Below, in pieces: positions 1-64,000 of a stretch of DNA of 64,000 bases (the first letter of the stretch is position 1; the number at the start of each line of letters is the position of its first letter). Source of the DNA: Candidatus Latescibacterota bacterium (GTDB taxonomy: Bacteria; Latescibacterota; UBA2968); contig OZ220741.1 of the NCBI GenBank assembly GCA_965116885.1, forward strand, positions 3,840,001 to 3,904,000. Reading direction: 5' to 3'. A program made the position numbers and the translations under genes. Below the pieces are notes generated by a model, which worked only from the letters and a program-made list of their open reading frames with translations, searched no databases and had not been told where the DNA came from.

Positions 1-1406
1 CCCTTTCGAGTATGTTGCGAAAACAGTGGTCTGAGCACGAGCGTGTGGCCTATCCCGTGCTTGGACCGCCCGTAGATCTGGCCTCAGCTGCCGATGCGCC
101 AAAGCGGGAAGGCATTTTGTACAATCGGTTGTTCTGGATCGGATGCGGCCTGATTTTTTTTGTGAAGGCGTGGAATATTATGTCGTATTTCAACCCCGGT
201 ATTCCCATTATCTGGTTGGGACAGCAGTGGTTTTATTTTGCCAGATTTTATCCTCCACAGCATACAGGGGTGAATTTTTTTACGATTGGCTTTGCGTATT
301 TTGCCAATGTGGATGTGTTGTTTTCCATTCTGGTATTTCATGTTCTGTATCTCAATGAAATTGCTTTTTTTCGCAGGATTGGGTTCACATTGTCGGCCAA
401 AACAGGTCCCGGCGATGCGGTGGCTGGCTTGCAAAGTGCCGGTGCATTTATCGCGCTGGTCTTCTGGACCTTTTGGACGGCGCGGCTGCATTTGAAGGAT
501 GTGTTTCGCAAGGCTTTGCAGGGCGATGACGAGGTAGATGATTCGAATGAGTTGATGTCGCATCGCATGGCGGTTATTTCGCTTGTGATCAGCGTGTTGT
601 TCATGTTGTTTTGGTTGCGCACGATGGGGTTGGAATGGAAATTTGTGTGTCTGTTAACCCTGGGTTTGTTCATTGCTTATGTTGGGCTTGCCCGCATTAT
701 TGCCGAAACGGGCGTGGTGTATATGAGCATGCCGATCAACGAGGCCGGGTTCGCAGGTTTGTTTTTTCATCCTGCAGATTATTCGGCTGGGGCGCGAACG
801 TCTATCACGCTGTTTTCTTCCTTGCGTTGCCAGAGCAAAGCGATGTTTATGGTGCCTCTGGTTCACATTGCCAGGTTGGGCGAGTTGATCCAGCAGCAAA
901 GGGGGCGTTTGTTGATGACTGTGCTTGTGACGCTTATCGTCGGGATCGGTGGTACGGTGATTCTGACGATTTTTTTGAGTTATACATACGGCGCATATAA
1001 TTTTAATGATCTCCCATTTACGCGCTATCCGCCGCGCGTGTACGACGCGCTGGTCAAAGCGTTAAAAGAAGTGCCCGAACACAAACCCGAACGCTATTTG
1101 TTTCTCGGTGCTGGGATGCTCATTTTTAGTGTTATGAGTTTTTTGCGGTATCGCTTTACATGGTGGCCCCTGCATCCTATGGGGATGATTGTGCCGGTTG
1201 GTCACGCGATGCATTCGACGATGTCTATTTTGATTGCGTGGAGTGCCAAAGCGATTATTCTTCGCATTGGGGGAGCTTCGCTTTACCGGCGTAGCAGGCC
1301 CTTTTTTGTCGGGATGCTGGTGGGCTATGGGCTTGCCGTGTTCACGTCCTATGTGGTGGATCAAATCTGGTTTCCCGGACGCGGGCATCACATGCATTCG
1401 TGGTAG
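1..1406 (+). CDS. DUF6785/DUF6784-like multi-pass membrane protein (putative OPT-like transporter), 5'-truncated by the window edge
   Basis: Many TM segments; QWSEHERVAYP and WWPLHPMG motifs and the C-terminus RPFFVGMLVG...DQIWFPGRGH resemble the paralog at 37851-39806. Confidence 0.7.
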   Translation, partial: LSSMLRKQWSEHERVAYPVLGPPVDLASAADAPKREGILYNRLFWIGCGLIFFVKAWNIMSYFNPGIPIIWLGQQWFYFARFYPPQHTGVNFFTIGFAYFANVDVLFSILVFHVLYLNEIAFFRRIGFTLSAKTGPGDAVAGLQSAGAFIALVFWTFWTARLHLKDVFRKALQGDDEVDDSNELMSHRMAVISLVISVLFMLFWLRTMGLEWKFVCLLTLGLFIAYVGLARIIAETGVVYMSMPINEAGFAGLFFHPADYSAGARTSITLFSSLRCQSKAMFMVPLVHIARLGELIQQQRGRLLMTVLVTLIVGIGGTVILTIFLSYTYGAYNFNDLPFTRYPPRVYDALVKALKEVPEHKPERYLFLGAGMLIFSVMSFLRYRFTWWPLHPMGMIVPVGHAMHSTMSILIAWSAKAIILRIGGASLYRRSRPFFVGMLVGYGLAVFTSYVVDQIWFPGRGHHMHSW

Positions 1407-1411
1407 GGGAT

Positions 1412-2854
1412 ATGAGCGATCAGTCTTTGGCGACACGAGCGGTGCGCGGGGCGTTTTGGACAGGTGGCGGGTTGGGCGTGCATCTCATCGTGACACTGAT
1501 TTTTTTTCGGATTCTAAATCTGGAAGATATGGGGTATTTCATCTGGGCACAGCGCGTTCTGGTTTTGTTTCAGATGGTCGGTGTATTGGGGCTAAATGAT
1601 GCTCTGATAAAATATCAAGATGCCTCTCGCATTCATTTTTCTTCTGCTTTTTGGGCCTGTCTTTTTGTGGGAGTTGCACTTTTTGCCGGGTTTATGGCAA
1701 GTGAGTGGCTTTTGATTATCTGGGTGGGAAGAACGCCGAATATCGCGGCGTTTTTTGATATTGCAAAACCCATGGCTTTGATTATTCCGCTTGCATCTGT
1801 TTCGGGTATTGTGAAAGCAATACTGGCTCGGGAATTGCGTTTTCAGTCCATAGCAATAAGTGAGATGGCCGCTGCGTTGATTGCCGCAATGGTTGGCATT
1901 GGTCTTCTCATTGGTGGTTGGGGCATAAAAAGTGCGGTTTGGAATGCAATAGCGAGAGAGATCGCATTGTTGGTCGGTTTGTGGATTGCCGCTGCCTGGA
2001 TGCCGTCGCTGTCGTTTAGTTGGGCAAAACTGAAGGCGCTTTTGCCATTTGGATTCAATGTTTCTGGCGCGAATCTGCTCAATAATATCAACAATAATTT
2101 GGACAAGGTCTATTTTGTTCCCGTTTTGCTGGGTCCTGTTGCTGCGGGTCTGTACGCTTTTGCCTATCAATACACAATGGTTCCATTGAATCGGGCGAGT
2201 GTTGTGTTGACGCGGGTGATCTTTCCGGCTTTTTCCGTGGTGCAGCGCAATAATCAGACTTTGCGACGGGGATATACGCGCACGATTACTGCGATTGCCC
2301 TTTTGTCCTGGCCCGCGCTAATAGGTGGTTTTATTTATGGGCGAGAAATTTTGTTGTTCGTAAAAGGCGAGGAGATGTTGCCTGCCCTTAATCCACTCAG
2401 GCTGTTGATTTTAGCGGGTATGCTTAAAGCTGTGGGCACGGTTGTAGGATCGGTTTTTCTCGCCAAGGGAAAGGCAAACTGGTCGTTTCGATGGACGCTT
2501 GTAAATCTGATTGTTTTTGTGCCCGCGCTTTATTGGGGCGTGCGCTATGGTATTGATGGGATCGCAGCCGTGCTTTCAGCGGCTGCCGTGTTATTTCTCG
2601 TGGTTACGCAAATACTGGTCAACCGGTTGATCGATTTGCGAATGGTCGATTATTTCAAGTCATTTGTCGGGCCATTTCTGACGACGCTATGGGTCGCGAT
2701 TGCGCTGGTCGCGGTTCGGTCATTGACAGATCTGGGGCATGTTGAATCTCTGTTGGTGGGGGTGACGGTCGGGAGCATTGCTTATGCGATTGCTATTCGT
2801 TTGTTCGCCTGGGCATTTGTGATGCGGTTCTGGCGTGATTTCCGGGGGCAATAG
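1412..2854 (+). CDS. Wzx/MOP-family flippase (polysaccharide biosynthesis protein)
   Basis: N-terminal SLATRAVRGAFWT, about 12-14 TM helices, LGPVAAGLYAFAYQ and VIFPAFS motifs. Confidence 0.8.
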   Translation: MSDQSLATRAVRGAFWTGGGLGVHLIVTLIFFRILNLEDMGYFIWAQRVLVLFQMVGVLGLNDALIKYQDASRIHFSSAFWACLFVGVALFAGFMASEWLLIIWVGRTPNIAAFFDIAKPMALIIPLASVSGIVKAILARELRFQSIAISEMAAALIAAMVGIGLLIGGWGIKSAVWNAIAREIALLVGLWIAAAWMPSLSFSWAKLKALLPFGFNVSGANLLNNINNNLDKVYFVPVLLGPVAAGLYAFAYQYTMVPLNRASVVLTRVIFPAFSVVQRNNQTLRRGYTRTITAIALLSWPALIGGFIYGREILLFVKGEEMLPALNPLRLLILAGMLKAVGTVVGSVFLAKGKANWSFRWTLVNLIVFVPALYWGVRYGIDGIAAVLSAAAVLFLVVTQILVNRLIDLRMVDYFKSFVGPFLTTLWVAIALVAVRSLTDLGHVESLLVGVTVGSIAYAIAIRLFAWAFVMRFWRDFRGQ

Positions 2855-2925
2855 ATTGTGATTGTGTTGTCCGCCCGTTCATGGCATACTGCAAGCATCT
2901 GGGTGGAAAACTAAAGGAGGCTGTT

Positions 2926-4008
2926 TTGAAAACCTACCGCGTGGGTATTATTGGATTGGGACGGATGGGCAGCACGATTGACGATGAAGGGCATGCTGTC
3001 AAACCGTATTCTGTTGCGGCCTGTTGTGAGGCGATAGATCAACTCGAACTGGTCGCTGGCTCCGATTTGCAAGCAGATAAGCGGGCGGCTTTTACCGAGC
3101 GATGGGGTGTGAAGGCTGTGTACGAAGATTATCTGGAGATGGTGGCGCGAGAGTCGCTCGATCTGGTGGCGGTGTGTACAACGGCTTCGGGTTTGTTTAA
3201 ACCCGCGAATGAAGCACCCGATGCCAATTTCAGAGGCGATTCACATGCGGATTTAACCGTGGGCCTTGCCAATGCTGGGGTGCCGATGTTGTATGTGGAG
3301 AAGGCGATGGCGAGTTCGATGGCGCGGGCGGATGAGATTTTGGAAGCGGTGAGATCAAATGGCACTGTGTTCAATACGGGTGTTTTGAGACGATTTAACG
3401 TGAGCTACCACGCCGTGCGCCACGCAATTGCCGAGGGTGAAATTGGTGAACCCAAAGCAGCTATTCACTACGCGGCCTCGTCTTTGATGCACGGGCATAT
3501 CCACTCTATAGATACGCTCTCTTTTTTGTTGGGCGATCCAAAGATTGAATCGGTGAGGGGCGAGTTGTTGCCGCGAGATTTTGAGATAGAGAACAATCAC
3601 ATTGCTTTTGATCCGAGCGCGACTTTTCAATTGCGATTTAAAAATGGCGTAGAAGCCTGTTCGGTACCCGCTGGCGGGTGGGAGTTTGAGGTGATAGGTA
3701 CAAAAGGGTGCATTCGGTCAATTAACAATGGGGATGGCATAAAGCTCAGAAAAACCGGTGACATGGTGGGCAAACGCCAGGGTTGGGACGATGCGGAGAT
3801 CGCGCCTGTTGCGCCCAAAAGTCATGTGGTGTCGTGTCTTGAGGATTTGATAGACGCTTATGAACAAGGGCGTCCAACACTGGGGCATGTGGAGGTTGCC
3901 CATCATATCACTGAGGCTTGTATTGCCGTGGCGGAGAGTCATCGCCGGGGGAGTGCGTGGGTTAATCTACCGTTGGTAGAACGGGATTTGTACATTTTTC
4001 ACGTTTAG
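2926..4008 (+). CDS. Gfo/Idh/MocA family oxidoreductase
   Basis: Rossmann GIIGLGRMG and EKAMA motif; TTG start after AAAGGAGG RBS. Confidence 0.85.
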   Translation: MKTYRVGIIGLGRMGSTIDDEGHAVKPYSVAACCEAIDQLELVAGSDLQADKRAAFTERWGVKAVYEDYLEMVARESLDLVAVCTTASGLFKPANEAPDANFRGDSHADLTVGLANAGVPMLYVEKAMASSMARADEILEAVRSNGTVFNTGVLRRFNVSYHAVRHAIAEGEIGEPKAAIHYAASSLMHGHIHSIDTLSFLLGDPKIESVRGELLPRDFEIENNHIAFDPSATFQLRFKNGVEACSVPAGGWEFEVIGTKGCIRSINNGDGIKLRKTGDMVGKRQGWDDAEIAPVAPKSHVVSCLEDLIDAYEQGRPTLGHVEVAHHITEACIAVAESHRRGSAWVNLPLVERDLYIFHV

Positions 4009-4028
4009 GTCTTCATTGGGAGCAGACC

Positions 4029-5111
4029 ATGAAAACATATCGCGCAGCATTGATTGGATGCAGTCGGATGGGTGCATTTATTGACAACGAGGTGGATCAT
4101 ACGCGGGCGTATTCCCATGCGGCGGGATACGAGGCATGTGATCGAACAGATCTGGTCGCGTGTTCGGATCTGCGCGAAGATGTGATGGCGCAGGCGGGCG
4201 AGCGATATGGGGTGCCAAAATCGCGACAGTACACGGATTATCGGGAACTTATCAATACGGAAGAGCCAGATATTGTGAGCGTGGCGACGCAGCCAGAGCA
4301 GCGCGCAGAGATTGTGGTATATGCTGCCGAGCACGGGGCGAAAGCGATTTATGCTGAAAAAGCGATGGCGGCTTCTATGGCGGATGCCGATGCGATGGTC
4401 GATGCGTGTGAGCGCAATGGGGTGTTTTTCAATCTGGGCACTAATCGGCGATGGGATAGAGGGTATGACAGTATGAAGGAGGTGATTGACAGCGGGCGCA
4501 TTGGGCGGTTGCGGTCGCTGATCATTCACCAGACGAGTTCTCTTTTCAATGGTGCGAGTCACAGTTTTGATCTGTTGATGCGCCTCAATAGCGATCACCC
4601 CGCGTCGTGGGTACAAGCACATCTATCGCAGGGTGCGGATGAGATTGAGGGGAATATTTTGAAGGCGGATCCCGTGGGGCACGGAATTATCCAGTTTGAA
4701 AATGGCGTGACGGCTTATGCCCTCAACTCCGGAAGGGGTATGGAGGTTGAAGCTGTGGGCGATGCGGGTGTTGTGACGGCTTTGCAAAATGGCGCGGGGT
4801 GGCAGGTGCGCGAGGTGGTTGGGCACGATCACAGGGGACGAAATGTGCTGGGGTTTGGAGATTTTCCAGAGGTGGAGCCGACGAGTTCAACGGTACATTT
4901 GATTGAGGATCTGGCACATGCGCTGGATACGGGCGAACCGACGCGGTGCGGTGTGCGGTTGGCACATGCCAATCAAGAATTGATTTTTGCTTGTGTCGAG
5001 TCGCACCAGCGAGGGGGCGAGCGGGTGCATCTGCCGCTGAAAGACTGTCCCTATCGCATGGATCGCGGTTTTGCACCCAGGCAACCGAAGTTTGAACGAA
5101 TAGACGAATAG
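4029..5111 (+). CDS. Gfo/Idh/MocA family oxidoreductase
   Basis: ALIGCSRMG and YAEKAMA motifs; paralog of the upstream gene. Confidence 0.85.
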   Translation: MKTYRAALIGCSRMGAFIDNEVDHTRAYSHAAGYEACDRTDLVACSDLREDVMAQAGERYGVPKSRQYTDYRELINTEEPDIVSVATQPEQRAEIVVYAAEHGAKAIYAEKAMAASMADADAMVDACERNGVFFNLGTNRRWDRGYDSMKEVIDSGRIGRLRSLIIHQTSSLFNGASHSFDLLMRLNSDHPASWVQAHLSQGADEIEGNILKADPVGHGIIQFENGVTAYALNSGRGMEVEAVGDAGVVTALQNGAGWQVREVVGHDHRGRNVLGFGDFPEVEPTSSTVHLIEDLAHALDTGEPTRCGVRLAHANQELIFACVESHQRGGERVHLPLKDCPYRMDRGFAPRQPKFERIDE

Positions 5112-5191
5112 ACGAATAGACGAATAGACGAACTCCACTCAACCTCCCAATTGTTGATTCGTTGATTCGTTGATTCGTTGATTCGCAGATT
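5096..5191. repeat. Octamer tandem-repeat hairpin element: (GACGAATA)n - C-rich spacer - (GTTGATTC)n
   Basis: Tandem octamers directly visible; the two arms are imperfect reverse complements. Confidence 0.85.
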
Positions 5192-5208
5192 CTCATGAGG
5201 AGGTTATT

Positions 5209-6225
5209 GTGGAATATCGCGAGTTTGGACAGACGGGTTTGAAGGTTTCGGCAATCGGTTTTGGATGCTGGGAATTGGGCGGGGGATATGGGTCTATTGA
5301 TGACGCTGAGGTCGTCGCTGCGGTCAATCGAGCTATTGATCTGGGTATCAATTGTTTTGATACGGCGCAGGGATATGGCAAGGGCGCGTCTGAACGGTTG
5401 CTCGCGCGTGCGCTGGGACCCAGGCGCAAAGATGTGATTTTGGTTACGAAGTTCGGCATTGGATACGAGCAGGGCAGAGATAGCAGCAAAGAGATGGTCC
5501 ACCGGGCGATTGAGCAGAGTTTGGAGATGCTGAATACCGATTATGTCGATGTGTATCTCGTGCATTGGCCCGACCGCGATACGCCTTTTGAAGAGACTAT
5601 GGGCGCGCTGGAGGAGATTGTCCAGGCAGGGAAGACGCGGTTTGTGGGGCTGTCGAATTTTACGCCTCCGGAAATCGCGCGGTGTATGGATGCGCGGCGC
5701 GTGGAGGTGTTGCAATACGGGTGTAATTTGTTTGACCGCCGCCATGTAAAATGGACGTTTCCATACGCGGAAGCAAATAATGTGGGGATAATGACTTATG
5801 GCTCGCTGGCTTATGGCTTGCTCGCTGGCGCGTTTACAGAAGATACGGTTTTTGAAGATAATGATTGGCGCAGAAGAGGCGGTAGCAATACGACTTTGCG
5901 CCTGTTTGAACCGGGTATTTTCCAGCGCAATGTTCGGGCGGTGAATGAGTTGAAGGAGATCGCCGCGGGGCTGGGTAAAAATCTGCCGCATATGGCGCTG
6001 AATTGGGTGTTGTCTCACCGGGCTGTGAGTACGGCACTGGTGGGTGCGCGAAGGCCAGAAGAAGTAGAAGACAATATGGGCGCTCTGGGGTGGACGTTGG
6101 ATGAGGATACAAAGCGGGCAATTGATCGGGTTTTTGCCAAATACGAGATCGATACGGCACCCAATAAGTGGGGTGAAATTGATTCTAAGTGGATGGATAT
6201 AGATCCTTTAGAATGGTCAGAATGA
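5209..6225 (+). CDS. Aldo/keto reductase
   Basis: VSAIGFGCW, FDTAQGYG, DVYLVHWPD, VGLSNF motifs. Confidence 0.9.
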   Translation: MEYREFGQTGLKVSAIGFGCWELGGGYGSIDDAEVVAAVNRAIDLGINCFDTAQGYGKGASERLLARALGPRRKDVILVTKFGIGYEQGRDSSKEMVHRAIEQSLEMLNTDYVDVYLVHWPDRDTPFEETMGALEEIVQAGKTRFVGLSNFTPPEIARCMDARRVEVLQYGCNLFDRRHVKWTFPYAEANNVGIMTYGSLAYGLLAGAFTEDTVFEDNDWRRRGGSNTTLRLFEPGIFQRNVRAVNELKEIAAGLGKNLPHMALNWVLSHRAVSTALVGARRPEEVEDNMGALGWTLDEDTKRAIDRVFAKYEIDTAPNKWGEIDSKWMDIDPLEWSE

Positions 6226-6231
6226 GAGGAT

Positions 6232-7179
6232 ATGATGGATAACGTGCGCGTTGGTGTGATTGGATGTGGTGGCCGGGGGAGAGGACATATCCGGTCTTTG
6301 AATGAGTTTGAAGATGTGCATCTCTCAGCGGTTTGCGATCCGGTTGTGGATATCCGCGAGTCCGTGTGTGAAGAGTACGGGATTGAGGGGCAATACGGCG
6401 ATGTTTCCGCATTGCTCGAAGGCGAGGCTCTGGATGCGGTTTTTGTCGCGCCGCCTGCACACTTGAATGCCGCGCTTGCATTGCCGTGTCTGGAGGCTGG
6501 CGTCCATACCTTTTTGGAGAAACCTCCTGGTTTGAGCTTGAAAGAGACCGAGGCGCTAAAAGCTGCGTCGGACGAAACGGGCGCGAAGGCCATGGTGGGA
6601 TGGAATCGGCGATTTCATCCGATTATTGTCGAGGCGCGCAATCTGGTGCTGGATCGTGGTCCTGTGACGCAATTGGTGGGGGAGTTCCACAAGAGTATTA
6701 CGGATTTGGGGAATTCGGGTAAGTTTGCCGAGGTGCTGATGGATTGTATGCTTTTTGAGACGCCGATTCACGCGATTGATACGGTCCGCTTTTTGGCGGA
6801 TGCCGATGTTTCCGAGGTTCACAGTGTGGTGCAGCGGTCTATGTCCGGCTATCGGGATGTACACGCGGCGCTCGTCGCGTTTGAAAATGGCGTTGTCGCG
6901 CAGCTTATTCACAATTATACGACCAATGCCAGGCTGGAGCGTTATGAGATTCACGGGCACGAGATTTCGGCTTATCTGGAGGGCGTGTCGCGCGGAGAGG
7001 TTTTTTGCGATGGCGAGAAAAGAGGATTGAGCGGGGATGGATCGGGAACAGACGAACAGAACCGATTTTTTATCGATTGTGTGAAAGAAGATCGCCCGGT
7101 CGCACTCCCCGCGGCAAATTTGGATGAAGCGATTAAGACGATGGAACTGGCCGAGGCGATTATGGCGGGGACGCGATAG
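6232..7179 (+). CDS. Gfo/Idh/MocA family oxidoreductase
   Basis: VGVIGCGGRG, FLEKPP, VGWNRRF motifs. Confidence 0.9.
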   Translation: MMDNVRVGVIGCGGRGRGHIRSLNEFEDVHLSAVCDPVVDIRESVCEEYGIEGQYGDVSALLEGEALDAVFVAPPAHLNAALALPCLEAGVHTFLEKPPGLSLKETEALKAASDETGAKAMVGWNRRFHPIIVEARNLVLDRGPVTQLVGEFHKSITDLGNSGKFAEVLMDCMLFETPIHAIDTVRFLADADVSEVHSVVQRSMSGYRDVHAALVAFENGVVAQLIHNYTTNARLERYEIHGHEISAYLEGVSRGEVFCDGEKRGLSGDGSGTDEQNRFFIDCVKEDRPVALPAANLDEAIKTMELAEAIMAGTR

Positions 7180-7180
7180 G

Positions 7181-7203
7181 GCGAATAGACGAATAGACGA
7201 ATC
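7181..7203. repeat. Partial copy of the (GACGAATA)n octamer element
   Basis: gcgaatagacgaatagacgaatc directly after the stop codon. Confidence 0.7.
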
Positions 7204-7232
7204 AGCGGAACGGGTGTTGTCCATTCTTTCTA

Positions 7233-7261
7233 TTGACAATATTTTCCGAATCCCGTAATTT
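7233..7261 (+). promoter_or_regulatory. Sigma70-type promoter of tRNA-Pro
   Basis: TTGACA-N17-TAATTT ending 15 bp upstream of the tRNA. Confidence 0.7.
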
Positions 7262-7275
7262 TCAGATAACAGAAA

Positions 7276-7352
7276 CGAGGTGTGGCTCAGTCCGGTAGAG
7301 CACCTGCTTTGGGAGCAGGGGGCCGGGGGTTCAAATCCCTCCACCTCGACCA
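7276..7352 (+). tRNA. tRNA-Pro(TGG)
   Basis: Acceptor CGAGGTG/CACCTCG, anticodon arm CCTGC-TTTGGGA-GCAGG, T-loop TTCAAAT, encoded CCA. Confidence 0.97.
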
Positions 7353-7355
7353 ATA

Positions 7356-7396
7356 ACAAGGGGTTGTGAGTTTTTCTCGCAACCTCTTGTCGTTTT
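7356..7396 (+). terminator. Hairpin terminator after tRNA-Pro
   Basis: ACAAGGGGTTGTGAG / CTCGCAACCTCTTGT stem followed by CGTTTT. Confidence 0.6.
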
Positions 7397-7404
7397 GAGG
7401 AATG

Positions 7405-7447
7405 AAAGAAAAAGCGCCTGTGCAAAATCGCACAAGCGCTTTCTTTT
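7405..7447 (-). terminator. Hairpin terminator, probably the original tRNA-Gln terminator displaced by the island
   Basis: AAAGCGCCTGTGC / GCACAAGCGCTTT stem with A/T runs on both sides, adjacent to the duplicated tRNA-Gln 3' end at 7448-7457. Confidence 0.6.
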
Positions 7448-7449
7448 TT

Positions 7450-7911
7450 GGTTGCCCGATAGATGCATTCACTGAACGTTTCTGTGTGTGGGATAACTTC
7501 CCCATCCACCACTTCCGCAGGAACAAGAAGCCCATAATCGCAATCGGACAGAAAAAGAAAAAACAATTGGTCACTCAAAAATTGCACCATCCCAATTATC
7601 TCAAAAGGGCCATGTATTATCACGAGCTTCTTGAAAAGGGCCACGTTCAATCTCAGAGGGCACTTGCGAAACATGTGGGAATTTCGCAACCCAAAATTCA
7701 CCTGATTCTACAGATGCTCAAACTGGATGAAGAAATTAAGGATTTTATCTTGAAGATAGATGACACAGACCCAGGGCTACGTTTCCTGACTGCCTATCGG
7801 TTGCAGCCGTTATTCCAGGTTAAGAGCAAGGAGAGACAAAGAAGGAAATTTTGGAAAATGATTGGGGAGCAATATCCAGGCCAAAGGGCCTGTGAGCAGG
7901 TTGGGCTATGA
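7450..7911 (+). CDS. HTH-containing C-terminal segment of a large serine recombinase, separated from its N-terminal part by integration; possible internal ATG at 7612
   Basis: LKRAMYYHELLEKGHVQSQRALAKHVGISQPKIHLILQMLKLDEEIKDFIL resembles the C-terminal HTH of island serine recombinases; the frame is open from the att core. Confidence 0.6.
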   Translation, partial: GCPIDAFTERFCVWDNFPIHHFRRNKKPIIAIGQKKKKQLVTQKLHHPNYLKRAMYYHELLEKGHVQSQRALAKHVGISQPKIHLILQMLKLDEEIKDFILKIDDTDPGLRFLTAYRLQPLFQVKSKERQRRKFWKMIGEQYPGQRACEQVGL

Positions 7912-7945
7912 ATTGATGGCTGAATAAAATAGATTGATCTTTTTC

Positions 7946-7990
7946 AAATGGGCGATATATTGTCTTTATTGGATGATATATCGCCCATTT
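7946..7990. repeat. Perfect 15-bp inverted repeat with 15-nt loop
   Basis: AAATGGGCGATATAT ... ATATATCGCCCATTT. Confidence 0.85.
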
Positions 7991-8088
7991 TATTTCTACA
8001 AAAATAGATGAGAGAAATGACATGTTTCATTGACAAGAGTTGCGGCCACAACTGCGGACTACCTCGTGCTGTATGTGAATCGCGATAT

Positions 8089-8149
8089 GGATGGTACAGG
8101 ATGATTGGGATGAACCTTCTACATTATCCACGAAAGCGGAGTAACTCCA
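8089..8149 (+). mobile_element. Partial mini-element (right end), IS3-like terminus family
   Basis: Ends TCCACGAAAGCGGAGTAACTCCA; the preceding ~40 bp are homologous to 9757-9806. Confidence 0.7.
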
Positions 8150-8180
8150 AAGTTTCATCTTAACTCGCTTATCGCATACC

Positions 8181-8264
8181 TTGTGCCGATAGCTTACGCA
8201 AAATTGCACCAAACACAGGCTTGAACCTAGGCCCTAAATACCCCACCAAAACGGGGTAACTCCA
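8181..8264 (+). mobile_element. Partial mini-element (right end), IS3-like terminus family
   Basis: Ends CCCACCAAAACGGGGTAACTCCA; the preceding ~60 bp are homologous to 16017-16077. Confidence 0.75.
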
Positions 8265-8478
8265 GCAGCACCAGTGCTCCGAGCACAATGTGGAGATCTT
8301 TACTGGGGCGCCCAAAGTCTTTGCTGAAATGGGGTGCCAGTTCCCCAACAGGTAGCTCCGAAAGCAGATACTCTCGGAAGACGCCAGCCCAGGAATGATC
8401 AAGGAGTTGCTTGCGTTTGGCCCCCAGGCTGTATCCAGAAATCCGGTGGGGACGCCGAATCGCGGTCTCGTAAGGTAA
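8265..8478 (+). pseudogene. Possible GC-richer gene fragment truncated by the mini-element
   Basis: Reading frame begins at the repeat end, has one TAG at 8353-8355 and ends TAA at 8476-8478; no recognised family. Confidence 0.25.
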
Positions 8479-8675
8479 GCATAAACGAAAGATAGCTCAC
8501 CTTACCCTTCGTGACAATCTCTGACTTTTTGCCGTCCCGTCAAATGTCGTGGATGATCCAGACGCATCAACTCATAAAATCATTACGGTTCTAGCTCATT
8601 GGACTTGACCATGATTTAAAATCTACAGAATTTATAGTTGAACAAAATGAATTTACACTCTAAAGGAGGTATAAC

Positions 8676-9077
8676 ATGGCTAACATGGCCCCATTTTTCC
8701 AAGAATTTTATTCTCAACATCTTGAAGAGTATCTGGGCGGCCAAGATGGTGATACGATAAATATAGTTAATGAAGCTATTGACTATGCAGTAGATCGTTT
8801 GGAAAACCGAAAAGTGCTTCGTTCAGATGCACGGCTGTTCCTAACAATTAACCTGCACGAAATTGTCGCGATACCTTTATCTCAACAGAATTCTCCAACG
8901 AGATTGACTGCTGATATTGTAGGGGAACTCAGAGAAGATACATACAGAATCCTTCAGGCTGCTTCGTTACGCGCAGGAAATAGAGAGGAATTGGCAGCGT
9001 CACACATAGTATGGGGTTTAGCATTTGTTCTAGACGATTTAAATTTAAAGAATTGGAGATTTTGGGACCCCATATAA
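8676..9077 (+). CDS. Hypothetical all-helical protein, possible histone-like fold
   Basis: Strong AAAGGAGGT RBS; 133 aa; segments resemble archaeal histone alpha2/L2/alpha3 (fold call speculative). Confidence 0.75.
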   Translation: MANMAPFFQEFYSQHLEEYLGGQDGDTINIVNEAIDYAVDRLENRKVLRSDARLFLTINLHEIVAIPLSQQNSPTRLTADIVGELREDTYRILQAASLRAGNREELAASHIVWGLAFVLDDLNLKNWRFWDPI

Positions 9078-9149
9078 GAGCCATAGGAATAAGTTATGCC
9101 CCGCGATATAAACGATTAAATTTAGAGGCTTAGAGGCTTTGAGACTGCA

Positions 9150-9653
9150 ATGAATGATAAAGATACTATAAGACTTGAAATATGGAAGATGCTCTTCTCG
9201 GTCGCAATTGGCTTAATTGTAGCCTCAACAACTTTTATTGTATATGCATTCAAAAAACCGTCTCTTGGTCCAGCCTTCTGGATATTGTTCGGGATTGGCA
9301 TGGCGGCCCTTTTTATGAGTTGCATTTTGGGCAGTAAAGGGGCATCGCGTATCCCAAATCCAGGCAATTTATTCAATTTACAGGCGTTGTGTTGTGCGGC
9401 CGGATTCTTTCTTCTTGCTATCAGCTTTATCTTTTTGGCTAAACCGACAGAAAACAACACTGTAATTTCAATTATCGGGCTACCAAAAGACTCAGAGCAA
9501 GCTGGCCACATTGTCCAGATACTAGACATAGAGAAATTCTATGAGATCATTACAAGGCTCGAAGCTGTGGAGCAAGATCTGGAAGATTTGCAGAAAAAGT
9601 TCTCGAAAAAAGAAGTAGTGTTGCCTGATACAGCTACTGTATCAGGGCATTGA
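9150..9653 (+). CDS. Hypothetical membrane protein (3 TM helices plus C-terminal coiled coil)
   Basis: Three hydrophobic stretches, then the heptad-like EIITRLEAVEQDLEDLQKK. Confidence 0.7.
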   Translation: MNDKDTIRLEIWKMLFSVAIGLIVASTTFIVYAFKKPSLGPAFWILFGIGMAALFMSCILGSKGASRIPNPGNLFNLQALCCAAGFFLLAISFIFLAKPTENNTVISIIGLPKDSEQAGHIVQILDIEKFYEIITRLEAVEQDLEDLQKKFSKKEVVLPDTATVSGH

Positions 9654-9699
9654 TCTATCGGATAGTCTTGATATTATGCTCTGTCGTAGCGATTTTGCT

Positions 9700-9954
9700 T
9701 GGACTTACCCCGTTTTGGTGTATAACACTATCAATCGTCCATCACCTATGAAAAACGGATGGCAAAGGTTGAGGGGGTTGAAATTTCTACACTATCCACC
9801 AAAGCGATGCTGTTGCCGAATTCTGAATTCTGTCTTGATGCAACTAAACATATAGGGCTTACAGAGCCTGAATTCAGGCCACAAGCAACCGTTTTTCCAA
9901 CCGCAGACTCCCCTCAACCAATTCGGCAACAATATCTAAAACGGGGTAACTTCA
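9700..9954 (+). mobile_element. Fused tandem of two mini-elements with IS3-like termini
   Basis: Left end TGGACTTACCCCGTTTTGGTG (9700), internal partial end TCCACCAAAGCG (9795-9806), right end AAAACGGGGTAACTTCA (9954). Confidence 0.8.
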
Positions 9955-10026
9955 TGATTGTATAGAGTACTAAGAGGCAGGTTACAAGTAATAGGAGATA
10001 ACCACAACAAAGTAAGGAGAAATCAG

Positions 10027-10674
10027 ATGCCAAGTTTTGAAATAAACCTTAAGTGTTTTGAATTTCCTCAGAATTTGAAAGATGAATACGCAAACTTTAG
10101 ATTTGCAGTTGAATTACGATTTTTCAATGCAAGCGGTAAACTTGTCACAAAGGAGACTGTAATACCGAGTTTGGAAACTTTTTGGGAATGTGACACAGGT
10201 GAACAAGACGCACAGAATTACGTACGTGCAACCAATGACGATGGGAAATCCATCAACAAATTTGATATGAATAAAATTGGTGTGTGGGACAGCTTAATCT
10301 TTCATATACCTGACATAAAAAGGCTTCATTCTATTAAATTTACTGTCTTTGACGTAAATCGAGAAGACATATGGAATAAGGCAGAAGGCTTATTAGGTAA
10401 AACCGTTGGAACCGCATTTGATGTAGTTACTGGTTCAGTTTTTAAGAAATTGCCATCTGCTTTATCTTCAATTGTTAAGTCAGACGAAGAAGTTATGAGT
10501 GATTTAGAGTCTGCCTTAATAAAGAAGATCACAGGAGGCGATGGTGACAAGATTCTATTTAGAAAATCAAAAGCATTAGATGAAATAAACTCTGAAGATA
10601 ATTTAACATTAACTGGTAAAGGTAAATATGGAGATTACGCGATAGGTATTGAAGTGAAGGAATATCCCGAGTGA
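10027..10674 (+). CDS. Hypothetical protein, possible C2-like beta sandwich with a helical insertion
   Basis: AAGGAGA RBS; WDSLIFHI...SIKFTVFDVNRED pattern recalls C2 domains (speculative). Confidence 0.7.
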   Translation: MPSFEINLKCFEFPQNLKDEYANFRFAVELRFFNASGKLVTKETVIPSLETFWECDTGEQDAQNYVRATNDDGKSINKFDMNKIGVWDSLIFHIPDIKRLHSIKFTVFDVNREDIWNKAEGLLGKTVGTAFDVVTGSVFKKLPSALSSIVKSDEEVMSDLESALIKKITGGDGDKILFRKSKALDEINSEDNLTLTGKGKYGDYAIGIEVKEYPE

Positions 10675-10690
10675 GGGTAAGCTTCACAAC

Positions 10691-10843
10691 TGGAGTTACC
10701 CCGCCCCATATTGTCCAAGAGGGATCTGCGGTTAAAAAGATAGCTGTTTGTGGCCTGATTTCAGGCTCTACAAGCCCTATGTTTAGTTGCATCGAGAACA
10801 GTATTCGGAATTCGGCAACAGCATCCAAAGCGGGGTAACTCCA
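10691..10843 (-). mobile_element. Complete 153-bp MITE-like element
   Basis: Perfect 14-bp terminal inverted repeats TGGAGTTACCCCGC / GCGGGGTAACTCCA; body is an inverted homolog of 9806-9954. Confidence 0.85.
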
Positions 10844-10997
10844 GAGAGACAAAGAAGGAAATTAAGGAAACGTCAATTTCTTGACAGTGGCGCAGAGATT
10901 TTTTCTGGCAATGATACAGTTGAAACGTATGAGGCACGCCTTTCCAATCCTGTGCTAAACGTCCAGGCAAAAATCGTCCGATTATCGGAGAACTAAT

Positions 10998-11735
10998 GTG
11001 TTAACCCTTAAAAGAAACATTAATGTATTGATTGACTATGACAACGTATCACATATTGACCCCCAGAAAGGATTGAATCACGTAGTTAAGTCGATTTTGG
11101 AAAAGCTCCCTAAAGGCATGTTACCTCACGGCACATATATTGCAGTTCGTCTTTATGGTGGCTGGTATAGATCAAGTCAATTGTCGCGACGTGCCCAAGA
11201 CCTAAGCATCCAAATCAGTCGTCACTACCCGGGTACTCTCTCTTTAGATACCGCCAATATGCGCCGTGTGTTCGTCTTCGTGGAGTTGGCTCGGAGCCTT
11301 TTAGTTGATCCTTCACAGGATATTTTAAACACATATAGAGTGAGGGGTGTACCTAGCAACCTGCGCCCTAAGGCATTTCCGTTCCAAGCTTGTACTCAAA
11401 CTCAAAACGCTCTGTGTCCACTCGCTGGTGCTCACACACTCCTTCAAACCGGCACATGCCCTAATTCCTCATGTGGGGTAAAAATCGCTGATGTAATTAC
11501 TCGACATGAACAGAAGCTAGTTGACACGATGCTTACGGCCGATTTGATTCACGTTGCATCTTCGAGCGCATCGGACATTGTCGTGGTTTCCAATGATGAT
11601 GACCTTTGGCCGGGAATTCGTACAGCTATATCTCTAGGAGCTTTTGTTCATCACATTCATCCTCAAAAGGGGCGTAGCACACCTACTTACTACTCCTCAA
11701 CAGTAAAAAAAAATTATTCTCAATATTCTTTTTAA
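10998..11735 (+). CDS. NYN domain (LabA/DUF88, PIN-like) ribonuclease with a Cys-rich insertion
   Basis: VLIDYDNV, EQKLVDTMLTADL, VVVSNDDDLWP acidic motifs; CTQTQNALC...CPNSSC insertion. Confidence 0.8.
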   Translation: MLTLKRNINVLIDYDNVSHIDPQKGLNHVVKSILEKLPKGMLPHGTYIAVRLYGGWYRSSQLSRRAQDLSIQISRHYPGTLSLDTANMRRVFVFVELARSLLVDPSQDILNTYRVRGVPSNLRPKAFPFQACTQTQNALCPLAGAHTLLQTGTCPNSSCGVKIADVITRHEQKLVDTMLTADLIHVASSSASDIVVVSNDDDLWPGIRTAISLGAFVHHIHPQKGRSTPTYYSSTVKKNYSQYSF

Positions 11736-11747
11736 GGCGGCGATTTT

Positions 11748-14006
11748 ATGAATATAGATGATCTAAAAAAAATTCTGATTGCCTTCGCTGATAGTGAAGC
11801 AGATTTAGAGATGGTTGGTAATGTGTTGGTATTTCAGATTAGAGACGAGATCATAGAAGTGTCTGTCGAACAACATAAAGGTAATCTGTTTATTACCGAA
11901 AACGGAGAAAGAAACAGTGCGTATTCCTGGTTGATAAACCGTGTAGCGAGAATTCCACAACTCGCGGATAGATTACTAGATAATGTTCCTTTCGAGCCAC
12001 ATTTTATATCACCTTCTGGAATGCTACTAGATCAAATTGATGCCAATCCAGAGGACATAGAAAAGAAAGTTGAGGATGTTGCTAACCAAATACCAGATCT
12101 TTTATCTCCCCAAACAGTAGGAACGTCGACGGTTCTCTATTTAACCTCCGATGCGGGTGAGGGGAAGACCACACTCATCAATCGGATAGCGCGAAATCAA
12201 GCACAACTTTACAAGGACCAGAAGACGGACTGGTTACTGATTCCAATCAGCCTTGGCGGACGTTCCTTCTTGACATTCGATGATATTGTAGTTGCAGAGC
12301 TCGTAAACAGGTTACGCTTCCAGTTTTTTTATTATAACGCATTCTTGGAACTAGTGAAACTGGGGGTACTGGTTCCCGCTTTCGATGGCTTTGAAGAGAT
12401 GTTCGTTGAAGGATCATCAGGAGAGGCGTTATCAGCATTGGGGAACCTGATGAATTCTCTCGATTCATCCGGAACAGCTCTAATTGCCGCAAGAAAGGCA
12501 TACTTTGAGTATAGGAACTTCGCTACCCAAGCTAGACTGTTTGATGCTATTCGAGATAGATCAGTTTCTTTTGCTAATATTAAGCTCAATAGGTGGGATC
12601 GAAAACGTTTTCTTAGTTATGCGGAGAGAAGAAACCTTTCAGATAGAGAAACGATATACCATAAAGTTCGTACACGATTAAAACCTGATCATCCTTTGTT
12701 GACCCGAGCGGTCTTGGTAAAACGGCTAGTGGAGGAGGCACAAGATGGAAATGTTGATACTCTACTTGACCGTCTCGGGACTACTCCTGAAGACTACTTC
12801 TTTCAGTTTGTTAATACGCTTGTCGAACGAGAATCTCGCGAAAAGTGGATAGATCGTTCTGGTACACCCCATCAATCTCTGCTGACAACTGAAGAACACC
12901 ATGCGCTACTAGCACTAGTGGCAAAGGAGATGTGGATATCCTCAAGCGAAGTACTCAAAGGAGACTATTTAGATCTGATTGGAGAGTTATTCGCTAGTGA
13001 GATCGGAAAACCAACAGTGATTTTACGTCAAATTGTCAATCGTATCAGGCAGCACTCATTAATTGTTTCTGAGAATGAGGAGTCGTATGCATTTGACCAT
13101 GAAGATTTTCGTAAATTTTATCTCGGGGAGGCATTAGGTACTACGTTGCTAGCAAATGATGATAGGGACATAATTGGGTTTCTGGAAAAGGGGTCTTTGC
13201 CACAGCAAACCTGTGATGCGGCACTATATATGGTAAAGAGGAATGCTGGCGATCTTGGTAAAGTCCTTCGGATTCTCCAGTCGTTGGTCAATTCAAGTGC
13301 TCCCCCATCTTACGTTGTGGAGAATGCGGCATCCATGGTTATAAGATTGCTTGAGTTGCTTACCGGTGATAAGGAAGTTGTCATTAAAGAATTTACGTTT
13401 GCTAGTGATGCCCTTAAGGACCGGAGATTTGGTGAAGTTACATTTGAAGGCTGTCTCTTTCAAGAGACATCTCTCGAGAACACGCATATCAGTAGATGTC
13501 AATTTAGACGGTGTACGATATATCAGTTAGAAATTCCGAGTGACTTTCGGACGGAAGGCACAATAATCGAAGATACTGAGATTTTAGGTATAACTCGTCC
13601 TGGCGAATTGCGTGGCATATATGATCCCGAAAGGATTTGCGAAGAGCTTACTTCGGTAGGATTTGAAGTAAAGAGTATTGAGAACCACGTGACGGTACAA
13701 CAACCAGTATCTGAGGCAGATGAAGATACCCTTCTTGCGGAGCGCGCGCTCAGGGCGTTTATGAGGGCAACGCAAATCAATGAGGGCGTATTCCGACAGA
13801 AGTTTGGTAGAGATGCTAACCGATTCATGGAAATAATTTTGCCGAAGATGATCGGCAAAGAAATTCTTCAGGAGGTTCCATACAGGGGGGGCGGGGCGCA
13901 ACGACGCTTTGGAATATGTGTTCCTATGAGTAATATTGAAGCAGCGGTACCGACGACTTTGGGGTCATTAGATGAGTTTTTGTCATCGGTAAAGCATGGA
14001 GCATAA
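11748..14006 (+). CDS. NACHT/STAND-like NTPase with a pentapeptide-like repeat region
   Basis: Walker A SDAGEGKTT, Walker B LVPAFDGFEE, HPLL, winged-helix FDHEDFRKFYLG, beta-helix-like VTFEGCLFQETSLENTHISRCQFRRCTI. Confidence 0.8.
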   Translation: MNIDDLKKILIAFADSEADLEMVGNVLVFQIRDEIIEVSVEQHKGNLFITENGERNSAYSWLINRVARIPQLADRLLDNVPFEPHFISPSGMLLDQIDANPEDIEKKVEDVANQIPDLLSPQTVGTSTVLYLTSDAGEGKTTLINRIARNQAQLYKDQKTDWLLIPISLGGRSFLTFDDIVVAELVNRLRFQFFYYNAFLELVKLGVLVPAFDGFEEMFVEGSSGEALSALGNLMNSLDSSGTALIAARKAYFEYRNFATQARLFDAIRDRSVSFANIKLNRWDRKRFLSYAERRNLSDRETIYHKVRTRLKPDHPLLTRAVLVKRLVEEAQDGNVDTLLDRLGTTPEDYFFQFVNTLVERESREKWIDRSGTPHQSLLTTEEHHALLALVAKEMWISSSEVLKGDYLDLIGELFASEIGKPTVILRQIVNRIRQHSLIVSENEESYAFDHEDFRKFYLGEALGTTLLANDDRDIIGFLEKGSLPQQTCDAALYMVKRNAGDLGKVLRILQSLVNSSAPPSYVVENAASMVIRLLELLTGDKEVVIKEFTFASDALKDRRFGEVTFEGCLFQETSLENTHISRCQFRRCTIYQLEIPSDFRTEGTIIEDTEILGITRPGELRGIYDPERICEELTSVGFEVKSIENHVTVQQPVSEADEDTLLAERALRAFMRATQINEGVFRQKFGRDANRFMEIILPKMIGKEILQEVPYRGGGAQRRFGICVPMSNIEAAVPTTLGSLDEFLSSVKHGA

Positions 14007-14076
14007 TAACAATGGTCTTTTACAATCAATACGGCGGACAATTTGTGTAAGCCGTTAATGAAAAATTTAGGCAAAA

Positions 14077-14146
14077 TGGAGTTATGGAGGTATCCCGTTT
14101 TGGTGGATCATATCATAAATCACCCATCACTTATGAAAAACTGATG
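14077..14146 (+). mobile_element. Partial mini-element (left end), IS3-like terminus family
   Basis: TGGAGTTA followed by TGGAGGTATCCCGTTTTGGTGGA; the next ~40 bp are homologous to 9723-9761. Confidence 0.75.
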
Positions 14147-14181
14147 TTAGTTTTTCGTCTATGGAGAGGAGAGATAAGAGT

Positions 14182-15945
14182 ATGCCTAAATTGATTACTG
14201 ATAGCCAAGATGAGCAAACACTTGAAGAGTTATTTAGGGATGCAGATCAAATTCATATCCCTATCTTCCAAAGATCTTATATCTGGAAGCAAAAGCAATT
14301 AGATGAATTACTGGGAGATATTCGATTAATTAGATCTGAAGTGGAGGAATCTCAATTTCTTGGTGCAATTGTAGCTTATGAGAGGCCACGCGACACCCAA
14401 ATTGTGGGCAGATTGAGAGCATTGGCTGTTGTTGATGGACAGCAACGGCTTCTTACACTTTATATTTTTGTTATGTGCTTAGTTGAATGTGTTGCAGGTA
14501 TCGATAAAGAGGAGGGGCTAGAGATAGTTCGCGAATTTCTCCTCCTTCCGACTCGGCGAGGGTTAGATATAAATACGCGAGTGATTCCTGCATTTTCAGA
14601 TAGAAGTCAATTCAGAGTACTTTGGGATCGCCTTAACAGTCCAGACGTCCTTCAAGGTCATTTCGCCCCCCCCCCAAACCCTCCACCTCCAAGCGGTGAG
14701 GCTGCTGGCGCACTCGTTAAACAGTATAATCGAATACTCAGATTTTTACGTAGCTCATTGCCAGAGGAAAAAAATAAAAGAATAGAATTTCTTCGCGAGA
14801 TCCTTGATATAATTACACGCCGATTGACCTTTGTTCATTTGAAACTAAACGATGCCTCTTCAGCGACCAAAATTTTTGAGAGGTTAAATTTCCGAGGTGT
14901 TAGGGTTGGGATAGTAGACCTTGTGAGAAATGAGATATTTTCTGGGACCGCAGATGATCCCACTGAAGCCCAGAGAATTTTTGATCATGTATGGCGGCCT
15001 TTCGAGACAGAATTTGAGGGAAGATCAGAGGCGTTTTTCTTTCCATATTGCCTTGTTCAAAACAGCAATATTAAAAAGTCAGAATTGTTTTCACAACTCC
15101 GAGAAACGTGGAAATCGCTAAGTCCTGAAGAGATGGTGGAACATATGAAGCCATTTCAAGGGCCCTTTATGAGCATAGACAGCACTGGTTATTACTCTGG
15201 GTGTTCCGAAATTTCGATGCGCTTAGACCGCCTTGTCAGAATGCGAAGGCCCTCATCTGTTTATCCTTATGTAATGTCCATGCTACACGCAAGAGATAAT
15301 GAAGAGATCAATGATGATCAATGTATTGATATGCTTGATGCACTTGAAACCTTTTTAGTAAGAAGGGCAATTGTTGGATTTGAACCAACTGGTCTGCATG
15401 CTCTATTCAAAGGACTCTGGGTACAACTCCCCGAACATAATTCGACAGGGTTCGTATCTATTGTTACCGAAAAACCTACGATTCAGTGGCCAAGTGATAA
15501 CGATTTGATCGAGGCAATTGAAAACCGCCCATTAGCAAGAACGCATATTTGCAATTATCTTCTTGTTGAATACGATAAAGGCCTAAAAGGTGATGACCCC
15601 ATTACTACTCCAACGATTGAGCATATATTGCCTGTGTCGTATGATACTAATAGTGAATGGTCTGATTTATTTTCTAGAGATCAACATAAAAAATTGAAAG
15701 ATACTTGGGCAAATTTAATTCCGTTATCTTCGCCCATGAACTCCTCGCTACAGGCAGATCCATATTCACAGAAACGTCCGAGATATGGAAACGAATCAAT
15801 GTTTATCACTCCGCGAGATATAGCTGACAGGTGGGAAGATTGGACGCCATATAGCATTGAGGAAAGAGCACAAATCCTTACCGCCTGGGCAATCGCACGC
15901 TGGCCACATACTCTACCTAATTCAGCAGACAACGTCGAATCTTAG
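14182..15945 (+). CDS. DUF262-DUF1524 protein (GmrSD-like type IV restriction endonuclease family)
   Basis: IPIFQRSYIW, VVDGQQRL, IFERLNFRG (DUF262); TIEHILP...WANLIPLSSPMNSSL (HNH-like DUF1524). Confidence 0.9.
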   Translation: MPKLITDSQDEQTLEELFRDADQIHIPIFQRSYIWKQKQLDELLGDIRLIRSEVEESQFLGAIVAYERPRDTQIVGRLRALAVVDGQQRLLTLYIFVMCLVECVAGIDKEEGLEIVREFLLLPTRRGLDINTRVIPAFSDRSQFRVLWDRLNSPDVLQGHFAPPPNPPPPSGEAAGALVKQYNRILRFLRSSLPEEKNKRIEFLREILDIITRRLTFVHLKLNDASSATKIFERLNFRGVRVGIVDLVRNEIFSGTADDPTEAQRIFDHVWRPFETEFEGRSEAFFFPYCLVQNSNIKKSELFSQLRETWKSLSPEEMVEHMKPFQGPFMSIDSTGYYSGCSEISMRLDRLVRMRRPSSVYPYVMSMLHARDNEEINDDQCIDMLDALETFLVRRAIVGFEPTGLHALFKGLWVQLPEHNSTGFVSIVTEKPTIQWPSDNDLIEAIENRPLARTHICNYLLVEYDKGLKGDDPITTPTIEHILPVSYDTNSEWSDLFSRDQHKKLKDTWANLIPLSSPMNSSLQADPYSQKRPRYGNESMFITPRDIADRWEDWTPYSIEERAQILTAWAIARWPHTLPNSADNVES

Positions 15946-15948
15946 AAA

Positions 15949-16100
15949 TGGACTTGCCCCGTTTTGGTGGATAATTTATATAATCCTCATCGCAGACATT
16001 CTTCCATTGCCTACTATGCACCGATGGCCTGCGAAAAGCTGCATCAATCACAGGGTTGAAACACAAGCCCTACACTCTCCACCGAAGCGGGGTAACTCCA
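15949..16100 (+). mobile_element. Complete 152-bp MITE-like element
   Basis: Termini TGGACTTGCCCCGTTTTGGTGGA and TCCACCGAAGCGGGGTAACTCCA; starts 3 bp after the GmrSD-like stop codon. Confidence 0.85.
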
Positions 16101-16432
16101 TCGCTGGACGCAAGGTTGGTATCAAAACCATCGGTCAGAAAATTATCGACCTGGAAGACCAAAAAGAACAAATAGAACAGGAGATGATGGATAATGAATC
16201 AATTCTCGCGGAGCTAAAGCAAAAGGCCGTAAGTGTTGCTCAGATGGCGCAAAAACTTACGACCTTTGAGGAATTATTTGATGAAGCCACACCAGAGGAA
16301 CGGAAAGACCTGTTAAGGCTACATATCAACCACCTGATCTATACCCCTGATGCTATTCAACTGGCCTTGTTTGATTCTGCCAATGAAACGGACAGAATCA
16401 AAGTTCAGCGAGAAGATGTAGTTGGTTGCCCC
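16101..16432 (+). pseudogene. C-terminal coiled-coil remnant of a large serine recombinase reading into the att site
   Basis: IGQKIIDLEDQKEQIEQEM...FEELFDEATPEERKDLLRLHINHLIY pattern; no start or catalytic domain, cut at the MITE end; frame continues antisense through the tRNA to TAA at 16516. Confidence 0.7.
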
Positions 16433-16496
16433 TCAGGGATTCGAACCCCGATACCTGGAACCAAAATCCAGTGTCTTGCCATTAGACGAAGGGGCA
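16423..16496 (-). tRNA. tRNA-Gln(TTG)
   Basis: Acceptor TGCCCCT/AGGGGCA, anticodon arm CTGGA-TTTTGGT-TCCAG, TTCGAAT T-loop, CCA. Confidence 0.96.
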
Positions 16497-16515
16497 ATAC
16501 TGTGTCGCAGGGCTA

Positions 16516-16544
16516 AATATAAATTTTTAGCCGATTACTGGCAA
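16516..16544 (-). promoter_or_regulatory. Sigma70-type promoter of tRNA-Gln
   Basis: TTGCCA-N17-TATATT on the minus strand. Confidence 0.65.
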
Positions 16545-16600
16545 CTTTCTTTTTAGAAATTAGCGATCGGTGGTCAGACAGAATCCTTCTCGGGCGCAAA

Positions 16601-16626
16601 GGGACGGCACGGGGGCCGTCCCCTAC
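16601..16626 (-). repeat. GTAG-type REP element
   Basis: GTAG-GGGACGGC-CCCCGT-GCCGTCCC hairpin. Confidence 0.75.
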
Positions 16627-16660
16627 AACACTATGCCGCGATGACGGTTGTTCCCACTTC

Positions 16661-18340
16661 TCACTTCCCACTTCTCATCCTCGCCCAGGTGTCGCGCAGG
16701 GTAATCGTTCGGTTTAATACGAGTTTTTCATCTGAAGAATCTGTATCGATGCAGAAATAGCCCAGTCGTTCGAATTGGACCACGCTGCCAACTTCTGCCC
16801 CTTTCATGCTCGGCTCGACATAACATACGGGGCGCACTTCCAATGAGTCGGGATTTAAGTTGTCTGTGAAGTCTTTTCCTTCTTCTGTTCGGATTGGGTT
16901 TTCCGTCATGAATAGCCGATCAAATAACCGTACTTCGGCCTTTAGAGCGTGTTTTGCCGATACCCAGTGCAATGTCGAGCGCACCCGGCGTTTATCGGGC
17001 GTTGTGCCGCCGCGGCTTTCGGGGTCCCAGGTACAGCGGAGTTCGATTATGTTGCCGTCGTCGTCTTTTATTGCTTCCTGGCAGGTGATATAACACGCCG
17101 CGCGCAATCGCACCTCGCGTCCGGGCGCAAGGCGGTAAAATTTGCGCGGGGGATCTTCCATAAAATCTTCCCGCTCAATGTACAACTCCCGCGAAAAAGG
17201 CACGGGGCGCGTGCCGGCATCGGGATCTTCGGGATTGGTCATCGCTTCAAATGTCTCTTCTTCATCTTCGGGATAGTTTTCAATGACCACTTTTAAGGGG
17301 TCAATCACGCCCATTACGCGGGGCGCGACTTTGTTCAGGTGCTCGCGAATATAGAATTCAAACAAATCTATTTCCGCGGTTGTATCCCGCCGGTTCATTC
17401 CCACGCGCCAGATGAAATTTTTAATGGCTTGCGGCGGTATCCCGCGCCGTCTCATGCCCGAGAGCGTGGGCATGCGCGGGTCGTCCCATCCGTTTACGAG
17501 ATTGCGTTCGACCAGTTGGGTCAACATGCGCTTGCTGGTCAATGTGTAGGTGATATTCAACCGCGCAAATTCAATTTGCTGCGAGGGAAAGATCTCTAAT
17601 TGCCGGATGTACCAATCGTACAGAGGGCGGTGTTCTGCAAATTCGATGCTGCACAGCGAGTGCGTGACTTGCTCTATGGCATCGGATTGCCCGTGTGCCC
17701 AATCGTACATTGGATAAATACACCATTTGTCGCCCGTGCGATGGTGTGATGTGTGTTTGATCCGATACATGACGGGATCGCGCATGTTCATATTTGGCGA
17801 TGCCATATCGGCTTTTGCGCGCAATGTACACGCGCCATCGGGAAAGTCTCCATTTTTCATTCGCTCAAATAGGTCGAGATTTTCCGACGCGGTGCGATCC
17901 CGGTAGGGGCTGTTTTTCCCCGGCTCTGTTACTGTGCCGCGGTAGTCGCGTATTTCCTGTGGACTCAGGTCGCAAACATAGGCTTTTCCCTGTTGTATGA
18001 GCTCCACGGCATAATCGTAGAGTTGGTCAAAATAGTCAGAGGCAAAGTACAATCCGTCGCCCCAATCAAAGCCCATCCATTTCAAATCTTCCTGGATAGA
18101 TTCGACGTATTCTGTGTCTTCTCGGTCCGGGTTGGTGTCGTCAAACCGGAGATTGCACTGTCCGTCAAATTCCTCGGCGAGGCCAAAGTCCAGACAAAAA
18201 GCCTTGGCATGGCCGATGTGCAGATAGCCATTTGGCTCTGGGGGAAAGCGCGTTACGATTTTTTTGTGTTTGCCATTTTTTACGTCTTCGCGAACAATTT
18301 CTCGGATAAAATCCGTTGGTGTGTCTTCGGTTGTTGCCAT
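16661..18340 (-). CDS. glnS: Glutamine--tRNA ligase
   Basis: [32 protein letters not shown]. Confidence 0.97.
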
Positions 18341-18378
18341 TTTAAGACCTTTTGGGTTTTAGTTGTTGGTCCGCCACT

Positions 18379-18404
18379 GGGCGACCACAGGGGGTCGCCC
18401 CTAC
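18379..18404 (-). repeat. GTAG-type REP element
   Basis: GTAG-GGGCGACC-CCCTGT-GGTCGCCC. Confidence 0.75.
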
Positions 18405-18410
18405 GGGGTA

Positions 18411-20144
18411 TTACCCATCACACTTCATACTTTTTACTTCATTCCTCACACGTTCTACTACCTGATCCAGAGGCACATCTGTGCGGTCATTTTCATGTCG
18501 CAATTTCATCTCTATCTGTCCATTTGCCAGGCCGCGCGATCCCACGGTTAATCGTATTGGGATGCCGATTAAATCCGCATCGTTGAATTTTACGCCTGCG
18601 CGTTCATCGCGGTCGTCGAGCAAGACATCCAGGCCCGCGGCTTTTAGTTGCCCGTACAATTTTTCGGCGGCTTCCAGTTCTCCTGCGGGTTTTCTGCCCG
18701 TCAGAACTACGATTTGCACCTCAAAGGGCGCGACCGATATCGGCCAGATAATGCCGTGGTCGTCGTGATGGGCTTCGATAATACACGCCAATAACCGGCC
18801 CACGCCGATGCCATAACACCCCATGAAGAGGGGCTGCATTTTGCCGTTTTCATCCAGGACCTTCGCCCCCATGCTGTCGCTGTATTTTGTGCCGAGCTTG
18901 AAGATATTGCCCACTTCAATGCCGCGCGTGCTGTCGAGCGGGGTTTCGCATTCTGGACAGGGCATGCCTTTTTCTACGGCGACGAGGTCGGTGACGATGT
19001 CGGGATCAAAATCGCGTCCGGTATTGACGTTTAAGTAGTGATATCCTTCCTCATTCGCACCCGATACAAAATTTGTCCCTTTTGCGATGGCTTTATCGAC
19101 GACTACAATGGCATTTTTCACAGCCATTGGCGATGCATATCCCGGGACTGCGCCGACTGCGGTGATTTCCTCATCTGTTGCCGGACGCAATGCTTGCGCC
19201 TTTACCACGTTGGCGAGTTTGGTTTCGTTTAATTCGCGGTCGCCGCGCAATACCGCAAAAATAAATTTTTCTTCGCCATTTATTGTGCCGATTAAAAATA
19301 CGGCTTTGGCTGTTTTGCTCTGCGGTACGTTCAAAAACGACGCGACTTCTTCGATGGTTTTGCAATTGGGGGTCGCCACTTTTTGCAGGGGTTTTTCACT
19401 TTCCGCTTCAATGGCTTCCCGTTTATATGTCGCTACCTGTCGATTGGCCTGATAACCGCATGTATCGCATAAGAGCAAGGTGTCTTCACCACCCGGGTTT
19501 AAGTACATAAATTCATGCGCTTCTGTTCCGCCCATCATTCCCGGATCGCTTTCTACTGAGATGACGTGGTCACCCAATCCCGCGCGCTCAAATATTCGCT
19601 GATATGCCTCGTACATGCGCGGGTAATACGCATCTAAACCCGCCTGGTCGATGTGAAAGCTGTACCCGTCTTTCATCGTAAATTCGCGTACGCGAATCAA
19701 TCCGCCACGGCTGCGCGGTTCGTCGCGGAATTTGGTCTGAAGCTGAAACGCGCTCAGTGGCAATTGTCGGTAGCTCTGTACCATGTGACGCGCCAGGTCG
19801 GTCACGGCTTCTTCGTGCGTCATTGCCAAACACATGTCGCGGTCTGCGCGGTCTTTCATGCGCATCATTTCCTGGCCCACATCGTCCCACCGACCACTCT
19901 CGCGCCAGATTTCCGCGGGTTGTACTACGGGCATCGAAATTTCAAAGCAATCTGCGCGTTCCATTTCTTCGCGCAATATCTGTTCGATGTTCCGCTTCAC
20001 GCGCAATCCCAGCGGCAAGAAGCTAAAGATTCCCGATGCGAGAGAGCGAATGAGTCCCGCGCGCAAAGCCAACTGGTGACTAATGGCTTCTGCATCTGCG
20101 GGCACTTCGCGCAGGGTTTGTGTCAATAATTGAGAATAATGCAT
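18411..20144 (-). CDS. proS: Proline--tRNA ligase (bacterial type with editing insertion)
   Basis: KFRDEPRSRGGLIRVREF, GCYGIGVGR, KFNDADLIG. Confidence 0.97.
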   Translation of the reverse strand: MHYSQLLTQTLREVPADAEAISHQLALRAGLIRSLASGIFSFLPLGLRVKRNIEQILREEMERADCFEISMPVVQPAEIWRESGRWDDVGQEMMRMKDRADRDMCLAMTHEEAVTDLARHMVQSYRQLPLSAFQLQTKFRDEPRSRGGLIRVREFTMKDGYSFHIDQAGLDAYYPRMYEAYQRIFERAGLGDHVISVESDPGMMGGTEAHEFMYLNPGGEDTLLLCDTCGYQANRQVATYKREAIEAESEKPLQKVATPNCKTIEEVASFLNVPQSKTAKAVFLIGTINGEEKFIFAVLRGDRELNETKLANVVKAQALRPATDEEITAVGAVPGYASPMAVKNAIVVVDKAIAKGTNFVSGANEEGYHYLNVNTGRDFDPDIVTDLVAVEKGMPCPECETPLDSTRGIEVGNIFKLGTKYSDSMGAKVLDENGKMQPLFMGCYGIGVGRLLACIIEAHHDDHGIIWPISVAPFEVQIVVLTGRKPAGELEAAEKLYGQLKAAGLDVLLDDRDERAGVKFNDADLIGIPIRLTVGSRGLANGQIEMKLRHENDRTDVPLDQVVERVRNEVKSMKCDG

Positions 20145-20157
20145 GCAATAACCTCTC

Positions 20158-20655
20158 TTAAACCGTTTCGCCCACTGCCAGTGCAGCCCTTTGGATTACG
20201 CGGTCTCCAATATAATAACCATTATTTTTCATAATTCTCAGAATGGGTACCACTTCTCGAATCAACATTTTTCTTTTTGCCTGAACGAGAATACCCGCTG
20301 AACCAATAATTTCCAAATTCAGGTCTTCTGCTGCCCTTCTCGCCCGATGATCGTCCAGTAACAAACGCGAATTGGGCAATTGCTTTGCCAGTTGAATTAC
20401 TTCAGTTTCTCCAGGCCCCAGTGCAATGGAAATCAATTCTGTTGTTTGTCCCAAGGTCCGATGTTCAAGCCATGAAGCACGGTCTAAAAAGTCACGACCG
20501 GAGGCATTTTGGCCTCCGGCCAGAATTTCAGTTATTACTGCGGATGGTGCAATAACGCGAGAATACAATCTGGGCAATAGGTCGAGTCGGTTCACGCCCG
20601 CCAATGCAATGAGTGGGCTGGAATCTGCGATCAGAAACACGTCATTTATAACCAA
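20158..20655 (-). CDS. DUF3368 PIN-domain toxin (start uncertain)
   Basis: IADSSPLIAL, LGPGETEVI, LLDDHRARRAA, GSAGIL. Confidence 0.85.
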   Translation of the reverse strand: MVINDVFLIADSSPLIALAGVNRLDLLPRLYSRVIAPSAVITEILAGGQNASGRDFLDRASWLEHRTLGQTTELISIALGPGETEVIQLAKQLPNSRLLLDDHRARRAAEDLNLEIIGSAGILVQAKRKMLIREVVPILRIMKNNGYYIGDRVIQRAALAVGETV

Positions 20656-20893
20656 ATTCTGTGTCGAGTTGATCATCATCCAGATCAACAACAGGGATGT
20701 TCAATGCACTGACCTTTGCAAGAAACTCGGGCTTTCTTAAACCGGATAGCTCTGCTGCTTTGCCAGCAGAAATCCGACGGAGCTCAAAGAATTTCAAAGC
20801 CAACAGAAAGCGCGCTTCCCGTTCAAATACTTCGGGTTCTTGTCCAGTGATCAAGAGCAGGTCTTCAGAATATGGGATATTCAATGTTTTCAT
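20642..20893 (-). CDS. UPF0175 family antitoxin
   Basis: ISAGKAAELSGL motif; overlaps the PIN gene. Confidence 0.85.
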   Translation of the reverse strand: MKTLNIPYSEDLLLITGQEPEVFEREARFLLALKFFELRRISAGKAAELSGLRKPEFLAKVSALNIPVVDLDDDQLDTEFGYK

Positions 20894-21058
20894 ATTTTAC
20901 CCCGTTAGAAAGGTCTTATAAAAATATAAACAAATATTAGGACAAGAGCGAAATATTGTGTCTAAGTAGATAAATTTCTAACCGGTAATTCTGCTGCTGA
21001 CCGTCGTACAAATTTACCACCACCTGAAATTGTGGACGATTTGGCATCACATAAAGTT

Positions 21059-21772
21059 TCACGATGCGCGTCCAAGTGCGATTAACAGATCTGGACGATT
21101 CGAGCCGACGGCGTCAACCCCCAGATCGATAACGCGTTGTATCTCTTCAACCGTGTCGGGGTTCCAGGCGCGGATCAGGAGGCCGTGTGCATGGGCTTTC
21201 TGTACGAGTTGGGCGTCAATATTTGGATGGAGGATGTGTATCCCTACCGCTCCCATATCGACAGCCTGTTCACACGCATCATCTGGTGGATTAGACCACA
21301 ACGCACCCAGTGCCAGGCTCGGATTAAGCTGGCGCGCTTCGCGTAGCCGGTCGTGGACAAACGAGGTCAGAAGCACCTCGCTTTCTATATTATTTTGCTC
21401 AACCGTCCGGACGACTGGCTCGGCGGTGTCGGGTCCTTTCAGTTCAATCTGGAGGACCACTTTCCCGCGCACCAGGTCTATCACTTCCTGTAGTGTTGGA
21501 ATGCGTTCTCCTTTGCCAGCGTCTAACTGCTTAACTTCCTCTAACGTAAAGTCGGCGACTGCACCCTGTCCATCGGTCGTTCGATCCACGGTGGTATCGT
21601 GAATGACGACGAGGTGCTGATCGCGTGTGAGGTGTACGTCAAGCTCGATCTGATCGACGCCGAGATCTATTGCTTTTTGCATAGATAGTAACGTATTTTC
21701 AGGTTCAAGTTCTGCTGCTCCCCGGTGTCCTGTAAGAATCATTTGAGTCCTCTCTTTCATAAATTTATTCAA
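21059..21772 (-). CDS. Glycerophosphodiester phosphodiesterase family protein
   Basis: GHRGA..PENT, ELDVH, HDTTVDRTT, IELK. Confidence 0.92.
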   Translation of the reverse strand: MNKFMKERTQMILTGHRGAAELEPENTLLSMQKAIDLGVDQIELDVHLTRDQHLVVIHDTTVDRTTDGQGAVADFTLEEVKQLDAGKGERIPTLQEVIDLVRGKVVLQIELKGPDTAEPVVRTVEQNNIESEVLLTSFVHDRLREARQLNPSLALGALWSNPPDDACEQAVDMGAVGIHILHPNIDAQLVQKAHAHGLLIRAWNPDTVEEIQRVIDLGVDAVGSNRPDLLIALGRAS

Positions 21773-22580
21773 TTTCGACGACTAATCCATCTTCGCCTAC
21801 CACGACTTCGCCGCCGTAGTTTTTCCGAATCTGGTCGCCCATGCGATGCACAGCTTGTAGATCGCCCGTGATATCTTCGATTACCAGATGCTTGATCATC
21901 ACGCGCTTGACATTGGCTTCGGTTGCGATTTCTGCGATTTCTGGCGGTGTAATATGCCACGATCCCCAGGGTTGGGTCGCCAAAAATTCAGCGGTGCCCG
22001 AACATTCTATGGATAGCAAGTCGGCATTTTGACAGAATGCTGTGAATTCCGCATCGGGATTTCCATCGCCCGTAATTACGACGCGGTGATCTCTGGTATC
22101 GATGCGGTAGGCGAGTGTGGGGATGCCGCCGTGATCTGTGAATGTCGCGGATAATTGAAAGTCGTCCGTCGATAGAAATTCGCCTTTTTTTCCGATTTCG
22201 ATGACTTCTGGATCGAGCACGCTGTCGTCTTTTCCATGTCCAATTCGACTTTGAATATCTTGCTCAAAGGGTGGACGAATTACATGTGATACAAAGTGTT
22301 TTGTCCCGACGGGACCATAAATTTGAAGGGGTTTTTTGCGTACCTTTACCCAGCCGACAAATACGAGATAGGGGACATCGACGATGTGATCGAAGTGCAG
22401 GTGGGTCAAGAATAGTCGATCTATATCTTCGCAATTTACGCCTGCGCGCGCCAGGTTTGTACACGCAGACCGACCGCAGTCAAACATCCAATTTTCATTG
22501 CCGATTTGCAATACTTGCGATGGGCCACCGCGATTCGGGTTGTCCCGCACTGCGCCGCTGCCGAGCATGATATATCGCAT
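21765..22580 (-). CDS. MBL-fold hydrolase (RNase Z/arylsulfatase-like)
   Basis: THLHFDH, FDCG, ITGD motifs. Confidence 0.85.
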   Translation of the reverse strand: MRYIMLGSGAVRDNPNRGGPSQVLQIGNENWMFDCGRSACTNLARAGVNCEDIDRLFLTHLHFDHIVDVPYLVFVGWVKVRKKPLQIYGPVGTKHFVSHVIRPPFEQDIQSRIGHGKDDSVLDPEVIEIGKKGEFLSTDDFQLSATFTDHGGIPTLAYRIDTRDHRVVITGDGNPDAEFTAFCQNADLLSIECSGTAEFLATQPWGSWHITPPEIAEIATEANVKRVMIKHLVIEDITGDLQAVHRMGDQIRKNYGGEVVVGEDGLVVEIE

Positions 22581-22591
22581 GGTTAGATCCT

Positions 22592-23554
22592 CTATAACGG
22601 TCCGTTGACGGGAAATTCGGGTTTTTGTCCGTTGAGAACGCGCACGATATCCGCTGCGACCATTGCCATTTTTTGTATGGATTCAGCCGAGTGTCCGGAA
22701 TAATGGGGCGATAGGAGCACATTGTCCAGTTCGCACAGGGGATTGTCTGGGGTTGCGGGTTCACTTTCAAAGACGTCGATGATCGCCCCGCCAATTTGTT
22801 TGTTTTTCAGTGCGGTTACGAGAGCTTGTTCGTCGATAACCGGGCCGCGGCTGCAATTGGCGATGATGGCGTGGGGTTGCATGCGGGCGAGTGTGTCGGC
22901 ATTGATGAGGTGATGCGTGCTGTCGAGGAGGGGGACGTTGAGGCTGATATAGTCCGAGGTAGATAGGAGATCGTCCAATTCCACGCGGCGCACATTCAGG
23001 CGGTTTTCTTCTTCTGCGGATGCGGGGAATTCGTCGGTGTAGATGACGTTCATTCTGAAGCCGAGGGCGCAGATTTCCGCAAGGCGACGGCCTATGCGAC
23101 CAAAGCCAATAATGCCCAGGGTTTTGCCGATTAATTCGGGGGCGTGTACGCGGTCTCGGAGTGCCCAGTCGCCAGAGCGGGTCGCGGTGTCGGCTTGACC
23201 AATTTTGCGCGGCAGGGCGATGAATGACATGGCGATGTATTCGGCGACGGCTTCGACGGGAGCGCCCGGTGTGTTGACGACGCAGATACCGCGCTGGGTG
23301 GCGGCGTCAACGTCGATGTTATCGACGCCAATGCCGTGGCGACCTATGACTTTGAGGCGCGGTGCCCGGTCCATTACGGGTCCGTCGATGATGCCGCGTG
23401 CGCGTGCGAGAATGCCGTCTGCGTCTTTGACCGAGGCGATGATTTGATCGGGTTCAAATCCTTTCGCCCAGAGGATTTCGCAGTCGTTTTTGAGAAGGTG
23501 ATCCTGTCCACAGGGATGTACAGGTTCAAAGAGCAGGATATTGAATTTTGCCAC
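22592..23554 (-). CDS. D-isomer-specific 2-hydroxyacid dehydrogenase (SerA-like)
   Basis: GIGVDNID, GIIGFGRIG, NCSRG, SPH. Confidence 0.9.
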   Translation of the reverse strand: MAKFNILLFEPVHPCGQDHLLKNDCEILWAKGFEPDQIIASVKDADGILARARGIIDGPVMDRAPRLKVIGRHGIGVDNIDVDAATQRGICVVNTPGAPVEAVAEYIAMSFIALPRKIGQADTATRSGDWALRDRVHAPELIGKTLGIIGFGRIGRRLAEICALGFRMNVIYTDEFPASAEEENRLNVRRVELDDLLSTSDYISLNVPLLDSTHHLINADTLARMQPHAIIANCSRGPVIDEQALVTALKNKQIGGAIIDVFESEPATPDNPLCELDNVLLSPHYSGHSAESIQKMAMVAADIVRVLNGQKPEFPVNGPL

Positions 23555-23650
23555 AGTGCGTCCTTTCTATTGTTGTTTTTGTGAAAATATAGTGTATATC
23601 CGGAGTGTGATTTTGTCAAGGTGTGAGGGTTTTATTTTTTATATTCTATC

Positions 23651-23679
23651 TTGCTTCATTTTTGGGTTTTGTATATATT
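23651..23679 (+). promoter_or_regulatory. Sigma70-type promoter of tRNA-Glu
   Basis: TTGCTT-N17-TATATT. Confidence 0.6.
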
Positions 23680-23695
23680 TCTCTTTCTATGAGGC

Positions 23696-23770
23696 GACCC
23701 CGTCGTTCAGTGGTTAGGACTCCGGGTTTTCATCCCGGCAACGGGGGTTCGATTCCCCTCGGGGTCGCCA
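23696..23770 (+). tRNA. tRNA-Glu(TTC)
   Basis: Acceptor GACCCCG/CGGGGTC, anticodon arm CCGGG-TTTTCAT-CCCGG, CCA. Confidence 0.97.
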
Positions 23771-23792
23771 TTTACATTAAGTGTATTATTCA

Positions 23793-23822
23793 AAGGGTCG
23801 TGATCTCACGACCCTTATTTTA
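23793..23822 (+). terminator. Rho-independent terminator after tRNA-Glu
   Basis: AAGGGTCGTGA-TC-TCACGACCCTT followed by ATTTTT-like tail. Confidence 0.7.
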
Positions 23823-23887
23823 TTGGTGGATGAATGAGATATAAAGACTATATTGGGGAATCGACAATAGTAGCCCATCTATACAAT

Positions 23888-23914
23888 GTAGGGGCGGTGC
23901 CCCTGTGCCCGCCC
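23888..23914 (+). repeat. GTAG-type REP element
   Basis: GTAGGGGCGGTGCCCCTGTGCCCGCCC. Confidence 0.7.
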
Positions 23915-23951
23915 GTTGGGTAGCGAGGCGGGAATAGAGAAAGGAGTTCTT

Positions 23952-25085
23952 TTGACAATTACACCTCTTCTTTCACCCGATGCTTTTGAAGGTATTGAAG
24001 GCATGACCCACCTGTGTACGGGGGGTGAATCTCCGTGGCTCAAAAGCCAGGCCGGGGTATATGCCGATTTTGCCAGATTTAAGGGTGGGTCGCACAAGGG
24101 CCGCGATAAAATTTACGACCGCGGGGAACGTTGCCGCAGGCGCATGGGGCAGCTCTGGAATGTGCCTGCTAATTGCATCGCGTTTATGCCTTCTGCTGCC
24201 GAGGGCATGGGCTGGTTTTCGCGGGGGTTGGACTGGCAGCCCGGCGATAATGTCGTGACCAATAATCTCGAGTTTCCCTCTGTGGCGTATGCGTGGAAGC
24301 ATCTGCGATCCAGGGGCGTTGAGGTCCGTCTGGTGCCGCATAAACAATGGCGGGTGCGCGAAGAAGACCTCCTCGACGCTGTTGATTCTCGCACGCGCGT
24401 TCTCGCTGTTAGCCATGTGGGGTTTTACACGGGGCAGTGTTTAAATTTGGCACAACTCTCTGAGGGTGCATGGAAAAAAGGCGCGTTATTCGCCGTTGAT
24501 GCCACACATTCTTCGGGTGTTTTGCGCGTGCCAGTGCAGTTGACGGATCTGACGGTGAGCAGCAGTTACAAATGGCTTTTGGCGACGCACGGCACAGCGC
24601 CTTGTTATTTGAGCGAACGGGCAGAAGATCAGGTGGCTTCGACGTGTTTTGGCTGGCACAATCTCAAAGTGTGGCCCGAACAAACCGCCGAGCGCGATCC
24701 CGAAGTCGCCGAGCAACCGATGCCGGAAAAACTCGAACCCGGGAATCCGGCTATGCAGGTGATTATGCACCTGGATCACGCGCTGGGTGTGATTTTAGAT
24801 ATTGGTCCCGAGAAGATTGAAAATCACGCACGCGATTTGTCCGAGTTGGTGTCTCGAGGGCTTGCGAAGTTGGGTTATGAGGTCATTTCGCCAAATAATC
24901 GAGAAGCGCGGTCGGGGAATACTTGCTTCGCGTGTGAGGATGGCCGCGAGATGGTCTATTTCCTTGAAGAGCACAATGTTTTTTGCTGGGGCGAGTTTGG
25001 GCGGGTGCGCGTTTCCACGCATTTGTACAATGGTAGCGATGATGTGGCGCGATTGCTCGATGCGCTGAATGAGGTGGGAAAATGA
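23952..25085 (+). CDS. Class V PLP-dependent aminotransferase (cysteine desulfurase-like fold)
   Basis: LEFPSV, VDATHS, SSYKWL, RVSTHLYN; TTG start after AAGGAG. Confidence 0.85.
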   Translation: MTITPLLSPDAFEGIEGMTHLCTGGESPWLKSQAGVYADFARFKGGSHKGRDKIYDRGERCRRRMGQLWNVPANCIAFMPSAAEGMGWFSRGLDWQPGDNVVTNNLEFPSVAYAWKHLRSRGVEVRLVPHKQWRVREEDLLDAVDSRTRVLAVSHVGFYTGQCLNLAQLSEGAWKKGALFAVDATHSSGVLRVPVQLTDLTVSSSYKWLLATHGTAPCYLSERAEDQVASTCFGWHNLKVWPEQTAERDPEVAEQPMPEKLEPGNPAMQVIMHLDHALGVILDIGPEKIENHARDLSELVSRGLAKLGYEVISPNNREARSGNTCFACEDGREMVYFLEEHNVFCWGEFGRVRVSTHLYNGSDDVARLLDALNEVGK

Positions 25086-25094
25086 TCCGCAGAA

Positions 25095-25190
25095 AAAAAC
25101 GCGAATGAGCGGTGTACAACTGGCCGGTGAACGAGCCTGAAAAGCGGCTCGTTGTACACCATCCCCAGGCCAGTTCATTTGAGCGTTTTT
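25095..25190. other. Intergenic element with four interleaved complementary segments (pseudoknot-capable)
   Basis: Pairs 25111-20/25151-60, 25118-25/25168-75, 25130-37/25146-53 and outer 25095-108/25175-90. Confidence 0.6.
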
Positions 25191-25212
25191 CGCAGATAGT
25201 CGCAGATAAAAT

Positions 25213-25237
25213 GTAGGAGCGGGTTTCAAACCCGCCC
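25213..25237 (+). repeat. GTAG-type REP element
   Basis: GTAGGAGCGGGTTTCAAACCCGCCC. Confidence 0.7.
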
Positions 25238-25260
25238 GTTTTTAAGAAAGGATATTAACC

Positions 25261-26091
25261 ATGATGAAATTGGGTTGTATGTCTCTGAGTTACAAAGATC
25301 AGTTCACTGCTGGGGAAATCGATATGGCGGGGTTTATCGATAAAGCTTATGATCTGCGCCTGGATGGGATTGATATTCACACGCGTGCGTTTGAATCTGA
25401 AGACCCGGCGTATTTGCGGGATATTCGCATGCGCTGTCTCAGGCGCGGTCTGGTGATTTCGTATCTCGGTGTGAGCAATGATTTTGGCAGGCCCCAGGAA
25501 GAGTTGCAGGAGGTGATAGATAGTGTCAAGCACTGGGTTGATGTTGCAGAGTTTATGGGTGTGCCACTCGTGCGGATTTTTGCGGCGTGGAATCGCAATG
25601 ACGAGCCTGAAGAACAGGTGTGGGATCGCATGATGCCCTGTATGGAGGAGGTCGCGGAGTACGGACAACAAAAGGGTATTGTCCTGGGCTTGCACAATCA
25701 CAATCACGGGTGTGTTACGCGCACGGGTAAGGATGTGCGCCGGATTCTGGAGACGGTCGATAATCCCTATTTGTCCCATATTCTCGATACGGGGCAATAC
25801 GTCGGATCGCCGGGGTCGAGTGGGCAGCGCGGGACCGAAGATCCGGCATTGGATTTTTATGGGAGTATTGCGGAGACAGCCCCTCTTGCCGTGCATGTCC
25901 GCGCAAAGGTCTATCGCGTCTCTACGGGAGAAGAGGTGTGGCTGAATTATCCGCGCATTTTTGAGATTTTGAATGGTGTGAATTACAACGGGTGGGTTTC
26001 GATCGTGTATGAGGGACAGGATGAAGAGGCAGAAGAGACAGCGGTTCCCAAAGCTGTGAATTATCTGCGGCAGTTCGTGCCGGGTGGGTGA
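25261..26091 (+). CDS. Sugar phosphate isomerase/epimerase (xylose isomerase-like TIM barrel)
   Basis: LHNHNH, LDTGQ, VHVRAK, GWVSIVYEG. Confidence 0.85.
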   Translation: MMKLGCMSLSYKDQFTAGEIDMAGFIDKAYDLRLDGIDIHTRAFESEDPAYLRDIRMRCLRRGLVISYLGVSNDFGRPQEELQEVIDSVKHWVDVAEFMGVPLVRIFAAWNRNDEPEEQVWDRMMPCMEEVAEYGQQKGIVLGLHNHNHGCVTRTGKDVRRILETVDNPYLSHILDTGQYVGSPGSSGQRGTEDPALDFYGSIAETAPLAVHVRAKVYRVSTGEEVWLNYPRIFEILNGVNYNGWVSIVYEGQDEEAEETAVPKAVNYLRQFVPGG

Positions 26092-26106
26092 GGGTGTGAA
26101 TAGAGG

Positions 26107-26928
26107 CTATCCATAAGCCATTTCGGGATGTTTTCCGAGAACGCGGAGGAGGCGTTCGTCTGCGCCTTCGAGGACGTAATCTGGCATGTGATAGTTGAGA
26201 TAGGGCCAGAATCGCTGGGCGACGAAACGCTGACCATAGACCTGGTGAAAGAGGTAGCGGATGCGGTCGGATGTATTGGGGGCGCCGCGGTGCCAGGTTT
26301 GGCTGCTGAGGAGGTAGAGGTCTCCCGCTTTCATGTGCAGGGATTTGGGACCCTGGCCATCGAAGGTCGGATTTTCCGGATCGTTGGGTTGTCTGCCCGC
26401 GTAGTGGCTACCCGGCACGAATTGGCTGGGGCCATACTGGTCTTCGTCCTGGTCTGTCAGAGCGATCTGGAACGACATGCGGAAAACGGGCATCCTAAGA
26501 CGCCTGTCATGGCTGCTGATATTGTCGTCCGTAATGGGAAATTCCAGGCTGTCATCAACGTGAAAGCGGTTAATGCCCAGATCTGTGCGGTTCAAGATGC
26601 ATCCCTGTGCCATGCAATGGCACTGGGCACCGAGCACTGTTTCGGCAATAGATATGATAGGCTCGCGCACGAGCAGGTCGCGGAACATTCGGTCGCATTC
26701 AAATAGCCGATGTACAACGATGGGTTCTTTGCCGTCGTGCTGTGGTTTGATTTTTACGTTTCGCATTTCGGCGAAATAGGGTTCTGCGAAGATTTGATCG
26801 ACGCGCCTGCATATTTGCTCGCATTCTTCCCGGGAGAGGACGTTTCGAATGATGGTCGCGCCGTTTGTGTAAAAATCTTCGAGAATCGGCGATAGTTCTT
26901 TTTCTGTAAAGGGTTCGTGAAGTGACAT
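26107..26928 (-). CDS. Phytanoyl-CoA dioxygenase (PhyH) family protein
   Basis: FHVD, VPGSH, WHRGAPNTSD. Confidence 0.85.
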   Translation of the reverse strand: MSLHEPFTEKELSPILEDFYTNGATIIRNVLSREECEQICRRVDQIFAEPYFAEMRNVKIKPQHDGKEPIVVHRLFECDRMFRDLLVREPIISIAETVLGAQCHCMAQGCILNRTDLGINRFHVDDSLEFPITDDNISSHDRRLRMPVFRMSFQIALTDQDEDQYGPSQFVPGSHYAGRQPNDPENPTFDGQGPKSLHMKAGDLYLLSSQTWHRGAPNTSDRIRYLFHQVYGQRFVAQRFWPYLNYHMPDYVLEGADERLLRVLGKHPEMAYG

Positions 26929-26948
26929 GGGGTATTCCTCGCTAAAAA

Positions 26949-27013
26949 ACGAATCTACGATAGCAGTTGGGTGGTTGGGCGGGATTCGTCTATTCGTCTA
27001 TTCGTCTATTCGC
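26949..27013. repeat. Inverted copy of the octamer tandem-repeat hairpin element
   Basis: Reverse complement reads (GACGAATA)n - CCCGCCCAACCACCCAACTG - GTAGATTCG, matching 5096-5191. Confidence 0.8.
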
Positions 27014-27015
27014 TT

Positions 27016-28458
27016 TCAAATCGCGCCTTTAGGGACGCCTTTGCCGACGTGGGGGAGTAAGCCCTGGATTGGTTGCCCGGGCACGAGTTTTCCATTCTGG
27101 ACAAATCCCTCTGGGCGCCCTGTGAGTTCCTCGATCAGTTGATTGCGCCACCAGGCCAATCGGTCGGGGCGATCGCTGGACAGGTCGTTGATTTCGCGGG
27201 GGTCTTCGGTTAGATCAAAGAGCAATTCTCTTCCCGTCTGGGTAAACCAGGCATACTTCTCCTTGCCGTCCGTAAGCCACTGATTGGCTGATGTTGCATG
27301 TTCCCCGTGGATGAACGGACGCCAATTATTTCCGCCACAATTCAGTACACTCTCCCCGTCGAGATCGTCCGGGGTGTCGATTCCCGCGATGTCACAGAAG
27401 GTGGGGAAGATGTCCCGCAGTTCTACCGGCGATTCTACGAGGGATCCGCGTTCCGTAGTGCCAGATGTTTTGGGCATTCGCAGGATGAAGGGCACGCGAG
27501 CGGAGCCGTCATAGGGCACGCCTTTTCCCACATGGTTGTGATCGTAGAGCATTTCACCGTGATCCGCAGTGAAGAGTATGGCCGTGTTGTCCTGAACACC
27601 GTATTCGTTGAGTGCCATAATCATGCGATTGATCTGGAAATCGATGTGTGAGATCTGTGCGTAATACGCTCTTCGGGCAAAGGCCACCAGCGCTGGGTCT
27701 CGTGGGATAGGGCTGTCGTGCCCGCCCCTGCGGAGTTCGTGGTCAACCCAGTTTCCCATGGCGGGTGGGGGAATGTCTTTTTGCAAATAGCGATTCAAGA
27801 AAGACGCGGGCGGGTCCAGCGGCGGATGGGGCCGGTGGTAGGATAGCGTGAGGAAGAAGGGCTTGGATGTGTCGCGCCTGCGCAAAAAGTCAATGCCCTG
27901 AGAGGTAACCCAACTCGTGGGGTGAAGCATTTCGTGGTAGGGCCAGGCTTGCGCCGCGTATCCATTGCATCCCACGCCAGAGTCGTTGTGATCGGCATAG
28001 ACCGCGCCGAGTTTTTCCCGAAGCCAGGGGGTGTAATCGTCGTTCAATCCAAATTCGCGGTTTTCTCGCCGGGCGCGATGCATATAGCCGTCGTGCAGTA
28101 CGACGTTGTGAAAACCCACGAGATTGCGCCAGGGATAGACGTGCATTTTGCCGACGCACTGGGTGTGATAACCCGCATCTGACAGGGTCCCGGGAAGTGT
28201 TACTGGATAGTCCCATTGCACGCCGCCGTTGGTGAGATATCCGTGGCGCTTGGGGGCGAGACCGGTGAGGATTGTGGCGCGGGCAGCAACGCATACCGGG
28301 CACGAGGCATACGCCTGGGTAAATGTGATACCCTCGCCTGCCAGATAATCCAGATGGGGGGTTTCAACTGCGGGATGACCGGTATAGCCCAGGCAATCCC
28401 CTCGCCATTGATCGGTCAGGATAAAGAGTATATTGGGAGTGTTTTCGGTTGTTGGCAT
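27016..28458 (-). CDS. Cys-type sulfatase
   Basis: CVAARATILTG, VGKMH, ADHGEM. Confidence 0.92.
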   Translation of the reverse strand: MPTTENTPNILFILTDQWRGDCLGYTGHPAVETPHLDYLAGEGITFTQAYASCPVCVAARATILTGLAPKRHGYLTNGGVQWDYPVTLPGTLSDAGYHTQCVGKMHVYPWRNLVGFHNVVLHDGYMHRARRENREFGLNDDYTPWLREKLGAVYADHNDSGVGCNGYAAQAWPYHEMLHPTSWVTSQGIDFLRRRDTSKPFFLTLSYHRPHPPLDPPASFLNRYLQKDIPPPAMGNWVDHELRRGGHDSPIPRDPALVAFARRAYYAQISHIDFQINRMIMALNEYGVQDNTAILFTADHGEMLYDHNHVGKGVPYDGSARVPFILRMPKTSGTTERGSLVESPVELRDIFPTFCDIAGIDTPDDLDGESVLNCGGNNWRPFIHGEHATSANQWLTDGKEKYAWFTQTGRELLFDLTEDPREINDLSSDRPDRLAWWRNQLIEELTGRPEGFVQNGKLVPGQPIQGLLPHVGKGVPKGAI

Positions 28459-28459
28459 T

Positions 28460-29242
28460 TTATCCCCTTCGCTTGTTGGCTAAAACCCAGACATCGCGGA
28501 AAAAAGACTGACGGCTTTCTTTTAGGCCATTGATCACGACCGGGTTCATGCAGGGCTTGGGTTCGTGGAAGCGCACGGTTACGTGATTGTACGCGATGAG
28601 GATGGCGCGTCGCGGATTGTCTGGATTGGTCCAGGTAGATCCCGTGTGCCGCACGCCTTCGGAAAATACGACGAGGCTTCCCGGCGGGCAGCCATAAGTT
28701 TCCCAAACGCCTGAGTTTGGATCATCGGCTTCTTTGGGCCAGGTTCCGTCCTGAGCGGAAGCGAGATTGGCTTTGTGCGAACCGGGCACGAGGCAGGTGC
28801 CGCCCTGGCCCTTTTTCACCTCGTTCAATTCCCAGACAATGCGCGTCATTGCGCTGTAGATGCGACCGTTGTGGAAGCGAAAGGAGAACGAAGGGTGGAG
28901 GTTTGTTCCTCCCACGTGAGGCCGCCACTCGTTGCCGGTTTTTTCAGCGGACCGGCCGGATATGAATACGCTTTCCAATCGGATGCGCTCTCGATCCGGA
29001 TCTATGACTTCCTGGAGAATGCCCAGGACCCGCGGGTGATCAATTAAAAATTCAGTGGGACCAGAAATGGGTGAGCGATGGTGCTCGGGCAGGCTTTCGG
29101 GCATTTTCATATATGTGTCGATATGGTCGCGTGCGATCGCGATTTCTTCGTCGGTGAGCACACTGGGGATGACGAGGAAGCCTTTTAAATCGAAGAGGAA
29201 TTTTTCGTAATCCGACATGGGCAGATGTGTTTTCTCAGACAT
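28460..29242 (-). CDS. PhyH family protein
   Basis: EKFLFDLKGFL, VPGSHKAN, VRHTG. Confidence 0.85.
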   Translation of the reverse strand: MSEKTHLPMSDYEKFLFDLKGFLVIPSVLTDEEIAIARDHIDTYMKMPESLPEHHRSPISGPTEFLIDHPRVLGILQEVIDPDRERIRLESVFISGRSAEKTGNEWRPHVGGTNLHPSFSFRFHNGRIYSAMTRIVWELNEVKKGQGGTCLVPGSHKANLASAQDGTWPKEADDPNSGVWETYGCPPGSLVVFSEGVRHTGSTWTNPDNPRRAILIAYNHVTVRFHEPKPCMNPVVINGLKESRQSFFRDVWVLANKRRG

Positions 29243-29254
29243 TGGTTTGCTCCT

Positions 29255-30073
29255 CTATTTTTCGGGCCACGGTCGAAACAAATTGCGCTGTTCTTTTGTA
29301 TATCGCGCCAGTGTATGCGATGTGATATGCTGGGGTTCATCCATGGTGGCGATATTTTGCGACATCATCCAGTAGGGACCATAGCCTACGTGGATGGTTT
29401 TGCGGACTTGATCTGAGCGGTTGGTCAGGCCACCGTGCCGCAGGTGTTCGGTAAAAAAGATCGCATCGCCCGCTTTGGCTTCCAATCCGATCATTCCCGG
29501 TTCTACATCTGGGTCATTGTCATAAGGGCATGGCATGGTGCTTTTGTGTGTGCCGGGAACGACGCAAAACGCGCCTTGTTCATTGGTGACATCGTGTATA
29601 AAGTAAATCATGCGCACCATCATGCAATCGATGCGATCACTGCTGGTATAGCGGTATTTTTGATTTTCCGGTCTCGTGCCGCCGTGGCTGCGCGATGTAT
29701 TGTTTTTGTACCGAATGCGGATCTCTGAATTGTTGATGGTGTAGCGGCCGCGGATGACGGATTGTACGTATGGCAATGTTTTTTCGTGGTTTACCAGGAG
29801 ATCAAATGTTGAATCTGCATTCCAAAAGTCTTCGATGATCAGGGTTTTTCCCTCGGCACATGATCCCTGAACGTGGTAGTCTTTTTCTTTGTTGACGTGA
29901 TATTCGGATCCCCAGACACTGTGTTTTCGAGGCGGTAGATCGACATTGGATAGGGCGTGTTCTTCCAATTTGTCAACGGCTTTGCGCAGGGATTGCACTT
30001 CTGCATCCGTGAGCATGTTTTCGATTGTGATATATCCCCGGCGGTCAAATTCGTATTGTTCGACTTCGTTCAT
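29255..30073 (-). CDS. PhyH family protein
   Basis: FDRRGY, VPGTHKS, AGDAIFFTEHLRHG. Confidence 0.85.
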   Translation of the reverse strand: MNEVEQYEFDRRGYITIENMLTDAEVQSLRKAVDKLEEHALSNVDLPPRKHSVWGSEYHVNKEKDYHVQGSCAEGKTLIIEDFWNADSTFDLLVNHEKTLPYVQSVIRGRYTINNSEIRIRYKNNTSRSHGGTRPENQKYRYTSSDRIDCMMVRMIYFIHDVTNEQGAFCVVPGTHKSTMPCPYDNDPDVEPGMIGLEAKAGDAIFFTEHLRHGGLTNRSDQVRKTIHVGYGPYWMMSQNIATMDEPQHITSHTLARYTKEQRNLFRPWPEK

Positions 30074-30087
30074 TGTGATTCTTCCCG

Positions 30088-31416
30088 TTAGTTCTTCCTG
30101 AATAGGAGCATTGCGATTCGTCTTTCTCCCACCACGACCTTTACAATTGCCTTGATATAGATGGGTTTTTTTAGCAATGCGAGTTCCCGGACTTTTGCCT
30201 TGAGGTCCGGATGCGGGTCATCGATTCTGATCACGCCTTTAAAAGAACGCTTTGAATTTTCGGCATCGACCATCTGTCCGTTCTGGACCATCTCGTTATT
30301 CTCTGGCTCATCGGCATCCATCTCGATAATCATACTCAGATCTGTGATTTCATTTACGGATAGGGGCTGACCGCCTGTGTCGAATTGCCGTTCCAAAATG
30401 CGTTCCTGAAGTGTATTCTGGATTTCCTGTTGAATCTCGTTGGGAAAAGTGTGAATCCTGAATTCCGCGGTGTGGGTACCTTCGATGACTGTGCCGGTTA
30501 GTGTTATCCGGCTTAAAGGCTCGGCTTCGATCTTCTCTCCGGGATTGAGTGGCCCGGCATTTTGCACGTTTAATGTGCTGTGGAGATCGATTTTTTTTAC
30601 CTTGCCGAGGGCGAAGACCGTATCGTCTTCTATGGCGACGAGTTTGCCCGAAAAATACTCTTCCAATTGCTTGGTGACCTGACCATCCGAAATGTCGTTG
30701 AATTGTGCAAATCCCGTGCGCCACCAATCCGGTGAATCGACGTCTGTTCTCAGTATTTCGCCATCTCCATAAGTTGTAATCAATTCAATCTGAGCCGGTT
30801 GGCCGACGCGCGCAAGCCTTTGTACGGCGCCCTTTAGACCTGCGGAAATTCGCAGATCGTCAAAATCCAGGATACGCGCGATTTCGTCTCCCTCCGACAC
30901 GACCGTTCCGACGATTTCCTCTTCAAACAGGATGACGCCAGAGTGCGTAGCAGTCAATGTCTCGCGTCTGGGTAGATCTTGCTCCCAGATGGACGCCGAA
31001 CTTCGGAGCGTGCCCAGAAGTTCCCGTTCCGATAGAGTTAGAGAGGATGATATTGCAAGGCTGTCGAGTTCACCACTCAGTTCTTCTGCTACTTGTTTTG
31101 CGCGATAGCGGTTGACCTGGGATTGATCTCTGGAAATTTCAAATAGGGGCTGACCAATTGTTACGTCGGTTTTATTTTCGACGAGTGCTTCTATGACTAT
31201 GACATCCTCATCAGAAGATAGGACATATTCGTGCGGCTTGATCGGTTCGGCATTAGATAACACGAGGTCTTCTGTCTTCGTAAACCACAGAAAGGCGATG
31301 GCTGCGGCGACCGCAAAAACAAAGCCATACCCGAATATCTCCAGATATTTGACGTACTTCGCAATAAGTCTGCGGGTTCTCAAGCTCTGTGTTTTCGGTT
31401 TCTCTGTCGTTTGCAT
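30088..31416 (-). CDS. Atypical HlyD-like membrane fusion protein
   Basis: N-terminal TM, split lipoyl-like motifs (VTIGQPLF; ATHSGVI...GTVVSEGDEI) around a helical hairpin; downstream of an ABC exporter. Confidence 0.6.
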   Translation of the reverse strand: MQTTEKPKTQSLRTRRLIAKYVKYLEIFGYGFVFAVAAAIAFLWFTKTEDLVLSNAEPIKPHEYVLSSDEDVIVIEALVENKTDVTIGQPLFEISRDQSQVNRYRAKQVAEELSGELDSLAISSSLTLSERELLGTLRSSASIWEQDLPRRETLTATHSGVILFEEEIVGTVVSEGDEIARILDFDDLRISAGLKGAVQRLARVGQPAQIELITTYGDGEILRTDVDSPDWWRTGFAQFNDISDGQVTKQLEEYFSGKLVAIEDDTVFALGKVKKIDLHSTLNVQNAGPLNPGEKIEAEPLSRITLTGTVIEGTHTAEFRIHTFPNEIQQEIQNTLQERILERQFDTGGQPLSVNEITDLSMIIEMDADEPENNEMVQNGQMVDAENSKRSFKGVIRIDDPHPDLKAKVRELALLKKPIYIKAIVKVVVGERRIAMLLFRKN

Positions 31417-31446
31417 TTTTTTACCTGTGGTTATGAAGAGATCGCG

Positions 31447-33243
31447 TTACCCAACCTGTCTGGTATCATCCAGGCCGAGGTATCGCCGGTACATCTCTGC
31501 GTACTCGCCCCCATTGCGAATCAGTTCTGCGTGTGTTCCTTGTTCGAGGATCTGACCGTCGCCGAGAACGATGATCTGGTCGGCATTTGCCACTGTTGTG
31601 AGTCTGTGAGAGACTATGAATGTGGTGCGCCCTTCTGCCACGCGGTTCAGGCTTTGCAAAAATCGCTGTTCTGTGGCGCTGTCCAGGGATGATGTGGGTT
31701 CGTCCAGAATGAGAATTTTGGGATCGCGAACCATGGCCCGGGCTATCCCGATCCGCTGTTTCTGTCCTCCTGAGATTCGCGTGCCTTCTCGGAGGTCGGT
31801 GTCATATCCGTTGCGTTGGGATGAGGCAAATGCGTCTATGTCCGCCAGTTGGGCGGCTCTGACCACTTCATCGTCAGATGCATGGGGCTGACCGAACAGG
31901 ATATTTTCTTTGATTGTTCCGTTGAACAAATGCGTTTCCTGTAAAACCAGACCAACCTGGTCCTGATAGGTGCTTGATTTTACTTCTCTGAGGTCCTGGC
32001 CATCTACTATTACCCTTCCCGAATCCGGGTCGTATAGCCGGAGAAGCAGGTTCGCTACCGTGGTTTTGCCCGATCCACTGTGTCCCACCAGGGCGATTTT
32101 TTGACCTGCCTGAACGGTGAAGCTCAGATTGCGCAGGATCGGTGTGCCATCCTCATAAGAAAAGGAAACATTGTCAAAGACGACATCGCCCCTGACAGGT
32201 GGCATTGCCGATGCATTGGGACGGTCTGTAACAGCGGGAACCTGATCCAGTGTTTCGAGAATGCGCTCGGCGGGAACCATTGCAATGCGAACTTGCTGAA
32301 AATACCGAATCAGGACTTGAATGGGATTGGATAGGCGGTTCGAATAGGAGAAAATGGGGAAGACGGACCCATAGGAGAGGTTGCCTAAAATAACTTCTCT
32401 GAGGAAGTACAGTCTTATCAGTTGATTTTTAGCCCAGGGGAGCAAGCCGCTATTGCCCGCGATTTCTCGTTCGATGGTACGCATATAAAACAGGCGCATC
32501 GCGGCGCGATAGCCTTCGATGGTGAGATTAACATATCGCTTTACTTCGTGCCGGCGCCGACCAAATGTCTGTACGACAGCTACCCCGGCAACGCCTTCTT
32601 GAAGCCCGGCGTCGCGCGCTTGCCATCTTTCTCTTACGCGGCGATCGAATCTGCGCTGTATGGTCGCGATCTTCTGGGCGATCATTCCATAAGGGATTGA
32701 GTAAATCAGAATGACCAGCGAGACTCGCCAGTCCAACCAGGTGGTGAAGATGAGTATGAGTATGAACTCATAGACCGCCCGCAATGTCGCTGGCAAGATG
32801 TCCGTAATCATGCGCATTACGGCCCCCGTATCTGCACTGGCGCGATACATGTGCTCGCCAATACCACGACTCTCGTAGAAGGTCATGGAGAGACGCTGGA
32901 GGTGGGTGAAGAAGTGGGTTTTGAGGGCTAAGCTCACGCGTAGATCTACGTAGTGATTGAGTATGGTTGACATGGTGCCGACCAATCTCTGAATCAGAAC
33001 AAGCACGACATAGGCGACAAAGATGCTGTAGAACAGGTTCCAATCCTGATTTGGAAAAGCATCATCGACGAGGAACTTGCTCAGCCACGGATTCACAACC
33101 CGAAACGTGCTGACTACGATCGTGCCCATTACGACGAGCAGCGCCTTATCCCAGACTGGGATCATCAATCTGAGAAAACGCAGAAAGACTCTTATGAGCG
33201 ACTGTTTTGCTCCCTTGCGGGGAGGTGGAAAATAGTTGAACAT
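31447..33243 (-). CDS. ABC exporter, fused TMD plus NBD
   Basis: GHSGSGKT, ISGGQKQR, ILDEPTS. Confidence 0.92.
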   Translation of the reverse strand: MFNYFPPPRKGAKQSLIRVFLRFLRLMIPVWDKALLVVMGTIVVSTFRVVNPWLSKFLVDDAFPNQDWNLFYSIFVAYVVLVLIQRLVGTMSTILNHYVDLRVSLALKTHFFTHLQRLSMTFYESRGIGEHMYRASADTGAVMRMITDILPATLRAVYEFILILIFTTWLDWRVSLVILIYSIPYGMIAQKIATIQRRFDRRVRERWQARDAGLQEGVAGVAVVQTFGRRRHEVKRYVNLTIEGYRAAMRLFYMRTIEREIAGNSGLLPWAKNQLIRLYFLREVILGNLSYGSVFPIFSYSNRLSNPIQVLIRYFQQVRIAMVPAERILETLDQVPAVTDRPNASAMPPVRGDVVFDNVSFSYEDGTPILRNLSFTVQAGQKIALVGHSGSGKTTVANLLLRLYDPDSGRVIVDGQDLREVKSSTYQDQVGLVLQETHLFNGTIKENILFGQPHASDDEVVRAAQLADIDAFASSQRNGYDTDLREGTRISGGQKQRIGIARAMVRDPKILILDEPTSSLDSATEQRFLQSLNRVAEGRTTFIVSHRLTTVANADQIIVLGDGQILEQGTHAELIRNGGEYAEMYRRYLGLDDTRQVG

Positions 33244-33305
33244 CGTCCGGCCTTAGTCCTGTCGAAATACAGGCGTGGAGGCTATTTCTACGAAAGACAC
33301 CAAAC

Positions 33306-33349
33306 CGCTTAAATTAGGCGAAGATATGTTCGAATGTCAATTGGATTCT
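33306..33349 (-). promoter_or_regulatory. 44-bp duplicated sigma70-like promoter, copy 1
   Basis: 41/44 identical to 43298-43341; TTGACA-N18-TAATTT on the minus strand. Confidence 0.7.
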
Positions 33350-33457
33350 CGGGTTTGTGGGAGAACAGAAAACAATTGCGTCTGACAGAAAATCCACTTT
33401 TTTATACAGTAGTCTATATGTTGTGACACATTCATTGCATCTGCAGGAGACTCTTTC

Positions 33458-35908
33458 ATGTTTAACCTGATCGGAAATTACGCCAAAATTGCTATCAGGA
33501 ATTTGATGCGGAACAAAGTGTATTCCGCGCTCAACATCCTCGGCTTGGGCATCGCCATGTCCTGTTGTCTTTTGATTGTGTTGTTTTTACAACGCGAACT
33601 GCAATACGATCACAGATATGAAAAGGGAGATCGCATCTACAAGGTCGTGCGAGAAATAAATATCCAGGGCGGGTCGCGCAATTTTTCCTGGGGTACGTCG
33701 GGATCACTGGGACCCGCGTTGCAACGCGATTTCCCCGAAGTGGAATCCGCCGTTCGGATATGGCCCTGGAATGTGAAGGTCGAACGCGAGAATATTTTGT
33801 TTCCCACACGGCTCAATCGCGTTGACAAACACGTATTTGACGTATTTGAAGCCGAATTTGTTCAGGGCAGCGCACAGACGGCTTTTGAAGACCCAACGAG
33901 TATTGTGATTACCGAGCGCATGGCGAATGTTATCTACGGCGAGGAAAACCCGATGGGCAAGGTGCTCACCGTTGTCAATTCGATCTTTGGCGGAGATTAT
34001 ATTGTGCGGGGTGTGTTGAAAGATCGCCTTGAGCCTACGACAATCCCATTTAATATGTTCGTATCGAGAGATGCCAATGCCCAATGGAGAAACAAATTGC
34101 ACAGCTGGGATCCGGCTGCGGGTTTTCGACCGGTACAAACCTATATTTTGCTTCAAGAAGGGGTTTCTCCCAAAACACTGGAGCAAAAATTTCCAGATTT
34201 TATAACGCGCTATATGGGCGCGGAAATCCAAAAATACAATGCGTATCATCTTCAACCCCTGCATCGGGTCTATTTGCATTCGCGTGCAGATTACGATATC
34301 AGGAGCTTCGGCGATATCGATCAACTCTATACGATGTGTGTGATTGCCGCATTTATTCTGATCATTGCCTGCGTGAACTTTATGAATCTGGCGACAGCCC
34401 AATCAGTCCGGCGCGCAAGAGAGGTGGGCTTGCGAAAAGTGGTCGGTGCCAGTCGCGGTCAGTTGATCCAGCAATTTCTGGGAGAATCCCTGATTGTCGC
34501 CTGTCTCGCGTCGTTGCTTGCAATTATTGTCGCCCGGGCGATGCTGCCCGTGTTTAATGATTTGATCCAGCAAAATCTGGTATTAGATCTCAAGGCTTAT
34601 ATGACTTTGATCCCGGCGTTGATCGGCGTGGTATTGGTATCCGGGATACTCGCCGGGGGTTATCCCGCCTTTGTTTTATCCGCCTGGCAACCGATTGATA
34701 CATTGAAGAGCCAGGTTCAATCCAGATCGGGTGGTTCGTGGTTCTGGAAGGGACTGGTAATATTCCAATTTTCAATTTCGATTTTTTTAATTGTGGGCAC
34801 GCTGGTCGTGCGCAACCAGATCTCTTATATGCTGGATCGGGATCTGGGGGTTGATACAGAACACCTGGTCATGTTACCCATTTTTACTTCGAGCCGAGAG
34901 GCGCATTTTGTTCACGCCAACCGCCTGTCGTCGCGATACAGTACTGTGAAGCAGTCGTTTTTGAGGCATCCCAATGTGGTGGGGGCAACGGCATCTCAGT
35001 ATCGCGCCTTCCCCAGCGGGGGTGGCTCGCGGCGCAAGCCCATTCGACCAGAGGATTTGCCGGGGGATGACTGGTGGATTCTGATTAACGAGGTCGATGG
35101 GGATTTTGTAAAAACAATGGGTATTGAGCTGGTTGCTGGCAAAAACTTCACCCCGGGCAAGGGCAATCCCCTCAGGGGATGGACGCGCGAATTTCTGATC
35201 AATGAGTCGGCAGCCAAATTATTTGGCTGGGACAATCCCATCGGCAAACAAATTCAGAAGCTGGATGGGGGCGGCGGCACGGGTACTGTTGTGGGCGTGT
35301 TTAAGGATTACCATTTTGATTCCTTAAAGGAAAAAATCGCGCCCCTCGCATTTGTCCAGTGGGCCAGGCTATATGCGTATTTAACGCTTAAAATAAAGGG
35401 CGGGCAGTTTGTAGAGACGATGGATTTTTTGGAAGAGGAATGGTATAAATTCGTGCCCAACGAAGCGTTTAATCCCATTTTTATGGACGATGGATTTGCC
35501 TCTGCGTACCGGAATGAACTTCGTCTGAGAAGAATTGCTGGCATTTCTTCATTGCTGGCGATCGTGGTGTGTTGTTTGGGTCTGTTCGGTTTGGCCGCTA
35601 TTTCTGCCCAACGGCGCACAAAGGAGATTGGGGTGCGCAAGGTGCTCGGTGCGTCTGCCGGGCAAATTGTGACGATGTTTTCAGCCGAATTTGTCAAGCT
35701 GGTCGCGTTTGCCAGTCTCATAGCCTGGCCCCTGGCTTATTACATGCTCGATGACTGGTTAGCCGATTTTGCCTACCGCATTGGTCTGGATGTCTCAGTA
35801 TTTGTATTGAGTAGTGTACTGGCTATCGCCATTGCCCTGATTACAGTGAGTTACCAGGCATGGAAAGCGGCGCAGACCAATCCGATTGAGGCGCTTAAAT
35901 ACGAATGA
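33458..35908 (+). CDS. MacB/FtsX-like ABC permease (duplicated architecture)
   Basis: ACVNFMNLATA, REVGLRKVVGA, KEIGVRKVLGAS, NPIEALKYE. Confidence 0.92.
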   Translation: MFNLIGNYAKIAIRNLMRNKVYSALNILGLGIAMSCCLLIVLFLQRELQYDHRYEKGDRIYKVVREINIQGGSRNFSWGTSGSLGPALQRDFPEVESAVRIWPWNVKVERENILFPTRLNRVDKHVFDVFEAEFVQGSAQTAFEDPTSIVITERMANVIYGEENPMGKVLTVVNSIFGGDYIVRGVLKDRLEPTTIPFNMFVSRDANAQWRNKLHSWDPAAGFRPVQTYILLQEGVSPKTLEQKFPDFITRYMGAEIQKYNAYHLQPLHRVYLHSRADYDIRSFGDIDQLYTMCVIAAFILIIACVNFMNLATAQSVRRAREVGLRKVVGASRGQLIQQFLGESLIVACLASLLAIIVARAMLPVFNDLIQQNLVLDLKAYMTLIPALIGVVLVSGILAGGYPAFVLSAWQPIDTLKSQVQSRSGGSWFWKGLVIFQFSISIFLIVGTLVVRNQISYMLDRDLGVDTEHLVMLPIFTSSREAHFVHANRLSSRYSTVKQSFLRHPNVVGATASQYRAFPSGGGSRRKPIRPEDLPGDDWWILINEVDGDFVKTMGIELVAGKNFTPGKGNPLRGWTREFLINESAAKLFGWDNPIGKQIQKLDGGGGTGTVVGVFKDYHFDSLKEKIAPLAFVQWARLYAYLTLKIKGGQFVETMDFLEEEWYKFVPNEAFNPIFMDDGFASAYRNELRLRRIAGISSLLAIVVCCLGLFGLAAISAQRRTKEIGVRKVLGASAGQIVTMFSAEFVKLVAFASLIAWPLAYYMLDDWLADFAYRIGLDVSVFVLSSVLAIAIALITVSYQAWKAAQTNPIEALKYE

Positions 35909-35912
35909 GGTC

Positions 35913-37766
35913 TCAGTCGGCTGCATCGACGTCTGTGCCCAACTGCATCTGCTCATCCCATATTCTGCGGTAGAGACCGTTTGCTGATAGCAAGTCGTCG
36001 TGTGTACCGTTTTCGACAATTCTGCCCTGATCCAAAACGTATATTCGGTCTGCTTTTTGAACTGTCATGAGCCTGTGAGAAACCATCACGGTGGTTCGCC
36101 CTTCCGATACGTTCCAGATTGTGTCCATGACGTGTTCTTCCGATCGAGAATCCAGGTTTGAGGTCGCTTCATCCAGAATGAAAACCGCGGGATCTCTGAT
36201 CAGGGCGCGGGCAATACCTATTCTTTGCTTTTGTCCGCCGGATAATCTCGTTCCCTCTCCAAGATCTCTTTCAAATCCCTCCGGGTGGGCGATGACGGCA
36301 TCGTAAAGCGCGGCCATGCGGGCGGCTTCCTCCACGTCTGCATCCGAAGCCTTTAGATTTCCATACCGGATATTCTCGCGGACAGTTCCGGAAAATAAGA
36401 AGGTGTCTTGCAGCACGACGCCGAGTTGATTGCGGTAGCTCAAGAGTCGGACGTCTTTCAAGTCGCGTCCATCTACGAGAACCGATCCGGTGGTGGGATC
36501 GTAAAGCCTCAAGATGAGGTATAGCATCGAGGTCTTGCCCGAGCCACTCGGGCCCACGAATGCGACGCGCTCCCCAGGACGGATTGTGATGTTGATATTT
36601 TCCAGAACGGGCTGTCCCGATACGTATTCGAATCCCACATTTCTGAATTCGATTGTGCCGCTGAGGGGCGGCATGGTGCTCGCATCGGGCGCATCGCTTA
36701 TCTGGGGGCGAACGTCAAGGGTTTGCAGGACGCGTTCGGCCTGGACGAGTTGAAGGCGAATGCTCTGGATCAGCTTGATCATTCTCTCCATTGGGCCTTC
36801 AAATTGCCGGGCGAGGAAAAACACAACACTGAATTCTCCGATGCTCAACTCCCCGGTCATGGTGTGGTAACCCACGTAGAGCCACAGCAATTTTTCAACG
36901 CCCTCAGAGAGAAACCACAGAACGCCCTGGTGGGTAAAGATATGTAGAACGCGGTACTTGATCCAGTATCTGCGGTTTTCGATAAAAGTCGATGCATATC
37001 GACGGGCAGACCAGCGCATGCGACCAAAACCTTTGACGGTCTTGGTCGCGGCTATACCGTCTCTCAAGATCGTCCTCAGGTACTGTGCCTGCATTCTCAT
37101 GTCCCAGCGGACTCTCTGAAGGCGCGTGTAGAAGTAGTGGGATAGGGCTGTGTAGGGAAAGGAGTAGAGAAAAATCAGCACTGTGAGATAGGGATCGACC
37201 AGACTGAGGATGATGCCCGTCCAGATAATCCGGTAGGCTATGGTGATCGCATTGGGAACATCGTCGGTGATCATGGTGATCAGGCCACCTCCGACGTCAG
37301 CGGTGCTGCGATACATGTGTTCGCCGATGGGCCGACTCTGAAGAAAGCCCAGGGATAGTTTGTGGAGGTGGTCGTAGAAGATCGTGCGCAGGTGGATGGT
37401 GACTTTCATGTCGATATACCACCCGAGGATACGCCGTGTTATCTGAGAGACATTCGAGATGACATACATCAGGAACTTGATACCAAAGACAATAAATAAA
37501 AGCTGCAAGCGGCGATCTACTGGCAGGTCGAAGTTCAAGATGACGTCATCGACCAGATATCGATTCACAAAAACGCTTATCTCACGGAGCGGAACGCCTA
37601 CCATGATGAATAGCATCCCGAGGATGACTTTTGTCTTATGGGGATACAGGTACTTAAAAAATCGCCAGAAGGTTTCCCATTCGCGGTTTGCCCGTTCCTG
37701 TTCTGGAGACCAGGCGGGACCGCGCCATACTTCGGGCTTTCTCTGTCGGATGTCGAGAAGTCTCAT
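35913..37766 (-). CDS. ABC exporter, fused TMD plus NBD (paralog of 31447-33243)
   Basis: GPSGSGKT, LSGGQKQR, ILDEATS; shares IGEHMYR with the paralog. Confidence 0.92.
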   Translation of the reverse strand: MRLLDIRQRKPEVWRGPAWSPEQERANREWETFWRFFKYLYPHKTKVILGMLFIMVGVPLREISVFVNRYLVDDVILNFDLPVDRRLQLLFIVFGIKFLMYVISNVSQITRRILGWYIDMKVTIHLRTIFYDHLHKLSLGFLQSRPIGEHMYRSTADVGGGLITMITDDVPNAITIAYRIIWTGIILSLVDPYLTVLIFLYSFPYTALSHYFYTRLQRVRWDMRMQAQYLRTILRDGIAATKTVKGFGRMRWSARRYASTFIENRRYWIKYRVLHIFTHQGVLWFLSEGVEKLLWLYVGYHTMTGELSIGEFSVVFFLARQFEGPMERMIKLIQSIRLQLVQAERVLQTLDVRPQISDAPDASTMPPLSGTIEFRNVGFEYVSGQPVLENINITIRPGERVAFVGPSGSGKTSMLYLILRLYDPTTGSVLVDGRDLKDVRLLSYRNQLGVVLQDTFLFSGTVRENIRYGNLKASDADVEEAARMAALYDAVIAHPEGFERDLGEGTRLSGGQKQRIGIARALIRDPAVFILDEATSNLDSRSEEHVMDTIWNVSEGRTTVMVSHRLMTVQKADRIYVLDQGRIVENGTHDDLLSANGLYRRIWDEQMQLGTDVDAAD

Positions 37767-37850
37767 TGCATCCTCAGGTCTTGTGAGACCTTTGTAAAAT
37801 CAACATTGACGCGTAAATTTATGAATATTCCGGATAATCCGCTACCTAAT

Positions 37851-39806
37851 TTAGTATAGCGCGAGTGAATGCCCGTCATCGGGAAACCAGATCATGTCAA
37901 CGACAAACGAAATCCCGACACCAACGAAATACCCCAGCATCATACCAAAGAAGAAGGGTGAGGCTTTGCGATACAGGCTGATGCCACCGATGCGGAGGAT
38001 GGCGGCTTTGGCGAACCAGGCGAAGAAAATCGAGAATATCGTGCGATTGGCAGGGTATGAGGTTGCCGAGACCAGGCCGATGGGGTGCAGCGGAAAAGCC
38101 GGATAGATATAGCGGAGAATCATATTGGCTGCGGTGACTGCAACGCCGATCAGTCCCCAATAGGCGAGATATCGCTTCATTGCGAAGGGGTCGCGGATGT
38201 AGCCGACGCCTCTATCAAATACGGCCTGCACGGATCCCGCGTAGATGCTGCCGTAGTTGTATGCGCCCGTCTGGTAGCCGGAAGCGATCGCGTAATAGGC
38301 GCTGCCTCCCACAACAACGACAACGGCAATCGCGACTGCGAGAATCATTCTTCCCCGGTCTTCGCGGACATCGTCAAAGAGTTTCGTGGCGTTGGCCATC
38401 GGAGCCATCAGGACAGTTTTCAGGTCGCGGTGCCAGGTGTAGGTCAACGCCAATGCCACAATGCTCTGCGGGTTCATGTTTGTGAGCCCAACGATATGGT
38501 AGGTCGCAAACTGCGCGTGTATGATGCGAGAGCTGATCAGCCCCGTTTCGATGCTGATCTTTGAGATCCCAAGCCAGACCACAATGACAAGGGCGACGAA
38601 GACAAACGCCACATATACGGTCATTCCCGATGCGACGCACCACGCGCAGATGAATATCGCACTGAGGATGAGTCCGAATATTGCTGAACGGTAGGAGAGC
38701 ATCTCCCGAGTATCGTCTATCGTCGGGTCCTTTGCAAATGCCTTTCTGACGACATCTCTCAAATGGCCGCGGGCTGCCCACAGACCCCAGGGAATCAGGA
38801 CGAGAAGTGCGCCAAGTCCTTGCCAGTTTTCAAAATCGGAAGTGTCTCCACGCGCTGGACCGGTTTCGAATCCAAATCTTCTGAACACACCAATCTGAAA
38901 CGTCAGGAACAGGAAGTAGATGATGATGCTTCCGGATACTTCGAGCTCAACGAAGTATGAGGCACCGATGATCAGTGGATAGAAGCGGGTTTCGATGGGT
39001 GGAAAGTCTCGACCCAGTTGGATAAGCCCGAAATCTCTTGGAATGGTCGGAAAAAGGGGTGTGAAGTATCCGATCATATTCCACATAATCGGGAAGATCG
39101 CGAAAGCAAAGCCGATCCAGAAAACAGGCTGGTTCATGAACCCGGCGGTGAAAAACCCACGAGGTTCCTCGTCCGCCATGTTCATCGGCAGCTTCATCAG
39201 GGGGAAGGAGAGCCGCTCGTTCTCGACCCACTGTTTCCGGAAGATCGCAACCATACAATAGCAGAAGCAGGCGACTGCGCCTACGAGCGATAGGCGCCAG
39301 GTCAACGGTATGAGCCAGGCTTCCCACGGGATCGAAGCGCCGCGGGGGAGTCCTTCGTAGAACCATTTGGCTGCCGTAATATCCGTTACGACTGCCCAAT
39401 CGACGAGATACGGATGCAGTTCGGTCGCCCAACCGTTCTCGGATGATGGAAAGTAATAAGGCGCACCGATGTTCGCGATCATGTGCGCCATGAAGTAGCT
39501 GGGCAGAGCGGATCCGATCAGGGCCATTGCAAAGATGACGAGAAGCTCGGCTCTTGTGAGCATGGCCTTCGGTCGGACGGTCTGGATGACTTTGTTGAGG
39601 ATAACAGCGATGATGAAGAAGGGAACCATCACGCCCCAGGGGAGATGGTCCTGCGCCATTTTGGTCGTATGACCGATGTGACGCGTGTAGTGACCGCCCC
39701 AGGCCATGAAAGTCACACACAGCGTACCCAGCGCAATGGATCGAGCCGTTATGGCGTGCCGAAGGGGACGAATTTCCGGTTTAGCGATGGGTTGTACCTC
39801 GGCCAA
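37851..39806 (-). CDS. DUF6785/DUF6784-like multi-pass membrane protein
   Basis: RKQWVENERLSFP, FPLHPIG, PFFFGMMLG; GGAGG RBS before TTG. Confidence 0.75.
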   Translation of the reverse strand: MAEVQPIAKPEIRPLRHAITARSIALGTLCVTFMAWGGHYTRHIGHTTKMAQDHLPWGVMVPFFIIAVILNKVIQTVRPKAMLTRAELLVIFAMALIGSALPSYFMAHMIANIGAPYYFPSSENGWATELHPYLVDWAVVTDITAAKWFYEGLPRGASIPWEAWLIPLTWRLSLVGAVACFCYCMVAIFRKQWVENERLSFPLMKLPMNMADEEPRGFFTAGFMNQPVFWIGFAFAIFPIMWNMIGYFTPLFPTIPRDFGLIQLGRDFPPIETRFYPLIIGASYFVELEVSGSIIIYFLFLTFQIGVFRRFGFETGPARGDTSDFENWQGLGALLVLIPWGLWAARGHLRDVVRKAFAKDPTIDDTREMLSYRSAIFGLILSAIFICAWCVASGMTVYVAFVFVALVIVVWLGISKISIETGLISSRIIHAQFATYHIVGLTNMNPQSIVALALTYTWHRDLKTVLMAPMANATKLFDDVREDRGRMILAVAIAVVVVVGGSAYYAIASGYQTGAYNYGSIYAGSVQAVFDRGVGYIRDPFAMKRYLAYWGLIGVAVTAANMILRYIYPAFPLHPIGLVSATSYPANRTIFSIFFAWFAKAAILRIGGISLYRKASPFFFGMMLGYFVGVGISFVVDMIWFPDDGHSLALY

Positions 39807-39821
39807 TCAGAGCCTCCAGAT

Positions 39822-39914
39822 CTATTGGTCGCGGCTTGCCCGTTCCCGATCCGCAGACCATGCGGGACCTCGCCATACCTCGGGCTTTCTCTGTCGGATG
39901 TCGAGAATTCTCAT
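39822..39914 (-). CDS. 30-aa sORF duplicating the N-terminus of the ABC exporter starting at 37766
   Basis: MRILDIRQRKPEVWRGPAWSADRERASRDQ* versus MRLLDIRQRKPEVWRGPAWSPEQERANREW. Confidence 0.5.
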   Translation of the reverse strand: MRILDIRQRKPEVWRGPAWSADRERASRDQ

Positions 39915-39939
39915 TGTTATCCTCAGGCCTCGTGAGACT

Positions 39940-41331
39940 TTAATTTTTATTTCTATTCTCGTGATCTGGATACACAGCATTGAACACACGCGTTACCACA
40001 TCGGGCGATGTCCGATTCTCAAAAGCCTCCAAAACTGGATCATTGGTTTCCCGCATTTGAGCCTGTAGAATCGTCCGTATTTCATCCGCTTTTGCACTGT
40101 ATTCCGGGTCGTCAATCAAGTTTTTCAAACAATTGGGGTCCTGCTCCAAATCGTATAACTCTTCCGGTATGCGATACCGAAACATCCGCACCCGTTCCGC
40201 TATATCTGGATTGCCCGGTGCAGCCTCCTCCATTGCGTGCATCGTCAACCCTTCATTGTTATTGCGGTACCGATAGTCATCTCGCACCCACATATTAAAG
40301 ATGTATCCAAACTGATGATCTTGCACACACCGCATCGGTGTTGCTGCGCCACCAGCCTTAGAATCGATCTGCGTAAAAACATGCTCTCGACCCTCTTGCT
40401 TTTCGCCTCTCAGCAACGGCACAAAAGATTGCCCATCCACACCATCCAAAGCAGGTAGCCCAATCGCATCTAATGCGGTTGGCAAGAAGTCAATGCCCGA
40501 CATCAGTTCACGACATGTTGTACCCTCTTTTGCAACACCGGGCCACCGCACCAGCCAGGGTGTGCGCGTACTCGCCAGATAGACATTACACTTGGCAAAC
40601 GGCACAGCCATCCCGTTATCCGACAAAAAAGCGACCAGTGTATTGTCTTTCAATCCCGACTCTTCCAGAGCATTCATCACCGCCCCAAATGTATCATCCA
40701 GGCGTCTCACCGAATTGTAATACCACGAAAGTTCTTTGCGAATCAATGGAAGATCAGGCAAAAATCCGGGCACTTCAATTTCATCGGGGCTATACAACCG
40801 CGATGGCACCTCAGCACCACCCTTTGGTCCTTCATCTGGGTTGTAAAACGGTCGATGAGGATCATGGGAGTTCACCATAAAATAAAAGGGTTTGTCGGCA
40901 CTTTTACAGTTCTCGAAGAATTCCTTACAATACGCCCCATACTTCTGCGGGCTACGGCCAAAACCCAGGTCTTCTTGATCCCGACTAAAATCCCATGTAA
41001 TCGACTCTTTTGGCGTTGAATGATTCACTTTTCCGAGAAGGCCAGTCATATACCCCGCATCGCTCAATATTTCGATGATTGTCGGTGTGTCCTCAAATGT
41101 ATGAAAAAACCCCATTCCGCCATTGTTATAACTATAGCGCCCGGTGTTCAACACATTGCGACTTGGCATACAAATGGCAACATTCACATGCCCATGACTG
41201 AACCGCACACCCTCTGCGGCAAATGCATCCAGGTTGGGGGAGATATCTGGCACGTTTGATCCAAAACAACCGAGTGAATCGCAACCCAAATCATCTGCTG
41301 TGAACAGCAGGATATTTAATTTGTCTGTCAT
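39940..41331 (-). CDS. Cys-type sulfatase (N-sulfoglucosamine sulfohydrolase-like)
   Basis: CMPSR, HDPHRPF, SDNGMAVPFAK. Confidence 0.9.
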   Translation of the reverse strand: MTDKLNILLFTADDLGCDSLGCFGSNVPDISPNLDAFAAEGVRFSHGHVNVAICMPSRNVLNTGRYSYNNGGMGFFHTFEDTPTIIEILSDAGYMTGLLGKVNHSTPKESITWDFSRDQEDLGFGRSPQKYGAYCKEFFENCKSADKPFYFMVNSHDPHRPFYNPDEGPKGGAEVPSRLYSPDEIEVPGFLPDLPLIRKELSWYYNSVRRLDDTFGAVMNALEESGLKDNTLVAFLSDNGMAVPFAKCNVYLASTRTPWLVRWPGVAKEGTTCRELMSGIDFLPTALDAIGLPALDGVDGQSFVPLLRGEKQEGREHVFTQIDSKAGGAATPMRCVQDHQFGYIFNMWVRDDYRYRNNNEGLTMHAMEEAAPGNPDIAERVRMFRYRIPEELYDLEQDPNCLKNLIDDPEYSAKADEIRTILQAQMRETNDPVLEAFENRTSPDVVTRVFNAVYPDHENRNKN

Positions 41332-41351
41332 AAGCCCCTCACTTCCTCCTA

Positions 41352-42503
41352 TCAATTTATCCGATACTTTTCCAGTGCATCCTCATCGAGTTCACATCCA
41401 AGTCCCGGTTTTGTTGGAACAATGGCTTCGCCTTTTTCAAATTGGATGCCATCCACGACCAGGTCATCTTCCCGCGTCCAACTTCCGACAAAATCACTGG
41501 GCATAACGCAATTTCGCGGCACACTTGCCGCGTGCAGATAGGCCATTTCCATTATGCCGAGGTCATTTCCAGATCCATGCCAGCAGGGGATGCCCGCGGC
41601 ATCGGCAATAGCCGCGTTGTAGATAAATTGCCACATGCTGCCCCCCAGATTGAAAATATCTACTGCTTCTACCTTGATTGCGTTGATGATGTCGTGGGGA
41701 TTCGCCAGGTGCAATGCGACCGGGATTGTGGTTGCCGCTCTTAGTTGGCAATACCAATCCAGGTTCCATTTCGCCATGGGATCTTCGAGCACGCCGACAT
41801 TGCCGACTGCTTCGAATTGTTTTGCCAATGCAATGGCTTCTGCCGGGCGATAAAATCTCTGATTCGGATCGATTGTGCATTTGAATGACGCATCTGTGGC
41901 CTCCAGGATTGCCTGCACGCGAGCGACCATTGGTTCATCAGAGGTACATTTCATTTTTACACCGTGAAATCCGCGTTCGTAACCGAGCCGCGCATTGAGA
42001 GCTGAGTCTTCGGGCGTTTGATGGCCGATCCAGTAATCCGCTGGCACGCGGTCTCTGTACGCACCGCCGAGCAGTTCGTGGACGGGACAGTTTCGGATTT
42101 TGCCCACGATATCAAAAACGGCCATTTCAAAAGCTTCATAACCCGCGCCAGTTCCCCAGCCATTCAGACTCTCCCAATCGCGCGTTCCGGCGCCATCTTC
42201 AGATACAACGGGATCTCTGAAGGGCATGACTGTGTTGCGGTGCGTGGCGGTGTCTCTGAATACATTTTGCAGGCTCAGTTTGAGAGGGTCTCTTCCTTTG
42301 AGTTGGTTAAATCCCTGCAGAATTGCTTCTTCAGGCGTCCCGCGCGAGGTTTCTCCCAGTCCGTAAATCCCTTCATCGGTATTTAGCCTGATGATGTGTT
42401 TGGGGACCTGATCCCAGCCCGCAGGACCAAATGATGCGCTGTGTACACGGCCGGGTATGGTTGGAACAACGACTGTCATGATGTCGATGGATGCGATTTT
42501 CAT
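41352..42503 (-). CDS. Mandelate racemase/muconate lactonizing enzyme family protein
   Basis: TDEGIYGLGE, KMK, DPNQ, EDP, PTKPGLG. Confidence 0.9.
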   Translation of the reverse strand: MKIASIDIMTVVVPTIPGRVHSASFGPAGWDQVPKHIIRLNTDEGIYGLGETSRGTPEEAILQGFNQLKGRDPLKLSLQNVFRDTATHRNTVMPFRDPVVSEDGAGTRDWESLNGWGTGAGYEAFEMAVFDIVGKIRNCPVHELLGGAYRDRVPADYWIGHQTPEDSALNARLGYERGFHGVKMKCTSDEPMVARVQAILEATDASFKCTIDPNQRFYRPAEAIALAKQFEAVGNVGVLEDPMAKWNLDWYCQLRAATTIPVALHLANPHDIINAIKVEAVDIFNLGGSMWQFIYNAAIADAAGIPCWHGSGNDLGIMEMAYLHAASVPRNCVMPSDFVGSWTREDDLVVDGIQFEKGEAIVPTKPGLGCELDEDALEKYRIN

Positions 42504-42525
42504 GGCGTTTTTCTCATAGTGATGC

Positions 42526-43269
42526 CTATATGCTCCGCCCGCCATCTACAATGAGGTTTTCCCCTGTGACAAAGGGGCTGAGAATGAGTCCGAGGATGGC
42601 GTCGGCACAGTCTTCGCCGGTTGCGACGCGGCCCATTGGCGTGGCTTCCAGATGGAGTTTGCGGAAGGCGTCCCAGCCGATTCCCCAGCGCGTATCGACA
42701 AAGCCCGGGGAGATGGCGTTGACCTGAATATCGGGTGCTTGACTGGTTGCCAGAGAATTCGTCAGGCAGATCAGCGCGGCTTTGGACGCGGAATAGGCAA
42801 TTGAACTGCCTTTTCCAGAGATACCGGAGATTGAAGCGACGTTGACGATGCTTCCACCGCCACTTTCTTTCATTTTTGGGATTGCTGCCCTGGCTGCGAA
42901 GAAGGCGCCCTTTACGTTGACGGCCATCGCGCGATCCCAATCGTCCTCTGTCAGGTTTTCCAGATCCTCCAGCGGCACGAACCGCGTCATGCCCGCGCTG
43001 TTGACGAGAATGTCGAGGCGGCCGAGTTCATCGACCACGCGATCTACCATTTCCCGAACGGCTGAGTCGTCCGATACGTCTGCTTTGACGGCGATGGCTT
43101 TGCGCCCCAGCGCTTCGATATCCGCACAGGTTTTGTTGGCGTCATCTTCAGATCGGCTGTAGTTGACGGCGACGTCTGCGCCTTCTGTGGCGAATAGCAG
43201 CGACGCCGCGCGACCGATGCCCGTTCCTCCACCAGTGACAAGTGCTACTTTGCCATCGAGTTTTCCCAT
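42526..43269 (-). CDS. Short-chain dehydrogenase/reductase
   Basis: TGGGTGIG, NSAG, YSASK. Confidence 0.93.
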   Translation of the reverse strand: MGKLDGKVALVTGGGTGIGRAASLLFATEGADVAVNYSRSEDDANKTCADIEALGRKAIAVKADVSDDSAVREMVDRVVDELGRLDILVNSAGMTRFVPLEDLENLTEDDWDRAMAVNVKGAFFAARAAIPKMKESGGGSIVNVASISGISGKGSSIAYSASKAALICLTNSLATSQAPDIQVNAISPGFVDTRWGIGWDAFRKLHLEATPMGRVATGEDCADAILGLILSPFVTGENLIVDGGRSI

Positions 43270-43297
43270 GGTGACTCCCTTCAATAGTGTGTAAAAT

Positions 43298-43341
43298 CGC
43301 TTAAATTAGGCGAAGATATGTCCAAATGTCAATTGGGTTCT
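43298..43341 (-). promoter_or_regulatory. 44-bp duplicated sigma70-like promoter, copy 2
   Basis: 41/44 identical to 33306-33349. Confidence 0.7.
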
Positions 43342-43496
43342 TAATGATCCCGATATTTGATAGTATATGCGAAAAGGTGAGTATATTAAAGCGGAAATTG
43401 ATGCTGTTCGATTCTGATGCGGCGTTTTTTTTTGTTTTATTTTTTAAATTTGATACCATATTGAGATTACAAGACAAGATCACAGGAGATTCGGTT

Positions 43497-44276
43497 ATGA
43501 CCCCCGAAGAAAAATTTATGTTTGACCTCGAAGGTTATCTGGTCGTCAGAAATGTGCTCTCCAAAGAGGAAGTTGATCAATGCAATGAAGTTGCAGACCG
43601 CATCGCGCGCGACCAGTTTGAAATCTATCGAGACGATGGGCTAAAACTCGCTCGGAATATCACGCTGTGGGATCCCTGCGTTCAGAGTCTCATGGACCAT
43701 CCCAAAATTATCCCTTATTTGATCGAACTTTTGGGACCGAGTATCCACTTTGATCAGGATTATTGCATTTTTTTGGATAAAGGCGGTTCCAAAGGTCCGC
43801 TGCACGCCGGCACGATGAAATCGAAAACGGAATTATTCCCATTCTTTTACACGTATCACGACGGCATCATGCGCAATGGTTTGACAACACTGGTCTATGC
43901 GCTCACGCCCGTGCGAAAGGGCGATGGTGGTTTTTGCTGTATTCCAGGCTCGCACAAGTCCAACTTTCAACTCGACATCCCCGAGGATGTTATGTATTTC
44001 AGACGGCCCGCCCATTACGTCGTACAACCCGAATTGGAGCCGGGTGATCTGATCATTTTTACGGAGGCGACAGTACACGGTACTATGCCCTGGACAGCCA
44101 ATCACGAACGCAGGTCATTTCTCTTTAAATACAATCCCGGGAATACGATTTCATGGGCGAATTATTACAATATAGATGATTACGATCACTTGACTGAGAA
44201 CCAAAAGCGCATGATGTCGCCGCCGGGGGGCCAGGGGCCAACGAAGCCTCCAAGGGCCAATGTCATTGCGCCATGA
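43497..44276 (+). CDS. PhyH family protein
   Basis: EKFMFDLEGYL, IPGSHKSN, FTEATVHGTMPW. Confidence 0.88.
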   Translation: MTPEEKFMFDLEGYLVVRNVLSKEEVDQCNEVADRIARDQFEIYRDDGLKLARNITLWDPCVQSLMDHPKIIPYLIELLGPSIHFDQDYCIFLDKGGSKGPLHAGTMKSKTELFPFFYTYHDGIMRNGLTTLVYALTPVRKGDGGFCCIPGSHKSNFQLDIPEDVMYFRRPAHYVVQPELEPGDLIIFTEATVHGTMPWTANHERRSFLFKYNPGNTISWANYYNIDDYDHLTENQKRMMSPPGGQGPTKPPRANVIAP

Positions 44277-44294
44277 TACACAAGGGAGGTGGCG

Positions 44295-45287
44295 ATGAAA
44301 GCAGCTATTTATTGCGGTCCGCATGATATTCAGATGGCAGACGTGCCTGAGCCTGAGATCAATGCAAATGAGATTCTGGTAAGGGTGAAGGCGTGTGGGA
44401 TTTGTGGGTCGGATCTGCACGCTTATCGCATCGGGCTGTTTGAAGATTCTTTGGGACGTCCGATAGAAAAGGGCCTCATCATGGGTCACGAGTTTAGCGG
44501 TGAGGTTGTGGAAACGGGGCGAGATGTGCAGCGGTTTCGGATAGGCGACCACATTTCTGGCGGGGGATTGGGCGGGTTTGCCGAATATCTTCCCCTGGAA
44601 GTCAATCCCAATCGTCCCTATAAGTTGCCCAAAACCATCAGCTTTGAAGAAGGCGCGATGATGGAGCCTCTCGCCACGTCGATACACGCAGTGGGTCTGG
44701 CAAAACCCATTGAGGGAGAAACAGTTGTTATTCTGGGCGTTGGAATTATTGGTTTGGGATGTATTCAGGTCATTCGGGCAACGGCGGGCGGGCGCATTAT
44801 CGCGGTTGATACGTCGCCAAAAAGGTTGGCTATGGCGCGCCAATTGGGTGCAGATGAGATCGTGAATTTGACAGAGGTCGATCCTGTAGATGCTGTTATC
44901 GAACTCACGGGTGGTGAGAGACCTGTGGAAAGATTCGGTGCGCGAGGAGGAAATGCCGATGTGGTTATTGATTCTGCTGGCGCGAAAGCCTCGCCGAATC
45001 AGGGGTTGACGATGCTAAAACAACAAAACGGTCGCCTCGTTCCCGTCGCATTATTTGAAGATCAACCCGAACTCGATTTTAACCAGGTGGTGCGCAAGCA
45101 AGTCACGCTTCAAGGGTCATGGTCCTGGACCCCCGATGACTACAGGTGGGGAATTGAACTCGTCAGGAGTGGGAAAATTGATCGGAAACCACTCGTTTCC
45201 CACGCCTTTCCTCTCGATCAAGCACCCGAAGCGTTTGCGACACAGGCCAAACCAGGTGCTGCGATCAAAACCTTGATAAAACCTTGA
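44295..45287 (+). CDS. Zinc-binding alcohol dehydrogenase (MDR family)
   Basis: GICGSDLH, GHEFSG, GVGIIG. Confidence 0.92.
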   Translation: MKAAIYCGPHDIQMADVPEPEINANEILVRVKACGICGSDLHAYRIGLFEDSLGRPIEKGLIMGHEFSGEVVETGRDVQRFRIGDHISGGGLGGFAEYLPLEVNPNRPYKLPKTISFEEGAMMEPLATSIHAVGLAKPIEGETVVILGVGIIGLGCIQVIRATAGGRIIAVDTSPKRLAMARQLGADEIVNLTEVDPVDAVIELTGGERPVERFGARGGNADVVIDSAGAKASPNQGLTMLKQQNGRLVPVALFEDQPELDFNQVVRKQVTLQGSWSWTPDDYRWGIELVRSGKIDRKPLVSHAFPLDQAPEAFATQAKPGAAIKTLIKP

Positions 45288-45995
45288 TTAGATGAGTTCA
45301 ATATCGCGTAAGATCCAGGACAGTAGCGTAAATGTGACAAAGACGGGTCGTCTTTGTGTATCGAATACATAGTGGATGGGTAATGTGCCCTGTCCTGTGT
45401 GGCAAAAAGAGAAGAGGGATTGGCCGTTGGATTCGATTTGTTCGGGCCCGTGAAGTAGCTGACCTGTTTTGCAGTACGTGAGTTCGTCGATGGTTGTAAA
45501 TGTTTCGTCCAGGGGGGTGGTCCGATTGGCGAGCGCGAGGGGGAGGATCCATTGGCACGATATGGGTGTATCCGCCGAGAGGTGCTTTTTACCGGCTGTG
45601 CCATTTATTTCTATGATCGCGTCCCGAACCGTGCCATTGATGAGCAGGCGTTTATCCGGTGTTTCTGCCTGGTACCAGGCGAGTTTCCAGTCCTGAATTG
45701 ATTCTCCAATGCACTCATCCTGCGCTGTTGTGACGGTTGCTTCGTAAATTTCCCGCCCGCCGCCATTGCGTTTTTCAACGATCAGGTACTCTGCACCGTT
45801 CTCTTTGTTGTAGCGCGAGATTTCCACTGTTCCTATTGGCCTGTCATCAGTCAATCCGTCGGGATGTGTGTTTGTCCACTGCAGAATTTCGTAGGTCAAT
45901 TTGCAATCGGAATCCAATTGAACGGTTTGTTCTGGGGCATCGTAGTTTTGCAATTGCCCGGCGATTGTGTTGAGTTCGGCTGGTATGATGTTCAT
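45288..45995 (-). CDS. Hypothetical protein
   Basis: Open frame with GAGGTGG RBS overlapping the sulfatase stop; no recognised motif. Confidence 0.6.
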   Translation of the reverse strand: MNIIPAELNTIAGQLQNYDAPEQTVQLDSDCKLTYEILQWTNTHPDGLTDDRPIGTVEISRYNKENGAEYLIVEKRNGGGREIYEATVTTAQDECIGESIQDWKLAWYQAETPDKRLLINGTVRDAIIEINGTAGKKHLSADTPISCQWILPLALANRTTPLDETFTTIDELTYCKTGQLLHGPEQIESNGQSLFSFCHTGQGTLPIHYVFDTQRRPVFVTFTLLSWILRDIELI

Positions 45996-47302
45996 GATCC
46001 CACCTCCTCTGTCCATCCATTTCCACGTTTGAGATTTGCCATTCTCTCTTCTCTTATTCTATCTCTTTCCCCCGTTTTATCGGGTCCGCTGTAGGGTGTG
46101 ACGATGTTTGCGTATTCGGCGAGGTATGTGGCGTGCCTGTGTTTGACGTCGTCAAAGCCGGGTTCTGATGCGAGATTCTGTTTTTCCAGGGGATCGTTTG
46201 ACAAATCGTAGAGGGTGTGTTGTCCCGAGTCGTAGAGGATGGATTTGTACTGGTTGTCGCGAATGGCGATTGCACTTGCGTTTTCTCCTATGACGCTTTC
46301 TCGCCAGGTAATATCGTCTTTTCCTTCGAGAAGTGGGCGCAAGCTATTTGCATACGTGGTGTCGGGCAGGGGAGGTGCGCCGGCGTAATCGCAGATTGTG
46401 GCGGGGATATCCACGCCCGATATGAAGTGCGAATCGTTTTGCCTATTGGGGATGCTGCCGCGTTGTGAAATGACGAGTGGGACTGCCCAGGCTTCTTCTT
46501 CAAAAAAGCCTTTCAATACTCTTCTGTGGTGCCCAGAGCCTTCGCCGTGGTCGGCTGTAAAGATGATGAGGGTGTTTTCAATGAGGCCATTGTTTTCCAA
46601 TGTGTCGTAGATCAATCCGATCTGGGCGTCAACGGTTTCTACCATTCGGTAACACTGATAGATGTAATATCGCCAGTCTGTTTCTGACCAGTGGCCGACC
46701 CGGTGCTTCTGGTTTGGCGGCATGAGACTGATTTCGAAGTTGCCGGGTAAATCGGGTAGGTCGGGCAACTGAGGCTCCATGCCGTATTTTCCCACGGGTC
46801 CGCTGACGCCGCAGACATAACAGCAGTCGTGCGGGTTTAAAAGACCGACTGATAAAAAGAAGGGACGGTCATCATTTGCGTGGTCGGAGATATATTGTGC
46901 TGCTGCTCTGGCAGAGCCGGAGTCTTGCAGTTCTCCGTAGGGATGTCTGTCGTAGATCACGTCAAAGCTGTTGGCAACATTTCGTCCCGTGACATGCCAC
47001 TTGCCAGAATACACACAGTTGTAATCGGTGTGTTTGGTCAACCACTGGCCGAGGTCGGGCAGGTTGGGGTCGATGGGGAACGGATTGCTGATAACGCCGT
47101 GTTCGACAGACATGCGCCCGGTGTACCAACTCGCGCGTGCAGGACAACAGACGGGGTTGGCGCTGTAGGATCGTCTGAAAGATATGCCTTCTGCGATCAG
47201 GCGATCCATGTTGGGCGTTGATACATCTTTATTTCCATAGGCGGATATCGCGAGGTGATGTTGTTGATCCGTGTGGATGAATACAATATTGGGTTGGCTC
47301 AT
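45992..47302 (-). CDS. Cys-type sulfatase
   Basis: CCPARASWYTG, SGKWH, ADHGEG. Confidence 0.92.
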   Translation of the reverse strand: MSQPNIVFIHTDQQHHLAISAYGNKDVSTPNMDRLIAEGISFRRSYSANPVCCPARASWYTGRMSVEHGVISNPFPIDPNLPDLGQWLTKHTDYNCVYSGKWHVTGRNVANSFDVIYDRHPYGELQDSGSARAAAQYISDHANDDRPFFLSVGLLNPHDCCYVCGVSGPVGKYGMEPQLPDLPDLPGNFEISLMPPNQKHRVGHWSETDWRYYIYQCYRMVETVDAQIGLIYDTLENNGLIENTLIIFTADHGEGSGHHRRVLKGFFEEEAWAVPLVISQRGSIPNRQNDSHFISGVDIPATICDYAGAPPLPDTTYANSLRPLLEGKDDITWRESVIGENASAIAIRDNQYKSILYDSGQHTLYDLSNDPLEKQNLASEPGFDDVKHRHATYLAEYANIVTPYSGPDKTGERDRIREERMANLKRGNGWTEEVGS

Positions 47303-47320
47303 TTTTTCTCCTATTTTTTT

Positions 47321-48544
47321 CTACAGAGCGGCGAAGGGCAGTGCCGTCACGCCGGGACCGAGTGGAAGATGTACGTCACCGGGATGCACGACGTATCCCG
47401 GCATCGCTGTGCTCTCCATGTCTTTTTGGAATGTCTTGAGGGCCGCGGCCATGGCAGGGCGTGGCGTAGCAGATAGCTTTACCTCTATCGGTACGAGCTT
47501 TCCACCGATCTCGATTACAAAATCTACTTCGGTTCCCGCCATCGTCCTCCAAAAGTAGATCTGCGGATCGATTCCCCGATGCGTCAATGTCCGGACGATT
47601 TCGGAGAGCACTGCCGTTTCCATGATAGCACCTCCCATGGGACCTGAGGCGGCATGCTCGGGGTCTTTGAGGCCCGCGAGGTAGCAGAGCGTGCTGACAT
47701 CTGTAAAATACACTTTTGGGGTCTTGACGAGCCGCTTCCCAACGTTCGCAAAATAAGGGCGTAGCACGATTATCTGGTAGGTGGCTTCGAGCACGGAGAG
47801 CCAGGCTTTGATTGTGTTGACCGCCACGCCGAGATCTCGGGCGACATCTGTCAGATTCAGGAGTTGGGCACTTCTGCTGGCCAGGATTCGGAGGAAATTT
47901 TGATACTGGGTCAGGTCTCCAACCTGTCGCAGCGTACGCACGTCCCGTTCGAGATAGGTCTGGATATAGCTGGCTTGCCAAAGGGATGCATCGCGGTTGG
48001 GTTGTGTCGCGAGTTCTGGGTACCCTCCCCGGAGGAAGCCCTGCCACAGTTTGCCAAAGGCGTTTGATGTTTTTAAAGGCAACGATTGCTGCTCGCGCTC
48101 CCACGGAAGGGCAAGCTGCGGACGCCCCTCCATTTCCCGTCTGGAAAGCGGCAACAGGCGAAGCATTGCCGCGCGACCTGCCAAAGATTCGGTTACTTTC
48201 TCTGCGAGCAACAAATTCTGTGAACCTGTCAATAGATATTGGCCGCTTTCGCTTCGATTCGCATCTATCCTCTCTTTGATATAGGGTAGCAACTCAGGGG
48301 CGTACTGTACCTCATCAAAGATAACAGGAGGCGGATACATTTCCAGGAAACTGCGCGGGTCTTGCAGGGCGGACGCCTGAATGTCCAGAGGCTCCAGAGA
48401 GGTATATCTGCAACGCCTGCCAAAGAGATGCTGGAGGAGTGTTGTCTTTCCAGACTGACGCGGTCCGGTCAATACGACGGCGGGAAATTCGGAAGCAGCC
48501 CTCGTGAGGATGGGTTCCAACGAACGTTTGATGTAATTTTGCAT
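47321..48544 (-). CDS. AAA_14 ATPase with DUF4143 C-terminal domain
   Basis: GPRQSGKT, FDEVQ, LTGSQ, GGYPE, KTPKVYF, EVDFV...IEVK. Confidence 0.9.
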   Translation of the reverse strand: MQNYIKRSLEPILTRAASEFPAVVLTGPRQSGKTTLLQHLFGRRCRYTSLEPLDIQASALQDPRSFLEMYPPPVIFDEVQYAPELLPYIKERIDANRSESGQYLLTGSQNLLLAEKVTESLAGRAAMLRLLPLSRREMEGRPQLALPWEREQQSLPLKTSNAFGKLWQGFLRGGYPELATQPNRDASLWQASYIQTYLERDVRTLRQVGDLTQYQNFLRILASRSAQLLNLTDVARDLGVAVNTIKAWLSVLEATYQIIVLRPYFANVGKRLVKTPKVYFTDVSTLCYLAGLKDPEHAASGPMGGAIMETAVLSEIVRTLTHRGIDPQIYFWRTMAGTEVDFVIEIGGKLVPIEVKLSATPRPAMAAALKTFQKDMESTAMPGYVVHPGDVHLPLGPGVTALPFAAL

Positions 48545-48598
48545 ATCGCGGCTTCCTATCTCCGCATCAGATTGCGTTTGTGACGGTCCTTTGGGTCG

Positions 48599-48628
48599 AT
48601 AATATGCATTCCAAATGCATATTGTCAA
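48599..48628 (-). promoter_or_regulatory. Promoter with an embedded palindromic operator upstream of the AAA-DUF4143 gene
   Basis: TTGACA-N18-TATTAT overlapping AATATGCATT-CCA-AATGCATATT. Confidence 0.6.
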
Positions 48629-48722
48629 CTTAAAACGAGACAACTTGTGATTATTTTTTGTCTGACAGATCAATTTCGGTTGTGTATTTTGTGCTGACTA
48701 CCCATAACATGAGAAATTTGAG

Positions 48723-48929
48723 ATGAGTTATCGAGAACCTCTTGTAACTGTTATTACCGCGACAAATCCCGGTTTGCTCGCGGTGATCAAATCCGTGCTC
48801 GACGATGCTGAGATCCCCTGTATCACCCGGGGCGAGGGATTTCAAACCCTGTACGCGGCGGGACATGTTGACGTGCTGGTATTTGAAAGCGATGCCGAAG
48901 AAGCCAGGGCACTGTTGAAAAATCTGTAA
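48723..48929 (+). CDS. DUF2007-like small protein
   Basis: IKSVLDDAEIPC...GE...VLVFESDAEEARALL. Confidence 0.75.
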   Translation: MSYREPLVTVITATNPGLLAVIKSVLDDAEIPCITRGEGFQTLYAAGHVDVLVFESDAEEARALLKNL

Positions 48930-48942
48930 ATAAGGATTTTAT

Positions 48943-50688
48943 ATGCAGAATATCCTGAAGTTGATGGGTTATATGCGGCCCTATTGGAAGCAGGCGACTA
49001 TCGCTCCGCTGCTGAAATTGATTGAGGTGATGCTGGAGTTGATGCATCCCCGGTTGGTGCAGCGGATTGTAGATGAGGGGATTGCCCAGGGAGATCTGGA
49101 TCTGGTGATTGAGACCGGGCTGTGGATGCTGGGTCTGGCCATTGGGGGCGTTTTATTTGGGATTGGCAATGCCTGGTTTGGCGTGTGGGTGGCGCAGCGG
49201 GTGGAGACCGATGTGCGAAGTGCGCTTTTTGGCAAAATACAGTCGCTGTCGTTTGGCAATCTGGATAAGCTGTCAACGGGGCATCTGATTACGCGGCTGA
49301 CCAATGATGTGCGGCAGGTGGGAGAGGTGGCGCGTTTGATATTGCGCATTCTGTCGCGTATGCCGATGGCGATGGTGGGCGGTCTGGTGATGGCGATTGT
49401 GACCAGTCCTCGCCTGGGGTTGATGTTTATCGGGCTGGCTCCTGTGATTCTGGGGACTCTTATTCTGGTGTTTCGAAAAGCCAATGCGATGTTTGGCGAA
49501 GTGCAGAACCGCCTGGATCGGGTGAATCAGGTGACGCAGGAAAATCTGGCAGGTGTGCGCGTGGTGAAGGCTTTTTTGAGGGCTGACCACGAGATCGAAC
49601 GGTTTGGAACGGCCAATGACAGATTGATGGAACAGACGATTCGGGTGACGCAACTGGTGGCTCTGGTGATGCCGTTTATGATGCTGCTATTGAATCTGGG
49701 CGTTGTGGGGGTGATCTGGTTTGGGGGGATTGCCGTAACCCAAGGCGGGATGAAGCTGGGTGAGATTATTGCGTTTATCAATTATCTGTTGCTTTTCTTG
49801 CAGTCTCTGATGATAGGTAGTATGGTGCTTATCCGGATGTCCCGAGCAGAGGCTTCTGCCGAGCGCATTGTCGAGGTGCTGAATAGCGAGCCCGAGTTAC
49901 AGGATCGGGCAGATGCAAAGCGGGATGTGGTATTGGAGGGGCAGGTTGCGTTTGAAAATGTGACGTTCAGCTATAATGAGACAGCGGACGATCCGGTATT
50001 GCGGAATCTGAATTTTGTCGCCGAACCGGGGCAGAAAGTGGCGATTTTGGGTTCGACAGGGGCGGGCAAGTCGTCGCTGGTGAATCTTATCCCGCGGTTT
50101 TACGATGTGGATGCAGGGCGGGTGATGGTGGATGGGATGGATGTGCGCGATGTGGATCAGGGAACACTGCGACAGCAAATCGGGATGGCGCTCCAGGAGT
50201 CGGTCCTTTTTTCGGGTACGATTCGGTACAATATTCGGTACGGGCGGCCCGATGCGACCGATGAAGAGGTTGAGGCCGCTGCCAGGGCAGCTATGGCGCA
50301 CGATTTTATTTTTCAGTTTCCGGATAAGTACGAGACGCTACTGGGGCAGCGCGGCGTGAATTTGTCGGGGGGACAGAGGCAGCGGATAGCGATAGCCCGG
50401 GCGTTGATCTCCCGGCCAAAGGTGTTGATTTTAGACGATAGTACCAGTGCGGTAGATCTGGAGACAGAGGCCAGGATCCACGATGCGCTCGAACAGATGG
50501 CCGGGTGTACGAGTTTTCTGGTGGCGCAGCGCATCAGTACGGTGTTGAAGGCAGATAAGATTCTGGTGCTGGACGATGGGATACTGGTTGCCGAGGGCAC
50601 GCACCAGGAGTTGATGGCGTCCAGTTCAGTATATCAGGAGATTTACGATTCACAACTCGGAGAGGGAAACGGATATGGCGGAAGTTGA
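48943..50688 (+). CDS. Heterodimeric ABC exporter subunit A
   Basis: GSTGAGKS, LSGGQRQR, degenerate ILDDSTS. Confidence 0.92.
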   Translation: MQNILKLMGYMRPYWKQATIAPLLKLIEVMLELMHPRLVQRIVDEGIAQGDLDLVIETGLWMLGLAIGGVLFGIGNAWFGVWVAQRVETDVRSALFGKIQSLSFGNLDKLSTGHLITRLTNDVRQVGEVARLILRILSRMPMAMVGGLVMAIVTSPRLGLMFIGLAPVILGTLILVFRKANAMFGEVQNRLDRVNQVTQENLAGVRVVKAFLRADHEIERFGTANDRLMEQTIRVTQLVALVMPFMMLLLNLGVVGVIWFGGIAVTQGGMKLGEIIAFINYLLLFLQSLMIGSMVLIRMSRAEASAERIVEVLNSEPELQDRADAKRDVVLEGQVAFENVTFSYNETADDPVLRNLNFVAEPGQKVAILGSTGAGKSSLVNLIPRFYDVDAGRVMVDGMDVRDVDQGTLRQQIGMALQESVLFSGTIRYNIRYGRPDATDEEVEAAARAAMAHDFIFQFPDKYETLLGQRGVNLSGGQRQRIAIARALISRPKVLILDDSTSAVDLETEARIHDALEQMAGCTSFLVAQRISTVLKADKILVLDDGILVAEGTHQELMASSSVYQEIYDSQLGEGNGYGGS

Positions 50689-52522
50689 TCGACAGCGCGA
50701 CGGTGAACAGCGAGGTCCGGGCGGAATGATGATGGGGGGGCGCCGCCGGATGATGATGGGAGATGACGAGCGGGCGCGAGATATTCGGGGAACTACCCGC
50801 CGTTTGCTGGGGTATATGAGGCGCTACAGGGGGACTTTGGTCGGGGTGATAGGGTTGGTGGTGATCACAACGGGGTTGGAGGTGGCAGGTCCGTATTTGA
50901 TGGCGCGTGCGATTGATGAGTATATCGCCTATAGCGACTTGCCGGGACTTTTCCAAATTACCCTGTTGTTGGCGGGGGTATATGTGGCGATGGCACTGAC
51001 GACCTGGCTACAGACGTTTATTATGGCGCGGGTATCTCAAAGCTCTGTGCGAGATTTGAGACAGGATATCTTTAATCATTTGCAGGTGCTTCCGCTGCGG
51101 TTCTTCGACCGGCGTGCCAGTGGTGATATCATGAGCCGGGTGACCAACGATGTGGATAATATCAGCAGTGTGTTGTCGGAGAGTGTGACGCAATTGATTA
51201 ATAGCGTGTTGACCCTGGTAGGCGTGTCGGCCATGATGTTCTGGATGGATTGGCCGCTGGCGTTGATTAGTTTGCTTACCTTTCCGCTGATGACGTCTTT
51301 GACCGGGCAGGTCGCCAAACGCGCGCGACGAGGATTTCGAGAGCAGCAGGCGGCATTGGGTGCGCTCAATGGGATGATTGAGGAGACGATTGCAGCGGAA
51401 CAGGTGGTGAAAGCTTATGGCCGCGAACAGGCGTCGATTGAGGCGTTTGAAAAGTTCAATAACAGGTTGAAATACGCCGGTACGCGCGCGCAGTTTTTCG
51501 GGACGCTGATGCCGCCTTTGACGTTTTTTATCAACAATATGGGTCTGGTGATTGTGGCTTTTGCGGGTGGCTATATGGCGATTCAGGGCGATGTGACAAT
51601 CGGTGTGATTGCCGCTTTTATCAGTTATGTGCGGCAGTTTGGACGACCTTTGGGGCAGGTTGCCAATTTGTACAATTCGATACAGTCTGCACTGGCCGGG
51701 GCAGAGCGGGTTTTTGAGACTATTGACGAGTTTCCCGAAGTGCCCGATATGCCAGATGCGGTCGCGTTAGAACAGGTTCGGGGCGATGTGGTTTTTGATC
51801 GGGTGTGTTTTGGGTATGAAAAAGATGTGCCGGTGCTCAAAGAGGTGAGTTTGCACGCCAGGCCGGGTGAGAAGATTGCGCTGGTAGGGCCGACGGGAGC
51901 GGGGAAGACGACCATTGTGAATTTGCTGACCCGGTTTTACGATATCGATAGTGGGGCGATCTATATCGACGGCCATGATATTCGGCAGGTGAAACGGGGA
52001 GCGTTGCGGCGGAAACTGGGTATTGTGTTGCAGGATACTTTTTTGCTGTCTGATACTGTGCGGGAAAATATCCTTTATGGGAGGCTCGATGCTTCGGATG
52101 AGGAGGTGGTTGATGCGGCCAAATTGGCCAATGCAGATCCCTTTATTCACCGTTTGCCCCAGGGCTATGATACGGTGCTTTCGGAACGCGGCGGCAATTT
52201 GAGCCAGGGACAGCGGCAGATGCTGGCCATTGCGAGAGCCGCGCTGGCCGATCCGTCGATTCTCATTTTAGATGAGGCGACGTCCAGTGTGGATACGCGG
52301 ACGGAAATGCGGATTCAACAGGCGCTTTTAAGGCTGATGGAGGGGCGAACGAGCTTTATTATTGCCCACCGGTTGAGTACGATTCGCAATGTGGATGAGA
52401 TTCTGGTTATTGATGACGGGCAGATTATTGAGCGCGGGTCGCATCGGGCGTTGTTGGAGGCGGAGGGATTTTATTACAATTTGTATATGAGTCAGTTCAA
52501 GGGAGAGGTCACTTTTGTTTAG
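50675..52522 (+). CDS. Heterodimeric ABC exporter subunit B
   Basis: GPTGAGKT, LSQGQRQ, ILDEATS. Confidence 0.92.
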   Translation: MAEVDRQRDGEQRGPGGMMMGGRRRMMMGDDERARDIRGTTRRLLGYMRRYRGTLVGVIGLVVITTGLEVAGPYLMARAIDEYIAYSDLPGLFQITLLLAGVYVAMALTTWLQTFIMARVSQSSVRDLRQDIFNHLQVLPLRFFDRRASGDIMSRVTNDVDNISSVLSESVTQLINSVLTLVGVSAMMFWMDWPLALISLLTFPLMTSLTGQVAKRARRGFREQQAALGALNGMIEETIAAEQVVKAYGREQASIEAFEKFNNRLKYAGTRAQFFGTLMPPLTFFINNMGLVIVAFAGGYMAIQGDVTIGVIAAFISYVRQFGRPLGQVANLYNSIQSALAGAERVFETIDEFPEVPDMPDAVALEQVRGDVVFDRVCFGYEKDVPVLKEVSLHARPGEKIALVGPTGAGKTTIVNLLTRFYDIDSGAIYIDGHDIRQVKRGALRRKLGIVLQDTFLLSDTVRENILYGRLDASDEEVVDAAKLANADPFIHRLPQGYDTVLSERGGNLSQGQRQMLAIARAALADPSILILDEATSSVDTRTEMRIQQALLRLMEGRTSFIIAHRLSTIRNVDEILVIDDGQIIERGSHRALLEAEGFYYNLYMSQFKGEVTFV

Positions 52523-52534
52523 GATGGAGGAAAA

Positions 52535-53266
52535 ATGTCCTATCATCTGACGCCAGAAGATGTGCGGTTTTTTCACGACGAGGGGTATCTCGGGCCTTAT
52601 GTGATGCATTCGCCGGAAGAAATGGATCAGATTCGGCCTGTTGTCGAGCGTGAAATTTTTGAAGCCGAAGGTCCGTTTCACGTCAGTCGGCAAAAATCGC
52701 GGCATCTCGACAACCGAACGATTTACGATCTGTGTACACATCCGACAATTATGGATCGGATAGAAGGCATCCTCGGTCCGGATATCGTGCTCTGGCAGTC
52801 CAACTTTTTTAACAAACCCCCCGGTGCCAAAGAAATTCCCTGGCATCAGGATATGAATTTCTGGTCCACCGAAATAGAACCGGGTATCAATGTTTCTGCC
52901 TGGTTAGCCATTGACGATACAGATGTCACCAATAGTTGTGTGCAACTCATGCCGGGGTCGCACCGAAAGATGATTCCGCACATAAAAGCAACACCTGAAC
53001 AGGCTTTTCGCCAACAGGGCGATCCCGATCACATCGGTGTTGACCCGGATCGCGTTGTGAAAATGAAAATGAAAGCCGGACAATTTTTTCTTTTTACCGA
53101 GCGCATGCTCCACTACTCAGCAGCCAACACGTCTGATCGACGACGCCTGGGATTGGCGATACGCATTACCATTCCGATTGTGCGCTGTTACAAAAGGCAT
53201 CACGTTCATCTGGTGCGCGGTGAGGATCGGATGGGGTTTAATGTGTATGGAGACGCGCCTGAATGA
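52535..53266 (+). CDS. PhyH family protein
   Basis: PWHQD, MPGSH, LHYSAANTSDRRR. Confidence 0.88.
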   Translation: MSYHLTPEDVRFFHDEGYLGPYVMHSPEEMDQIRPVVEREIFEAEGPFHVSRQKSRHLDNRTIYDLCTHPTIMDRIEGILGPDIVLWQSNFFNKPPGAKEIPWHQDMNFWSTEIEPGINVSAWLAIDDTDVTNSCVQLMPGSHRKMIPHIKATPEQAFRQQGDPDHIGVDPDRVVKMKMKAGQFFLFTERMLHYSAANTSDRRRLGLAIRITIPIVRCYKRHHVHLVRGEDRMGFNVYGDAPE

Positions 53267-53307
53267 TCGGGATTACTAAAGGACAATATCGAAAACGGTG
53301 AAAACTT

Positions 53308-54315
53308 ATGAAAAAAGCCATACTCCACGGTCCGCGAGACCTTCGCATTGAAGAGCATCCTCTTGATACGAGCGCGCTTGATGCTGATGAGGTCTGGGTT
53401 GAGACGCAGATCAGTGCGTTTAAGATCGGGACAGATCGGGGCAATTTTGAAGGTGCTGATCGCGTACCGGGTGCGCCGGACTATCCGCGATTCGTTGGCG
53501 ATAGCAATCTGGGTATTGTTCGCGGTATTGGTGCCGGGGTCACGCGCTTTGAGGTCGGTGATCGCGTTGTGGCCACTCAGCCTCACCAGTCTGAATACAT
53601 CATAAACCAGTTTGGTGACATCTTCAAAATACCCCCTGATGCCGATGATGAAGATGCTGTGTATGCACATCTCTATGCACTCAGCGCACATTGTTATCAC
53701 AAAGCATTATTTAGACCCGGCGAAAATGTCGCTGTTGTTGGTCTGGGTGTTCTCGGTCTGGGGGCAGTCGCTTTGGGGCCTCTGTTTGGTGCCCGCGTCG
53801 TTGGGCTTGGAAATAGTTCCATCAGGTTAGATATGGCAAAGCGCATGGGTGCTCACGCGGCTTATTTATCAGACGATCCAGGCCTTGAAGCAAAACTCGA
53901 CGCTTTTACAAATGGAAGAGGTATTGACCTGGTTATTCTCACGGCGAATCCCTGGCCGGCTTTCAGAACATCTGTTGAAATTGTGAGGCCAAATGGTCGG
54001 GTCTCTATTGTCAGCCTTATGGGACGAGGCGAACCACCGCTCGATTTTAATCCTCTGGCAATGGAATGGTTTTACGCCAAGGGGATATCTCTGATTGCCG
54101 TGCATGGAGAAGATGCCCAATTATATCCGCATGCCGATGCTTCGGGCCATTTGGGTCATTGCGATCACGTTCTTGCTCTTATGGCAGAAAAAAAACTTCA
54201 GCCCAGCCGTCTAATTACGCACCGTTTGCATTATACGGAAATGGTTCAGGCTTATGAAATGGCATACGCGCGTGAAAAATCTATGCTGGGTGTCATATTT
54301 AACTGGCGGGAATAG
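53308..54315 (+). CDS. MDR-family dehydrogenase
   Basis: GDRVV, VGLGVLG, LITHR. Confidence 0.85.
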   Translation: MKKAILHGPRDLRIEEHPLDTSALDADEVWVETQISAFKIGTDRGNFEGADRVPGAPDYPRFVGDSNLGIVRGIGAGVTRFEVGDRVVATQPHQSEYIINQFGDIFKIPPDADDEDAVYAHLYALSAHCYHKALFRPGENVAVVGLGVLGLGAVALGPLFGARVVGLGNSSIRLDMAKRMGAHAAYLSDDPGLEAKLDAFTNGRGIDLVILTANPWPAFRTSVEIVRPNGRVSIVSLMGRGEPPLDFNPLAMEWFYAKGISLIAVHGEDAQLYPHADASGHLGHCDHVLALMAEKKLQPSRLITHRLHYTEMVQAYEMAYAREKSMLGVIFNWRE

Positions 54316-54317
54316 CC

Positions 54318-55649
54318 ATGTCACACGATGTCACGAGATCGTTAGAACTGTATGAGAAAGCGGGAGAACGCATTCCGGGGTGGACACAGCTCATCAGCCG
54401 GAGAGCTGACCGGGTAGCAAATGGGGTTAGTCCTCTCTATGTCGCGCGATCAAAAGGCGCGCGATTTGTCGATGTTGATGGCAACGAGTATATCGATTGG
54501 ATCCGCGCTTTGGGGGCTATTATTTTGGGTTATGCAGATCCCGTTGTCGATGGCGCTGTAAAAAAGCAGATCGATCTGGGCAGCCTGCATTCCATGAATA
54601 GTGCGCTCGAAATTGAACTGGCGGATGAGTTGATCAATACCATACCGAGTGCTGAAATGGTGCGCTATACAAAGGGGGGAGGGGAAGCCTGTGCGGTGGC
54701 TGCGCGTATTGCTCGGGGTACGACCAATCGAGATGTCATTCTTTTTTGCGGTTATCACGGGTGGCACGATTGGTATCAATCGGCAAATTATCTCGTCGAT
54801 CCCGAGAGTGGCGAATATCCCTTTGCCGGTATTGAGCCGATTGGCGTGCCGCGTGCGCTGGCGGGAACGGCGATTCCATTTACCTATGGTGATCTCGACA
54901 TGCTCGGTCGTTTGTTGACCGAATATCAGAGCGAGGTCGCCGCGGTTATGATGGAACCCGCCCGGTCTGAGTGGCCCGAACAGGGGTATCTCGAAGGGGT
55001 CAAAGAACTCGCTCGCAGGCATGGCGCTTTGCTCGTCTTCGACGAAGTCTCCTGTGGCTGGCGCGAGTCTCTTGGCGGTATGCAGAAGTATCTGGGCGTT
55101 ACGCCAGATATCACGGTGATTGCCAAAGGCATGTCCAATGGGTATCCGATGGGGGCTGTTGTTGGATCGCGCGAGGCGATGGAACCCGCCAAAGCGATGT
55201 TTATTTCCAGTTCGTATTGGAGCGATAATATCGGTCCTGTTGCATCACTTACGACCATCCGCGAACTCAAAAGGCGAGATAGCGAGACACACCTATCCGA
55301 AATGGGCCAAAAAGTAGCCAGAGCAATTGACGATGCCGTCTCGTCTGCTGGTCTTTCGGGATCTTGCAAAGGGTTTCCCGCAACGCCTAATCTGGTGCTC
55401 GATTTGCCCGATGAGGCATTGCGCGGCAAGGTTCAGACGCTTTTTATTCAGGAGATGGCCCGTCGGGGCGTGCATTGTTACATGGGGTTTGGGCCTACGC
55501 TTGCACATACCGAAGAAGATGTGCGTATTACTGCTGATGCGGTTGAAGCCTCTTTGCGCGTTATCAAACAGGGGCTTGAAAATGATTCTATCGATGATCT
55601 GCTCATTTGCGATCTGCACTCGGAACCCTTCCGCCGGATTGTTCGATAA
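54318..55649 (+). CDS. Class III aminotransferase (glutamate-1-semialdehyde aminomutase-like)
   Basis: DVDGNEYID, GYHGWHD, FDEV, AKGMSNG. Confidence 0.88.
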   Translation: MSHDVTRSLELYEKAGERIPGWTQLISRRADRVANGVSPLYVARSKGARFVDVDGNEYIDWIRALGAIILGYADPVVDGAVKKQIDLGSLHSMNSALEIELADELINTIPSAEMVRYTKGGGEACAVAARIARGTTNRDVILFCGYHGWHDWYQSANYLVDPESGEYPFAGIEPIGVPRALAGTAIPFTYGDLDMLGRLLTEYQSEVAAVMMEPARSEWPEQGYLEGVKELARRHGALLVFDEVSCGWRESLGGMQKYLGVTPDITVIAKGMSNGYPMGAVVGSREAMEPAKAMFISSSYWSDNIGPVASLTTIRELKRRDSETHLSEMGQKVARAIDDAVSSAGLSGSCKGFPATPNLVLDLPDEALRGKVQTLFIQEMARRGVHCYMGFGPTLAHTEEDVRITADAVEASLRVIKQGLENDSIDDLLICDLHSEPFRRIVR

Positions 55650-55659
55650 AGGAGAAAAA

Positions 55660-57957
55660 ATGGCATTGACAATTGACGAAAGACCTGCGGGACCGGGAGA
55701 ATGGGGATTTAGACCGGAAAATGTGACGACAGAGGAGACACCGCCGGCATTTGTGTGGCGCCCGCAGGAGAATGCTGCGAGCTATGATATCCAGTGTGCG
55801 CGGGTCGCGGATTTTTCAAAGGTCGCATACGAGGCGAGGGGCGTGACATATACGGTTCACCGCGCAGCAGAGGTGTTTGAATCGGGACAGTGGTACTGGC
55901 GGTTCCGATTTGTCGATGGGTGTGGAAAGGTGTCTGATTGGAGTTCGGGACGCGCTTTTGTGATTGACGAGAATGCAAATGCATTGCCCTTGCCCAAACG
56001 CGGTGAATTGATTGGGCGCATCCCAAAGCGCCATCCGCGTCTGTTTGTGCGTCCAGAGGACCTGGATGGCTTGCGCGCACGGGCACGAGGCGATCTGAAA
56101 CCGATTTACGACGATCTGGTCGCAACATGCGAAGATATTTTGGCCGATATGCCATCTACTAAGGAACCGCCCTTGTATCCCGAGGGGACGGTTGTTCTGA
56201 GTGAGGAGTGGCGGGAGATCTGGTGGGGAAATCGGATGTACACGATTCGCGTGTTAAATAGCGCGGCGACGCTGGCTTTTACGCGGCTTTTGGGTGGACA
56301 GGATCACTACGGCGAGAAGGCGAAAGAACTGCTGCTGGCGTGTGCCAGATGGGATCCCCTGGGGGCGACCGGGTATCGATATAATGATGAAGCGGGTATG
56401 CCCTACAATTACTATTTTTGTCGCACCTATACGTTTGTGAACGATTTGTTGAGCGAAGAAGAGCGCGAGATATGCCGCGCGGTGATGAAGGTGCAGGGGC
56501 AGGAGATGTACGATCATCTGGCGATTCAGATGCGCTATTTGTGGCATCCTTATGGCAGCCATGCCGGTCGCGCCTGGCATTTTTTAGGTGAGATTGGCGT
56601 GGCGTTTTTGGATGAGATTCCCGAGGCAGAGGAGTGGGTGTGGTTCGCTATGAATGTGTTTGGGGCCGTGTATCCCGCGTGGTGCGATGAGGATGGGGGG
56701 TGGCACCAGGGATTGCAATACTGGGACAGTTATGTTCAGCGCTTTACGTGGTGGGCAGATATCATGCAGGCAGCAATGGGGATTGATGCGTATTGCAAAC
56801 CGTATTTTGCACGCGCTGGCGATTATCCGATGTATTTTCAGCCTCCCGGTACGCGAGGGGGTGGCGTGGGCGATTTGACGACGACGAGAACATCGGATCA
56901 GAATTGCAGTTTGATGCGTACGCTGGCGGCTCAGGCGCGCAATCCATACTGGAAGTGGTATGTGGATATGCACCCTGAGACAGTGAAAGAAAAGACGAGC
57001 GCGCGCCGGTTGGATGCCGTGGGTGCCGGGCGGTCGCTCTATATCGATTTTGTGCGGGGAGCATTGCCAGAAGTACACGCAAAAGCACCGGTGGATTTGC
57101 CTTCTTCAAAATGTTTTCGCGGTACGGGGTTGGTGGCGATGAATTCGGATTTGACGGATGGGAAAAACAATGTGTCGGTCATTTTTAAGAGCAGTCCATT
57201 GGGGTCGCAGAGTCACGGTTTTGACGCGCAAAATTCATTTTCGCTATTTGCTTTTGGCGAGCGTTTGTTGATTCACACGGGGCAGCGCGATATTCACGGC
57301 AGTGACCACCACAAGAACTGGATGCACCATACAAGATCAACCAATTGCATTGGGGTAAACGGCGAGAGTCAGCTGCGCAACCAGGCTGCGGCAATGGGTG
57401 AAATTCTGGATTTTCAAACGTCGGATGTATTTGATTATGTGGCTGGCGAAGCCGCCCCGGCATACGGGGGAATGCTGAAGAAATTTACGCGGCAGATTTT
57501 GTTTGCAAAGCCCGATGTGGTGGTAATTTGCGATACGGTGGTGGCACAAGAGTCTTCGATATTTCAGTATTATTTGCACGCTGAAACAGAAATGGATATC
57601 GAGGGGCAGACGCTAAAAATCACAACGGGTGATGCGGGCTGTGTGGTGTCTCTGCTGCATCCGACAAATTTGAAAATCAGTCAGACCGATCAGTTTGATC
57701 CACCGCCGAGGGAGCGCGTTCAACTCAGAGAATATCATGTGACAGCAGAAACGGTGATACCGCGTGAAGATGCGGCATTTATTGCGGTATTGCGACCGCA
57801 CAGAACGGGAGATGCGCCCGAAGGTGATCCGGTGCTGATGGATGATGGAACGCTGATGGTGCCGTTGCCCAATGGCGAGTTGAAGGTTTGGGTGGGAGAT
57901 ACATTGCGCGCGGAAAAAAGGGATCAGAACGGTGTTTTAGTAGCAACGTCAGGTTGA
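55660..57957 (+). CDS. DUF4962/heparinase II-III-like polysaccharide lyase
   Basis: N-terminal PPAFVW...WYWR, HPRL, DGGWHQG, SHGFDAQNSF, HTRSTNCIGVNG; GGAGA RBS. Confidence 0.75.
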   Translation: MALTIDERPAGPGEWGFRPENVTTEETPPAFVWRPQENAASYDIQCARVADFSKVAYEARGVTYTVHRAAEVFESGQWYWRFRFVDGCGKVSDWSSGRAFVIDENANALPLPKRGELIGRIPKRHPRLFVRPEDLDGLRARARGDLKPIYDDLVATCEDILADMPSTKEPPLYPEGTVVLSEEWREIWWGNRMYTIRVLNSAATLAFTRLLGGQDHYGEKAKELLLACARWDPLGATGYRYNDEAGMPYNYYFCRTYTFVNDLLSEEEREICRAVMKVQGQEMYDHLAIQMRYLWHPYGSHAGRAWHFLGEIGVAFLDEIPEAEEWVWFAMNVFGAVYPAWCDEDGGWHQGLQYWDSYVQRFTWWADIMQAAMGIDAYCKPYFARAGDYPMYFQPPGTRGGGVGDLTTTRTSDQNCSLMRTLAAQARNPYWKWYVDMHPETVKEKTSARRLDAVGAGRSLYIDFVRGALPEVHAKAPVDLPSSKCFRGTGLVAMNSDLTDGKNNVSVIFKSSPLGSQSHGFDAQNSFSLFAFGERLLIHTGQRDIHGSDHHKNWMHHTRSTNCIGVNGESQLRNQAAAMGEILDFQTSDVFDYVAGEAAPAYGGMLKKFTRQILFAKPDVVVICDTVVAQESSIFQYYLHAETEMDIEGQTLKITTGDAGCVVSLLHPTNLKISQTDQFDPPPRERVQLREYHVTAETVIPREDAAFIAVLRPHRTGDAPEGDPVLMDDGTLMVPLPNGELKVWVGDTLRAEKRDQNGVLVATSG

Positions 57958-57984
57958 ATCTGATCCCACGAGAGGTGTTCGGAG

Positions 57985-59160
57985 ATGGATGAAATACGCA
58001 TTGGTATTGCCGGGTTGGGCCGACGTTCCCAGCACTGGATCCGTACCTTGCTAAAGATACCGGGCTACCGCATTACGGCACTCTACGACTGGATTGAACC
58101 GCTGCACGAGCGGGCGCTGTCTCTGATCGATTACCGAAACGATGTCGCGGTGTTCAGCGATTACGAGGAATTCCTGTCCTATGAGGGTATGGACGCGGTT
58201 GGTCTGGTCGTCCGCAGGAAGGACCAGGGAGCGATGGCGGCACAGGCTCTGGAGGCGGGAAAGCATGTGAATATGGAGGTTCCCGCTGCGCATACAATGG
58301 CGGATTGCTGGCGGATTGTGACTGCGGCAGAACGCACGGGGCGGGTTTATCAGCTTGCGGAACAGACGCGCTACTGGGGATTTGTGGAGGCATGGCGGGA
58401 CCTGGTAGCAGGGGGACGGTTGGGGCGGGTGACCTATTGCGAGGGGCAGTATATCGGCTATTACGGTACGCGCCAGTTTTTTCAGGACTACAAGACGGGC
58501 GAGCAGTACAGAGTGGAAGAGCTTTCGGCGCACCCGGATGCAGAACCGACCTGGCTGCATGTGATGCCGCCGATTCACTATCTTCCGCACGAGTTGAGTC
58601 CGATGCTGAAGGTATTAGATGACCGGGTAATTGAAGTAACGGCGATGAGCACTGGGTCGCCCAGCTATTCGCATCCAGAGATCGATCAACCGGATATTCA
58701 GGTCGCCTTGATGAAGACGGAGAAGGACAGGCTGTTGCGGATGGCGACCGGATTTACGCAGAAGATTCCGAGCCGCAGGGGACATCACTGGTATCAGATC
58801 ATTGGGACGAGGGGGTGCGTGGAGTGGAAGCGGTCGAAAAAGGGACACCCCCTGATGTGGCAGGCAGATTCTCAGATGCACGATCTGGCTGAAGTAGATT
58901 GGAAGTTTGAGCGTACGGATGCGCCTTTAGAAGCGCAAGGCAGCGGTCACGGGGATGCAGACTATTACGTCCACACCGCTTTTTGGAATGCCGTAGTTGG
59001 AAATAAGCCTCTGGAGTTCGATGTTTACAGGGCAATGGAGACGGCGGCACCTGCGGTTCTGGCCGCGGAGTCCATCGCACGGGGAACCGAGCTGATGAAA
59101 GTTCCCGATTTTCGTCCGAATGAGACGCGACCTTCAGGGCAGATGCCGGAAGGAGATTGA
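57985..59160 (+). CDS. Gfo/Idh/MocA family oxidoreductase
   Basis: IGIAGLGRR, GKHVNMEVPA, GHGDADY. Confidence 0.88.
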   Translation: MDEIRIGIAGLGRRSQHWIRTLLKIPGYRITALYDWIEPLHERALSLIDYRNDVAVFSDYEEFLSYEGMDAVGLVVRRKDQGAMAAQALEAGKHVNMEVPAAHTMADCWRIVTAAERTGRVYQLAEQTRYWGFVEAWRDLVAGGRLGRVTYCEGQYIGYYGTRQFFQDYKTGEQYRVEELSAHPDAEPTWLHVMPPIHYLPHELSPMLKVLDDRVIEVTAMSTGSPSYSHPEIDQPDIQVALMKTEKDRLLRMATGFTQKIPSRRGHHWYQIIGTRGCVEWKRSKKGHPLMWQADSQMHDLAEVDWKFERTDAPLEAQGSGHGDADYYVHTAFWNAVVGNKPLEFDVYRAMETAAPAVLAAESIARGTELMKVPDFRPNETRPSGQMPEGD

Positions 59161-59162
59161 GC

Positions 59163-60869
59163 ATGCGTGTCGCCATTTTATCCAACGGACCTGATCTTTC
59201 GCCTTACTTGGAAGAGATGTTCAGGATGTGGGGATTGGTCCTGTGCGAGATGGTGGGACCGGACCAGATTTCGGATATGGATCCCGAAGATATGCCAGTG
59301 GTGGTTTGCCCTGCGTCTCAAGGTAGTCAATCTCTGGTTGATTTCGCACGCCGGGGTGGGACGGTGATCTGCTTTCTGCCTGAAGGACCTCTGGCTGAGG
59401 CAGCCGGGCTTGTGTATGAGGGGGAAAAGGAAGTGCCACTGCGGTTGCGTATTACCGCGTACCAGGCTTCAGGCATAGCGGGGGAGCGATTTCCAATTGT
59501 GGGGCGTGCGAATAACTATAGCCCGGCACCTGAGGTTCGGGTGTTGGGCCATTTTTCATATACAGACCGCTATGAAGGAGAAAGCGTCGGGATTACAGAA
59601 ACTATGGTCGGGCGAGGGCGGATCGTGGCGTTCGCGTTTGATCTGGCTCTTTGTGTCCTGTTGCTGCGGCAGGGCGATCCGAACCGCGCCGAGGTGATTC
59701 CCGAGAGCACCGGGTGCGCTCGCCCGTCCAGCATGGCGATTGATATCGGGCCTTCGGACTCCGGCTGGATCCCCTTTGCCGACCTGCTTTCCAGGCTGTT
59801 TGTGGATATGGTGCGTCGTTACCTGCCGGGACCTGTGCCGCTCCTGTCGCATCTGCCGGGGACGGCACCCGGCATCCTCCTTTACTCCGGTGACGAAGAC
59901 AATGCGGACGTGGCGAGCAATGATGCGGAATTCGGGGCTGTGGCAGCCGCAGGTGGGCGCATGAATCTCTACATTATTCCGAACCGGACCCAATCTACGG
60001 CGCTGGATGTGGAGCGATACCGCGTCCAGCACGATGTGGGGCCGCATCCGAATCTTCGGTCGCTGGACGGATACTCTATATCGGAACGTCTCACGGAATT
60101 CGAGCGGCAGATCCGGATGTTTCAGGACCAATTCGATACGCCCGCACGATCCCTGCGAAATCACTGCACAGCATGGGCCGGGTATCTGGAACCTGTGGAG
60201 GTTATGGAGAAACTGGGTATGGGTATGGATGGGAATTATTTTTCCGGGACGTATGGGTATAGCCGAGAAGATGCGCCGTATGCCGCGTTTGGAGGCGCTA
60301 TGCCGATGCGTTTCTGCTAGCCAGATGGTCGGGTGCTCAATGTTTTCCAACAGCATACGCAGCTTGCAGACGATATTATGTTCGGGACAGCAGACTATTC
60401 CTATCGGCTATCGCCACAGGTCTTTGCCGGTGTGCTGGACCGGATTTTCGCGGATATCGAGACCCGCTTTCACACGCCCTACGGGGTGTGCATCCATCCC
60501 GGTAACTGGGTGAGGTTCTCTCGGCCTCAAGGACGGGAACTGCTCCGCCAGGCGAATGAGAGACGATTCCCAATCTGGTCTTTTGACCAGTGGCTGACAT
60601 TTTGGGAGGCGCGCGATACATGGCGGTTTAATGGAATGGTCCGGCAAGGATGTAGGCTACAATTCGCGCTTGAGGGTGAACGATCACACGATGCGCTCTG
60701 TCTTGCGATCCCAGAGAAAGACTCGGAGACATCTCTTGCTGAGGTGATGCTGGACGGGGAGCGTGCAGAGTGGCAGACGGTCCGGCGCTACGGTGAGGAT
60801 CTCGCGCTTGTGTCTGTACCGGCTGGAAGAAAAGCGGTGTCGGTTAGCGTTATGTATGGGAGTGGATGA
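59163..60869 (+). pseudogene. Hypothetical protein (GATase-like N-terminus, deacetylase-like barrel) interrupted by one in-frame TAG at 60318-60320
   Basis: ORFs 59157-60320 and 60333-60869 are in frame: MPMRFC*PDGRVLNVFQQ. Confidence 0.65.
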
Positions 60870-60911
60870 AGCGTGGCAGACAACTCAGGAGTTATTTAAA
60901 GAGGAAATCAC

Positions 60912-62168
60912 ATGCGTTTTGGAATTGCCTGTCGGGATATCGTTCCTCCGTTTCGCACAAAGATGTACGGGTATGGTGCGCGGGTGGACCTCTACGAAGA
61001 TGTCAACGACCCGTTGACGTTCACGGCCATTGTGCTGGAAGAGGGGAACCGCCGTGCGTTGTTGGGCGCTGCGGATCTGGGTACATTTCCGAGGCTCGAT
61101 GAGTTGTCCGGCTTTATGGACCAGCTCGGAGAGATCGTTGGGTGTCCGAGAGACCATATCATGCTGAACTGCTCGCACTCTCACGGGGCTGCGACAGTGT
61201 CAGATGAGCGATACAGAGAGTGGTTGTACGAAAAGGTCCGCGAAGCTGTTCAGGAGGCTTCGGAGAACGTGAATGAAGGGACGTTGTGGTACGGCGAAGG
61301 CAAGACGAGTTTGCCGTTGAACCGCCGCCCAGAGCGGGATGGGCAGGTCGTGAATGCGCCCAATCCGGGGGGTACGGTAGATGATCGTATGCGGCTCCTG
61401 GTCTTCAGGAAACCGACGGGAGAGATCGCTGCGCTCGGGATGTCCGTGGCGTGTCATCCGGTTGCTACGGGGGCACAGCATCTGCTGACAGCGGAGTATC
61501 CCGGGGCCTGGAGAACCGCCTTCTCCAGAGCGTTTGGTCCGGATGTGACGCCGTTTTTCCTTCAGGGAGCGGGCGGAGATATACGGCCCCGATATGTAGC
61601 CGAAGGAGATCACTGGCGGGCGATGAAGCACGCTGAGCTTCCCAGCATGGGACGGGAACTTTTGAGGGAGATGTTGAAGATTCTCCTGGAGGCGAACTTC
61701 AAACAGATCGACAATCTGACACTTGTAGGCAAGATCAATCGGGTTGAGGCGCCCTGCCAGAGGCTTTATACCGCGCGCGAGGAGCTCGAGTTGTTGAGGG
61801 ATCGGGATGGAAGATTTGGTTCTTATGCGGAGAAATGCCTGCAGCATCTCGATGCAGGAGAAGAAGTTCCGGATCGTGCGGAATTTCACGTTCAGACCCT
61901 CTGGTTAAACCGGGATTTCGCCCTGATCGGCCTCGACGCCGAGCCACTCCACGCTCTGGGCCGGGCCATAGAGGATTCCGTGTCTCCCAGGCAGGCGTTG
62001 TTCCTGGGATATACGAATGGCTGTATTGGCTATGCAATGGATGGAAAGGAGACAGAACGCGGCGGTGGCACGGAGATCGGTACCTATCTTTTCAGGGGAT
62101 GGTCGGGGCCTCCTGAACCTGGCCTTGAGAAGTTCCTGGCTGACGCTGTGGTGAAAGAGTCTGGATGA
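60912..62168 (+). CDS. Neutral/alkaline ceramidase-like protein
   Basis: NCSHSHG, NRR, ACHP, FLQGAGGD, GYTNG. Confidence 0.75.
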   Translation: MRFGIACRDIVPPFRTKMYGYGARVDLYEDVNDPLTFTAIVLEEGNRRALLGAADLGTFPRLDELSGFMDQLGEIVGCPRDHIMLNCSHSHGAATVSDERYREWLYEKVREAVQEASENVNEGTLWYGEGKTSLPLNRRPERDGQVVNAPNPGGTVDDRMRLLVFRKPTGEIAALGMSVACHPVATGAQHLLTAEYPGAWRTAFSRAFGPDVTPFFLQGAGGDIRPRYVAEGDHWRAMKHAELPSMGRELLREMLKILLEANFKQIDNLTLVGKINRVEAPCQRLYTAREELELLRDRDGRFGSYAEKCLQHLDAGEEVPDRAEFHVQTLWLNRDFALIGLDAEPLHALGRAIEDSVSPRQALFLGYTNGCIGYAMDGKETERGGGTEIGTYLFRGWSGPPEPGLEKFLADAVVKESG

Positions 62169-62190
62169 CAATACACAAGGAGAAAATGCC

Positions 62191-63486
62191 ATGCGTTTTG
62201 GTATTGGCCGCAGGGAGATCACCCCGCCGCTTTACACTTATATGCACGGGTACGCGGCAAGGCGAGATACGAACGATGGGGTGAACGATCCTCTGACGTT
62301 TACAGCGATTGTGATGGAAGAGGGAGAACAGCGTGCACTATTGGGTGCTGCAGATATATGCACATTTCCGAATGACGGAAGTGTGTCGGGTTTTCTGGAG
62401 CAGGTTGGAAAGGCGATTGGCTGTCCGGCGGACAACGTGATGCTCAATGCCTCGCATACCCACGGGGGACCGAGGATACCGGGTTCTTCTCTGTATTGGA
62501 GAGACTTTTCTTCGCGAACGGTAGAGGAGTACAGGGATCAGCTTTACGCGCAGGTACTGGAGGCCGCCCGCGAGGCTGCGGACAATCTGATGGAAGGGAG
62601 CCTCTGGTATGGGGAGGGGAAGACGCGGGTACCGATGAACCGGCGTCCGGATCGGGATGGTCGGGTTGTAAATGCGCCGAATCCTGATGGTCCGGTAGAT
62701 GATCGGATGCAGCTTCTGCTTTTCAGAAAGGCCACGGGGGAAGCGGCGGCAGTGGGAGTCAAGGTGTCGTGTCATCCCGTTGCCACAGGTGCGCAACACC
62801 TGATCACTGCAGATTGGCCGGGGGCATGGCGTGCAGCATTTTCCAGTGTATTTGGTCCGGATGTGATACCGTTTTTCTTGCAAGGGGCAGGCGCGGATGC
62901 GCGTCCCCGGCATGTGGCCGAAGGGGATCACTGGCGGGCGATGAAGCACGCCGAACTCACTGAGATTGGCGATGAACTGCTGGCTGAGACTCTGGCGATT
63001 CTCACGGGAACGAATCTCCGTCCGGTAGATAATCTGACGCTGGAAGGGAAGATTAATACTGTACAGGCTCCCTGTGAGAGGCAATATACCACCCGGGAAC
63101 AGCTCGAATCTTTGAAGGGCGAAGGCAGACTCCTGCAGCAGTATGCGAAAGTGGGTCTGGAGCGTCTGGATATGGGAGAAGCGATTCCCGATCAGGTGGC
63201 GTTTCAGGTTCAGACGCTGTGGTTGAACCGGGATCTGGCTCTGATCGGTCTGGATGTAGAGCCGCTTTGTGGCCTGGCAAAGACGGTTGGGGAGGCGGTT
63301 GCACCAGCACAGGCGATCCTTATGGGATATACGAATGGCTGTATCGGCTATACCCCCGATACAGAGGAGATGAAACGCGGGGGGTACGAGACCGGTAGCT
63401 ATCTGCCCAAGTTATGGTCCGGACCATTGAAGCCGGGTCTTGAAGACCTGTTTGCGAGTGCTGTTGTTCTCCATGCGGAAAGTTAG
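62191..63486 (+). CDS. Neutral/alkaline ceramidase-like protein (tandem paralog)
   Basis: NASHTHGGP, SCHP, FLQGAGAD, GYTNG, GGYE. Confidence 0.75.
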   Translation: MRFGIGRREITPPLYTYMHGYAARRDTNDGVNDPLTFTAIVMEEGEQRALLGAADICTFPNDGSVSGFLEQVGKAIGCPADNVMLNASHTHGGPRIPGSSLYWRDFSSRTVEEYRDQLYAQVLEAAREAADNLMEGSLWYGEGKTRVPMNRRPDRDGRVVNAPNPDGPVDDRMQLLLFRKATGEAAAVGVKVSCHPVATGAQHLITADWPGAWRAAFSSVFGPDVIPFFLQGAGADARPRHVAEGDHWRAMKHAELTEIGDELLAETLAILTGTNLRPVDNLTLEGKINTVQAPCERQYTTREQLESLKGEGRLLQQYAKVGLERLDMGEAIPDQVAFQVQTLWLNRDLALIGLDVEPLCGLAKTVGEAVAPAQAILMGYTNGCIGYTPDTEEMKRGGYETGSYLPKLWSGPLKPGLEDLFASAVVLHAES

Positions 63487-63515
63487 AAACCTGTGTCAGA
63501 TAGGAGAAATGACCG

Positions 63516-64000
63516 ATGAAGATCACTGAGGTGGAACCCATCCTGCTCACGGTTGATATGCCGGAAGAGCATCCTTTGCGATGGTCGGGGGGAGAAGCTG
63601 CCAGCGTAAATTGCGCGCTGGTGCGGGTGCATACCGATGGAGGCATCACCGGTCTGGGAGATTGCTATGGGTCCGGGTTTGTCGCGGGTGAGGCCACAGC
63701 TGAGTTGTTTCGTCTGTTCGGGCAGTTTCTCCAGGGCAAAGACCCACGAGATGTGGCCGGATGTTACGAGATGATGTACCGCCGCATCCTGTACTGGGGT
63801 CGGTCCGGGCTGGCAGTAGCAGCGGCCAGTGCGGTCGAGAACGCCCTGTGGGATATTGCGGGAAAAGCGGCCAGTGTACCGGTATATCGCCTGCTGGGAG
63901 GGTTGTGCCACGAGAAACTGCCGATTTATGCCAGCGGCGGTCTGGAACAGCCTCTGGAGGATCTGAAAGCAGAGATGAGAGCGCATCGTGAAGCGGGATT
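63516..64000 (+). CDS. Mandelate racemase/muconate lactonizing enzyme family protein, 3'-truncated by the window edge
   Basis: Own translation MKITEVEP...VRVHTDGGITGLG...SAVENALWDIAGKAASVPVYRLLGG; absent from the ORF track because there is no stop in the window. Confidence 0.88.
   Translation, partial: MKITEVEPILLTVDMPEEHPLRWSGGEAASVNCALVRVHTDGGITGLGDCYGSGFVAGEATAELFRLFGQFLQGKDPRDVAGCYEMMYRRILYWGRSGLAVAAASAVENALWDIAGKAASVPVYRLLGGLCHEKLPIYASGGLEQPLEDLKAEMRAHREAG

Follow-up and report, generated by a model that had tools for sequence, protein, structure and literature searches.

A Latescibacterota island family whose large serine recombinase gene probably holds its own attachment site

Introduction

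Myxophage Mx8 is said to target a tRNA gene. In the integration-dependent immunity of mycobacteriophage BPs and its relatives, att reportedly lies in the repressor gene and two protein lengths are made according to integration state, and the large serine recombinase gene of Tn4451/Tn4453, TnpX, is said to be completed in the circular form only. Large serine integrases are prized as tools, and act strictly in one direction until a separate factor reverses them. The integrase coding sequence of Mx8 contains attP, and integration (intP to intX) gives a recombinant gene with a new 3' end and altered properties (PMC6070905). The literature that we surveyed on canonical large serine recombinases (LSRs) does not describe attP inside an integrase ORF, a C-terminal ParB HTH or the 3' end of a tRNA gene as target, and the main text of PMC10083194 contains 'tRNA' 0 times. 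Likewise, the literature searched contained no serine integrase whose ORF holds attP, subscription journals lying outside its coverage.

Results

The window, a 64,000-nucleotide stretch of Candidatus Latescibacterota DNA (contig OZ220741.1), contains an island of 8,974 bp between tRNA-Pro and tRNA-Gln. The island is low in GC (0.39-0.45 over approximately 7400-16400, compared with 0.52-0.55 outside) and has a copy of TTGGTTGCCC at each edge. A search of the window located these copies at 7448-7457 and 16422-16431, in agreement with a preliminary description that had placed the same 10-mer at the left end and at the 3' end of tRNA-Gln. Since tRNA-Gln occupies 16423-16496 on the minus strand, the right copy spans the tRNA 3' end, including the CCA. 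The marks of a tRNA-targeting island are thus all present: the tRNA at one end is intact, the other end repeats its 3' end, and there is a shift in composition. The features of the boundaries and of the cargo are as follows.

7276..7352, +, tRNA-Pro(tgg), chromosomal flank on the left side of the island (ARAGORN)
7409..7444, -, intrinsic terminator (stem 7444->7409 of 16 pairs, T-rich tail; terminator scan)
7448..7457, +, attL core, duplicate of the tRNA-Gln 3' end (TTGGTTGCCC match)
8676-9077 and 9150-9653, +, two cargo ORFs without assignment
10998-11735, +, cargo ORF with NYN domain
11748-14006, +, P-loop/pentapeptide cargo ORF
14161-15945, +, GmrSD-type restriction enzyme, cargo
16422..16431, +, attR core (TTGGTTGCCC match)
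16423-16496, -, tRNA-Gln(ttg), integration target (ARAGORN)

A third copy of TTGGTTGCCC, at 27069-27078 within a 480-aa minus-strand ORF, looks like a chance match. Shuffled windows were expected to hold 0.20 copies each, and three copies occurred in 0 of 100 shuffles; as a 10-mer with these odds the repeat is weak evidence alone, and the case for the island rests on comparative data, not on the 10-mer by itself. The hairpin previously noticed beside the left copy proved to be a minus-strand terminator with a T-run. Because of its strand, we assign it to the tRNA-Gln of the unoccupied site, which it would trail; it would then represent the B arm of attB, now in attL. Sibling loci have a comparable hairpin and T-run ahead of the core, and the tRNA-Pro of the left flank also lies upstream of the tail ends (see below) in L008 and L009. 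No empty tRNA-Pro/tRNA-Gln site was present among the 22 loci examined, and a junction of the circular form was not seen either. The cargo region as a whole covers 8676..15945 (+), and PADLOC gave no match for five of its six ORFs.

The right end of the island holds part of a recombinase gene.

15949..16100, no strand assigned, 152-bp IS-derived element with inverted repeats at its bounds, adjoining the break in the recombinase gene
16100..16421, +, 3' remnant of an LSR gene, last approximately 107 codons, corresponding to about residues 408-515 of a 546-aa relative
16225..16264, +, hairpin in the recombinase coding sequence (KQKAVSVAQ...QKLTT), -17.9 kcal/mol, z -3.2
16424..16516, +, 30-codon antisense-tRNA-Gln tail of the integrated-state recombinase, including the stop (ORF reading)

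Among 38 matches to the remnant, 35 were LSRs (PF00239, PF07508 and/or PF13408), with 69-92% identity over 90-100% of the fragment, and the full-length relatives (520-553 aa) contain Resolvase, Recombinase and Zn_ribbon domains throughout. The remnant is homologous to the C-terminal part of LSRs, comprising the coiled coil and the region after it. A tblastn search with P0005 matched the window solely over residues 408-546; the Resolvase, Recombinase and zinc ribbon domains were absent from the window copy by this search, as expected from the earlier claim that the catalytic 5' part is deleted. The fragment had been placed from 16101, which needs correction: its in-frame start is 16100 or 16103. 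By its domain content, the gene at 16100-16516 is classed as the remnant of an LSR member, not a working member. Position 16100 is also the final base of an IS-type inverted repeat. The repeat of the 152-bp element occurs in seven copies in the island, and the element encloses a 37-aa peptide that had no Pfam match and that may resemble the C-terminus of an rve-type transposase. Reading through the right core gives ...KVQREDVVGCPSGIRTP... and a stop at 16514-16516; the integrated form thus ends in a short antisense-tRNA tail, as first described, and the identical 30-codon tail is found in P0004, P0005, P0006 and P0010. The hairpin at 16225..16264 is also present no more than 130 nt upstream of the tail end in 6 of 17 cases, and recombinase remnants of sibling loci repeatedly have their left edge at it.

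The left end of the island carries an ORF that continues out of the core, here termed the tail.

7450..7911, +, tail ORF, 153 codons open from the first core codon, stop at 7909-7911
7946..7990, +, terminator after the tail ORF (terminator scan)

The tail reads GCPIDAFTERF... and consists of a linker with a beta-hairpin (codons 1-46) followed by a ParB-type HTH domain. An HTH had been pointed out in this ORF, and it falls within a match to Pfam HTH_ParB (PF17762; 29 bits against a cut-off of 22.6). A structural model of the tail (pLDDT 85.5) had Noc, ParB and Spo0J as its best PDB folds, with TM 0.47-0.51 and weak E-values of at least 2e-3. There was no Pfam match at E<=0.1 to an N-terminal ParB/Srx CTP-binding domain; judged from its sequence, the tail is an HTH module and not a ParB. 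It had one generic ParB match in the plasmid collection, none in the phage collection and none in PADLOC.

Both copies of the core had been described as reading Gly-Cys-Pro, and GGT at 7450 and GGT at 16424 do each begin a codon of the adjacent ORF. A survey of relatives showed that the frame across att is not random, the core lying in an identical codon phase across five tRNA targets, in every one of the 17 tail ORFs and of the 35 tRNA-tailed recombinases. Of the 38 LSR relatives, these 35 end in antisense tRNA, which is that of Gln-TTG in 4, Gln-CTG in 9, Asn in 8 and the two Met types in 5 and 9; among the other three, one is fused to an HTH tail and two are broken upstream. Counted from the first core codon, the reading frame stays open over 140-167 codons in 16 of the 17 tail ORFs. 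An in-frame ATG, GTG or TTG between the last stop and the core is missing in 6 of 17, and within the first 70 codons of the tail no start-type codon is conserved, the best being a TTG at codon 40 (8 of 15). Pooled over 105-120 non-independent pairs of related copies, dN/dS was 0.23-0.24 over codons 1-46, the linker, and 0.20 over the HTH; for the first 46 codons it was 0.23 in frame, compared with 1.36 and 1.82 in the other two frames. Tail ORFs are also intact in elements that have lost the recombinase (the window copy, L003, L006 and L010), which would also fit a tail that works independently. A locus scan with P0037 as query used recombinase-side patterns that were too specific and missed most recombinase ends; it matched one intact pair of ends, L004 and L016, approximately 22 kb apart on the same contig.

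The sequences flanking the core were compared with the arms of LSR att sites.

7472..7477, +, CTGAAC, P' arm outer motif, following the 8-nt core at 14 nt in 16 of 17 tail ends
16403..16408, +, GTTCAG, P arm outer motif, preceding the GG of the core by 15 nt in 8 of 8 tRNA-side ends

The two motifs are inverted partners. Of the 17 tail ORFs, 7 have the 8-nt core GGTTGCCC ahead of them. The T-arm of tRNA-Gln supplies TCGAAC at 16441-16446, 9 nt past the core, and T[CT]GAAC of the T-arm has this spacing in 10 of 10 tRNA-side arms, which puts the outer motif 5 bp nearer the centre on the tRNA side than on the P' arm. The centre of symmetry is the fourth base of the 8-nt core, and the natural junction of L001 likewise has it within the core. 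As a rule for LSRs, the outer (DBD2) motif lies approximately 5 bp nearer the centre in attB than in attP (PMC11722253). By motif and spacing, the arms flanking the core fit this attP/attB pattern. Inspection by eye revealed no convincing motif in the terminator-side arm of attB.

Contiguous forms of recombinase and tail exist in nature. P0190 is a single ORF of 658 aa with Resolvase, Recombinase, Zn_ribbon_recom and HTH_ParB domains. The two pieces in the window are collinear on it, the fragment at residues 414-503 and the tail at 523-657, beginning exactly at GSP/GCP; identity is 35-47% and the GSP junction is the same. They are collinear also on P0037, a chromosomal fused remnant at locus L001 (77% identity to the fragment, 72% to the tail), and the proposed join thereby passes the contiguity check. 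The earlier statement that some island serine recombinases end in a similar HTH finds its basis here in one full-length protein and five fragments. Among the matches listed, an LSR C-terminus is present in 5 of the 150 tail representatives, and P0190 is the sole full-length fusion found among 5.8 billion clustered proteins. A word-based search for further fusions of recombinase-like length, using the tail region of P0190, returned only P0190 itself, a weak negative. P0190 is encoded on a 3,173-nt contig and may represent a tandem-array junction rather than a circle. In each fused junction found in DNA (L001, L002b, L004, L012 and L013) the recombinase part is truncated or internally deleted. 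An AF2 model of P0190 (mean pLDDT 64, pTM 0.35, residues 482-531 at the junction <50) was poor and gave no guide to tail packing.

Co-folding of the tail with LSR residues 160-520 as separate chains scored 0.72, while the best of three controls scored 0.00; among solved complexes 116 of 157 attain this mark, as do 2 of 215 mismatched pairs. Contact agreement between runs was at least 76%, partner pLDDT was at least 76, and the predicted interface joins LSR residues 343-377 and 491-500 to tail residues 11-21 and 27-32. Because the two chains are halves of one gene and alignments of our own were used, the score may mirror the model's knowledge of fused relatives. The prediction therefore shows likeness to one folded unit, not binding in the cell.

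Discussion

The comparisons establish the anatomy of the gene, a conserved frame, protein-level selection that acts on the tail right from the first codon in the core, natural contiguous forms and LSR-type arms. The window element is a decayed member of a small integrative island family, so far almost confined to Latescibacterota genomes. We consider it probable that the LSR gene of this family holds its own attP, such that integration removes the HTH domain and excision would restore it. Two recombinase forms set by integration state had been proposed for this locus, and the idea is supported structurally by frame, selection, contiguous ORFs and arms. The LSR would drive insertion of the island at tRNA gene 3' ends, with attP inside the recombinase ORF, in a linker approximately 150 codons ahead of the stop; the circle would therefore encode a long form of approximately 690 aa, comprising the LSR domains, a short beta-hairpin linker and the ParB-type HTH. 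Integration would sever the gene at the core, leaving on the tRNA side a complete conventional LSR with 7-40 antisense-tRNA codons, and stranding the hairpin-plus-HTH tail, which has no start codon itself, at the opposite end of the island. If an incoming circle makes the long form only, the long form must integrate; if the integrated element makes the short form only, excision would use the short form. This swap would mark the state of the element and could set direction or activity. As the first approximately 405 recombinase codons are lost beside the IS-derived element, the window copy would be immobile by itself.

That the covalent presence or absence of the hairpin and ParB-type HTH is itself the control of directionality is a more tentative proposal, which we hold to be possible but doubtful. 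The long form, with the circle as its only source, would then run attP x attB, and the short form with its tRNA tail, made solely from the chromosome, would be able to carry out attL x attR. If true, the structure of a serine integrase gene would encode direction with no separate directionality factor.

It would be very surprising if the 10-bp repeat were a chance match and the island had other boundaries or another integrase. An unrelated copy of the 10-mer does exist at 27069; however, the junction of core and tail recurs in 16 more loci beside matching tRNA types, the GC shift falls at the repeats, and no tyrosine integrase was matched when the main ORFs of the island were scanned against Pfam, leaving this explanation close to refuted. 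The HTH ORF might instead be an ordinary separate gene, for example a regulator, its open frame and the fusions being by-products of tandem arrays and attP arms. Such an origin would suit the 145 of 150 tail relatives (51-364 aa) that lack a recombinase part among the matches listed, and would suit the chromosomal fusions that, like L001, lie within tandem arrays of remnants. We judge it improbable, given frame-specific coding conservation that starts at the first post-core codon and runs far past an att arm of approximately 25 bp, the lack of a conserved start for the tail, the identical phase across five tRNA targets, and the intact 658-aa ORF of P0190, which keeps the GSP junction at only 35-47% identity.

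A somewhat less improbable, though still unlikely, alternative accepts att within the gene and denies the split any regulatory meaning: integrated copies would also make the tail, bound non-covalently to the truncated recombinase, giving a two-part enzyme in both states or a free tail that acts as an excision factor. The separate-chain co-fold (0.72 against 0.00) and the intact tails in elements without recombinase are consistent with this, as are the 11 of 17 tail ends in which a start codon of some kind lies in frame ahead of the core, ATG 7402 in the window among them. These starts are, however, unconserved and lie in unrelated flanking DNA, with none in the remaining 6 of 17; the minus-strand terminator hairpin and the window's tRNA-Pro terminator separate any host promoter from the tail, and no ribosome-binding site was identified.

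Rewriting of the integrase C-terminus by integration would be a new coupling of direction or activity to element state. With the near-universal T-arm motif as the tRNA-side arm, the family could retarget tRNA genes through a few linker codons, and this conserved half-target would let it hop among at least five tRNA genes. In a phylum known mainly through metagenomes, the islands would also serve to carry cargo of the defence and toxin-antitoxin kinds.

Among known systems, BPs reportedly splits a repressor gene and integrates by a tyrosine recombinase, whereas the gene split here encodes a serine recombinase. The circle joint of TnpX is said to create a promoter; that of the island family would create a C-terminal domain. 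Canonical LSRs (phiC31, Bxb1, SPbeta, LI/A118) have the same domain set as the full-length island relatives, but use a separate directionality factor. They also share short att sites, inverted arms and an outer motif 5 bp closer to the centre in attB (PMC11722253). The closest analogues are Mx8 and the SSV-type ('suicidal') integrases of Sulfolobales viruses and plasmids, both of which use tyrosine recombinases, archaeal in the latter case. As in Mx8, attP lies inside the recombinase ORF and integration alters the C-terminus; unlike Mx8, the island family exchanges a whole ParB-type HTH domain together with a hairpin predicted to pack on the enzyme. The SSV-type cut disrupts the enzyme, whereas the tRNA-side part in the island family is a complete conventional LSR. 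The family thus works like Mx8 and SSV elements without belonging to them, its relatives carrying the serine Resolvase domain, and it extends the principle of att inside the integrase gene from tyrosine recombinases to an unrelated serine family, which points to convergent evolution.

Boundaries of the island

The repeat TTGGTTGCCC occurs in the window sequence at both positions assigned to it in the preliminary description, and the hairpin seen there beside the left copy is a minus-strand terminator. The right copy forms the 3' end of tRNA-Gln(ttg), including CCA. GC content was 0.52–0.55 outside and 0.39–0.45 between the repeat copies. The features of the two ends are:

7276–7352, tRNA-Pro(tgg), ARAGORN
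7444 to 7409, minus strand, terminator
7448–7457, left copy of TTGGTTGCCC (left core)
7450–7911, tail ORF leaving the left core, with a ParB-type HTH (PF17762)
7946–7990, terminator belonging to the tail ORF
16422–16431, right copy of TTGGTTGCCC (right core)
16423–16496, minus strand, tRNA-Gln(ttg), ARAGORN

In the unoccupied site the minus-strand terminator would lie directly after tRNA-Gln, a placement that fits the prediction for insertion at a tRNA 3' end. A third exact copy of TTGGTTGCCC was detected at 27069–27078, within a 480-aa minus-strand ORF; no tRNA or element features were found near it, and it is best taken as a chance match. Because this copy is apparently due to chance, the repeat by itself is weak evidence.

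Recombinase remnant and cargo

From 16100 onward, the ORF that runs into the right core shows homology to large serine recombinases (LSRs). A search with this fragment returned 38 proteins, most of them 520–553 aa long with Resolvase, Recombinase and zinc-ribbon domains, and identity to these relatives was 69–92% across the entire window fragment. The window matches only residues 408–546 of the relative P0005, and the break at 16100 is the final base of an inverted repeat enclosing a 152-bp IS-derived element (15949–16100); the catalytic part of the recombinase has therefore been deleted, as previously proposed. A stable hairpin in the recombinase coding sequence (16225–16264; −17.9 kcal/mol, z −3.2) recurs elsewhere as the left edge of recombinase remnants, and lies at most 130 nt upstream in 6 of 17 tail ends. 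It may act as a terminator, a deletion hotspot or a binding site.

Seven copies of the inverted-repeat end (about 22 nt, TGGA...GGTGG type) are present in the island, at 8128–8149, 8243–8264, 9700–9721, 10822–10843, 14085–14106, 15949–15970 and 16079–16100. These ends make up the miniature 152-bp element, whose 37-aa peptide gave nothing in Pfam, and bound a 1,144-bp unit (9700–10843) that holds an unassigned 238-aa ORF; they were found too in the sibling loci L002, L004, L017 and L022. Cargo between the cores includes a GmrSD-type restriction enzyme and, beside it at 10998–14006, a NYN-domain ORF (245 aa) adjoining a P-loop/pentapeptide-repeat ORF (752 aa). PADLOC returned no match for the latter two, which are possibly an undescribed defence pair.

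Evidence that the recombinase fragment and the tail ORF are one gene

Five lines of evidence indicate that the recombinase fragment and the tail ORF are one gene. Contiguous forms exist in nature. P0190 (658 aa), 56% identical to P0005 over residues 1–503, is a single ORF with Resolvase, Recombinase, zinc-ribbon and HTH_ParB domains. The window fragment aligns to its residues 414–503 and the window tail to residues 523–657; the first residues of the tail alignment are precisely GSP (P0190) and GCP (window). Both window pieces also align to P0037, from a Latescibacterota chromosome, in which the last 73 recombinase codons are joined to the tail (77% identity to the window recombinase piece, 72% to the window tail). 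Of the 150 representatives listed for relatives of the tail, 5 have a recombinase C-terminus upstream of it.

Nearly all recombinase relatives read into a tRNA, and in all of those with a tRNA-encoded tail the codon starting on GG, the complement of CCA, encodes Gly and is followed by Cys or Ser.

Endings of the recombinase relatives
Antisense tRNA-Gln(TTG), same tail as the window: 4 of 38
Antisense tRNA-Gln(CTG): 9 of 38
Antisense tRNA-Asn: 8 of 38
Antisense tRNA-Met, first type: 5 of 38
Antisense tRNA-Met, second type: 9 of 38
Fused to the HTH tail: 1 of 38
Broken upstream: 2 of 38

Scanning genomes with P0037 yielded 22 loci, 21 of them from Latescibacterota MAGs and one from a Poribacteria MAG; these loci together with the window supplied 17 tail ends. 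All 17 begin with an 8-nt core in a common phase (GGTTGCCC in seven, GGTAGCCC, AGTAGCCC and GGCTCCCC in three each, GGTCGCCC in one), and 16 have an open frame of 140–167 codons from the core. The in-frame contiguity across att claimed in the preliminary description thus held, both in the natural single ORFs and in the one phase kept by tail ends and tRNA-tailed recombinases. One matched intact pair of ends was found, the tail in L004 and the full recombinase with tRNA-Asn in L016, separated by about 22 kb of the same contig; GGC TCC is in the same phase at both ends.

Pooled dN/dS was 0.24 for codons 1–46 of the tail and 0.20 for the HTH. As a frame control, the same 138 nt (15 rows, with L017 and L021 excluded for indel or truncation) gave 0.23 in frame versus 1.36 and 1.82 in the other two frames. 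These substitution patterns indicate that protein-level selection acts on the tail from its first codon. In 6 of the 17 tail ends the interval from the last stop to the core contains no in-frame start, and the first 70 codons of the tail ORFs show no conserved start-type codon. A translated stretch that opens at the edge of an element and has no start of its own depends on an upstream partner, and only a circular or attP-type arrangement supplies one.

Arms of the att sites

GTTCAG precedes the core by 15 nt on the recombinase side (8/8), and its inverted partner CTGAAC follows it by 14 nt on the tail side (16/17); the motifs correspond to codons for the conserved residues KVQ and TEL, and the symmetry centre is within the core. 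On the tRNA side, the related motif T[CT]GAAC of the T-arm follows the core by 9 nt (10/10) and is 5 bp nearer the centre. This offset matches the relation between LSR attB and attP half-sites described in PMC11722253. By sequence, the att sites resemble those of LSRs. Reliance on the T-arm would account for the range of five tRNA genes served by a single family; codons of the core vary by target (GCP, GSP, SSP, GRP).

Structure of the tail

Modelled alone (pLDDT 85.5), the tail forms a beta-hairpin at residues 19–32 followed by helices. The closest solved folds are Noc, ParB and Spo0J, and the ParB N-terminal domain is absent from the tail by Pfam. Co-folding of the tail with P0005 residues 160–520 scored 0.72, against 0.00 for the best of three controls, passing a mark attained by 116 of 157 solved complexes and 2 of 215 mismatched pairs. 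Contact agreement between runs was at least 76% and partner pLDDT at least 76; the predicted interface sets the tail hairpin against recombinase residues 491–500 and helix 343–377. Since the inputs were halves of one gene with unpaired custom alignments, the model speaks to unit-likeness only: tail and recombinase parts resemble a single folded unit, which is not to say that they bind in a cell. For full-length P0190, the AF2 model was of too low quality to be informative.

Sibling elements

Several siblings carry no recombinase gene (L010 10001–17168, L003 10001–17722, L006 10004–12072, L018 about 14400–14491). At one end they retain the tail; what remains at the tRNA end is only the final ~35 nt of the recombinase (P arm), or the hairpin plus P arm. 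They look like non-autonomous derivatives, possibly moved in trans. A deletion edge, ..GCAGAGCC/AAAACAAAAGG.., is common to L009 and L018 in different contexts. Tandem arrays of remnants at one tRNA (L001 10001–13245, L020 10001–12678, L002 5907–10471) contain attP-type junctions within the chromosome. A serine integrase is not expected to take attR as a target. The fused ORF of L001 (P0037) has acquired an ATG immediately 3' of the stop of a Doc-like gene.

Cargo examined in L004 (10844–20417), L016 (384–8102), L017 (3660–10342) and L010 (10516–16977) varies from copy to copy, and includes a methylase–HNH fusion, RadC, PIN, an AbiC-like protein, a Type ISP restriction enzyme and HigB/HTH pairs. 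These four showed no genes for conjugation or phage structure.

Consequences of integration

The attP site lies within the recombinase ORF, and integration splits the gene there: one end of the island keeps a complete conventional LSR that carries a short tRNA-encoded tail, and the opposite end keeps the hairpin-plus-HTH module, which has no start. Since the incoming circle would yield the long enzyme alone, the long form would carry out integration, while the integrated element would make only the short enzyme, which would then serve in excision.

This swap could set the direction of recombination, or could weaken the enzyme as in Mx8. It could also be neutral, with the free tail complementing the short enzyme in trans. 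The main point against the tail acting only when fused to the recombinase is that intact tails are found in elements that have lost the recombinase, namely those of the window, L003, L006 and L010.

Comparison with known systems

BPs-type immunity and the TnpX circle promoter are analogues. No serine integrase with attP inside its own gene was found in the literature searched, and the word 'tRNA' is absent from the main text of a large LSR survey (PMC10083194). An attP site within the integrase gene has been described for Mx8 (PMC6070905) and for archaeal SSV-type integrases (PMC8371274). These enzymes are tyrosine recombinases, however, whereas the enzyme encoded here is a serine recombinase.

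Follow-up and report, generated by a model that had tools for sequence, protein, structure and literature searches.

A probable nest of IS3-family mini-elements in a decaying tRNA-bordered island of a Latescibacterota bacterium

A 64-kb stretch of Latescibacterota DNA (the whole sequence analysed here, referred to as the window) contains a region in which accessory genes alternate with short repeated elements. The initial annotation described this region as a cassette-like array and offered two readings, either a MITE hotspot causing adjacent deletions or an undescribed non-integron cassette system. The analysis presented here indicates that the apparent array is most probably a nest of IS3-family MITEs and their broken remnants, set within a mobile island in decay that includes defence genes and that has been subject to deletions and recombination. 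The former reading is borne out by nested and truncated elements, by three gene stumps that abut element tips and by a synteny break located at a tip. The latter finds no support, the supposed cassette sites being ordinary transposon ends.

Terminus motif and parent insertion sequence

A 23-nt terminus consensus was found at six sites with up to three mismatches, all within positions 8054-16100 of the window. Dinucleotide shuffles gave a match in 0 of 100 cases, with 0 expected by chance. When a 22-nt core was searched with up to five mismatches, eight termini were recovered (8128-8149, 8243-8264, 9700-9721, 9933-9954, 10822-10843, 14085-14106, 15949-15970, and 16079-16100). The terminus at 10691-10704 was identified by an inverted-repeat search as one arm of a perfect 14/15-nt inverted repeat whose other arm is 10830-10844, and a partial right end at 9788-9806 was recovered by inverted-repeat/BLAST matching. 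From these motif scans and inverted-repeat or BLAST matches, all ten firm terminus sites of the initial annotation were found to be real, as were its two complete units, which measure 152 bp (15949-16100) and 153 bp (10691-10843). A possible relic that it placed at 8600 was recovered by no scan and, by eye, has only the first 8 nt in common. The elements were also said to have no copies beyond the island, and BLAST of all mini-elements and of the full insertion sequence (IS) against the 64-kb window indeed gave no significant match outside 8040-16100; a scan of the window with a 14-nt core returned elsewhere merely noise, at two to three mismatches.

The gaps between each module's stop codon and the following terminus were measured as claimed, at 46, 16, 70, and 3 nt. 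The 70-nt gap runs to an extra 8-nt tip (14077-14084), and the full left end begins at 14085. This regularity is weaker than it sounds: since any intergenic element presents a TGGA... tip toward the upstream gene, it says only that an element's distance from the stop before it is shorter than its distance from the start after it.

The proposal that the termini are IS3-family ends proved correct, as the same ends bound full-length 1256-bp orfA/orfB elements whose orfB product matches the NCBIfam IS3 transposase model. These elements came from a genome scan with the exact 21-nt terminus pattern, in which at least 123 stretches matched (individual loci carry an L number below), and a transposase flanked by the same ends is present on the full-length copies in other genomes' loci. 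The IS at L074 4001-5256 is 1256 bp long and contains orfA (HTH_Tnp_1, 40.9 bits) and, in the -1 frame relative to it, orfB, which scores 98.9 bits for rve and 350 bits for the NCBIfam IS3 transposase (cut-off 160). The TG...CA termini presumably resemble those of IS2, as the initial annotation noted, and orfB matched the IS2 TnpB model weakly (E = 5.7e-5). Terminus pairs spaced 1.25-1.37 kb apart were also found, among the matches listed, in loci from Acidobacteriota, Delta- and Alphaproteobacteria, and Anaerolineaceae.

IS3-family elements transpose by a copy-out/paste-in route via a circle, normally leaving a 3-bp target duplication, and can cause adjacent deletions. The reported absence of target duplications in the window was reproduced, none of the 13 possible left-tip/right-tip pairings having 3, 4, or 5 common flanking bases. 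Among the matches listed, the related genome OZ252228.1 contains 25 distinct near-identical full IS copies, six of which are flanked by a 3-bp duplication (about 0.4 expected by chance) and 19 of which are not; three further full IS copies have none (0 of 3). Missing target duplications are usual for this IS clade. Because most bona fide full-length copies in relatives also lack them, their absence from the window is no argument for a new mechanism. Nesting, too, is a property of this IS and is common in OZ252228.1, where 4 of the 25 copies among the matches listed (L003, L053, L055, and L058) directly abut a fragment of another copy; the nested copy at L003 has a clean 3-bp duplication. Strong target preferences have been described for the IS3-family members IS1397 and ISKpn1 (PMC1525189).

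Mini-elements and remnants in the window

The derivatives of this IS in the window measure 62-153 bp and have no transposase gene of their own. On sequence comparison they comprise three MITE families (E-type, C-type, and type-1) that share the IS termini, together with solo right-end fragments. All are given here on the plus strand. Element E (15949-16100) is a complete 152-bp MITE and an internal-deletion derivative of the IS, consisting of its left 31 bp and its last 122 bp. Positions 1-31 of E match the left ends, and positions 31-152 the right ends, of full copies in L035, L052, and L104/L105 (86-90% identity). In addition, orfB residues 253-281 match 15967-16053 by tblastn, and the last ~23 orfB codons are retained. 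E folds into a long terminal-repeat hairpin (z = -2.2). Element C (10691-10843), a complete 153-bp type-C MITE with perfect terminal inverted repeats of 14-15 nt, likewise forms an extended hairpin (-29.1 kcal/mol, z = -4.5).

The remaining units are damaged. B2 (9807-9954) is a type-C MITE inverted with respect to C, with 84% identity to reversed C over 108 nt, and has lost its first ~18 nt. Its family is also found at L119 356-515 and L021 430-569, in both cases with the type-C unit inside an inverted IS right end. B2 is fused to B1 (9700-9806), a type-1 MITE whose final ~11 nt of right terminus are lost, and the two form a 255-bp composite with its tips outward. B1 was aligned with a full 118-bp type-1 copy (L020 1187-1304) and shows 79% identity with D over 62 nt and 80% with A1. 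In D (14077-14146), an 8-nt terminus tip precedes 62 nt from the left part of a type-1 MITE whose right half is missing; D is 92% identical over 53 nt to the type-1 copy in L067. A1 (8054-8149) is a degenerate type-1 MITE that is deleted internally and keeps its right tip intact. Its left end is recognisable solely in alignment, and its right half aligns with the type-1 copies B1, L099, and L067. Abutting the tip of A1 is A2 (8150-8264), a 115-bp IS right-end fragment with the last orfB codons and the right terminus, which is 79% identical to IS positions 1162-1256. The first 47 nt of A2 have 94% identity to an element with the same left boundary at L021 3879-3925.

For type-C and type-1 units, the likeness to the IS detected by BLAST is confined to the termini. 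These units nevertheless recur in other Latescibacterota genomes (L119, L021, L020, L099, and L067), and copies of the window's MITE families are present in five other Latescibacterota loci among the matches listed. As MITEs, the window units possess IS3 terminal repeats, a length below about 500 bp without a transposase gene and, in the case of E, a derivation from an IS; the 3-bp duplication is absent. MITEs are reported to occupy intergenic or 3' UTR positions, to cluster and to insert into one another, and their direct repeats are reported to wane with age (PMC10969869). A limited literature search found no description of an IS3-derived MITE in Latescibacterota.

Island borders, cargo and gene stumps

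The island is bordered on the left by tRNA-Pro(TGG) (7276-7352, plus strand; ARAGORN, Rfam tRNA 69.5 bits) and on the right by tRNA-Gln(TTG) (16423-16496, minus strand; ARAGORN and Rfam). GC content over 7001-16000 is 0.385-0.454, whereas most adjacent 1-kb intervals within the first 30 kb range from 0.49 to 0.57; another low-GC interval (0.45) was found at 20001-21000. The flanks consist of housekeeping genes, and no transposase or integrase family was found by Pfam among 43 flanking ORFs. The segment from about 7353 to 16422 looks like foreign DNA, namely a decayed serine-recombinase island. At its left end lies a ParB-type HTH ORF (7402-7911, plus strand; Pfam HTH_ParB 29 bits, cut-off 22.6), whose true start is probably further downstream than 7402. 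It is 72% identical to the ParB-like part of P0038, a protein in which this part is fused, in a relative, behind a recombinase C-terminus. The ORF is followed by a terminator-like hairpin (7946-7990, plus strand) with a 15-nt perfect inverted repeat and a 20-pair stem, then a T run.

The plus strand carries all seven cargo ORFs (8676-15945), in agreement with the co-orientation noted earlier. ORFs of 133 aa (8676-9077), 167 aa (9150-9653; hydrophobic in its N-terminal half), and 215 aa (10027-10674; 238 aa from a TTG at 9958) had no match in Pfam, PADLOC, or NCBIfam. They are followed by a 245-aa NYN-domain protein (10998-11735; Pfam NYN 25.6 bits, cut-off 24.2) and a 752-aa P-loop NTPase with pentapeptide repeats (11748-14006), for which Pentapeptide_4 fell below its cut-off and a weak HalA match was obtained. 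The nearest Atlas clusters of the NTPase are labelled 'pentapeptide repeat / NACHT', and a NACHT-like character is suggested as a lead only. The last gene encodes a GmrSD-type (DUF262/DUF1524) type IV restriction enzyme (14161-15945; Pfam GmrSD_N 93 bits, GmrSD_C 64 bits; 33 PADLOC families). The label 'defence-type' given to the cargo as a whole is correct only in part: it holds for this enzyme, the one of eight island proteins found in PADLOC, and possibly for the NACHT-like lead.

Three right tips, those of A2, C, and E, abut gene stumps whose remaining parts are gone. The tip of A2 cuts off a stump of an IS1182/IS5-like DDE transposase (8266-8427, minus strand), corresponding to residues 26-79 of 620. 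The stump has 75 homologs, most with PF05598, PF01609, and PF13751, and is 91% identical to residues 26-79 of P0046. The earlier statement that the window has no transposase therefore needs this stump as a qualification, but it stands for intact genes, since none was found by Pfam in the 43 flanking ORFs and 10 island ORFs or fragments. Exactly at the right tip of C begins a 27-nt copy (10844-10870, plus strand; 25/27, 93%; repeat search) of 7831-7857, in the 3' part of the ParB-HTH ORF, which is read as a probable relic of a second ParB-HTH gene. It adjoins a possible relic of a different transposase orfA (10868-10951, plus strand), for which the match to P0040 is weak (86% identity over 28 aa, E = 1.2e-6 against 1.84 billion proteins); P0040 itself matches HTH_Tnp_1 below threshold (21.8 bits, cut-off 24.1). 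The tip of E cuts off a large serine recombinase, leaving a C-terminal stump (16103-16420, plus strand) with 39 homologs, 29 of which have PF00239, PF07508, and PF13408. Its frame continues through the antisense of tRNA-Gln. Read to 16513, it corresponds to residues 410-546 of 546, with the catalytic domain deleted and 90% identity to residues 410-546 of P0004. Relatives of the recombinase adjoin tRNA genes (Gln, Asn). As the recombinase is cut down to its last quarter, the island is probably fixed in place.

These features probably arose as follows. The segment between tRNA-Pro and tRNA-Gln would have been acquired horizontally as an integrative island, with the ParB-type HTH gene at one end, the serine recombinase gene adjoining the tRNA at the opposite end, and GmrSD, NYN plus NACHT-like NTPase, and small ORFs as cargo. 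It would then have been invaded repeatedly by non-autonomous derivatives of a Latescibacterota IS3-family IS, and at least one other IS would also have inserted. The mini-elements would depend on transposase provided in trans by a full-length copy at another genomic site, as the 64-kb window contains no such copy. Insertions would have entered intergenic DNA just 3' of genes, as well as sites in or beside one another. Recombination between copies, or adjacent deletion driven by transposase, would then have removed neighbouring DNA; such deletions would have erased duplications, shortened elements and taken the greater part of two genes, one for the recombinase and one for another transposase. 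The outcome would be selected cargo genes separated by MITE debris. We infer the order of these events, the deletion mechanism and the mobilisation in trans from the arrangement of the remnants. Transposition of the window's particular copies is likewise something we infer, because no single insertion there keeps a duplication.

Relatives, rival explanations and known systems

The closest relative among the matches listed is OZ253501.1, whose island at L067 has flanks 88.9% identical to those of the window over 3797 nt. The two islands share the end of the NTPase gene, a type-1 MITE and, beside tRNA-Gln, an IS right end, with different genes in between. The NTPase 3' end and the 70 nt downstream of it are common to both; synteny breaks exactly at a terminus tip (14076/14077) and resumes at 16401. 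The GmrSD gene had no match in the L067 island. Gene content between related MITEs thus differs. OZ253501.1 has three terminus stretches among the matches listed (exact pattern), one of which is this island, and a full-length IS (L104/L105) is located about 250 kb from it. Since all window copies lie in one 8-kb island and the stretches of OZ253501.1 include the same island, the elements may be gathered in such islands to a greater degree than expected of a random MITE. In other loci, an element begins 16 nt past the stop of a Type ISP restriction-modification gene (L021), 29 nt past that of an LRR protein gene (L020) and 12 nt past a stop (L067). The recurrence of accessory genes with MITE pieces in L020, L021, and L067 is explained as tolerance and target preference, and a gene-shuffling role would give the same.

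Several functional explanations of the layout were weighed. A dedicated cassette system is not supported: the region's sole recombinase is itself truncated by a terminus, the cargo lies between elements and not within minimal left-end/right-end units, no cargo gene recurs among the 123 terminus-bearing loci listed, and the absent duplications, its main argument, are the rule for full copies in relatives as well, at 19 of 25 and 3 of 3. It is very unlikely that MITE-bounded composites behave as gene cassettes, mobilised by an IS3 transposase in trans or exchanged homologously at the MITEs, so that the island swaps accessory and defence genes in the manner of the TIME-COMPs of Tn3-derived MITEs. 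Every cargo gene does lie inside at least one of 13 left-tip/right-tip spans, and the genes that separate related MITEs in the window are not those of L067 despite 89% identical flanks. L020 and L021 again show accessory genes with MITE pieces at their sides, and gene-mobilising composites of two MITEs are reported for Tn3-derived elements (PMC13367494). However, no 3-5-bp duplication surrounds any of the 13 spans, cargo at the smallest scale runs from a right tip to the next left tip and is therefore outside the elements, and several bounding elements are too damaged for excision (D has no right end, B1 no tip and A2 no left end). Moreover, none of the 10 island proteins and fragments has a homolog among the 123 terminus-bearing loci listed, beyond the MITE-encoded stretch. 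Candidate composite spans in the window run from the left tip at 14077 to the right tip at 16100 around GmrSD, and from 9700 to 10843 around the 215-aa ORF.

A very unlikely explanation is that the mini-elements have been co-opted as punctuation, with hairpins serving as terminators, insulators or mRNA-stabilising 3' structures that selection keeps after stops. Elements start 3-70 nt past stops in the window and 12, 16, and 29 nt past them in L067, L021, and L020, C and E form the long hairpins described above (z = -4.5 and -2.2), and a MITE located mainly in 3' UTRs is on record (PMC10969869). However, the shortened copies D, A2, and B1 persist although they cannot form the hairpin, and purifying selection against promoter or coding insertions would also be expected to leave elements close to stops. 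A terminator scan found no terminator-like site within the elements, and its total of 9 against 7.8 expected is at shuffle level. Capture of each module by the island's own serine recombinase, with the repeats as its specific sites, is close to refuted. A large serine recombinase gene does belong to the island, and the modules are delimited by repeats, but these repeats are termini of IS3-family elements carrying their own DDE transposase, and the recombinase gene itself is truncated by one of them. The position of its relatives against tRNA genes (Gln, Asn) indicates tRNA-linked attachment sites instead. The nest of MITEs and remnants remains the preferred reading.

Compared with known systems, the window termini match those of IS3-family orfA/orfB elements, whereas no transposase of this IS is found in the window. 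Other bacterial MITEs (Correia, RUP, BOX/SPRITE clusters, QMITE2, and MITEAba12) are likewise described as small and non-coding, located between genes or on their 3' side, with terminal inverted repeats that match those of an autonomous IS (PMC10969869). In contrast, three unrelated interiors are found here under one IS3-type terminus, and E can be traced base by base to its parent IS. TIME-COMPs and integron mobilization units also hold accessory genes between MITE copies, but have been described with Tn3-family ends, not IS3 ends as in the window (PMC13367494). In the island, by comparison, spans have no duplications, bounding copies are partly truncated and no unit has a second copy among the 123 loci listed. 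In integron cassette arrays, too, the genes share one orientation and a repeated, imperfectly palindromic element comes after each of them; however, no IntI-type integrase was found among 10 island ORFs or fragments and 43 flanking ORFs, and there is no attI. Unlike attC sites, the window repeats are transposon termini, and the 110-150-bp units with two inverted ends are whole elements.

The possibility that IS3-derived MITEs in Latescibacterota act as portable boundaries of accessory-gene modules, swapped between genomes in tRNA-adjacent islands, is speculative and unlikely. Such swapping may proceed via a transposase acting at outer tips or via homologous recombination at the MITEs. The differing cargo of two genomes with 89% identical flanks and the MITE-gene-MITE layouts in L020, L021, and L067 fit it and demonstrate nothing. 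If true, cassette exchange would have a counterpart built on transposon ends, in which defence genes are enriched. The island as a whole resembles tRNA-adjacent defence islands in its low GC between two tRNAs, its integrase-type gene against a tRNA and its type IV restriction enzyme cargo; in place of the usual tyrosine integrase, it has a large serine recombinase, reduced to its last quarter.

The terminus and its parent insertion sequence

The 23-nt terminus consensus was found at six sites in the window with three or fewer mismatches and in 0 of 100 dinucleotide shuffles, which rules out a chance repeat as the source of the motif. With a 22-nt core and up to five mismatches, eight termini were located. 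The remaining sites of the initial annotation, 10691-10704 and a partial right end at 9788-9806, were recovered as inverted-repeat or BLAST matches, while a possible relic at 8600 was recovered by none of the scans. Copies had been described only inside the island, and this holds for the 64-kb window: the mini-elements and their parent IS have no other match in it, and a 14-nt core scan outside the island returned only noise at 2-3 mismatches.

The termini had been likened to those of IS3-family elements. In L074, one of the fetched loci, they delimit a 1256-bp element with two genes, orfA (HTH_Tnp_1, 40.9 bits) and an overlapping orfB in the -1 frame (rve, 98.9 bits), and orfB scores 350 bits against the NCBIfam IS3-family transposase model (cut-off 160). 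Since a full element shares these ends and loci of other phyla contain terminus pairs spaced 1.25-1.37 kb apart, the IS3-family guess was correct. When species-representative genomes were scanned for exact matches to a 21-nt IUPAC pattern of the terminus, at least 123 stretches were found; one Latescibacterota chromosome, OZ252228.1, carries at least 39 of them, distributed between 0.67 and 7.73 Mb. The other hosts among the matches listed are further Latescibacterota, Acidobacteriota, Poribacteria, Planctomycetota, Gemmatimonadota, Chloroflexota, Actinomycetota and several proteobacterial classes. The terminus identifies an IS3-family clade spanning many phyla.

A recent burst of the 1256-bp IS is seen in OZ252228.1 (L001-L004, L053, L055, L058 and others), whose fetched loci hold at least 25 distinct full-length copies, all >99% identical. 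A perfect 3-bp duplication flanks 6 of 25 copies (about 0.4 expected by chance) and is missing from the other 19, as it is from three full copies in other genomes. Of the OZ252228.1 copies, four are in direct contact with a fragment of another copy, one of them (L003) being a clean nested insertion with its duplication kept. In L003, L055 and L058, the distance of nested insertions from either tip of the invaded IS copy is about 97-100 bp. These positions and the missing duplications hint at end-directed targeting and heavy recombination between copies. IS911-type elements target sequences resembling their own ends, and targeting of this type could explain the nesting. Absent duplications and clustering are not unusual for this IS group. 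According to a review, the direct repeats of MITEs wane with age, and MITEs lie mostly in intergenic regions or 3' of ORFs, cluster and insert into one another (PMC10969869). A strong target preference is on record for some IS3-family members (PMC1525189).

Three families of mini-elements

Complete units of 152 and 153 bp had been noted in the island, and both sizes hold. The first is E (15949-16100), in which positions 1-31 correspond to the IS left end and positions 31-152 to the last 122 bp of the IS, at 86-90% identity to full-length copies in related genomes; one of these copies lies in the closest relative (L104/L105). E is a clean internal-deletion derivative of the IS. The second is C (10691-10843), whose interior is unrelated to the IS and which shares the type-C family with the inverted B2 (9807-9954). 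This family was also found in loci L119 and L021, in both of which it sits within an inverted IS right end. The type-1 family comprises B1 (9700-9806), which lost its right tip at the junction with B2, the degenerate A1 (8054-8149) with an internal deletion, and D (14077-14146), of which the left 62 nt only are preserved. A complete 118-bp type-1 copy is present in L020, and more copies occur in L099 and L067. A fixed orientation of the elements relative to genes was rejected, as type-C occurs both ways and one L020 end is reversed; the type-1 copies are all co-oriented with genes. Three MITE families with IS3 termini are thereby defined in the little-studied Latescibacterota. Among the ten papers listed by a literature search on IS or MITEs of this taxon, none names it, and the mini-elements might be previously undescribed.

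A2 (8150-8264) is a right-end fragment of the IS. It shares its left boundary with an element in L021 (8150-8196 and L021 3879-3925, 94% over the first 47 nt) between unrelated flanks. Such solo right ends may not have arisen by random truncation but represent a form that is mobile or produced repeatedly. A known structured RNA was rejected as an explanation of the repeats: at E ≤ 1, an Rfam scan of 7000-17000 returned only the two tRNAs and one sub-threshold hit, to the trpB-motif at 7355-7449. Promoter (23 vs 19.5) and terminator (9 vs 7.8) scans remained at shuffle level.

A probable integrative island undergoing erosion

The mini-elements lie between tRNA-Pro (7276-7352, plus strand) and tRNA-Gln (16423-16496, minus strand), in DNA with a GC content of 0.385-0.454 vs 0.49-0.57 in most neighbouring 1-kb windows. 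Elsewhere, the window holds housekeeping and catabolic genes, including those for GlnRS, ProRS, sulfatases and ABC transporters. To the right of the E tip lies a stump (16103-16513) with 90% identity to residues 410-546 of P0004, a large serine recombinase of 546 aa; three quarters of the recombinase of the putative integrative element are gone in the window. In relatives, the frame of this recombinase family likewise reads into antisense tRNA-Gln or tRNA-Asn. Among the ~546-aa proteins (P0001, P0004, P0029), frames cross an antisense adjacent tRNA, which is Gln, Asn or at least one other; such an arrangement suggests that integration takes place right at the 3' ends of tRNA genes, as tyrosine integrases more typically do. 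In L067 and L021, no more than about 45 nt of the recombinase 3' end are left beside the tRNA. P0038, a 230-aa protein of another Latescibacterota genome, joins a recombinase C-terminus to a ParB-HTH homolog that is 72% identical to the window ORF at 7402-7911. Because of this fusion, the ParB-HTH and recombinase genes would seem to mark opposite ends of a single integrative element.

Gene stumps also adjoin two other right tips. The initial annotation had reported no transposase in the window. None of the 43 ORFs flanking the island matches a transposase or integrase family, and to that extent the statement stands; however, the right tip of A2 adjoins a minus-strand stump of an IS1182/IS5-like transposase, corresponding to residues 26-79 of 620. 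The right tip of C adjoins a 27-nt copy of the 3' part of the ParB ORF, followed by ~84 nt similar to a short protein whose transposase-HTH match is below threshold. With a match to the ParB ORF limited to its first 27 nt, the fragment was rejected as the 3' end of another ParB-HTH gene. The two copies form a direct repeat (25/27; 7831-7857 and 10844-10870) that could be what is left of another island, integrated in tandem, after deletion of its left-end gene, an idea based on these 27 nt and the fused P0038 of a relative.

The closest relative, OZ253501.1, was compared through locus L067, whose 4-kb flank covers the right part of its island; identity to window 16401-20144 is 88.9%. Both contain the final codons of the 752-aa gene with the ~70 nt that follow; homology then breaks exactly at the terminus tip (window 14077). 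In place of D, the GmrSD gene, E and the recombinase stump, the relative has ~330 nt with degenerate right-tip-like motifs, a gene for a 556-aa secreted dehydrogenase/cadherin/dockerin protein, a full type-1 MITE 12 nt past its stop, a gene for a 324-aa Cache-domain protein, an IS right-end remnant, a hairpin module and the recombinase relic beside tRNA-Gln. The same island end has therefore undergone independent rearrangement in both lineages, and IS termini lie at the breakpoints or close to them. Similar layouts were found elsewhere: L021 has a MITE nest and a Type ISP restriction-modification gene with an element 16 nt after its stop, and L020 a MITE and an LRR protein gene with an IS end 29 nt after its stop.

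The hairpin module, a conserved terminator-like sequence of ~75 nt, is absent from the window. In related genomes it lies just downstream of different tRNA genes (Gln, Asn, Pro, Met) and near the groEL end (L067 3864-3975; L021 6855-6951; L119 230-298; L064 4846-4918; L020 4121-4175). IS3 termini occur beside it or within ~60 nt, in either orientation, in 5 of 21 listed Latescibacterota loci outside OZ252228.1. By analogy with REPs for IS1397, the module may be a preferred IS target, or part of a mobile unit.

The simplest account, and a probable one, is that IS3-derived MITEs and IS relics form a nest inside an integrative island undergoing decay. Of the two readings first proposed, this favours the MITE hotspot with adjacent deletions, given the nested and damaged elements and the stumps at three right tips. 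Insertions would have persisted only between selected genes, and recombination between copies, or transposase-driven adjacent deletion, would have stripped neighbouring DNA together with the duplications; we infer the deletion mechanism from known IS behaviour and from published abstracts. The other reading, a dedicated non-integron cassette system, was not borne out. It has no dedicated recombinase, its "sites" are whole transposon derivatives, the cargo lies between elements, and no island module recurs among the 123 terminus-bearing loci listed. The MITEs might aid accessory-gene exchange, either by offering portable stretches of homology or by serving as the outer ends of composite units, a role that is considered unlikely. 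Among Tn3-derived elements, composites bounded by MITEs have been described (PMC13367494). Target duplications are absent here, as first reported: a flanking duplication of 3, 4 or 5 bp was seen for 0 of 13 left-tip/right-tip pairings, and none of these spans shows the duplication of a composite transposon. As it stands, the nest of MITEs and relics is ordinary mobile-element debris, and its value therefore lies chiefly in annotation. It illustrates how such elements erode an integrative island, deletion of the recombinase locking it in place, and cautions that a regular gene-plus-repeat layout can come merely from MITEs that survive nowhere but between selected genes. The finding would gain importance if MITE-mediated exchange of defence genes between genomes were seen in population data.

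Cargo genes

The cargo had been described as co-oriented, and seven ORFs from 8676 to 15945 are indeed on the plus strand throughout. A 594-aa ORF encodes a GmrSD-type type IV restriction enzyme. An NYN-domain protein (10998-11735) is encoded directly ahead of a 752-aa P-loop NTPase with pentapeptide repeats, whose gene is kept in the relative's island. The nearest Atlas clusters of the NTPase are NACHT-like, an assignment to be taken as a lead only. PADLOC matched one of eight island proteins; for the NYN and NTPase pair (10998-14006) it returned no match, with a weak match only to the HalA model, and the two could form an undescribed defence pair. Three small island ORFs have no family match in Pfam, PADLOC and NCBIfam searches, and no homologs of the island cargo were found near other termini among the 123 loci listed. 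A run of ten C at 14666-14675 lies in a Pro-rich stretch of the GmrSD ORF, and slippage at this tract could toggle the restriction gene on and off. Just past ProRS, a 1-kb patch of lower GC (0.45) contains a 177-aa ORF with a DUF3368 domain (20161-20691), which may be a small toxin-antitoxin-like insertion.

Follow-up and report, generated by a model that had tools for sequence, protein, structure and literature searches.

A near-obligate NYN nuclease and NACHT-type NTPase gene pair in bacteria, probably a two-part anti-phage system

Introduction

Bacterial NLR-like proteins are now regarded as ancestors or analogues of the innate immune sensors of animals and plants. To our knowledge, nearly all of those characterised carry the killing domain on the same chain, and an NLR that hands its signal to a free enzyme is an arrangement typical of animal inflammasomes. 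As described in the accessible part of the preprint by Kibby et al. (bioRxiv 10.1101/2022.07.19.500537), bacterial NACHT (bNACHT) proteins usually carry their effector on the same polypeptide and follow the layout N-terminal domain, NACHT module and C-terminal sensor, with a signature at Walker B of the type D[GAS]hDE (an Asp, a small residue, then two acidic residues). Here, we analysed a two-gene cassette whose NTPase shares this module, Walker B type and layout, as well as the pentapeptide repeats that those authors count among their sensor types and the patchy occurrence in accessory regions of the genome. The cassette differs from bNACHT in its near-invariant operon with a free NYN nuclease, where the RNase effectors named in that part of the preprint are Schlafen and HEPN rather than NYN, and in an N-terminal domain that matches no known effector or adaptor family.

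The cassette also resembles the Avs (AVAST) systems, in which a STAND NTPase is thought to sense a phage component, oligomerise and activate a nuclease or another effector; by the description of Lee et al. (Nature 2026, PMC13581612), the Avs effectors are fused, and most of the sensors are large and TPR-like, with at least 400 aa. The words "NYN" and "pentapeptide" are absent from the main text and the seven supplementary files of that article (PMC13581612). In our case, by contrast, the sensor region (beta-helix plus small domain) spans about 210 aa, the nuclease is a separate gene and there is no PADLOC match to Avs.

PrrC and RloC are anticodon nucleases inside type I restriction-modification (R-M) operons, and PrrC is one polypeptide that combines an ABC-type NTPase with a HEPN-type nuclease and depends on its R-M partner. 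The present pair recalls them as a predicted NTPase-controlled RNase found inside type I R-M operons, with the cassette lying between hsdS and hsdR in two loci (L046 and L057). Unlike PrrC, which according to the accessible text of Payne et al. is almost exclusively R-M-embedded (bioRxiv 10.1101/2024.01.29.577857), it consists of separate NACHT-fold and NYN-fold proteins, and about 70 of 80 loci have no R-M gene as an immediate neighbour. The same preprint, so far as its text was accessible, describes HEC-09, a MARF1-like NYN protein with conserved aspartates that was found by its embedding in a defence system; unlike the NYN protein studied here, it is a stand-alone single-gene candidate with an N-terminal HTH-like region. 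A further likeness is to the nuclease-NTPase defence operons of Ragucci et al., in which a small nuclease gene accompanies a larger NTPase gene in an operon of one to three genes and for which complex formation is given as a universal feature (bioRxiv 10.1101/2025.07.10.664194, accessible part). Those operons pair DNA-directed nucleases of the PD-(D/E)XK, PLD or Toprim/OLD classes with NTPases of the helicase or ABC type, whereas here a NYN protein, predicted to be an RNase, is paired with a NACHT switch.

Results and discussion

The two genes and the NYN nuclease

The DNA analysed was a 64-kb stretch (the window) from Candidatus Latescibacterota bacterium (GCA_965116885.1 OZ220741.1:3840001-3904000). 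An earlier note on this DNA had described a NYN gene followed after 12 nt by an NTPase gene; both ORFs were present and the spacing was confirmed (Table 1). Comparison with two congeners gave dN/dS values of 0.40-0.45 for the two genes, indicating purifying selection. A scan for promoters and terminators did not rise above shuffled sequence, with 12 and 2 found against 7.9 +/- 2.7 and 2.5, respectively.

Table 1 Features of the NYN-NTPase cassette and its surroundings in the window.
Feature	Position	Strand	Evidence
MITE-like element of 154 bp upstream of gene 1, bounded by perfect terminal inverted repeats of 15 bp	10691..10844		sequence, repeats
Gene 1, NYN (PIN-like) nuclease, predicted RNase effector	10998..11735	+	ORF, GTG start, 245 aa
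Cys-rich insertion within the NYN domain, residues 132-159, probable zinc knuckle	11391..11474	+	conserved Cys in 61 sequences
Gene 2, NACHT-type STAND NTPase, predicted sensor/switch	11748..14006	+	ORF, ATG start, 752 aa
N-terminal alpha/beta domain, putative RNase adaptor, residues 1 to about 120	11748..12107	+	secondary structure of predicted model
NACHT module (nucleotide-binding domain, helical domain, winged helix, second helical domain), residues about 121-537	12108..13358	+	NLR alignments of model
Walker A P-loop SDAGEGKT, residues 134-141	12147..12170	+	G137, G139, K140, T141 invariant (69 sequences)
Walker B, NACHT-type signature VPAFDGFEE, residues 209-217	12372..12398	+	D213, G214, F215, E216, E217 invariant (69 sequences)
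Pentapeptide-repeat beta-helix, residues about 544-620, part of proposed sensor	13377..13607	+	family profile and model strands
C-terminal alpha/beta domain, residues 627-752, part of proposed sensor	13626..14003	+	predicted model; conserved P627, R669, F671, R673, G687, F693, G714, R720
One-ended partial copy of this MITE, located after gene 2 and before the GmrSD gene	14085..14146		79% identical to 9700-9761
GmrSD-type gene (type IV restriction-like), neighbour, not part of the pair	14161..15945	+	Pfam, PADLOC

The product of gene 1 matched the Pfam NYN family (PF01936) with 25.6 bits, slightly over the cut-off of 24.2. Its AlphaFold model (mean pLDDT 90.3) was compared with 48,161 chains, among which the NYN domain of MARF1 (5yaa_A) ranked top with Z 12.2 and an rmsd of 3.0 over 140 aligned residues, with VPA0982 (2qip_A), another member of the NYN family, second at Z 11.3; scores then fell to Z 7.8, and Rae1 (5mq8) was among the weaker matches with Z 6.2. 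Foldseek returned no match for the model at E <= 0.001, and sequence searches of the PDB with the protein and with the family profile found nothing. The presumed catalytic aspartates, which had been read as intact, are invariant in 61 homologues (D13, D176, D182, D200 and D202), and so is N16; these acidic residues were judged by conservation among homologues. The protein is a predicted RNase, with RNA as its presumed substrate. The four-Cys insertion described by the earlier note held up in part: C132, C140 and C154 are invariant in the 61 homologues, whereas the fourth (C159, in CPNSSC of the window) belongs to the consensus without being invariant. The insert is probably a zinc knuckle that would bind metal, and a distant subfamily lacks it entirely.

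The NACHT-type NTPase

The NTPase has more than 1,200 full-length relatives at about 750 aa, and the family comprises 1,237 clusters at 50% identity. The Walker A and B motifs recognised from the sequence proved invariant or nearly so across 69 homologues. The Walker B core DGFEE fits D[GAS]hDE with E replacing D at the fourth position, and a distant subfamily has the canonical DGFDE. A winged-helix motif had likewise been proposed, and the predicted model (pLDDT 87.9) places its hairpin at residues 439-449.

Structural comparison of this model pointed to animal NLRs. The best Foldseek match was NLRC4 (4.6e-14), and in a Foldseek-independent search the top seven of 48,161 chains were without exception NACHT modules of NLRs, aligned over 345-407 residues. 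The VIA alignments with NOD2, NLRP3 and NLRC4 covered about model residues 57-506 (345-407 aligned, Z 11.9-14.4), and NOD2 reached Z 14.4 with an rmsd of 6.7 over 363 residues in the range 57-506. Other STAND and AAA+ proteins aligned over only about 185-300 residues with Z 9.4-11.3; the Z margin of NLRs over ORC/Cdc6-type ATPases is small (about 14 versus 11) and rests mainly on the longer aligned span. At the level of family profiles, the window NTPase scored 13.8 bits against Pfam NACHT (PF05729), under the cut-off of 26.7, and among 26 family members a weak PF05729 match appeared in five and a below-threshold nSTAND_NTPase5 match in 20, while a distant homologue (L169) passed Pfam NACHT with 35.7 bits against the same cut-off. 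A PDB sequence search with a profile of the N-terminal domain plus NACHT gave nothing. Going by the predicted model, gene 2 encodes a NACHT-clade STAND NTPase whose fold is nearest to the NACHT modules of animal NLRs.

The N-terminal domain of about 120 aa had been noted as having no evident effector motif, and no Pfam family covers it at E <= 0.1; weak Pfam rows (TsaE, nSTAND_NTPase5 and KAP) start only at residues 106-114 and extend into the P-loop. An Atlas search with residues 1-122 yielded no cluster at 0.85 or above (best score 0.84). The invariant residues of the domain, F13, W61, A67 and A73, are hydrophobic or small and do not look catalytic, and the domain may serve as an adaptor for the NYN RNase. 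On the C-terminal side, the beta-helix-like region of the earlier reading reappeared as short beta strands at residues 544-620 of the model, together with pentapeptide matches across the family. The run is short (about 75 residues), and the Pfam pentapeptide score of the window protein, 24.3 bits, lies under the threshold of 38; Pentapeptide_4 was found in all 26 relatives scanned, each time below the Pfam cut-off. The family profile matched solved pentapeptide proteins at 5.5e-8 to 4e-5, including MfpA (2bm4, 5.5e-8), a McbG-like protein (8e-8) and Qnr. Searches of Pfam and NCBIfam with the 752-aa protein found no fused effector family.

Pairing of the two genes

The pairing of the NYN and NTPase genes is conserved in homologues far beyond chance, which bears out the idea of a two-gene unit. 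For the neighbourhood check, 80 genome loci were retained out of 96 matches; a NYN homologue adjoined the NTPase in 77 of them, on the same strand and directly upstream in 75 and divergent in two. The three loci without it involve a contig edge (L029) and truncated NTPase genes (L025 and L074). Viewed from the NYN side, 73 metagenome loci extended 300 nt or more beyond the NYN gene, and 72 of these carried the NTPase. The spacing between the called ORFs in the genome loci was mostly -4 to +13 nt, larger negative values arising because ORF starts were called over-long. Both genes and the two-gene layout persist even in a subfamily whose identity is only 21% over 693 aligned columns. The pairing is thus close to obligate.

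No NYN-NACHT fusion occurred among the best 150 NTPase representatives, none of which is long enough, although this counts as weak evidence. One candidate fusion of 799 aa (P0267) was rejected: its NYN part is C-terminal and the remainder is Pro/Arg-rich and unrelated to the NTPase, so that it is probably an over-extended gene call.

Distribution and defence neighbourhoods

The cassette is patchy, accessory and mobile in its distribution. Within the phylum, five of 168 genomes had it, as did two of 20 other species of the genus, congeners carrying it at different genomic sites. The NTPase family extends to more than ten phyla, with identities of 37-48%, and its homologues include some from cultured, non-pathogenic isolates: Pseudomonas sp. 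(L050), Mucilaginibacter (L042), Dyadobacter (L043) and Larkinella (L056). The NYN-NTPase family was absent from 72,556 plasmids and only five viral contigs carried it, which weighs against the immune reading.

The genomic context is defence-like, and type I R-M operons recur as hosts of the cassette. Seven loci have a type I specificity subunit immediately upstream of it, three have HsdR immediately downstream and one has HsdM there; at about 70 of 80 loci, the immediate neighbours include no R-M gene. Upstream neighbours matched PADLOC models at E <= 1e-10 in 18 of 73 cases, which is a raw count and not an enrichment. The other 55 had no PADLOC match, and many neighbours are ordinary metabolic genes, which weighs against an immune reading.

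Relation to named systems

The earlier note had not recognised a named defence system in the pair, and PADLOC (PADLOC-DB 2.0.0) agreed, neither protein matching any family at E <= 0.01. That library includes the HEC and PDC candidates, models of which were matched by neighbouring genes. In NCBIfam 20.0, the sole match was HalA in the pentapeptide region of the NTPase, at 26.6 bits against a cut-off of 250, and a PHROGs search returned nothing useful. No operon combining NYN and NACHT-pentapeptide genes is described in the full-text literature covered by our search; the PDC tables of Payne et al. and Table S1 of Kibby et al., the latter with about 20,000 NACHT proteins (bioRxiv 10.1101/2022.07.19.500537), may list the family. 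In kind, bacterial NACHT defence is already known, and the pair would be a variant of it. From its near-constant pairing across phyla and its frequent setting in anti-virus clusters, we conclude that the pair is probably an undescribed two-part anti-phage system.

Proposed mechanism

Our preferred reading, which we hold to be moderately probable, is that the operon forms a two-part NLR-like immune module in which the NACHT sensor switches on a separately encoded NYN RNase. By analogy with NACHT and Avs proteins, the NTPase at rest would be kept in an ADP-bound closed state. An infection cue would be recognised by its C-terminal part, made of the pentapeptide beta-helix and the alpha/beta domain, and nucleotide exchange would then lead to oligomerisation. 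Since the NTPase has no recognisable effector of its own, its N-terminal domain would bind the separately made NYN nuclease, whose clustering or release would turn on RNA cleavage and so halt either the cell or the phage, as an abortive infection response. Because the anti-phage role, the contact between the NYN protein and the NTPase, RNA as the substrate, the RNase activity, the effector role of the RNase and the order of events are all inferred, this split sensor-effector arrangement is offered as the best inference and not as a result.

A bolder version, which we regard as improbable, would make this the first bacterial NLR family with an obligate free-standing NYN RNase effector, recruited via a new adaptor of about 120 aa. 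The beta-helix would be a bait for phage DNA-binding or anti-restriction proteins, and the module would act as a back-up guard. The pentapeptide beta-helix fold mimics DNA in MfpA and Qnr. The repeated lodging in type I R-M operons would follow if, in analogy with PrrC, the module fired when restriction is disarmed.

Alternative readings

The tight two-gene operon with the small nuclease first would also suit a toxin-antitoxin-like addiction module, in which the NTPase restrains a NYN toxin, loss of the cassette kills the cell and genomic islands are stabilised with no phage sensing. The position of the cassette in mobile islands beside IS remnants and a Zeta toxin neighbour at one locus (L039) are in line with this. 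However, a 750-aa NACHT protein with sensor-type repeats far exceeds the typical size of an antitoxin, the NYN-NTPase family was absent from the 72,556 plasmids searched, where addiction modules are common, and the repeated embedding in type I R-M operons fits defence better, so that we consider addiction unlikely, although addiction and defence roles are not mutually exclusive. Doubt of a different kind concerns which protein is the executioner. The NACHT protein could hold an effector of its own that has escaped recognition, in its N-terminal or its C-terminal domain, and the NYN protein would then be accessory, perhaps as a subunit for RNA sensing or regulation. Both domains are conserved and have no family assignment, and bNACHT proteins usually carry a same-chain effector (Kibby et al., accessible part of bioRxiv 10.1101/2022.07.19.500537). 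We nevertheless find this doubtful, given that the N-terminal domain has hydrophobic or small residues at its invariant positions and that the NYN protein keeps the full set of invariant acidic residues; judged from this conservation, NYN catalysis therefore arguably matters.

Still less probable, in our view very unlikely, is a non-immune regulatory module in which an NTP-switched RNase would turn over RNA in connection with stress or development. NYN domains do act in ordinary cellular RNA processing (Rae1/YacP, PRORP and NOB1), Rae1 is among the weaker fold matches of gene 1, and many loci have metabolic neighbours only. A housekeeping role of this sort is hard to reconcile with a very patchy distribution even inside one genus, with residence in a low-GC island and at differing sites in congeners, with the spread over more than ten phyla at the identities given above, or with repeated R-M embedding. 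One result from a related protein weighs against the immune reading itself: HEC-09 gave no defence against the phages tested, according to the accessible text (Payne et al., bioRxiv 10.1101/2024.01.29.577857).

Should the two-part immune module be correct, NYN nucleases would join the validated effector repertoire of anti-phage immunity and pentapeptide beta-helices would gain a possible sensor role. The NYN-NACHT family would offer a clean genetic system for how an NLR passes its signal to a free enzyme. If the pair is not defensive, it would still represent a large uncharacterised family of NTP-switched RNases.

The island around the cassette

In the window, the cassette lies in a low-GC island flanked by two tRNA genes. 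The GmrSD-like neighbour reported earlier was borne out by Pfam (GmrSD_N 2.7e-26, GmrSD_C 1.3e-17) and PADLOC (Orf5 1.8e-60, HEC-06 8.9e-56); it is not conserved beside the pair elsewhere, occurring in two of 80 loci (L005 and L042). The pair had also been placed between two mini-elements, and elements do lie on both sides, but they are MITE-like IS3-family remnants scattered across the island rather than boundaries specific to the pair. An integron reading of the island (an attC cassette array), suggested by genes all on the + strand with hairpin-like repeats between them, was rejected because the repeat ends match IS3-family terminal inverted repeats and no integron integrase is present. The MITE ends match the terminal inverted repeats of copies of a 1.25-kb IS3-family element elsewhere in the same genome, and all seven repeat-end matches in the window lie between 8.1 and 16.1 kb, the chance expectation being 0.14.

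Linkage of the NYN and NTPase genes

Gene 1 (the NYN gene) and gene 2 (the NTPase gene) lie on the same strand with a gap of 12 nt and are followed by a GmrSD-type gene. This arrangement, which the earlier note had described, was borne out by the called ORFs and by the matches of the neighbour in Pfam (GmrSD_N, 2.7e-26; GmrSD_C, 1.3e-17) and PADLOC (Orf5, 1.8e-60; HEC-06, 8.9e-56).

Coordinates of the gene pair, the surrounding island and the domains of the gene 2 product.
Feature	Position	Strand	Remarks
tRNA-Pro	7276-7352		one island boundary
Related MITE-like ends	8109-8149; 8224-8264; 9700-9725 with 9920-9954; 15949-15974 with 16060-16100		
MITE-like element	10691-10844		15-bp perfect inverted ends
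Gene 1 ORF	10998-11735	+	245 aa; GTG start, GGAGA five bases upstream
Gene 2 ORF	11748-14006	+	752 aa
Half copy of MITE-like element	14085-14146		
GmrSD-type gene	14161-15945		next after gene 2
tRNA-Gln	16423-16496		other island boundary
Gene 2 N-terminal alpha/beta domain (unassigned)	residues 1 to about 120		
Gene 2 NACHT module	residues about 121-537		
Gene 2 short beta-helix	residues 544-620		
Gene 2 C-terminal alpha/beta domain (unassigned)	residues 627-752		

The linkage of the two genes in one operon is near-obligate. A word-indexed search for the NTPase family gave 1,278 matches, nearly all of about 750 aa, and an exhaustive search with a profile of residues 1-520 gave 1,237 clusters at 50% identity, 485 of them with E <= 1e-30. 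The search from the NTPase side confirmed 96 genome loci (labelled L with a number), of which 80 were kept, and a NYN homologue stood beside the NTPase in 77 of the 80, directly upstream on the same strand in 75 and divergent in two (L005, L014). The remaining three comprise one locus at a contig edge (L029) and two whose NTPase gene is truncated (L025, L074). Spacing between the called ORFs was mostly -4 to +13 nt, larger negative values resulting from over-long ORF starts. Metagenomes were searched from the NYN side (146 loci confirmed, 80 kept), and the NTPase followed in 72 of the 73 loci with at least 300 nt downstream, the exception being L157. The conserved pairing that had been proposed as a check is present, and it is kept in the distant locus L169 of another genome of the phylum (G138), where the upstream ORF, a NYN homologue by hhalign (probability 99.2), lacks the Cys insert. 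No NYN-NACHT fusion was found among the best 120 or the best 150 NTPase relatives, nor among the longer NYN-matching proteins, and dN/dS against two congeners was 0.40-0.45 for both genes.

A few loci show decay, with only the C-terminal part matching in L026 and L040. In L031 (3978-5978) the NYN gene is present as two matching segments separated by about 1.3 kb, probably the result of an insertion. The NTPase gene there is intact, which makes the locus a natural 'effector knock-out' worth comparing. The L169 pair (3840-6708) represents a deeply diverged two-gene subfamily lying among metabolic genes (aldo-keto reductase, SDR, enolase-like).

Predicted identity of the two proteins

At the sequence level, only the pentapeptide region of gene 2 is visible (Pentapeptide_4 at 24.3 bits, under the cut-off of 38; family profile match to MfpA at 5.5e-8), and its P-loop part gave weak sub-threshold matches among 26 relatives, to nSTAND_NTPase5 in 20, AAA_16 in eight and NACHT in five. 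The NACHT identity that sequence left unsettled was resolved by a structural model built from 69 homologues (pLDDT 87.9, pTM 0.68), according to which the product is a NACHT-type STAND NTPase. The top Foldseek matches were NLRC4 (4.6e-14), NOD2 and NLRP3, and re-alignment to NOD2 gave Z 14.4 and rmsd 6.7 for 363 residues over model residues 57-506. In a Foldseek-independent search of 48,161 chains, each of the top seven was an NLR NACHT module (Z 11.9-13.9; 345-407 residues aligned), whereas ORC/Cdc6, MuB/TnsC, Apaf-1, Avs5 and plant NLRs aligned over only about 185-300 residues (Z 9.4-11.3). The margin in Z is modest, and the difference lies in the longer aligned span, which includes the winged helix and the second helical domain.

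The Walker A motif of gene 2 is SDAGEGKT, and the winged-helix F449-x-H451, invariant in the family, presumably resembles the conserved FxH of NLRs. Walker B (D213-G214-F215-E216-E217) is invariant and, as read from the sequence, fits the NACHT signature D[GAS]hDE quoted in Kibby et al. (bioRxiv 10.1101/2022.07.19.500537). The family was settled by the NTPase of L169. Its identity is 21% over 693 aligned columns (hhalign probability 100), it exceeds the Pfam NACHT cut-off with 35.7 bits, and besides a canonical DGFDE it retains the pentapeptide region. For the N-terminal domain of gene 2, we found no covering Pfam family and no Atlas cluster at >= 0.85.

By profile and fold, the gene 1 product is a NYN nuclease with predicted nuclease activity. 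Pfam NYN scored 25.6 bits, just above the cut-off of 24.2, and sequence searches of the PDB with the protein and its profile found nothing. The AlphaFold2 model (61 homologues, mean pLDDT 90.3) had no Foldseek match at E <= 0.001, but when it was scanned in full against 48,161 representative chains its best structural match was the NYN domain of MARF1 (5yaa_A, Z 12.2, rmsd 3.0, 140 residues), followed by the NYN-family protein VPA0982 (2qip_A, Z 11.3) and a third row at only Z 7.8. The intact aspartates and four-Cys insertion noticed earlier were confirmed in the 61-sequence alignment: D13, N16, D176, D182, D200 and D202 are invariant, as are C132, C140 and C154 in the insert between core strands, the fourth Cys being usual but not invariant.

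Comparison with known systems

The pair had not been recognised as a named system, and PADLOC-DB 2.0.0, in which the HEC and PDC candidates from Payne et al. are represented, likewise gave zero matches for either protein; in NCBIfam 20.0 the only match was that of the pentapeptide region to HalA (26.6 bits against a cut-off of 250). A full-text literature search did not find a bacterial NYN gene coupled to a NACHT gene; the supplementary tables of two bioRxiv preprints lay outside this search and may list the family. Kibby et al. (bioRxiv 10.1101/2022.07.19.500537) count pentapeptide repeats as one type of NACHT sensor and include Schlafen and HEPN in their RNase effectors. Lee et al. (PMC13581612) defined 589 STAND clades, and the words 'NYN' and 'pentapeptide' were not found in the text or in seven supplementary files. 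Nuclease-NTPase operons are described by Ragucci et al. (bioRxiv 10.1101/2025.07.10.664194), although theirs carry PD-(D/E)XK, PLD and Toprim nucleases. For HEC-09, a single-gene NYN candidate tested by Payne et al. (bioRxiv 10.1101/2024.01.29.577857), no defence was seen.

Distribution and genomic neighbours

Hosts of the 80 genome loci come from at least a dozen phyla. Latescibacterota loci are 86-88% identical, which makes this phylum the probable clade of the window, and those of Acidobacteriota, Gemmatimonadota, Bacteroidota, Proteobacteria, Planctomycetota, Verrucomicrobiota, Myxococcota, Desulfobacterota, Firmicutes, Cyanobacteria, Spirochaetota and others are 37-48% identical. The family occurs in 5 of 168 genomes of the window's phylum and in 2 of 20 other species of its genus: one congener (L001) has the pair in a tRNA-Gln island of like kind, with the same repeats and different neighbours, and the other (L002) at another genomic site. 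It was absent from 72,556 plasmids and present on five IMG/VR contigs, in three of which (L164-L166) it lies within 6 kb of the contig end.

A simple greedy ORF picker supplied the immediate neighbours: 73 ORFs upstream and 71 downstream. Upstream we found a type I specificity subunit in seven loci (L046, L048, L057, L061, L070, L072, L078), HsdR (L069), a type IIG enzyme (L054), a type III methylase (L080), a GmrSD/NsnA-like gene (L042), OLD/AriA- or mad3-like ATPases (L005, L045) and the candidates PDC-S01 (L024), PDC-S02 (L001) and PDC-S46 (L052). Downstream were HsdR (L018, L046, L057), HsdM (L008), GmrSD (L005), a McrB-like AAA_5 (L069), TIR (L048), Schlafen/AlbA_2 (L080) and Vsr (L021). 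In L046 and L057, hsdS and hsdR flank the cassette on either side. A PADLOC match at E <= 1e-10 was present for 18 of the 73 upstream neighbours and absent for 55, and many other neighbours are plainly metabolic; the defence-gene neighbours are an association, not an enrichment statistic. In L048 and L070 a type I specificity gene precedes the cassette, and the next gene downstream encodes a TIR-domain and a RhuM-family protein, respectively, which suggests multi-cargo embedding in R-M operons.

Proposed mechanism and alternatives

A NYN nuclease that looks catalytically intact, a NACHT switch whose nucleotide-binding motifs are intact, a C-terminal part resembling a sensor, the lack of any recognisable effector on that switch, near-obligate operon linkage and a mobile, defence-type distribution together fit an NLR-type module with its effector supplied in trans, which as a whole we regard as reasonably probable. 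The best available reading is a bacterial defence of the NACHT/NLR type whose obligate NYN RNase is encoded by its own gene. By analogy with other NACHT/STAND proteins and NYN nucleases, recognition of a cue would lead to nucleotide exchange and oligomerisation of the NACHT protein, the NYN enzyme would be recruited or released via the N-terminal domain of gene 2, and the resulting RNA cleavage would arrest infection.

Other explanations seem to us considerably weaker. It is unlikely that the two genes form an addiction module of the toxin-antitoxin type, and a reading in which the NACHT protein hides an effector and NYN is only accessory is about equally improbable. A switch for RNA turnover outside immunity is more doubtful still.

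The island and its mini-elements

G+C is 39-45% over about 7.0-16.5 kb (window 7000-16500), against 51-55% in the flanks. The larger ORFs of this island are all on the + strand, with IS3-derived MITE-like repeats between them. An integron array, which the island resembles, was rejected, the integron integrase being absent from the island. Just before tRNA-Gln, a 107-aa translated stretch (16100-16420) matches the C-terminal part of the integrase family phrog_95 (positions 489-561 of 651, E 9.8e-5), and is probably what is left of the recombinase by which the island was once integrated there. At the other edge, the ORF directly after tRNA-Pro (7402-7911) has a ParB-type HTH (Pfam HTH_ParB, 1.2e-6) and weakly matches the phage 'recombinase' family phrog_14161 (2.3e-5).

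Three island ORFs of 133, 167 and 238 aa (8676-9077, 9150-9653, 9958-10674) gave no significant match in Pfam, PADLOC, NCBIfam or PHROGs, the 238-aa ORF having only a 14.7-bit NCBIfam row (E 0.014). The 167-aa product looks membrane-embedded, and the 238-aa ORF is bracketed by inverted MITE copies (arms 9852-9914 and 10718-10780). These ORFs are possible further defence cargo.

The earlier note placed the pair between two mini-elements. These elements exist but are not peculiar to the pair: all seven matches to the MITE-end pattern in the window are confined to the island, where 0.14 would be expected by chance. The same ends bracket 1.23-kb units elsewhere in the window's own genome (G000). 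One such unit (L163, G000:C1:1870300-1871850) has two ORFs of 103 and 266 aa that appear IS3-family OrfA- and OrfB-like, the family name coming from a reading of the translations, and the MITEs are likely to derive from it. Similar pairs of 1,229 bp are found at about 1.142 Mb and 4.168 Mb, and a second cluster, with eight MITE-end matches at about 4,643,000-4,670,300 of G000:C1, is possibly another variable island of like kind.
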